This document shows, piece after piece, positions 1-17,294 of a stretch of DNA of 17,294 nt (positions are counted from its first letter, which is position 1; the number at the start of each line of letters is the position of its first letter). A program made the position numbers and the translations under genes. Source of the DNA: a candidate division WOR-3 bacterium (GTDB lineage: Bacteria > Hydrothermota > Hydrothermia > LBFQ01); contig JALUCS010000024.1 of the NCBI GenBank assembly GCA_027050205.1, positions 1-17,294 on the forward strand, read 5' to 3'. Below the pieces are notes generated by a model that made no database searches, was not told the origin of the DNA, and saw nothing but the letters and a program-made list of their open reading frames with translations.

Positions 1-357
1 CATCATAGCCCCTATTCTCAGGGCGAAGTGTCCCTGGGGTAGGGGCCTTTTCAATTCTTAAGCTGTGTGTTTCAAATCAAATGAATCAATTCTTGAACTT
101 ATGAGACGGAATCGCGAAAGTACTGGTATTCAACCCACCGTTCCATCAGCCAACTGACGTACCAATTCCCATCTCTAACCCAAATCGGGTGTTAGGCTCC
201 GTTAAAGGACCCTCAACGGGGGATGGCGGTCCGTTCAAAAGTGCGATTTACGGTTTTTAAGGGAATCCCCTGTCTCCGCATCCACCGTCTCCGTCCGTCC
301 ATCTACAAAACCGGTATCCTTCAATCTTTCGGCAGTGAGAGCCGGACCCCAAGAGTC

Positions 358-2127
358 CTACCTCACCACCTCCCTTACGTAGCCGCCTCCCTTACAGGCG
401 ATGAAGTATATCCTGCCTCTCTCCCTCTTGCCAACGAGCCTGCCGGAGGGGTCGTAAACCTTTCCAGTCGGCTCACACGTGCGGATGCGGGGGCTGTGGG
501 CCGGACCCTCCTCCAGACCGAGGGGTAGGGGATCCCCTGTCGCCTCCCTCCACCTCGCCGATAGGTACTGGAGGAACTGGTCGGCGAAGTGCCTGCTGTA
601 TATTATGACGATCACCTCATCGCTACGGGTGAAACCGTTGTAGCTCCAGTTGGCGGAGCCGAACTCCACGGCCGATAGGTCCCTTATGGCAAACTTGTCG
701 TGGAAGGTGTAGCCGTTGAGGTAGGGGGCGACGTAGGTCGGAGGTCCCCATGTGCGCATAACCTGACTCTCGGAGTAGGAGCTGTTCCAGTCGGAGTAGT
801 CAAAGAGGCCCACCACCGTACGGCCGGAGTTGTGGAGGATGCGGTACGCGTCCCTTATGCCGTCGTGGGTGAAGACGTTTATGCCGAAGTGTATCTGGGT
901 GGAGGTGGAGAGGATGAACCGCCTGAAGGCGTCTTCGGCCGTATCCGCTGGCGGGAACCACACCCCTATGCTCTCGGCCGGGAAGTAGTTGTCCGTGTTG
1001 TGAGTCTTCTCTGTGCCGAACCTCGCCGCGGAGGGGTTGGGGGTGTCCCCGGAGGAACCCCACATCTCGTTGAACTCCCTAAGGAACTGGCGGGCTACCA
1101 CGGGTACCCTTATAGCTGTGAGGTTGTTCACCTGAAGGGTGTCGGCGTAGACGGTGAAGTTGTACGAGCCTACCAGGACGACGTCGTTGGTGGTATCGCT
1201 GTCCCGTGTGTCTATGGAGACTATCTTCATATGCATCAGGCCGGCGTCGGAGCGGAGGGAGTCGGAGAGGACGGGTATCCCAGCGGAGCGGAGCTGGGCG
1301 ATGTAGGAGTTGTTGTGGGAGGACTCGTATATTACCCGGACCCTAACACCCCTGCTGTGGGCGTCTATGAGGGCGTCGGTTATGGTTTGGGAGGTGAGGT
1401 TGTATATGGTCACGTCTACGCTGTAGCGGGCCTTGTTTATGAACTTGGCCAGAATAAAGCGGAGGGTGTCGCTGCCGTAGTTCTTCACGATGCGGGAGAC
1501 GGTGGTATCCGTGGGTTTGTTGAAGAAGGGGGTGTAGTACCGGAGGGCTACGGGGTTTATGTCCCCGTCATCCCGTGGGACGATGCGGTAGTGGGTGTTG
1601 TACTGATCCAGTACCCCCGTCAGCTCCACCGTATCCCCGACGAAGGGGAAGTACTGAAAGGCGTCCCTGTTCAAAGCCCAGACGTCCGACCCTCCCGCCG
1701 TCAGGACGAACTCTCCCCTGCGGTTTACCCAGGCGTCCTTCACCCACCCCTCCGTCCTGACCAGGACCCCCTCAAGGCTCTCGGCCACCTCCGGCACGGT
1801 TACGTTCAAGGGAGGGATGGGGGAGCCGCTTCCGAGGACGTTGATTGAGGATAGGACTATCTCCGTGTTTTTCCGATATTCCTGGACCGTTCCGGAGACC
1901 TCTACGCTGTCCCAGAGGGAGATGGAGGGCATAGAGGCACCGGCATATACGAATATCCCGGACCACGCCCCGACGCTGTCCTGGATGTAGAAGCCCCTTA
2001 GGTCGGGGAGTATGGCCGTCACCACACCTCTTAACGTCACGGAGGTCCCCACGTACGGGGAATCCCCCGAAGGGTCGGTTGTGTATTGCACATCCCGTAT
2101 GCTCAAGGTCGTTAAGACTACGAACAC
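358..2127 (-). CDS. Secreted phospholipase D-superfamily protein (putative nuclease/phosphodiesterase) with N-terminal OB-fold region and short T9SS-like C-terminal tail
   Basis: Two intact HKD motifs (HMKIVSID...GSYNFT and HDKFAIRD...GSANWS). The N-terminal region (SIRDVQ...VTLRGVVTA...GFYIQD...SGIFVY) resembles OB folds of extracellular nucleases. C-terminus VYDPSGRLV...IYF. Start placed at GTG 2127, 6 nt after TAGAAT; the ORF-track ATG 2133 is the alternative. Confidence 0.85.
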   Translation of the reverse strand: MFVVLTTLSIRDVQYTTDPSGDSPYVGTSVTLRGVVTAILPDLRGFYIQDSVGAWSGIFVYAGASMPSISLWDSVEVSGTVQEYRKNTEIVLSSINVLGSGSPIPPLNVTVPEVAESLEGVLVRTEGWVKDAWVNRRGEFVLTAGGSDVWALNRDAFQYFPFVGDTVELTGVLDQYNTHYRIVPRDDGDINPVALRYYTPFFNKPTDTTVSRIVKNYGSDTLRFILAKFINKARYSVDVTIYNLTSQTITDALIDAHSRGVRVRVIYESSHNNSYIAQLRSAGIPVLSDSLRSDAGLMHMKIVSIDTRDSDTTNDVVLVGSYNFTVYADTLQVNNLTAIRVPVVARQFLREFNEMWGSSGDTPNPSAARFGTEKTHNTDNYFPAESIGVWFPPADTAEDAFRRFILSTSTQIHFGINVFTHDGIRDAYRILHNSGRTVVGLFDYSDWNSSYSESQVMRTWGPPTYVAPYLNGYTFHDKFAIRDLSAVEFGSANWSYNGFTRSDEVIVIIYSRHFADQFLQYLSARWREATGDPLPLGLEEGPAHSPRIRTCEPTGKVYDPSGRLVGKRERGRIYFIACKGGGYVREVVR

Positions 2128-2133
2128 CTCCAT

Positions 2134-2165
2134 ATTCTACCGCCGCAACACGGCCGCCGTAAAAT
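2134..2165. promoter_or_regulatory. Back-to-back divergent -10 boxes (TAGAAT on -, 2134-2139; TAAAAT on +, 2160-2165)
   Basis: Each hexamer lies exactly 6 nt before an in-frame start codon (GTG 2127, ATG 2172). Confidence 0.7.
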
Positions 2166-2171
2166 ACCCTT

Positions 2172-4061
2172 ATGATGCTTCTGCTCTCCTTCTTTCAGGT
2201 GAAGGACGCCTGGCGGCCGGAGGAGCCTTTCCTCCTGAAGTGGCATAAAACGGTGGGGTACCACCTCTACGATTGGCCGGACGTTGAACCTCCCCCCTAC
2301 GACGTCAGGAAGTACGTCATAAGGATGGGGGTCTGGGGTGGAACGGTACAGTACGCCCACACTACCGTTAAGGTGGTTGGTAGGTACGCCACCGATACCA
2401 TCATCCTCAACTTCAACTGGGACCCCATAGACAGCGTAAAGTACAACGGCAACCCTATCTCCTTCTACACGACCGGTGCGGACACCTCCCGAAAGCTCGT
2501 CCTTCCCCTCCCCTCAACCCTAAACCCCGGAGATACCGCCCTCTTGGACGTCTTCTATCACGGCTACCCTCCCAGTTCGGGGTGCATGGGGTACGGCGGA
2601 GGGATGAGCATCCAGTCCCCCAGCTGGGTCTATACGGACAACGAGCCTTACGGTTTGAGGTGCTGGGTCCCCTCCTACGACCAACCTTACGAGAAAGCGG
2701 ACGAGGGGGTGGAGTTCTATATAACCACGGACAGCAGCCTTGAGGTCGTGGCGAACGGCCTACTGCAGGATACGACGGCGTCAGGCGCATTTAAGACGTG
2801 GCACTACGCCCATTCCCACCCTATAGCCCCCTACCTCATAACCTTCGCCATAAGGGACCTAAGGGCGAAGGAGTGGACCTGGACCTACGGCTCCATAACC
2901 ATGCCCGTAAGGGCCTGGATACTGGCCAGCGACACCGACACCGTCTGGGGGAACCGCCTGACGGAGATGCTTACGGCCTTCTCTATAAGGTACGGGGTGT
3001 ATCCCTTCCACAACGAGAAGTACGAGGAGAGCGCCGTCCTACCCGGAGGCTGGGCTATGGAGGACCAGACCAACTCCTTCTTCGGTGGGTACTACGCCGG
3101 GTGGGTGGAGGCCCACGAGCTTTCCCACCAGTGGTGGGGAGACAACGTGACGTGCGGCACCTTCAAGGACATCTGGCTGAACGAGGGTTTCGCCACCTAC
3201 AGCGAGATGGTCTGGAGGGAGCATGTGGGCGGATGGGCGGCCTACCGGAGTTACTACGACAGGCGGGCGGACTCCACCATCTTCACCTACGCCTCCAACC
3301 CCGGCAAACCCGTCTACAACCCCGGTCCGGGTATGGGGGACGCCTTCTCGGTCTATACCTACAACAAGGGGGCAGCCGTCCTCCATATGCTCCGCTACGT
3401 CCTTGACAAGGATACCTCTCTCTTCTTCGGGGCTTTGAGGTACTACAGGAGTAGGCACGAAGGCTCCTACGCCCTGACCAGCGACTTCGTAAGCGATGTC
3501 CAGACCTACACCGGGCGGGACCTCTCCTGGTTCTTCAACGAGTGGGTTTATGAACCAGGTTGGCCGGTCTATAACGTCCGGTGGAACAGGTTCAACGACG
3601 GTGGGGGCTGGAGCATACTGCTTCAGGTTGAGCAGACCCAGCCTTCCGGGGCGCCCACCTTCAAGATGCCCATAGAGGTTAAGGTATTCACACCAACTGG
3701 AGACACCACCGTGGTGATATGGGACAGCCTTGACGTCCAGCACTTCTGGATAACCGTAAGCGACAGGCCGGACAGCATCCTGTGGGACCCGGACAACTGG
3801 GTCTTGGAGCAGCACACCGTAGCCTACGACCCCTCCCTCACCGTTGGGGAAGCCGCAGAGCCGAGGAGCCGGGACATAACCGTAAGGGTTGAGGGGAGCA
3901 GGGCCGTGATACTTCCGCCCCTCGGCAGCGATGAGGTGGCCGTATACGACCCCTCCGGCAGAAAGCTGGCCACCGGTAGGGGTAGGTTGGAGGTCCGTTT
4001 GAGGGCCGGGGCCTACTACGCCGTAAGCGGTGCCAAGGTGAAGGCCTTCGTCGTAAGGTAG
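2172..4061 (+). CDS. M1-family zinc aminopeptidase with T9SS-like C-terminal sorting domain
   Basis: HELSHQWWG...WLNEGFATY (HEXXH-x18-E), GAMEN-like WAMED and YNKGA. C-terminus VAVYDPSGRKL...GAYYAV...KAFVVR. Confidence 0.92.
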   Translation: MMLLLSFFQVKDAWRPEEPFLLKWHKTVGYHLYDWPDVEPPPYDVRKYVIRMGVWGGTVQYAHTTVKVVGRYATDTIILNFNWDPIDSVKYNGNPISFYTTGADTSRKLVLPLPSTLNPGDTALLDVFYHGYPPSSGCMGYGGGMSIQSPSWVYTDNEPYGLRCWVPSYDQPYEKADEGVEFYITTDSSLEVVANGLLQDTTASGAFKTWHYAHSHPIAPYLITFAIRDLRAKEWTWTYGSITMPVRAWILASDTDTVWGNRLTEMLTAFSIRYGVYPFHNEKYEESAVLPGGWAMEDQTNSFFGGYYAGWVEAHELSHQWWGDNVTCGTFKDIWLNEGFATYSEMVWREHVGGWAAYRSYYDRRADSTIFTYASNPGKPVYNPGPGMGDAFSVYTYNKGAAVLHMLRYVLDKDTSLFFGALRYYRSRHEGSYALTSDFVSDVQTYTGRDLSWFFNEWVYEPGWPVYNVRWNRFNDGGGWSILLQVEQTQPSGAPTFKMPIEVKVFTPTGDTTVVIWDSLDVQHFWITVSDRPDSILWDPDNWVLEQHTVAYDPSLTVGEAAEPRSRDITVRVEGSRAVILPPLGSDEVAVYDPSGRKLATGRGRLEVRLRAGAYYAVSGAKVKAFVVR

Positions 4062-4084
4062 GGGCCAGCGGTAAAATGGGCGGC

Positions 4085-5536
4085 GTGAAGGTCCTGATAG
4101 CCAACCGGGGGGAGATAGCCATCCGGGTCCACCGGACCCTCTCGGAGATGGGTTTCAGGAGCGTCGGGATATACACGGAGGCAGATGAAGGGTGGCCCTT
4201 CACCTACGAGTTGGACGAGGTCTATCCCGTAGGTTCCTACCTCGCCATAGACGAGATCTTAGACGTCGCCCTCAAGAGTGGGGCGAGGTACGTACATCCG
4301 GGATACGGCTTTCTAGCCGAAAATCCTGACTTCGCCCGGAGGGTGAGGGAGAGGGGCCTCATATTCGTGGGGCCTTCCCCGGAGGCCATGGAGATGGTGG
4401 GGGACAAGGCGAAGGCCAAGGAGGTAGCCCGTAGGGTTGGAGTCCCCACCGTCCCCGGCTCCGAACCGTCGGACGACCCCGACACCGTCCTGCGGGCGAT
4501 AGAGGAGATAGGCCTGCCCGTCCTCCTCAAGGCCGTCGCCGGAGGGGGCGGTAAGGGTATGAGGGTTATAGATAGGGGAGAGAACGTAAGGGAGGCCGTA
4601 CTCTCCGCACAGAGGGAGGCCCTTGGGGCCTTCGGGGACCCCCGCCTGATGGTTGAGAGGTACGTATTCCCCGCCCGCCACATAGAGGTACAGGTGGTGG
4701 CCGACGGCAGCAGCGTCCTCATCCTCGGTGAAAGGGAGTGTTCCCTCCAGAGGAGGCACCAGAAGATAGTGGAGGAGACGCCATCGCCGGTACTGGACGA
4801 CGAGAAAAGGCAGCGGCTGTACGATTACGCCCGCCGGATAGTTGAGGGGGTAGGATACACCAACGCCGGTACGGTTGAATTCCTCTACGATGAGGAGAGG
4901 GGGGAGTTCTACTTCCTTGAGGTGAACGCCCGCCTCCAGGTGGAGCATCCCGTAACGGAGATGGTGACGGGCCTTGATCTGGTGCGGCTCCAGATGGAGG
5001 TGGCCTCCGGTGAAGGGTTGAGCGTCCGTCAGGAGGACGTGGCCTTCAGGGGTGCCGCAATAGAGGCCCGACTCTACGCCGAGGACCCGGAGAGGGACTT
5101 TCTGCCATCCTCCGGTAAGTTGGAGGCCCTGGAGTTCCCCCATATGCCCGGCGTCAGGATAGATACGGGGGTGATTGAGGGGACGGAGGTCTCCCACCTC
5201 TACGACCCTATGATAGCGAAGGTCATAGCCTACGCCCCCGACAGGGATCAGGCCCGCAGGAGGCTCATAAACGCCCTGAAAGGTACCCTACTCTTCGGCC
5301 CCAAGACCAACCTCCACTTCCTGATCTACCTCCTTGAGAGCGTGGAGTACGCATCCGGCAAAACCTACACCCACACGGTTGGGGAGGTGCTAAGGAGATA
5401 CCTGAAGGAGGACTTCCGGCTGCCGGAGGACATAGAAGAGTTCGTAAGGGGGCTGAAACTAAGGCCAAGGAGCGTAGGGACGCAACCGGAGGATACCGCC
5501 CTATACACCCGCGTTAAGGCGGGCCTGTACCCGTAG
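4085..5536 (+). CDS. Biotin carboxylase (acyl-CoA/pyruvate carboxylase BC subunit), no fused biotinyl domain
   Basis: KVLIANRGEIA, HPGYGFLAEN, GGGGKGMR, RECSLQRRHQK, EVNARLQVEHPVTE and YDPMIAK. GTG 4085 is preferred as start (7 nt after TAAAAT 4072-4077) because the ORF-track ATG 4076 overlaps the -10 box. Confidence 0.92.
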   Translation: MKVLIANRGEIAIRVHRTLSEMGFRSVGIYTEADEGWPFTYELDEVYPVGSYLAIDEILDVALKSGARYVHPGYGFLAENPDFARRVRERGLIFVGPSPEAMEMVGDKAKAKEVARRVGVPTVPGSEPSDDPDTVLRAIEEIGLPVLLKAVAGGGGKGMRVIDRGENVREAVLSAQREALGAFGDPRLMVERYVFPARHIEVQVVADGSSVLILGERECSLQRRHQKIVEETPSPVLDDEKRQRLYDYARRIVEGVGYTNAGTVEFLYDEERGEFYFLEVNARLQVEHPVTEMVTGLDLVRLQMEVASGEGLSVRQEDVAFRGAAIEARLYAEDPERDFLPSSGKLEALEFPHMPGVRIDTGVIEGTEVSHLYDPMIAKVIAYAPDRDQARRRLINALKGTLLFGPKTNLHFLIYLLESVEYASGKTYTHTVGEVLRRYLKEDFRLPEDIEEFVRGLKLRPRSVGTQPEDTALYTRVKAGLYP

Positions 5537-5564
5537 CCCAACGGACGTATAATAGGGGGCGACC

Positions 5565-7136
5565 TTGATAAGGAGACTGACCGTAAGGGATTACCTCCTA
5601 TTCGGTGCGGCGACTCTGGAGCTGGGGAGGGGTTTCAACGTCCTCTCCGGCGAAACGGGGGCAGGTAAGTCCCTCCTGATAGACGCCATAAACCTCCTCG
5701 CCGGTGGGAGGGTGGATTGGGATTCCGTGCCGAGGAGGGCCTATCTGGAGATGGTCCTGGAGGGGGACAGAGACATGGAGGCCTCCCTAAGGGACCTCGG
5801 CATCCCCTACGACGGGGAGGTGGTCGTAAGGCGCACGTTGAACCCGGCCACCCGGAGGTCCCGCATCCTCATCAACGACATGCAGGTCTCCGCCTCCACC
5901 GTCAGGAGGCTCCTTGAGGGGAAGATCTTCGTAGGCTCCCAGTTCTCCCATATGGCCGTAGATGACCCCCACTTCCAGACGGAGGTTCTGGACAGGTTCA
6001 CCGGCATAGACCTCGGAAGGTACCCCAGCCTCTACGCCGAGTACGTTGCCAAGAAGGAGAGGATGAGGAGGTTGGAGAGCCGTCTGAACGAGTTAAGGGA
6101 GAGGGAGGACTACCTCCGGTTCCAACTGGAGGAAGTCAGGAGGTTGGGGTTGAGGGAAGGGGAGGAGGAGGATCTGCTCCGGAGGAGGGAGGAGTTAGAG
6201 GAGAGCATAAGGGCGCAGGAGTGGAGCGGGAGGTTCAGGGAGGTGTATCCCAGCGTACGGGAGGCCATCGCCTCCCTCCTTAGGGATGCTCCGGAGAGGT
6301 TCAGGGGGAGGTTGAGGGACATCCTTGACACCCTTACGGACATAGCCCTTGAGGTGCCGGAGGAGTGGGAGGACCTTCAGGAGGAGTTTGACAGGATAAA
6401 CGCCCGCCTGTACGAGATAGGTAGGCTGAAGAGCAAGTTCCGTACGGACTTCGCCGGACTCCTCAAACTGGAGACCTCCCTTGAGGAGGAACTGAAAGCC
6501 ATAGGGGAGATGGAGGAGGAGGTGGAGAGGCTCCGGAGTGAGCTTATCCTCCTTGAGGAGGAGATGGGGAGGCTGGCCGATAGCATAGACGCCGAGAGGA
6601 GGAGGTACCTCAAGGACTTCGCTGCCTACATAGGGGAGAACCTGAAGGCCCTCGGATTTGAGTACGTCAAGACCTCCGTAAGGTTGGAACCTTCGGATTT
6701 CCACGTCAGGGGTAAATCCTTAGTGCGTATTCTCATCTCCACCATCCCCGACGTCCCACCCCAGGAGTTGGCTCACCTCTCCGGTGGTGAGCTTGCCCGT
6801 ACCGCCCTCGTCCTCTTCTCCACGGGGGCATCCCACTTCCGCACCCTCATACTGGACGAGATAGACGTGGGGGTAAGCCCCTCCGTGGCATCCCGTATAG
6901 GGAGTCTCCTGAAGGCCCTGTCCAGCGACGTGCAGATTATAGCCATAACCCACCAGGCCTCCACGGCCTCCTACGCCGACAGGCACTTCGTAGTTGAGAG
7001 GTTGTCCCCCGCCGAAGCCACCGTCAGGGAGGTACGAGGAGAGGAGAGGTGGAGGGAACTGGCCCGTATGATGGGGGTATCCGACCCCGACCTCGCGAGG
7101 GCCACCTTGGAAACTACAAAAAATAGAACCCTCTAG
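5565..7136 (+). CDS. recN: DNA repair protein RecN (SMC-like ATPase)
   Basis: Walker A GETGAGKS, central coiled coil, signature LSGGE, Walker B LILDEID, ITHQ and ELARMM. TTG start preceded by TATAAT (5548-5553) and AGGGGG. Confidence 0.9.
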   Translation: MIRRLTVRDYLLFGAATLELGRGFNVLSGETGAGKSLLIDAINLLAGGRVDWDSVPRRAYLEMVLEGDRDMEASLRDLGIPYDGEVVVRRTLNPATRRSRILINDMQVSASTVRRLLEGKIFVGSQFSHMAVDDPHFQTEVLDRFTGIDLGRYPSLYAEYVAKKERMRRLESRLNELREREDYLRFQLEEVRRLGLREGEEEDLLRRREELEESIRAQEWSGRFREVYPSVREAIASLLRDAPERFRGRLRDILDTLTDIALEVPEEWEDLQEEFDRINARLYEIGRLKSKFRTDFAGLLKLETSLEEELKAIGEMEEEVERLRSELILLEEEMGRLADSIDAERRRYLKDFAAYIGENLKALGFEYVKTSVRLEPSDFHVRGKSLVRILISTIPDVPPQELAHLSGGELARTALVLFSTGASHFRTLILDEIDVGVSPSVASRIGSLLKALSSDVQIIAITHQASTASYADRHFVVERLSPAEATVREVRGEERWRELARMMGVSDPDLARATLETTKNRTL

Positions 7137-7151
7137 CTTAAAGCATTTGTG

Positions 7152-7170
7152 GGGGGAGGATACCTCCCCC
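7152..7170. terminator. GC-rich hairpin between convergent recN and the rpsL-rpsG-orf114 operon
   Basis: GGGGGAGG-ATA-CCTCCCCC forms a perfect 8-bp stem. There is no clear U-tract on either strand. Confidence 0.5.
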
Positions 7171-7172
7171 GA

Positions 7173-7517
7173 TTACGCTTCCAACTCCTTTATCCGCCGC
7201 TCAAGGGTCTCGGCGGTGATGAAATCGTTGTTCTTGTACTCCAGGACTAAGGCCTTGACCACCCTCCGCCTCTCGCTCGCTTTCATATTGGCGAAGGAGT
7301 CTCCGACGACGTTTTGCCAAGCGTCTACCAACTTGACCAACCGCCAACTCTTCATATGGGTCGGGTACTTCATGAGCATACGGTTGGCCAACTCCCTCGC
7401 CTCGTCGTACTTACCTACGACCAGGAGGTCCTTTATCTTGGCGAAGGCCTTGTCCAACTTGGAGTTTATCTTCCTCTTCTGCTGCTTCGCTATCTGGTAC
7501 TGCTTCCACCTGCTCAT
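7173..7517 (-). CDS. Hypothetical basic helical protein (114 aa) directly downstream of rpsG
   Basis: ATG 10 nt after the rpsG stop with a GGGG SD-like tract and host-like codon usage. 26 K/R versus 14 D/E. TPR-like segment GKYDEARELANRMLMKYP. Confidence 0.75.
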   Translation of the reverse strand: MSRWKQYQIAKQQKRKINSKLDKAFAKIKDLLVVGKYDEARELANRMLMKYPTHMKSWRLVKLVDAWQNVVGDSFANMKASERRRVVKALVLEYKNNDFITAETLERRIKELEA

Positions 7518-7527
7518 ACCGAACCCC

Positions 7528-7995
7528 CTACCACCTGAAGTGAGCGAATACCCTGTTGGCCTCGGCCATCTTGTGGACGTTCTCGCGGGTCTTGACGGCG
7601 TTCCCGGTACCCTTGTACGCGTCTATGATCTCGGCGGCGAGCTTCTCGTACATACGGCGGCCCGGCCTACTGCGGGCGGCCCTGATTATCCACTTTATGG
7701 CTAGGGAGGTCTGACGCTTTGGACGGACCTCAACCGGTATCTGGTAGTTGGCTCCACCGATACGGCGAGAACGGACCTCAACGGACGGCTTCACGTTCTC
7801 TATGGCCTTGTGGAATACGTCAAGCGGGTTCTCCCCCGTCCTCTCGGCCACCAACTCCATGGCCTTGTAGAAGATCTTCTGGGCCTTCGTCTTCTCGCCG
7901 TCCCACATGAGGTTGTTTATGAACTTGGCCACAAGCTCACTCTTATAGACGGGATCCGGTACGACCTTCCTCTCTGGCGCCCTTCTCCTTCTCAT
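7528..7995 (-). CDS. rpsG: 30S ribosomal protein S7
   Basis: [31 protein letters not shown] and [15 protein letters not shown]. Strong SD AAGGAGG upstream. Confidence 0.99.
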
Positions 7996-8009
7996 AGCTC
8001 CTCCTTTGA

Positions 8010-8384
8010 TTAGTCCTTAGGCTTGGGGGTGCCGTACTTTGAACGCGAGTTCCTACGGCCAGCGACGCCGGCGGCGTCGTAAACGCCCCTTACGATGTGA
8101 TACTTCACGCCGGGCAGGTCCTTAACTCGCCCGCCCCTGACGAGAACCGTAGAGTGTTCCTGAAGGTTGTGGCCTTCACCCGGTATGTATGCTATGACCT
8201 CCTTACCGTTGGAAAGCCTCACCTTCGCCACCTTCCGCAGGGCCGAGTTGGGCTTCTTGGGTGTCGTAGTATAAACGCGTATGCACGTCCCCTTCTTCTG
8301 GGGGTTCCCCTCCAAAGCCGGGGACTTCGTCTTTTTCTTCCTCTTCTTCCTACCGTACCTCACTAACTGGTTGATGGTTGGCAT
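8010..8384 (-). CDS. rpsL: 30S ribosomal protein S12
   Basis: [34 protein letters not shown] and RVKDLPGV. Confidence 0.99.
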
Positions 8385-8407
8385 AGGCGGGTATTATACT
8401 GGGGAAA
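8385..8407 (-). promoter_or_regulatory. Putative leaderless promoter of rpsL (TTTCCCCAG-TATAAT-ACCCGCCT-ATG)
   Basis: Perfect TATAAT (8393-8398) 8 nt before the ATG, with no SD. Near-identical to the element upstream of rpmH. Confidence 0.75.
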
Positions 8408-8423
8408 AGTTTGGAATGCCGCC

Positions 8424-9209
8424 TTAGGCCCCCATAGCGGAGTACCTCTTCAGGCCGAGCCTCCACAGGAACCGGTTTATGATGAGGGCGGCGACGAACC
8501 ACATAGCCATCACCCCTACGCCGCGGGCGAGGTCCACTTCTTTGCCGAGGAGTATGTTGACGGGGAAGTTTATCATGTAGGGGAAGGGAGTCCAGAGGAC
8601 GAACTCCCTTACGGCTTCGGGGAAGAGCTTCAGGGGAGCGACGTACCCCGACAGGAAGAGGAAGACGAGGAAGTGGAGGTCCTCAAAGGCTACGACCCTC
8701 TCCATCCAGAAGGCGAGCATAGCAAGGCTGTACTGTATCAGAAAGCGGGTAGCGAAGGCGAGATGTACGACGAGGAGGAAGAGGAGGACGTCCGTAAGGG
8801 AGGGGATCCAGAGGGCCTTGGGGTAGAGGAGGAAGAACAGGAGGATGAGGGCAGCGAGGAAGGGGAGGCGGGAGAGCCTCTCGGCGAGGTGGGTTGAGAC
8901 GTACCGCCATATGGGGTCCATAGGCTGGAGGAGGTAGTGGGAGAGGTGGCCGTAGAGTACGTCCTCCTCAAACTCCCATATCACCCAGACGGCTATGAGC
9001 TGGTGGGTTACGAAGACGGCGAGGTAGTACCGAGCGAACTCCACGGGGGAGATGCCGTAGTCGTGCTGGGAGGCGGCCGTCATCCATACGGCCATCAGGA
9101 TAAAGGGGAGGATACCGGCGAGCATCCACAGGACTATCTCGGCCCTGTACTCCAACATATAGGCGTAGTAGACGGATACGAAGGTCCGGAGTCTCCTTAG
9201 AAGGCTCAC
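8424..9209 (-). CDS. ABC-2 family transporter permease (ABC2_membrane_6-like)
   Basis: About six hydrophobic segments and the motifs [30 protein letters not shown] and GLKRYSAMG. The GTG start overlaps the EF-G stop (GTGA). Confidence 0.85.
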
Positions 9210-11269
9210 AGGTTGCCCGCCTGCCAGTCCTCCGCGGGGCGGAAGGTTATGTCCTTTATGTCGTAGGTGGCCCTGCCCTTTGAGGCAGAGCGGAGGTTGT
9301 CGGCGAGATCAAAGGTGTTCTTCAACGGGAGGACGGCCTCAACGACCTGATAGCCGAACTCCTCCCTCACGTCCCTTATGTCTCCTCCGAGGGTCCTCAA
9401 GGTGTCCATTATCTTACCGAGGTACTCTCCGGGGGTCTGTACGACCACCCTCGCGTAAGGCTCCAAGAGGATAGGTCCGGCGGAGTTGAGGGCCTCCGTC
9501 AGGGCCTTCAGGAAGGCCGCACGGGCGGCGAGGGGGGTTATGTCCTCCGGGTTCTCCACCTCCACCGAAACCCTTACCCCCTTGAGGGGATACCCCATAA
9601 GGGGACCGAACTCCATCGCCTCGTAGAAGGTCTTCCTTAGGGCCTCCTCCACCGGCCCCATCTCCACCCCCTCAACGGTGAGGTGGTTCCCCTCATCCCC
9701 GGAAGGTTCAACCTTCACCCTGACCTTTCCCCTGTGTATGGCGTCGGCCGTCTCCTGATGGAACTCGCCCTTGGCCTCCGCCTCCTTAGTTATGGTCTCC
9801 CTGTAGGACACGAAGGGCCTACCCGTCCTCACCTCAAGGTTCATGTCCTCCTTGAGGCGGCTCACCACCACGTCCAGGTGGAGCTTTCCCATCCCCGTCA
9901 GGACTATCTGCCCGGTACTCTCCTCCTTCCTCACCTTGAGGGACGGGTCCTCAACCTCCAGGAAGTGAAGGGCCTCTTCCAGGGCCTCGGCGTCCTTTGA
10001 GTACTTTGGCTCCACCCTTACGGAGACCAGAGGCTGCGGGAAGTCCATCCTCTCCAACTCCACCGGCTCCTCCCGCACGGTTACGGTGTCCCCCGTCTGC
10101 GTCCTGTCGGACAGGCCCACGAGGGCGACTATATCCCCCGCCTTGGCCACCTGTAGTTGCTCCTTCCGGTTGGCAAACATACGGTATATGCGGGTGGCCC
10201 TCATCGTCTCACCCGTGCGGGGGTTGTAGAGTTTCGTCATAAAGGTTATCTCACCACGGTATATCCGCACGTAGAAGAGCTTCTGCTTCCCCTTCGGGTC
10301 TATCTGGATCTTGAAGACCTGGGCGACCAAGGGTCCCTCCCCCGTCCTTATCTCAACCCTCTCCCCGTTCTTCCTGCCAACGACGGGGGGGACGTCCAAG
10401 GGGGAGGGGAGGAGGTCCACTATGGCGTCTATGAGGGGCTGGATCCCCTTGTTCCGGAGGGCAGAGCCTACGAATACGGGGAAGACCTCCCTCTTCACCA
10501 CGGCCTCCCTTAGGGCCTTCTTCATCCTCTGGGGAGAGACGCTCCCCTTCTCCTCGTACTCCTCCAATATCTCCGGGTCGTAGTCGGCGAGCCTAAGGAC
10601 GATATCTTCGTAGTAGGGCAGGATATCCTCCGTAAGGGCAAGGTCCTCCGTCCTGTACTTCTCGCCCGTTTCGTCTATGTCCCAGATGTACTCCTTCAGG
10701 TCTATCAGGTGCTTCACCCCGACGAAACCGTGTTCCTCACCGATGGGGAGGGTTACGAGGAGGGGGTCTATACCCAGTCGCTTCCTCATTCCCTCAATCG
10801 TCCTCTCGTGGCTCGCCCCTATGCGGTCCATCTTGTTGATGAAGACGATGCGGGGGACCCCGTACTTGTCAGCCTGACGCCAGACGGTCTCGCTCTGCGG
10901 CTCAACCCCCTCAACGGCGCTGAAGATTACGACGAGGCCGTCCAGGACCTTCAAGGCCCTCTCAACCTCAACCGTGAAGTCTATGTGGCCGGGGGTATCT
11001 ATGATGTTTATCTGGTGTCCCTTCCAGAAGGTGGTGACGGCGGCGGAGGTTATGGTTATCCCCCTCTCCTTCTCCTGCTTCATCCAGTCCGTCGTGGCCG
11101 TACCGGTGTCTACACTCCCCAACTTGTGGGTGCGGCCGGTGTAGTATAGGACCCTCTCGGTGGTGGTAGTCTTACCGGCGTCTATGTGCGCTATGAAACC
11201 GATGTTCCGTATCTTACTTAGATCGTACTCCTCCCCCTTTCTGGGAGCCTTCCCCTTCTTCTTGGCCAT
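9206..11269 (-). CDS. fusA: Elongation factor G family GTPase, divergent paralog with degenerate domain IV
   Basis: [64 protein letters not shown] and LLEP. The domain IV consensus loops are absent, so it may not be the main translocase. Confidence 0.85.
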
Positions 11270-11277
11270 GGCTTCCC

Positions 11278-11412
11278 TTAGACCGTGAGCCTCTTACGCC
11301 CCTTCCTGCGACGGCGTTTCAGTACCTTCCTCCCTCCGGGTGTCCTCATCCTCGCCCTGAAGCCGTGCGTCCTCTTCCTCTTACGACGGGAAGGTCTGTA
11401 GGTGATAGACAT
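11278..11412 (-). CDS. rpmH: 50S ribosomal protein L34 (44 aa; absent from the ORF track)
   Basis: Manual translation: [44 protein letters not shown]. Contains the HGFRARM..GR..L.RRR.KGR signature. Confidence 0.97.
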
Positions 11413-11435
11413 AGGCGGCTATTATACTGGGGAAA
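11413..11435 (-). promoter_or_regulatory. Putative leaderless promoter of rpmH (TTTCCCCAG-TATAAT-AGCCGCCT-ATG)
   Basis: TATAAT (11421-11426) 8 nt before the ATG. One mismatch to the rpsL upstream element. Confidence 0.75.
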
Positions 11436-11436
11436 G

Positions 11437-12081
11437 CTACCCTACGAAATCCCGCAGGTAGGCGAGGAGGCCGTCGGATATGGGGCTGGGGTGCCTCTCC
11501 GGGTGCCACTGGACGGCGAGGACCTTTAGGGTGTCCGACTTGAAGGCCTCAACGAGGCCATCTTCGGCCCTCGCCAAGATCTGGAGGTCCTGGACCTCCG
11601 TCGGCAACACCTTCACCCCCTGATGGTGGCGGCTGTTTACCACCCCCCTCTCCCCGAAGGCTCTCTGGAAATCTCCCTCAAACAGGACGGGGTGGAAGGC
11701 GTCTCCCTTCTCCACCCTGTGCGTCTCGGCCCTGAAGCCCGCCCTTCCGAGGTCCTGGTAGAGCTTGCCGCCGAGGACGACCGTAAGGACCTGGATCCCT
11801 CTGCATATGCCGAAGATGGGCTTACCGTCCCCCAAGGCCCTCCCTACGAGGGTCATCTCCAACCGGTCTCTCCCCTCGTTCAACTCAAGGAGGTCCGGAT
11901 ACTCCACCTCTTCGCCGTAGTATCGGGGATGGACGTCCTCACCGCCAGAGAGGACGAGGAGGTCATATTCGGGCATCCGGGCCTCCTTGGGGGTTATTAC
12001 GTCCACTTCGCCGAGGGGGGACAGGTACCGGACGTACCTCTCCGCCTTTCCCCTCTCGCTGGCCGTTATCAACACCCTCAT
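11437..12081 (-). CDS. Class I glutamine amidotransferase, peptidase C26 / gamma-glutamyl-GABA hydrolase family
   Basis: LSGGEDVHP, GICRGIQ (catalytic Cys), VNSRHHQ and VQWHPE. ATGA overlap with the upstream gene. Confidence 0.9.
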   Translation of the reverse strand: MRVLITASERGKAERYVRYLSPLGEVDVITPKEARMPEYDLLVLSGGEDVHPRYYGEEVEYPDLLELNEGRDRLEMTLVGRALGDGKPIFGICRGIQVLTVVLGGKLYQDLGRAGFRAETHRVEKGDAFHPVLFEGDFQRAFGERGVVNSRHHQGVKVLPTEVQDLQILARAEDGLVEAFKSDTLKVLAVQWHPERHPSPISDGLLAYLRDFVG

Positions 12082-12791
12082 AGGACTTTGAACACCTTTA
12101 CCCGCTTCCCTATCCTGACAACCACCACCCCGCCCTCCGGGAGACGGAAGGTCCTCCTCCCGAAGAGTATGCCGGCGAAGGTGAAGGCTACCCTACCGTT
12201 TATGCCGTAGAGCCTTACGCTTACGGCCTCTCCCCTGGCCTCTACGGTTAGGTCCCTACCCTCTAAGATGGCTCCGCCGTTGCGGGCGATTTCGGAGACG
12301 GCCACCGAGGGCATCAGGGTATCTACAAAGGAGTAGATGTTGTCTCCAGAGGAGTTCCCGTTGCCATTCGCAGCGTTCCCTACGGCGTAGATGATGATGG
12401 GACCGGAGTAGGTGGAGGCATCGGGGGTGGTGTACTCAAAGGTGAAGGCGAAGCTGTCCACGGAGTAGGGGGCGTTGTCGTGGGTGGCGTACCCTCCGGG
12501 CGTTACGTTGGTGTTGGGTCCGGCCTCGGCGAAGGTGCCGACTATGTTCCCGGCCGTATCTTTGGCCACCATCTCGCAACCGTACCGGTTGGCCGTACTG
12601 TCCCACACGACCACCGTAAGGGTGTAGGTGGTGGAAGGCTCGTAAAGGGTGGGGAGTCCGGCGACGTACACCCTCCCCGGCCCGGAGTTCAGGGTACCCG
12701 TATGACAGGAGGTGCAGTACCTGTTGTAAGGAGGATCCCCCGCGTACCCCTCCGGGGGTACGGTGGAGTAAGAGAGCATCACGAAGAGCAT
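12078..12791 (-). CDS. Secreted Reeler-like (choice-of-anchor V type) protein with CxxCH motif and T9SS-like tail (237 aa)
   Basis: PPEGYAGDP...CTSCH, YEPSTTYTLTV and GNAANGNG..SGDNIY; C-terminus RLYGINGR...KVFKVL. Start moved to ATG 12791 (6 nt after TACAAT 12798-12803); the 24-codon upstream extension in the ORF track does not look coding. Confidence 0.75.
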   Translation of the reverse strand: MLFVMLSYSTVPPEGYAGDPPYNRYCTSCHTGTLNSGPGRVYVAGLPTLYEPSTTYTLTVVVWDSTANRYGCEMVAKDTAGNIVGTFAEAGPNTNVTPGGYATHDNAPYSVDSFAFTFEYTTPDASTYSGPIIIYAVGNAANGNGNSSGDNIYSFVDTLMPSVAVSEIARNGGAILEGRDLTVEARGEAVSVRLYGINGRVAFTFAGILFGRRTFRLPEGGVVVVRIGKRVKVFKVL

Positions 12792-12900
12792 ACGTGGATT
12801 GTAAGGGAGACAGGGGACCGAGGTGCAGCCTTGCCGAAGGTTGGTGCGAGGTCTTAGTTTCAACTCTTCGTTGATGGGAGGAATCTTAAAGTGAGGCTTA

Positions 12901-13635
12901 CGGTTTATTAAAGCCCAAGTTTCAATTTCTTAAAGTCTTACTTGCAGTTTTTGAAAAGGTGTTGTTCGGCGTCAAACGACGGGTGAAGATTGTTTTTGTT
13001 AATTTTGCAATAATTTGTATTAAAATCACTAAAATTTTTTAAAGTTAAACTTTTAGTTTCCGAAGGTACGGAATACCAAATTCCTTAACGGAGACTGCGG
13101 GAATTTGCAGTGAAACCGACGGTTCTTGAAAACGCATCCGAACGTTTGCCCATCTCTGTGATCCCCCTATTCACCGAACACAGGTTTTTACTCTGCGGAC
13201 GGGGTGATGCTAACCTACGAGGGGACAAAAGTCCTGAAATTAAACTTCAACTTTTTTTAAAGATAAAATGCAGATTTATACAGTATCAACACAAACTAGT
13301 AGAAAAGTATCATTTTGCTAGCTTAACACTGATTTTTAGAGGTGCGAATGGGTCTATCCTCCCCACCGGCGTAATGTAAAAGTTAAACCCCAATTTAAGA
13401 AAAATTTCAATTATTACTTCGCAAAAATGGCGAAATTATGAGGTAATGCAGATACACATCTTAGAGCTTACGGCGGCGTAAGTGTGCGTAATATCGGGTA
13501 CGATGGGGAACCTTCACCGCACCCTTGGAACGTTTAAAATTCCGTAATACGGGTTTTGAGAATTTTGAAACGTAATTTGCGATTTATTAAATCTCAAGTA
13601 TCAATTTCTTGAAGTCTGACTTTCGGTTTTTGAAA
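12901..13635 (+). repeat. Pair of 56-bp imperfect direct repeats (12901-12956 and 13580-13635) bounding an AT-rich non-coding island
   Basis: cggtttattaaagcccaagtttcaatttcttaaagtcttacttgcagtttttgaaa versus cgatttattaaatctcaagtatcaatttcttgaagtctgactttcggtttttgaaa: 48/56 identical without gaps (manual alignment). Confidence 0.85.
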
Positions 13636-13701
13636 GTGGGAAACCCTGTCGGCCAACGGGAGACGGTGTATCCGATTGCGGTCCAAAATCCGTTATCCCC
13701 C

Positions 13702-15081
13702 TTAGCGGTGTTCGGCCTCCAGAATCTCTATCTTCAGCGAGCCTATGACCGCCATTATGGTGGCCTGCTTTTCAAGGCTGCCGTGCTGTAGGGCTATGCG
13801 GTAGGGTCTCGCCGGGAACTCCCCATAGACGGGGTCTATCGGTACCCAACGGCCACCGAGCCAGGAGACGTTCCAGGCGTGGTAGTAAAAACCGTCCCCC
13901 TGATAGACCAACCCCACCATTATGTCGGTAGGGATGCCGGCGGCTCTGGCGAGGGCGGCGTACAGGGTAGCATGCTCGTTGCAGTCGCCGTACCTCTGCT
14001 TCAGGACCTGCTTGGCCGTGGGTATGGTGACGGAACCCCGCTTCTCAAGGTTGCTGTAGACCCACTCCATTATGGCCCTCGCCTTATCTACGTCCGTCCT
14101 CTTCCCGGCAGTTATCTCCTCGGCCAAGGAGTGGATTTCGGGGTCATCTACCTCAAGGAACTGGGTGGGCTGGAGGTACTTCCTTAGGCTGTCGGGAATG
14201 CGTGGTTTTGCGGAGCCTTTGAGGGATTCGGGGTACCTTATATCTACAACGAAGGTGTCGCCGGAGACATTCAGCACCCTCTGGTTAGCGAAGTTGAGGG
14301 TCAGGTCTCCCTTCAAGGGATACATCTTGACGACGAGGCGTACGAGGTCCTTCAGGTCGCCGATGGGCTTGCCCGTAGGCCGTACGGCGTACAGGGACAG
14401 GACGTTGAAAGGCTCAACGGGGGCCTTTGCCCTCTCCGGAGGTTCCGCCACTATGTCCATCTTTAAGGGTTGGTTCTGGAGGACGAGCTTACCGTCCCTG
14501 ATGTGCGCCCTAACGACTATGCCGTGGGCGTCCAACTTCCAGAGGGTGTCGCTCTCCCTTACGACCTCGGCGTCCATGAACGAGGCGACGGACGGGTCAA
14601 AGTAGGAGTACCTCCCCTCTTTGAGTAGGCCAACGGTAGCGGCGAAGACGAAGGTCTGGGGGGTCAGGAGAGGTCCGACGAGGTCGTACTGGAACTTCTG
14701 GGGTGAGCCTTTGAGCGGTTTGTAGGTCACGTAGAACTTTCCATCCCTAACCTCCCCGCTGGCCTCAACCGTCGCATCCTGGGTCGTCATGCTGAAGTTG
14801 AAGCTCCTTATCCCCCCGTCCCTCCCCACCGTAGCCCTCTCCCTCGTCCTCATCTCCTTTATAAGGCCAAGCATTATCACCTTTAGGTACATCTGCTCAC
14901 GGAAGTCCCAGAGGCTGTCCTTCCTGTAGGCCTCCATCTCCTCCCAACCCGCCCTCTGGCCAAGCATATAGACGCTGCCGACGAAGTGGAAGTCCGGGGC
15001 CTTCTCGCCTACCGAGTCGGTCCGGCCCTTCCCCTGACCGCAGGAGAGGAGTACCGCCGCGAAGAGGATAAACCGTCTCAC
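13702..15081 (-). CDS. Transglutaminase-like (cysteine protease fold) lipoprotein
   Basis: Lipoprotein signal MRRFILFAAVLLS|C. Catalytic triad in GDCNEHA, YYHAWN and WVPIDP, plus LARAAGIP. GTG start 6 nt after TAGAAT (15088-15093). Confidence 0.85.
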   Translation of the reverse strand: MRRFILFAAVLLSCGQGKGRTDSVGEKAPDFHFVGSVYMLGQRAGWEEMEAYRKDSLWDFREQMYLKVIMLGLIKEMRTRERATVGRDGGIRSFNFSMTTQDATVEASGEVRDGKFYVTYKPLKGSPQKFQYDLVGPLLTPQTFVFAATVGLLKEGRYSYFDPSVASFMDAEVVRESDTLWKLDAHGIVVRAHIRDGKLVLQNQPLKMDIVAEPPERAKAPVEPFNVLSLYAVRPTGKPIGDLKDLVRLVVKMYPLKGDLTLNFANQRVLNVSGDTFVVDIRYPESLKGSAKPRIPDSLRKYLQPTQFLEVDDPEIHSLAEEITAGKRTDVDKARAIMEWVYSNLEKRGSVTIPTAKQVLKQRYGDCNEHATLYAALARAAGIPTDIMVGLVYQGDGFYYHAWNVSWLGGRWVPIDPVYGEFPARPYRIALQHGSLEKQATIMAVIGSLKIEILEAEHR

Positions 15082-15103
15082 GCCGGTATTCTAAGGGTGG
15101 TAT

Positions 15104-15128
15104 AATCCTGACCCAATAGGTCAAGATT
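15104..15128. promoter_or_regulatory. 25-bp palindromic operator upstream of sufB, IscR/Rrf2-type
   Basis: AATCCTGACC-CAATA-GGTCAAGATT: 10-bp arms with one mismatch and a TGAC-N7-GTCA core. Lies 6 nt upstream of the sufB -10 box TAGAAT (15135-15140). Confidence 0.65.
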
Positions 15129-15147
15129 CAGCCGTAGAATATCCCCT

Positions 15148-17294
15148 ATGGCACAGGAGGTTAAGAAGCCGGAGCTGGAGTTTGACTACAGCAAGTACGG
15201 CTTTCGCGACGAGATAGAGTACAAGTACATCGGGAAGCCCGGTCTCTCCCGCCAGCTCATAGAGGAGATCTCCCACATAAAGGGAGAGCCGGACTGGATG
15301 CGGGAGATACGCCTTAAGGCGTACGAGGCCTTTATCCGTATGCCCATGCCCAAGTGGGGGCCGGACCTCTCCGAGGTGGAGAGGATGTTTGACAAGATAG
15401 TGTATTACGCCTCACCCACCGACCCCAACCGTAAGGCTCGGACGTGGGACGACGTCCCCGACTCCATCAAGAGGACGTTTGAGCGACTGGGGGTGCCGGA
15501 GGCGGAGAGGAAGTGGCTGGCGGGCCTGGGCGCCCAGTACGACAGCGAGGTCGTCTATCACAGGATAAGGGAGGACCTTGAGAGGAAGGGGGTCATCTTC
15601 GTGGATATGGATACGGCCGTCCGGGAGTACCCCGACCTCGTCAAGGAGTACTTTGGCACCGTCGTACCCTACGCGGACAACAAGTTCGCTGCCCTCAATA
15701 CGGCCGTGTGGTCGGGTGGCTCCTTCGTCTACGTACCCGCCGGGGTGGAGGTGGACTTCCCCCTCCAGGCCTACTTCCGGATAAACCTTGAGAACTTCGG
15801 CCAGTTTGAAAGAACGCTTATAATCGTTGAGGAGGGGGCTAAAGTGCATTATATTGAAGGTTGCACCGCACCTATCTACTCCTCCGGTTCCCTCCACTCC
15901 GCAGTCGTTGAGGTGATAGCCAAGCGAGGCTCCCACGTCCGTTATACCACCATCCAGAACTGGGCGAAGCACATATACAACCTCGTGACGAAGAGGGCGG
16001 TCGCCTACCGGGACGCCTTCGTGGAGTGGGTAAACGGGGAGCTGGGCTGCCTGACGGGAGACTCCTACATCTTCAAGAACAACGACGTGGTCCCCATAAA
16101 GGACATAAACGTCGGAGACTACGTCTGGTCCCTGACCCCGGATATGAAGATAGTGCGGAGCCGGGTCGTTGCTAAGAAGGTGAATCCCCCGCGTCCCGTG
16201 TATAGGCTCCTCCTCCAGAACGGCCGGGAGGTCAAGGCTACGGACAACCATCCCTTCCTCGTCCTCAGAAAGGTTGGCAAACTCCTGACCCTCGGATGGA
16301 TGCCCCTGTGGGATATAAGGGAAGGGGACTACGTCGCCATAGCCGGGAGGATACCGGATCACGGCAAACCCTATACCCTCAACTTCACACCGGAGCGCAG
16401 GGGGAACAAGCCCGTTAAACTCCCGGAGAGGACCACGGAGGACCTGATGTGGCTCCTCGGTTTCTATCTGGGGGACGGCTATACGGACGACAACCGCATA
16501 TACTTCGCCGTACCGGAGGACGACCCCGCCGAGCCGAAGGTACGCCGTATCTTTGAGGACGTATTCGGCATCAAACTCCAGAGGAGGGGGGTCGTTCTCA
16601 GAACGGGGAGCGTGGAGATAGTGGATTTCATAAGGAGTATAGGACTCGGAGGGAACGCCAGAACGAAGCGGGTCCCCGATTGGGTATATACCCTGCCGGA
16701 GAGCCAGCGGAAGGCCTTTATACAGGGATACATAGACGCCGACGGTCACGTCAGAAAGGGCCACAAAAACCTCACCATCACGAGCGCCAACAGGGAACTC
16801 CTTGAGCAGATAAAACTCCTCGCCATGTCCGTCGGTATGAATCCCACGAAGATCACCCGACATGTAAGAAAAGAGAAGTTGCCCCTCGGAAAGGAAGAGA
16901 AGACTTATATCACGTACTTCCTCCACTTCTCCAAGGAGGAGATAAACGCCCCGGTACACTTCGTCAAAGTTGGCAAGGTGGAGTACGTGGGTGAGGAGGT
17001 AACCTACGACATAGAGGTGGAGGGGACGGCCAACTTCATAGCCAACGGCATCTTCGCCCACAACAGTAAGGTCACCATGAAGTACCCCGGTGTCATCCTC
17101 AAGGAGCCGGGGGCCAGGATGGAGCTTCTCACCGTCTCCTACGCCGGCAAGGGCCAGATTCAGGATAGCGGAGCCAAGGCCATACACCTCGCCCCCTACA
17201 CCACCTCCACCATAACCTCCAAGTCCATATCCAAGGACGGCGGCAGGGCCTCTTACAGGGGGCTGCTGAAGGTCGTAAAGGGCGCCCATCACGT
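15148..17294 (+). CDS. sufB: Fe-S cluster assembly protein SufB, intein-containing, truncated at the window end (absent from the ORF track)
   Basis: Manual translation: MAQEVKKPE...EPDWM...AQYDSEVVY...[21 protein letters not shown]...GQFERTLII...YIEGCTAP...LHSAVVE...YTTIQNW...EWVNGELG-[intein]-SKVTMKYP...[10 protein letters not shown]. No stop codon before the edge. Confidence 0.96.
16048..17064 (+). mobile_element. Intein (339 aa) with LAGLIDADG homing endonuclease, in frame within SufB after Gly300
   Basis: Block A CLTGDS, block B ATDNHPF, endonuclease motifs LLGFYLGDG (16453-16479) and [10 protein letters not shown] (16717-16746), block F VTYDIEV and block G ANGIFAHN followed by Ser+1. 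Removing it restores the SufB motif [12 protein letters not shown]. Confidence 0.96.

Follow-up and report, generated by a model that had tools for sequence, protein, structure and literature searches.

Ultra-short, uncharged N-termini on predicted exported proteins of a WOR-3 (class Hydrothermia) bacterium

Most proteins that are predicted to leave the cytoplasm of this bacterium appear to start with Met and about 4–7 uncharged hydrophobic residues. Judging from sequence evidence, these short N-termini are probably truncated Sec signals that would be cut by a single ordinary LepB.

Short N-termini in the window and in the genome

The window, that is, the whole stretch of 17,294 nt that was analyzed, comes from a hydrothermal-vent bacterium of candidate division WOR-3, class Hydrothermia. 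A sequence-only reading had described ultra-short, uncharged N-termini on three window proteins with CTD-like tails; they are present in all three, 6–7 residues long, each beginning 6 nt after a −10 box (Table 1).

Table 1. Positions of the window genes, their predicted short signals and −10 boxes
Feature	Position	Strand	Details
PLD-like nuclease, N-terminal OB-type region, CTD-like tail	358..2127	−	589 aa, GTG start; PF13091 E 2.6e-37
Predicted 7-residue signal MFVVLTT of PLD-like nuclease	2107..2127	−	Probable mature start at L8
−10 box TAGAAT of PLD-like gene	2134..2139	−	6 nt before GTG; box model score 7.3
−10 box TAAAAT of M1 gene	2160..2165	+	6 nt before ATG; box model score 8.3
M1 aminopeptidase, CTD-like tail	2172..4061	+	629 aa; PF01433 E 5.3e-26
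Predicted 6-residue signal MMLLLS of M1 peptidase	2172..2189	+	Orthologs in host's family: MMFLVS, MLVFLTS, MLLLIS-Q, MLYALA
Choice-of-anchor V domain protein (CxxCH motif), CTD-like tail	12078..12791	−	237 aa; NF041895 94.5 bits, cut-off 42
Predicted 7-residue signal MLFVMLS of choice-of-anchor V protein	12771..12791	−	Probable mature start at Y8
−10 box TACAAT of choice-of-anchor V gene	12798..12803	−	6 nt before ATG; box model score 7.4
Transglutaminase-like lipoprotein, internal control	13702..15081	−	PF01841; basic n-region and lipobox; −10 box score 8.9

The PLD-like nuclease, to which NucT and ExeM were partial matches in the profile search, begins MFVVLTT-LSIRDVQ. Its orthologs start xFFLLPA-LSIRDVQ and MLFLLS-LTIRDVQ, and Bacteroidota homologs carry normal signals followed by QTIxEIQ in the same register (by eye). 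The in-frame stops reported upstream of the first two genes are where they had been placed, TAG at 2137–2139 inside the −10 box of the PLD-like gene and TAA at 2160–2162 within that of the M1 gene; an alternative ATG at 2133 adds only two residues (ME) to the PLD-like protein. A single contig from one sequencing run (which may be the source of the assembly) spans 1500–2900 with 0 differences, so an assembly slip at the PLD-like and M1 starts is unlikely. The M1 peptidase reads MMLLLS-FFQVK at its N-terminus; its short start stands, but its signal, earlier drawn as MMLLLSFF, most likely ends at Ser6 when compared by eye with the orthologs.

The third protein had been called CxxCH/Reeler. The CxxCH motif is there, but the family is NCBIfam choice-of-anchor V (NF041895), and the match starts at residue 9 of a protein that reads MLFVMLS-YSTVPP. 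The closest homologs (P0271–P0275 and P0278) begin at the short Met and have 6–8 uncharged residues followed by YS, and homolog P0279 has a normal signal ending in AVWA and followed by FSSNPP. The reading frame is open for 46 codons upstream of this gene, and the 22 codons nearest the start are non-hydrophobic. No PDB relative of the protein was found. The lipoprotein starting at 15081 has the MRR, h-region and lipobox attributed to it.

The feature is confirmed to be wider than the three window proteins. Of 125 CTD proteins in the genome, 87 have a short start, 17 a normal signal, 18 are unclassified and 3 are cut by contig ends; gene starts were called with our own program, which visibly misplaces several of them. 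The 87/125 support, at the level of prediction, the proposal of the sequence-only reading that exported proteins carry an ultra-short, non-canonical targeting signal; ordinary signals on the majority of CTD proteins would speak against it, and they were found on only 17/125. Behind strong −10 box starts, an uncharged hydrophobic N-terminus was seen in 70/89 CTD genes vs. 128/795 other genes (p = 2e-33); such a stretch follows 26 of 756 internal Met positions. An upstream in-frame stop lies ≤12 codons away in 44 of the 87 short CTD genes. For 47 open-frame short CTD genes, the 10 upstream codons are non-hydrophobic (mean −0.33, maximum 1.32).

The −10 box sits 5–10 nt before the start and precedes 906/1928 genes, about half. 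A tie between short signals and leaderless translation had also been suggested. We rejected it, as short-signal and normal-signal CTD genes are alike in box frequency (71/87 vs. 11/17, p = 0.19) and short signals also occur behind Shine-Dalgarno starts.

Composition, cargo and CTD tails

The total length of the short signal is about 5–9 residues in the host's family and 8–11 in other WOR-3 families. The hydrophobic run breaks at positions 5–8 in 86 of the 87 short CTD proteins, and from position 5 onward the first residue that is not hydrophobic is A/S/G in 72/87, compared with 47% in internal hydrophobic stretches. This comparison was used instead of a shuffle test (71/87 vs. a mean of 31), which was set aside as partly circular. 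At the predicted −1 position of these proteins there are 72 A/S/G and 13 Thr. Leu is the commonest residue at predicted −3, likewise in the normal signals of the genome, which mostly end L-x-A/G (by eye). Absence of K/R at positions 2–6 was a selection criterion for the 87 proteins; at positions 7–9, K/R is found in 1, 0 and 2%. Among 303 short starts, Gln occurs at positions 6–11 in 69 (27 expected), with S/A before it in 62% and Leu at −3 in 57%. Bulky residues precede Gln in many short signals of other WOR-3 families (..LLMV-Q, ..IVL-Q, ..LVF-Q). A search for glutaminyl cyclase (PF05096) gave no match.

Two signal classes coexist, since the genome has 73 lipoproteins with a normal n-region, whereas an early Cys occurs in only 12/303 short starts and seldom resembles a lipobox (the three window proteins have no lipobox). 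The short signals have no Arg, hence no twin-arginine motif; TatC is encoded and the motif occurs in 2 other ORFs. Short and normal paralogs within the genome line up at the predicted cut (hyphen), exactly in several pairs: MVLFLIS-QSVSQ with ..GGLYA-QPYAQ, MVLMLFVA-QFPP with ..SLEA-QVPP, and MLVAIIS-IPAFAR with ..PLWG-IPTYAR. In one conserved family the leaders are bimodal, with 8–13 vs. about 20–33 residues.

Short starts are found on SprA, BamA, LptD, SurA, Skp, LolA, TolC and TonB receptors; SprA, BamA and the PorV-family protein combine them with scores above NCBIfam cut-offs. Specificity to T9SS cargo, as first envisaged, does not hold because outer-membrane builders and TonB receptors share the short starts. 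We found 216 non-CTD short-start proteins and scanned 130, of which 66 had a Pfam family. With the families sorted by location from general knowledge, 33 belonged clearly to the periplasm or outer membrane, 13 to the inner membrane and 8 to the cytoplasm, and 12 were ambiguous. In a control at a stricter E-value (60 proteins of 110 drawn), 0 of the 40 with a family were clearly exported. The mature domains of short-start proteins begin close to the N-terminus, at residue 8 (CarboxypepD), 9 (POTRA, PCuAC) or 12 (SurA_N, OmpH). The same short leader is carried by membrane proteins with an N-terminal extension, namely YajC, PntB and CitMHS_2.

The tails of the three window proteins gave no direct match to TIGR04183. 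A genome-specific tail HMM, seeded on TIGR04183 matches and built without the three proteins, detected M1 at E = 1.3e-14, the PLD-like protein at 1.1e-6 and the choice-of-anchor V protein at 6e-6 (best reversed decoy 0.038). The SprA/Sov translocon (TIGR04189, 317.7 bits vs. a cut-off of 200) and a PorV-family shuttle (NF033709, 132.7 bits vs. a cut-off of 90) were detected; Pfam PorV (PF19572) had no match in the genome. GldM/PorM (TIGR03517) was matched in 0/21 genomes, the control genomes likewise being without a match.

Export machinery and explanations for the short signals

SecY, YidC and deformylase are encoded in the genome, together with a single LepB that keeps its catalytic Ser/Lys, an S49 peptidase and an Rce1-like protease. 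SecA had no match in the assembly. It is very likely present in the host: SecA was found in 193/201 phylum genomes (7/10 in the host's family), and a run in which the window occurs also contains a contig with secA that is about 90% identical to a congener's and of similar depth (274 vs. 251). Loss of SecA was rejected on these grounds and the gap ascribed to binning; secA was not placed by synteny because gene order is scrambled. Ffh/FtsY (PF00448) was not found over the cut-off in this genome or in any of 63 class genomes (0/63), and no SRP RNA (RF00169) was found in this genome. A strict link between short signals and SRP loss was rejected, as SRP-bearing WOR-3 families (f20, f24, f30, f31, f33 and f39) use short starts too.

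At the position of E. coli S405 in TM10, SecY has Arg in 62/63 class genomes, in 0/16 aligned non-class WOR-3 and in 1/150 diverse SecY representatives; the search pattern also matches Ser AGY codons, and its 7 non-class matches (f23, f27) are Ser. Super-active and prlA variants of SecY cluster in TM10 according to two papers (PMC13537251, PMC11494458), and no S405 variant came up in a search of these and of PMC2171872. The TM10 Arg is a candidate relaxed gate. It does not track short signals, because the six SRP-bearing families above keep Ser/Thr at 405. Normal signals are kept on Skp and the lepB-neighbor protein in many class members. The pore-ring change I187A was rejected as special (another residue is found there in 69/150 representatives), and only three SecY columns separate short-signal from normal-signal families, weakly. 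A single-sequence SecY fold was discarded (pLDDT 44), and the lepB-neighbor gene was rejected as a partner, not being adjacent to lepB in 30 loci with ~1.5 kb flank.

As truncated Sec signals, the short N-termini would consist of Met and about 4–7 hydrophobic residues, closed by a small one. SecA would thread the cargo through SecYEG with no need for SRP, and the type I signal peptidase LepB would remove the peptide, which may take the place of the final 6–8 residues in a normal signal. The short peptide's sole positive charge could be the free amino group of Met, which would be retained because the second residue is bulky in 247/303 short starts. The TM10 Arg may loosen SecY proofreading in the manner of laboratory prlA alleles, and a putative SprA/PorV-family barrel would next take CTD cargo across the outer membrane. 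Against this reading, 6–7 residues are too short and cannot cross the bilayer as a helix. Where bulky residues precede Gln, cleavage by LepB fits the −1 rule poorly, and the last residue of MFVVLTT is Thr.

The peptides could instead target proteins to Sec and escape LepB, either staying as a hydrophobic tag or being trimmed by a different protease of the periplasm or membrane, for which the S49 and Rce1-like enzymes are at hand. The bulky residues that precede Gln in many relatives point this way, as does a peptide too short, in textbook geometry, to bring a cleavage site to the periplasmic face, and no PF05096 cyclase was found to account for the Gln. We regard this as unlikely in view of the A/S/G that closes most hydrophobic runs, the exact register with the predicted cuts of normal paralogs and the enrichment of Gln at +1, like that reported for Bacteroidetes SPase I substrates (PMC5837995). 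Somewhat less likely again is a separate or repurposed route, in which YidC or a targeting factor replacing SRP would read the short signal. The missing Ffh, FtsY and SRP RNA, the contrast between normal lipoproteins and rare early-Cys short starts, and the leaders of YajC, PntB and CitMHS_2 are consistent with it. However, SprA cargo reaches 1851 aa, which to our knowledge far exceeds known YidC substrates, paralogs and orthologs freely exchange short for normal signals, and short signals are also found where SRP is present. The undescribed export system suggested by the sequence-only reading is not required, since the Sec parts are present (SecA very likely) and the two kinds of signal interchange between paralogs.

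It is very unlikely that the N-termini are vestigial, with mature domains and a permissive translocon doing the targeting. According to PMC11494458 and PMC2171872, prlA-type translocons do export proteins whose signal is defective or absent, and the class SecY has its TM10 Arg; yet the stretch keeps its character across orthologs while the sequence diverges, and K/R is rare at positions 7–9, outside the selection positions. We give least credence, and hardly any, to an artefact in which either the proteins are cytoplasmic or the true starts lie upstream and give signals of normal length. The 8 cytoplasmic look-alikes among the 66 classified proteins would agree with it, but nearby in-frame stops, non-hydrophobic upstream codons, the spacing of the −10 box and the agreement of orthologs on short starts all argue otherwise, and BamA, LptD and SprA cannot function in the cytoplasm.

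A broader proposal for the class Hydrothermia, which is conceivable though doubtful, is a co-adapted minimal export that combines the lack of SRP, the prlA-like SecY Arg and signals of 6–8 residues, little beyond the piece bound by the peptidase. If so, a single SecY substitution would enable E. coli to export proteins on uncharged signals of seven residues, and the signal code would be able to dispense with the n-region and a membrane-spanning h-region. If the short N-termini are truncated Sec signals, they would mark how short a bacterial export signal can be in nature, and the need for an n-region, a helix-length h-region and SecY proofreading would become directly testable. Ready test pairs come from matched paralogs of one genome that differ in signal length, from a single candidate SecY residue and from a cultured class member, strain sy37 (NBRC 116057; PMC12285271). 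Much of the secretome of the phylum would probably escape predictors that were trained on normal signals.

Comparison with known signals and translocons

A normal signal has an h-region of about 7–15 residues in a peptide of roughly 20 residues. The classical Sec/SPase I signal, as given in PMC9360617 and PMC6589146, has n-, h- and c-regions and obeys the −3/−1 rule. The short signals resemble it in being N-terminal and hydrophobic, in their small final residue, in serving the same cargo classes and in interchanging with normal signals between paralogs in a genome with SecY and LepB. They differ in having neither a basic n-region nor a separate polar c-region, in their length (about 5–9 residues) and in Leu, not Ala, being commonest at −3. 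Bacteroidetes SPase I substrates follow a Q-rule, with Gln enriched at +1 (PMC5837995); here too, Gln is enriched behind the predicted cut, the tails are CTD-like, and the genome encodes SprA and a barrel of the PorV family, whereas the Bacteroidetes signals are full length.

E. coli prlA variants of SecY include I408N and L407R (PMC11494458, PMC13537251 and PMC2171872). The Hydrothermia Arg is likewise a non-conservative TM10 change, three residues before pore-ring I408 and adjoining T404, a channel-lining residue directly below the pore ring. Unlike the E. coli variants, it is natural and class-fixed, misses some short-signal families and has only a putative effect. Leptospira also lacks SRP (PMC10066597), like this class, in which no SRP genes were found; however, the available passage on Leptospira reports no short signals, and those of WOR-3 occur in SRP-bearing relatives as well. 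The main texts of PMC12285271 and PMC12542636 do not contain the word 'signal'. In our literature search, with subscription journals largely outside it, no paper turned up that deals with short signals or the loss of SRP in WOR-3.

A tentative parallel is offered by cyanobacterial PsbK and PsaK, from which a few uncharged hydrophobic residues would be cleaved off after a small residue; the literature search found no supporting text for these short presequences. PsbK and PsaK are small thylakoid membrane proteins, whereas the short-signal cargo of WOR-3 is large and soluble or β-barrel.

Short N-termini in the window and its genome

The sequence-only reading described short N-termini on three putatively exported proteins (a PLD-like nuclease, an M1 peptidase and a protein assigned here to choice-of-anchor V), in-frame stops just upstream of two of them, and a lipoprotein with a normal signal; the N-termini, the stops and the lipoprotein were confirmed on the sequence. 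A short start here is Met followed by a few uncharged hydrophobic residues. A TA-N-AAT -10 promoter box lies 6 nt ahead of each of the three starts, and the in-frame stops of the PLD and M1 genes are part of their boxes. The three tails gave no direct match to TIGR04183, and all were matched by our genome-specific HMM of T9SS-like C-terminal tails (CTDs) in a leave-out test. The closest named homolog of the PLD protein is in Ca. Caldipriscus (57% identity), and named protein homologs are for the most part from WOR-3/Hydrothermota, with one labelled Thermotogae; the genome probably belongs to the WOR-3 class Hydrothermia. PMC12285271 describes inner and outer membranes in a cultured member of this class, to which the strain is assigned in PMC12542636.

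We examined the whole genome (2.05 Mb, 135 contigs, the window being contig C24; 93.5% complete), in which TIGR04183 gave 67 matches. The CTD HMM, seeded with 54 proteins, converged at 125. Surveying all CTD proteins, as had been proposed, gave short uncharged starts in 87/125 and normal signals in 17/125; 3 others were cut by contig ends and 18 were unclassified, the latter appearing by eye as a mixture of short, normal and mis-called starts. Among strongly boxed starts, 70/89 CTD genes fit the short-start pattern vs. 128/795 other genes. Our own gene caller predicted 1928 genes, of which 906 have such a box 5-10 nt ahead of their start, so leaderless architecture is general in this genome, and the suggested tie of short signals to leaderless translation tested negative.

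Another 216 non-CTD proteins fit the short-start pattern. A family scan of 130 of them assigned 66, comprising 33 clearly exported, 12 ambiguous and 13 inner-membrane proteins and 8 cytoplasmic look-alikes. The 33 include BamA, LptD, SurA, Skp, LolA and TolC, which speak against specificity of short starts to T9SS cargo, as well as SprA, two more Omp85 proteins, TonB receptors, FadL, PCuAC, DsbA and others. A control scan of 60 other proteins, at a stricter E-value, assigned a family to 40, and none of these 40 was clearly exported. The short start is thus a general envelope feature. Lipoproteins stand apart: 73 carry a basic n-region, and an early Cys occurs in only 12 short starts.

Short starts are real and lineage-wide. 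M1 homologs occur in 124/201 phylum genomes, related genomes in this survey not being independent samples. At the loci examined by eye, the shortest starts (5-8 residues) were in the window's own family and order; starts ran to 8-11 residues in the majority of the remaining class families, as well as in WOR-3 families f13, f20, f23, f24, f26, f28, f30, f31, f33 and f39; and mostly normal signals were in f14, f15, f17, f32 and f35. Two single-copy markers are patchy, Skp being short chiefly in the window's order and a protein encoded next to lepB switching between short and normal from family to family, which indicates that many genomes use both kinds of signal.

Predicted cleavage and proposed export route

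Pfam domains of short-start proteins begin at residues 8-12, and several short/normal paralog pairs within the genome are in register at the predicted cut. In the conserved family adjoining lepB, the leader ahead of a fixed motif is 8-13 or about 20-33 residues long (83/120 homologs, those matching the motif as written). A/S/G terminates the hydrophobic run of 72/87 short CTD proteins and Thr that of 13/87, and Gln is frequent as the next residue (69/303 short starts vs. 27 expected). Together these place the short peptide at the position that a normal signal fills with its final 6-8 residues, and we infer from them that the short peptides are probably removed by cleavage.

The probable route is that the protein would be released to SecA, its short hydrophobic N-terminus would engage SecY, the chain would be translocated through SecY, and LepB would cut after the small residue. 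This putative mechanism is plausible. That the short peptide is instead retained, or trimmed by another protease, we consider unlikely. A separate route or factor is likewise unlikely. It is very improbable that the N-terminus is a vestigial tag, with the mature domain doing the targeting. Mis-called starts are hardly credible.

Compared with Sec/SPase I signals, as described in PMC9360617, the short starts likely work alike, but the basic n-region and the length differ; with these two defining features lacking, they are set beside such signals as a variant, not a member. They are not of Tat, SRP or lipoprotein type. No published account of them was found in a search covering part of the literature, and they would surprise a protein-export specialist. 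New here are the paralog register, the SecY TM10 Arg, the secA gap and the negative leaderless and SRP tests.

Export machinery

SecY, YidC, TatC and deformylase are encoded in the genome, as is a single LepB, which keeps the catalytic Ser and Lys and aligns ordinarily with E. coli LepB. SecY carries Arg at the E. coli S405 position (TM10) in 62/63 class genomes, the lone miss being an 86% complete genome, vs. 0/16 aligned non-class WOR-3 and 1/150 diverse representatives. In E. coli SecY, I408 belongs to the pore ring, with T404 immediately beneath it (PMC2171872); TM10 is a hotspot of super-active SecY variants (PMC13537251), and it carries the prlA changes L407R and I408N (PMC11494458). Relaxed proofreading is a candidate role for the Arg. 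Since it tracks the class and not short signals, it cannot be the whole explanation.

No SecA was found in the assembly. Its loss was rejected: SecA is present in 193/201 phylum genomes, and a sequencing run holding the unchanged window has a contig of similar depth spanning most of secA (∼90% identical to a congener's gene), so the absence is likely a binning gap. Three close relatives do not share one gene order in the surroundings of secA.

Ffh/FtsY occur in 120/201 phylum-sample genomes overall. Matches were found in 0/63 genomes of the class and were likewise lacking in f13, f25, f26 and f28, with just one match, a weaker one, in f19, f23 and two genomes of f27; this suggests stepwise or repeated SRP loss in WOR-3. 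SRP RNA was not found in the window's genome. SRP loss was rejected as the cause of short starts because SRP-bearing families use them too. For the outer-membrane route, SprA and a PorV-family protein exceeded cut-offs; T9SS motor components gave no match in a search whose control genomes were also silent.

Other observations

Coordinates of features (G000:C, contigs of the window's genome; L, locus handles; others, window positions)
Feature	Location	Observation
PLD-like nuclease	358-2127(-)	MFVVLTT-LSIRDVQ
M1 peptidase	2172-4061(+)	MMLLLS-FFQVK
Choice-of-anchor V protein	12078-12791(-)	MLFVMLS-YSTVPP
Lipoprotein	13702-15081(-)	Normal signal
PLD/M1 divergent gap	2128-2171	44 nt, two back-to-back boxes
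SecY TM10 Arg stretch	G000:C95:13091-13122	
YajC	L121:61-384	
PntB	L128:16678-18111	
CitMHS_2	L130:2787-4175	
Na/Pi transporter	L146:61-1977	
Gene after lepB	L050:2171-3382	
Fmt-like match	G000:C15:42312-43229	175.9 bits, below cut-off; one TGA within matched stretch
CTD-like ORF	G000:C81:441-3161	Tail unlike rest of set; possibly bin contamination
AT-rich non-coding stretches	1-340; about 12870-13700	Genome 57% GC
SufB-like ORF	15148-17292	
Ribosomal-protein region	7173-11412	

The inner-membrane proteins YajC, PntB, CitMHS_2 and the Na/Pi transporter have a short hydrophobic leader ahead of the first family-matched segment. The family of the gene after lepB has at least 8000 matches and is named 'asparagine synthetase B' by sources; having no Pfam domain on record and carrying export signals, it is probably misnamed.

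Between 7173 and 11412, rpsL-rpsG is followed by an uncharacterized 114-aa ORF, not fusA. Upstream there is a 687-aa EF-G-like gene, located behind a short L34-like ORF; an ABC-2 permease comes in between. The permease is named from a family match; the other genes are presumably as named, which we take from their sequences. By eye, the SufB-like ORF contains an apparent intein with a homing-endonuclease region, its Cys start near CLTGDS and HN at its end before S.
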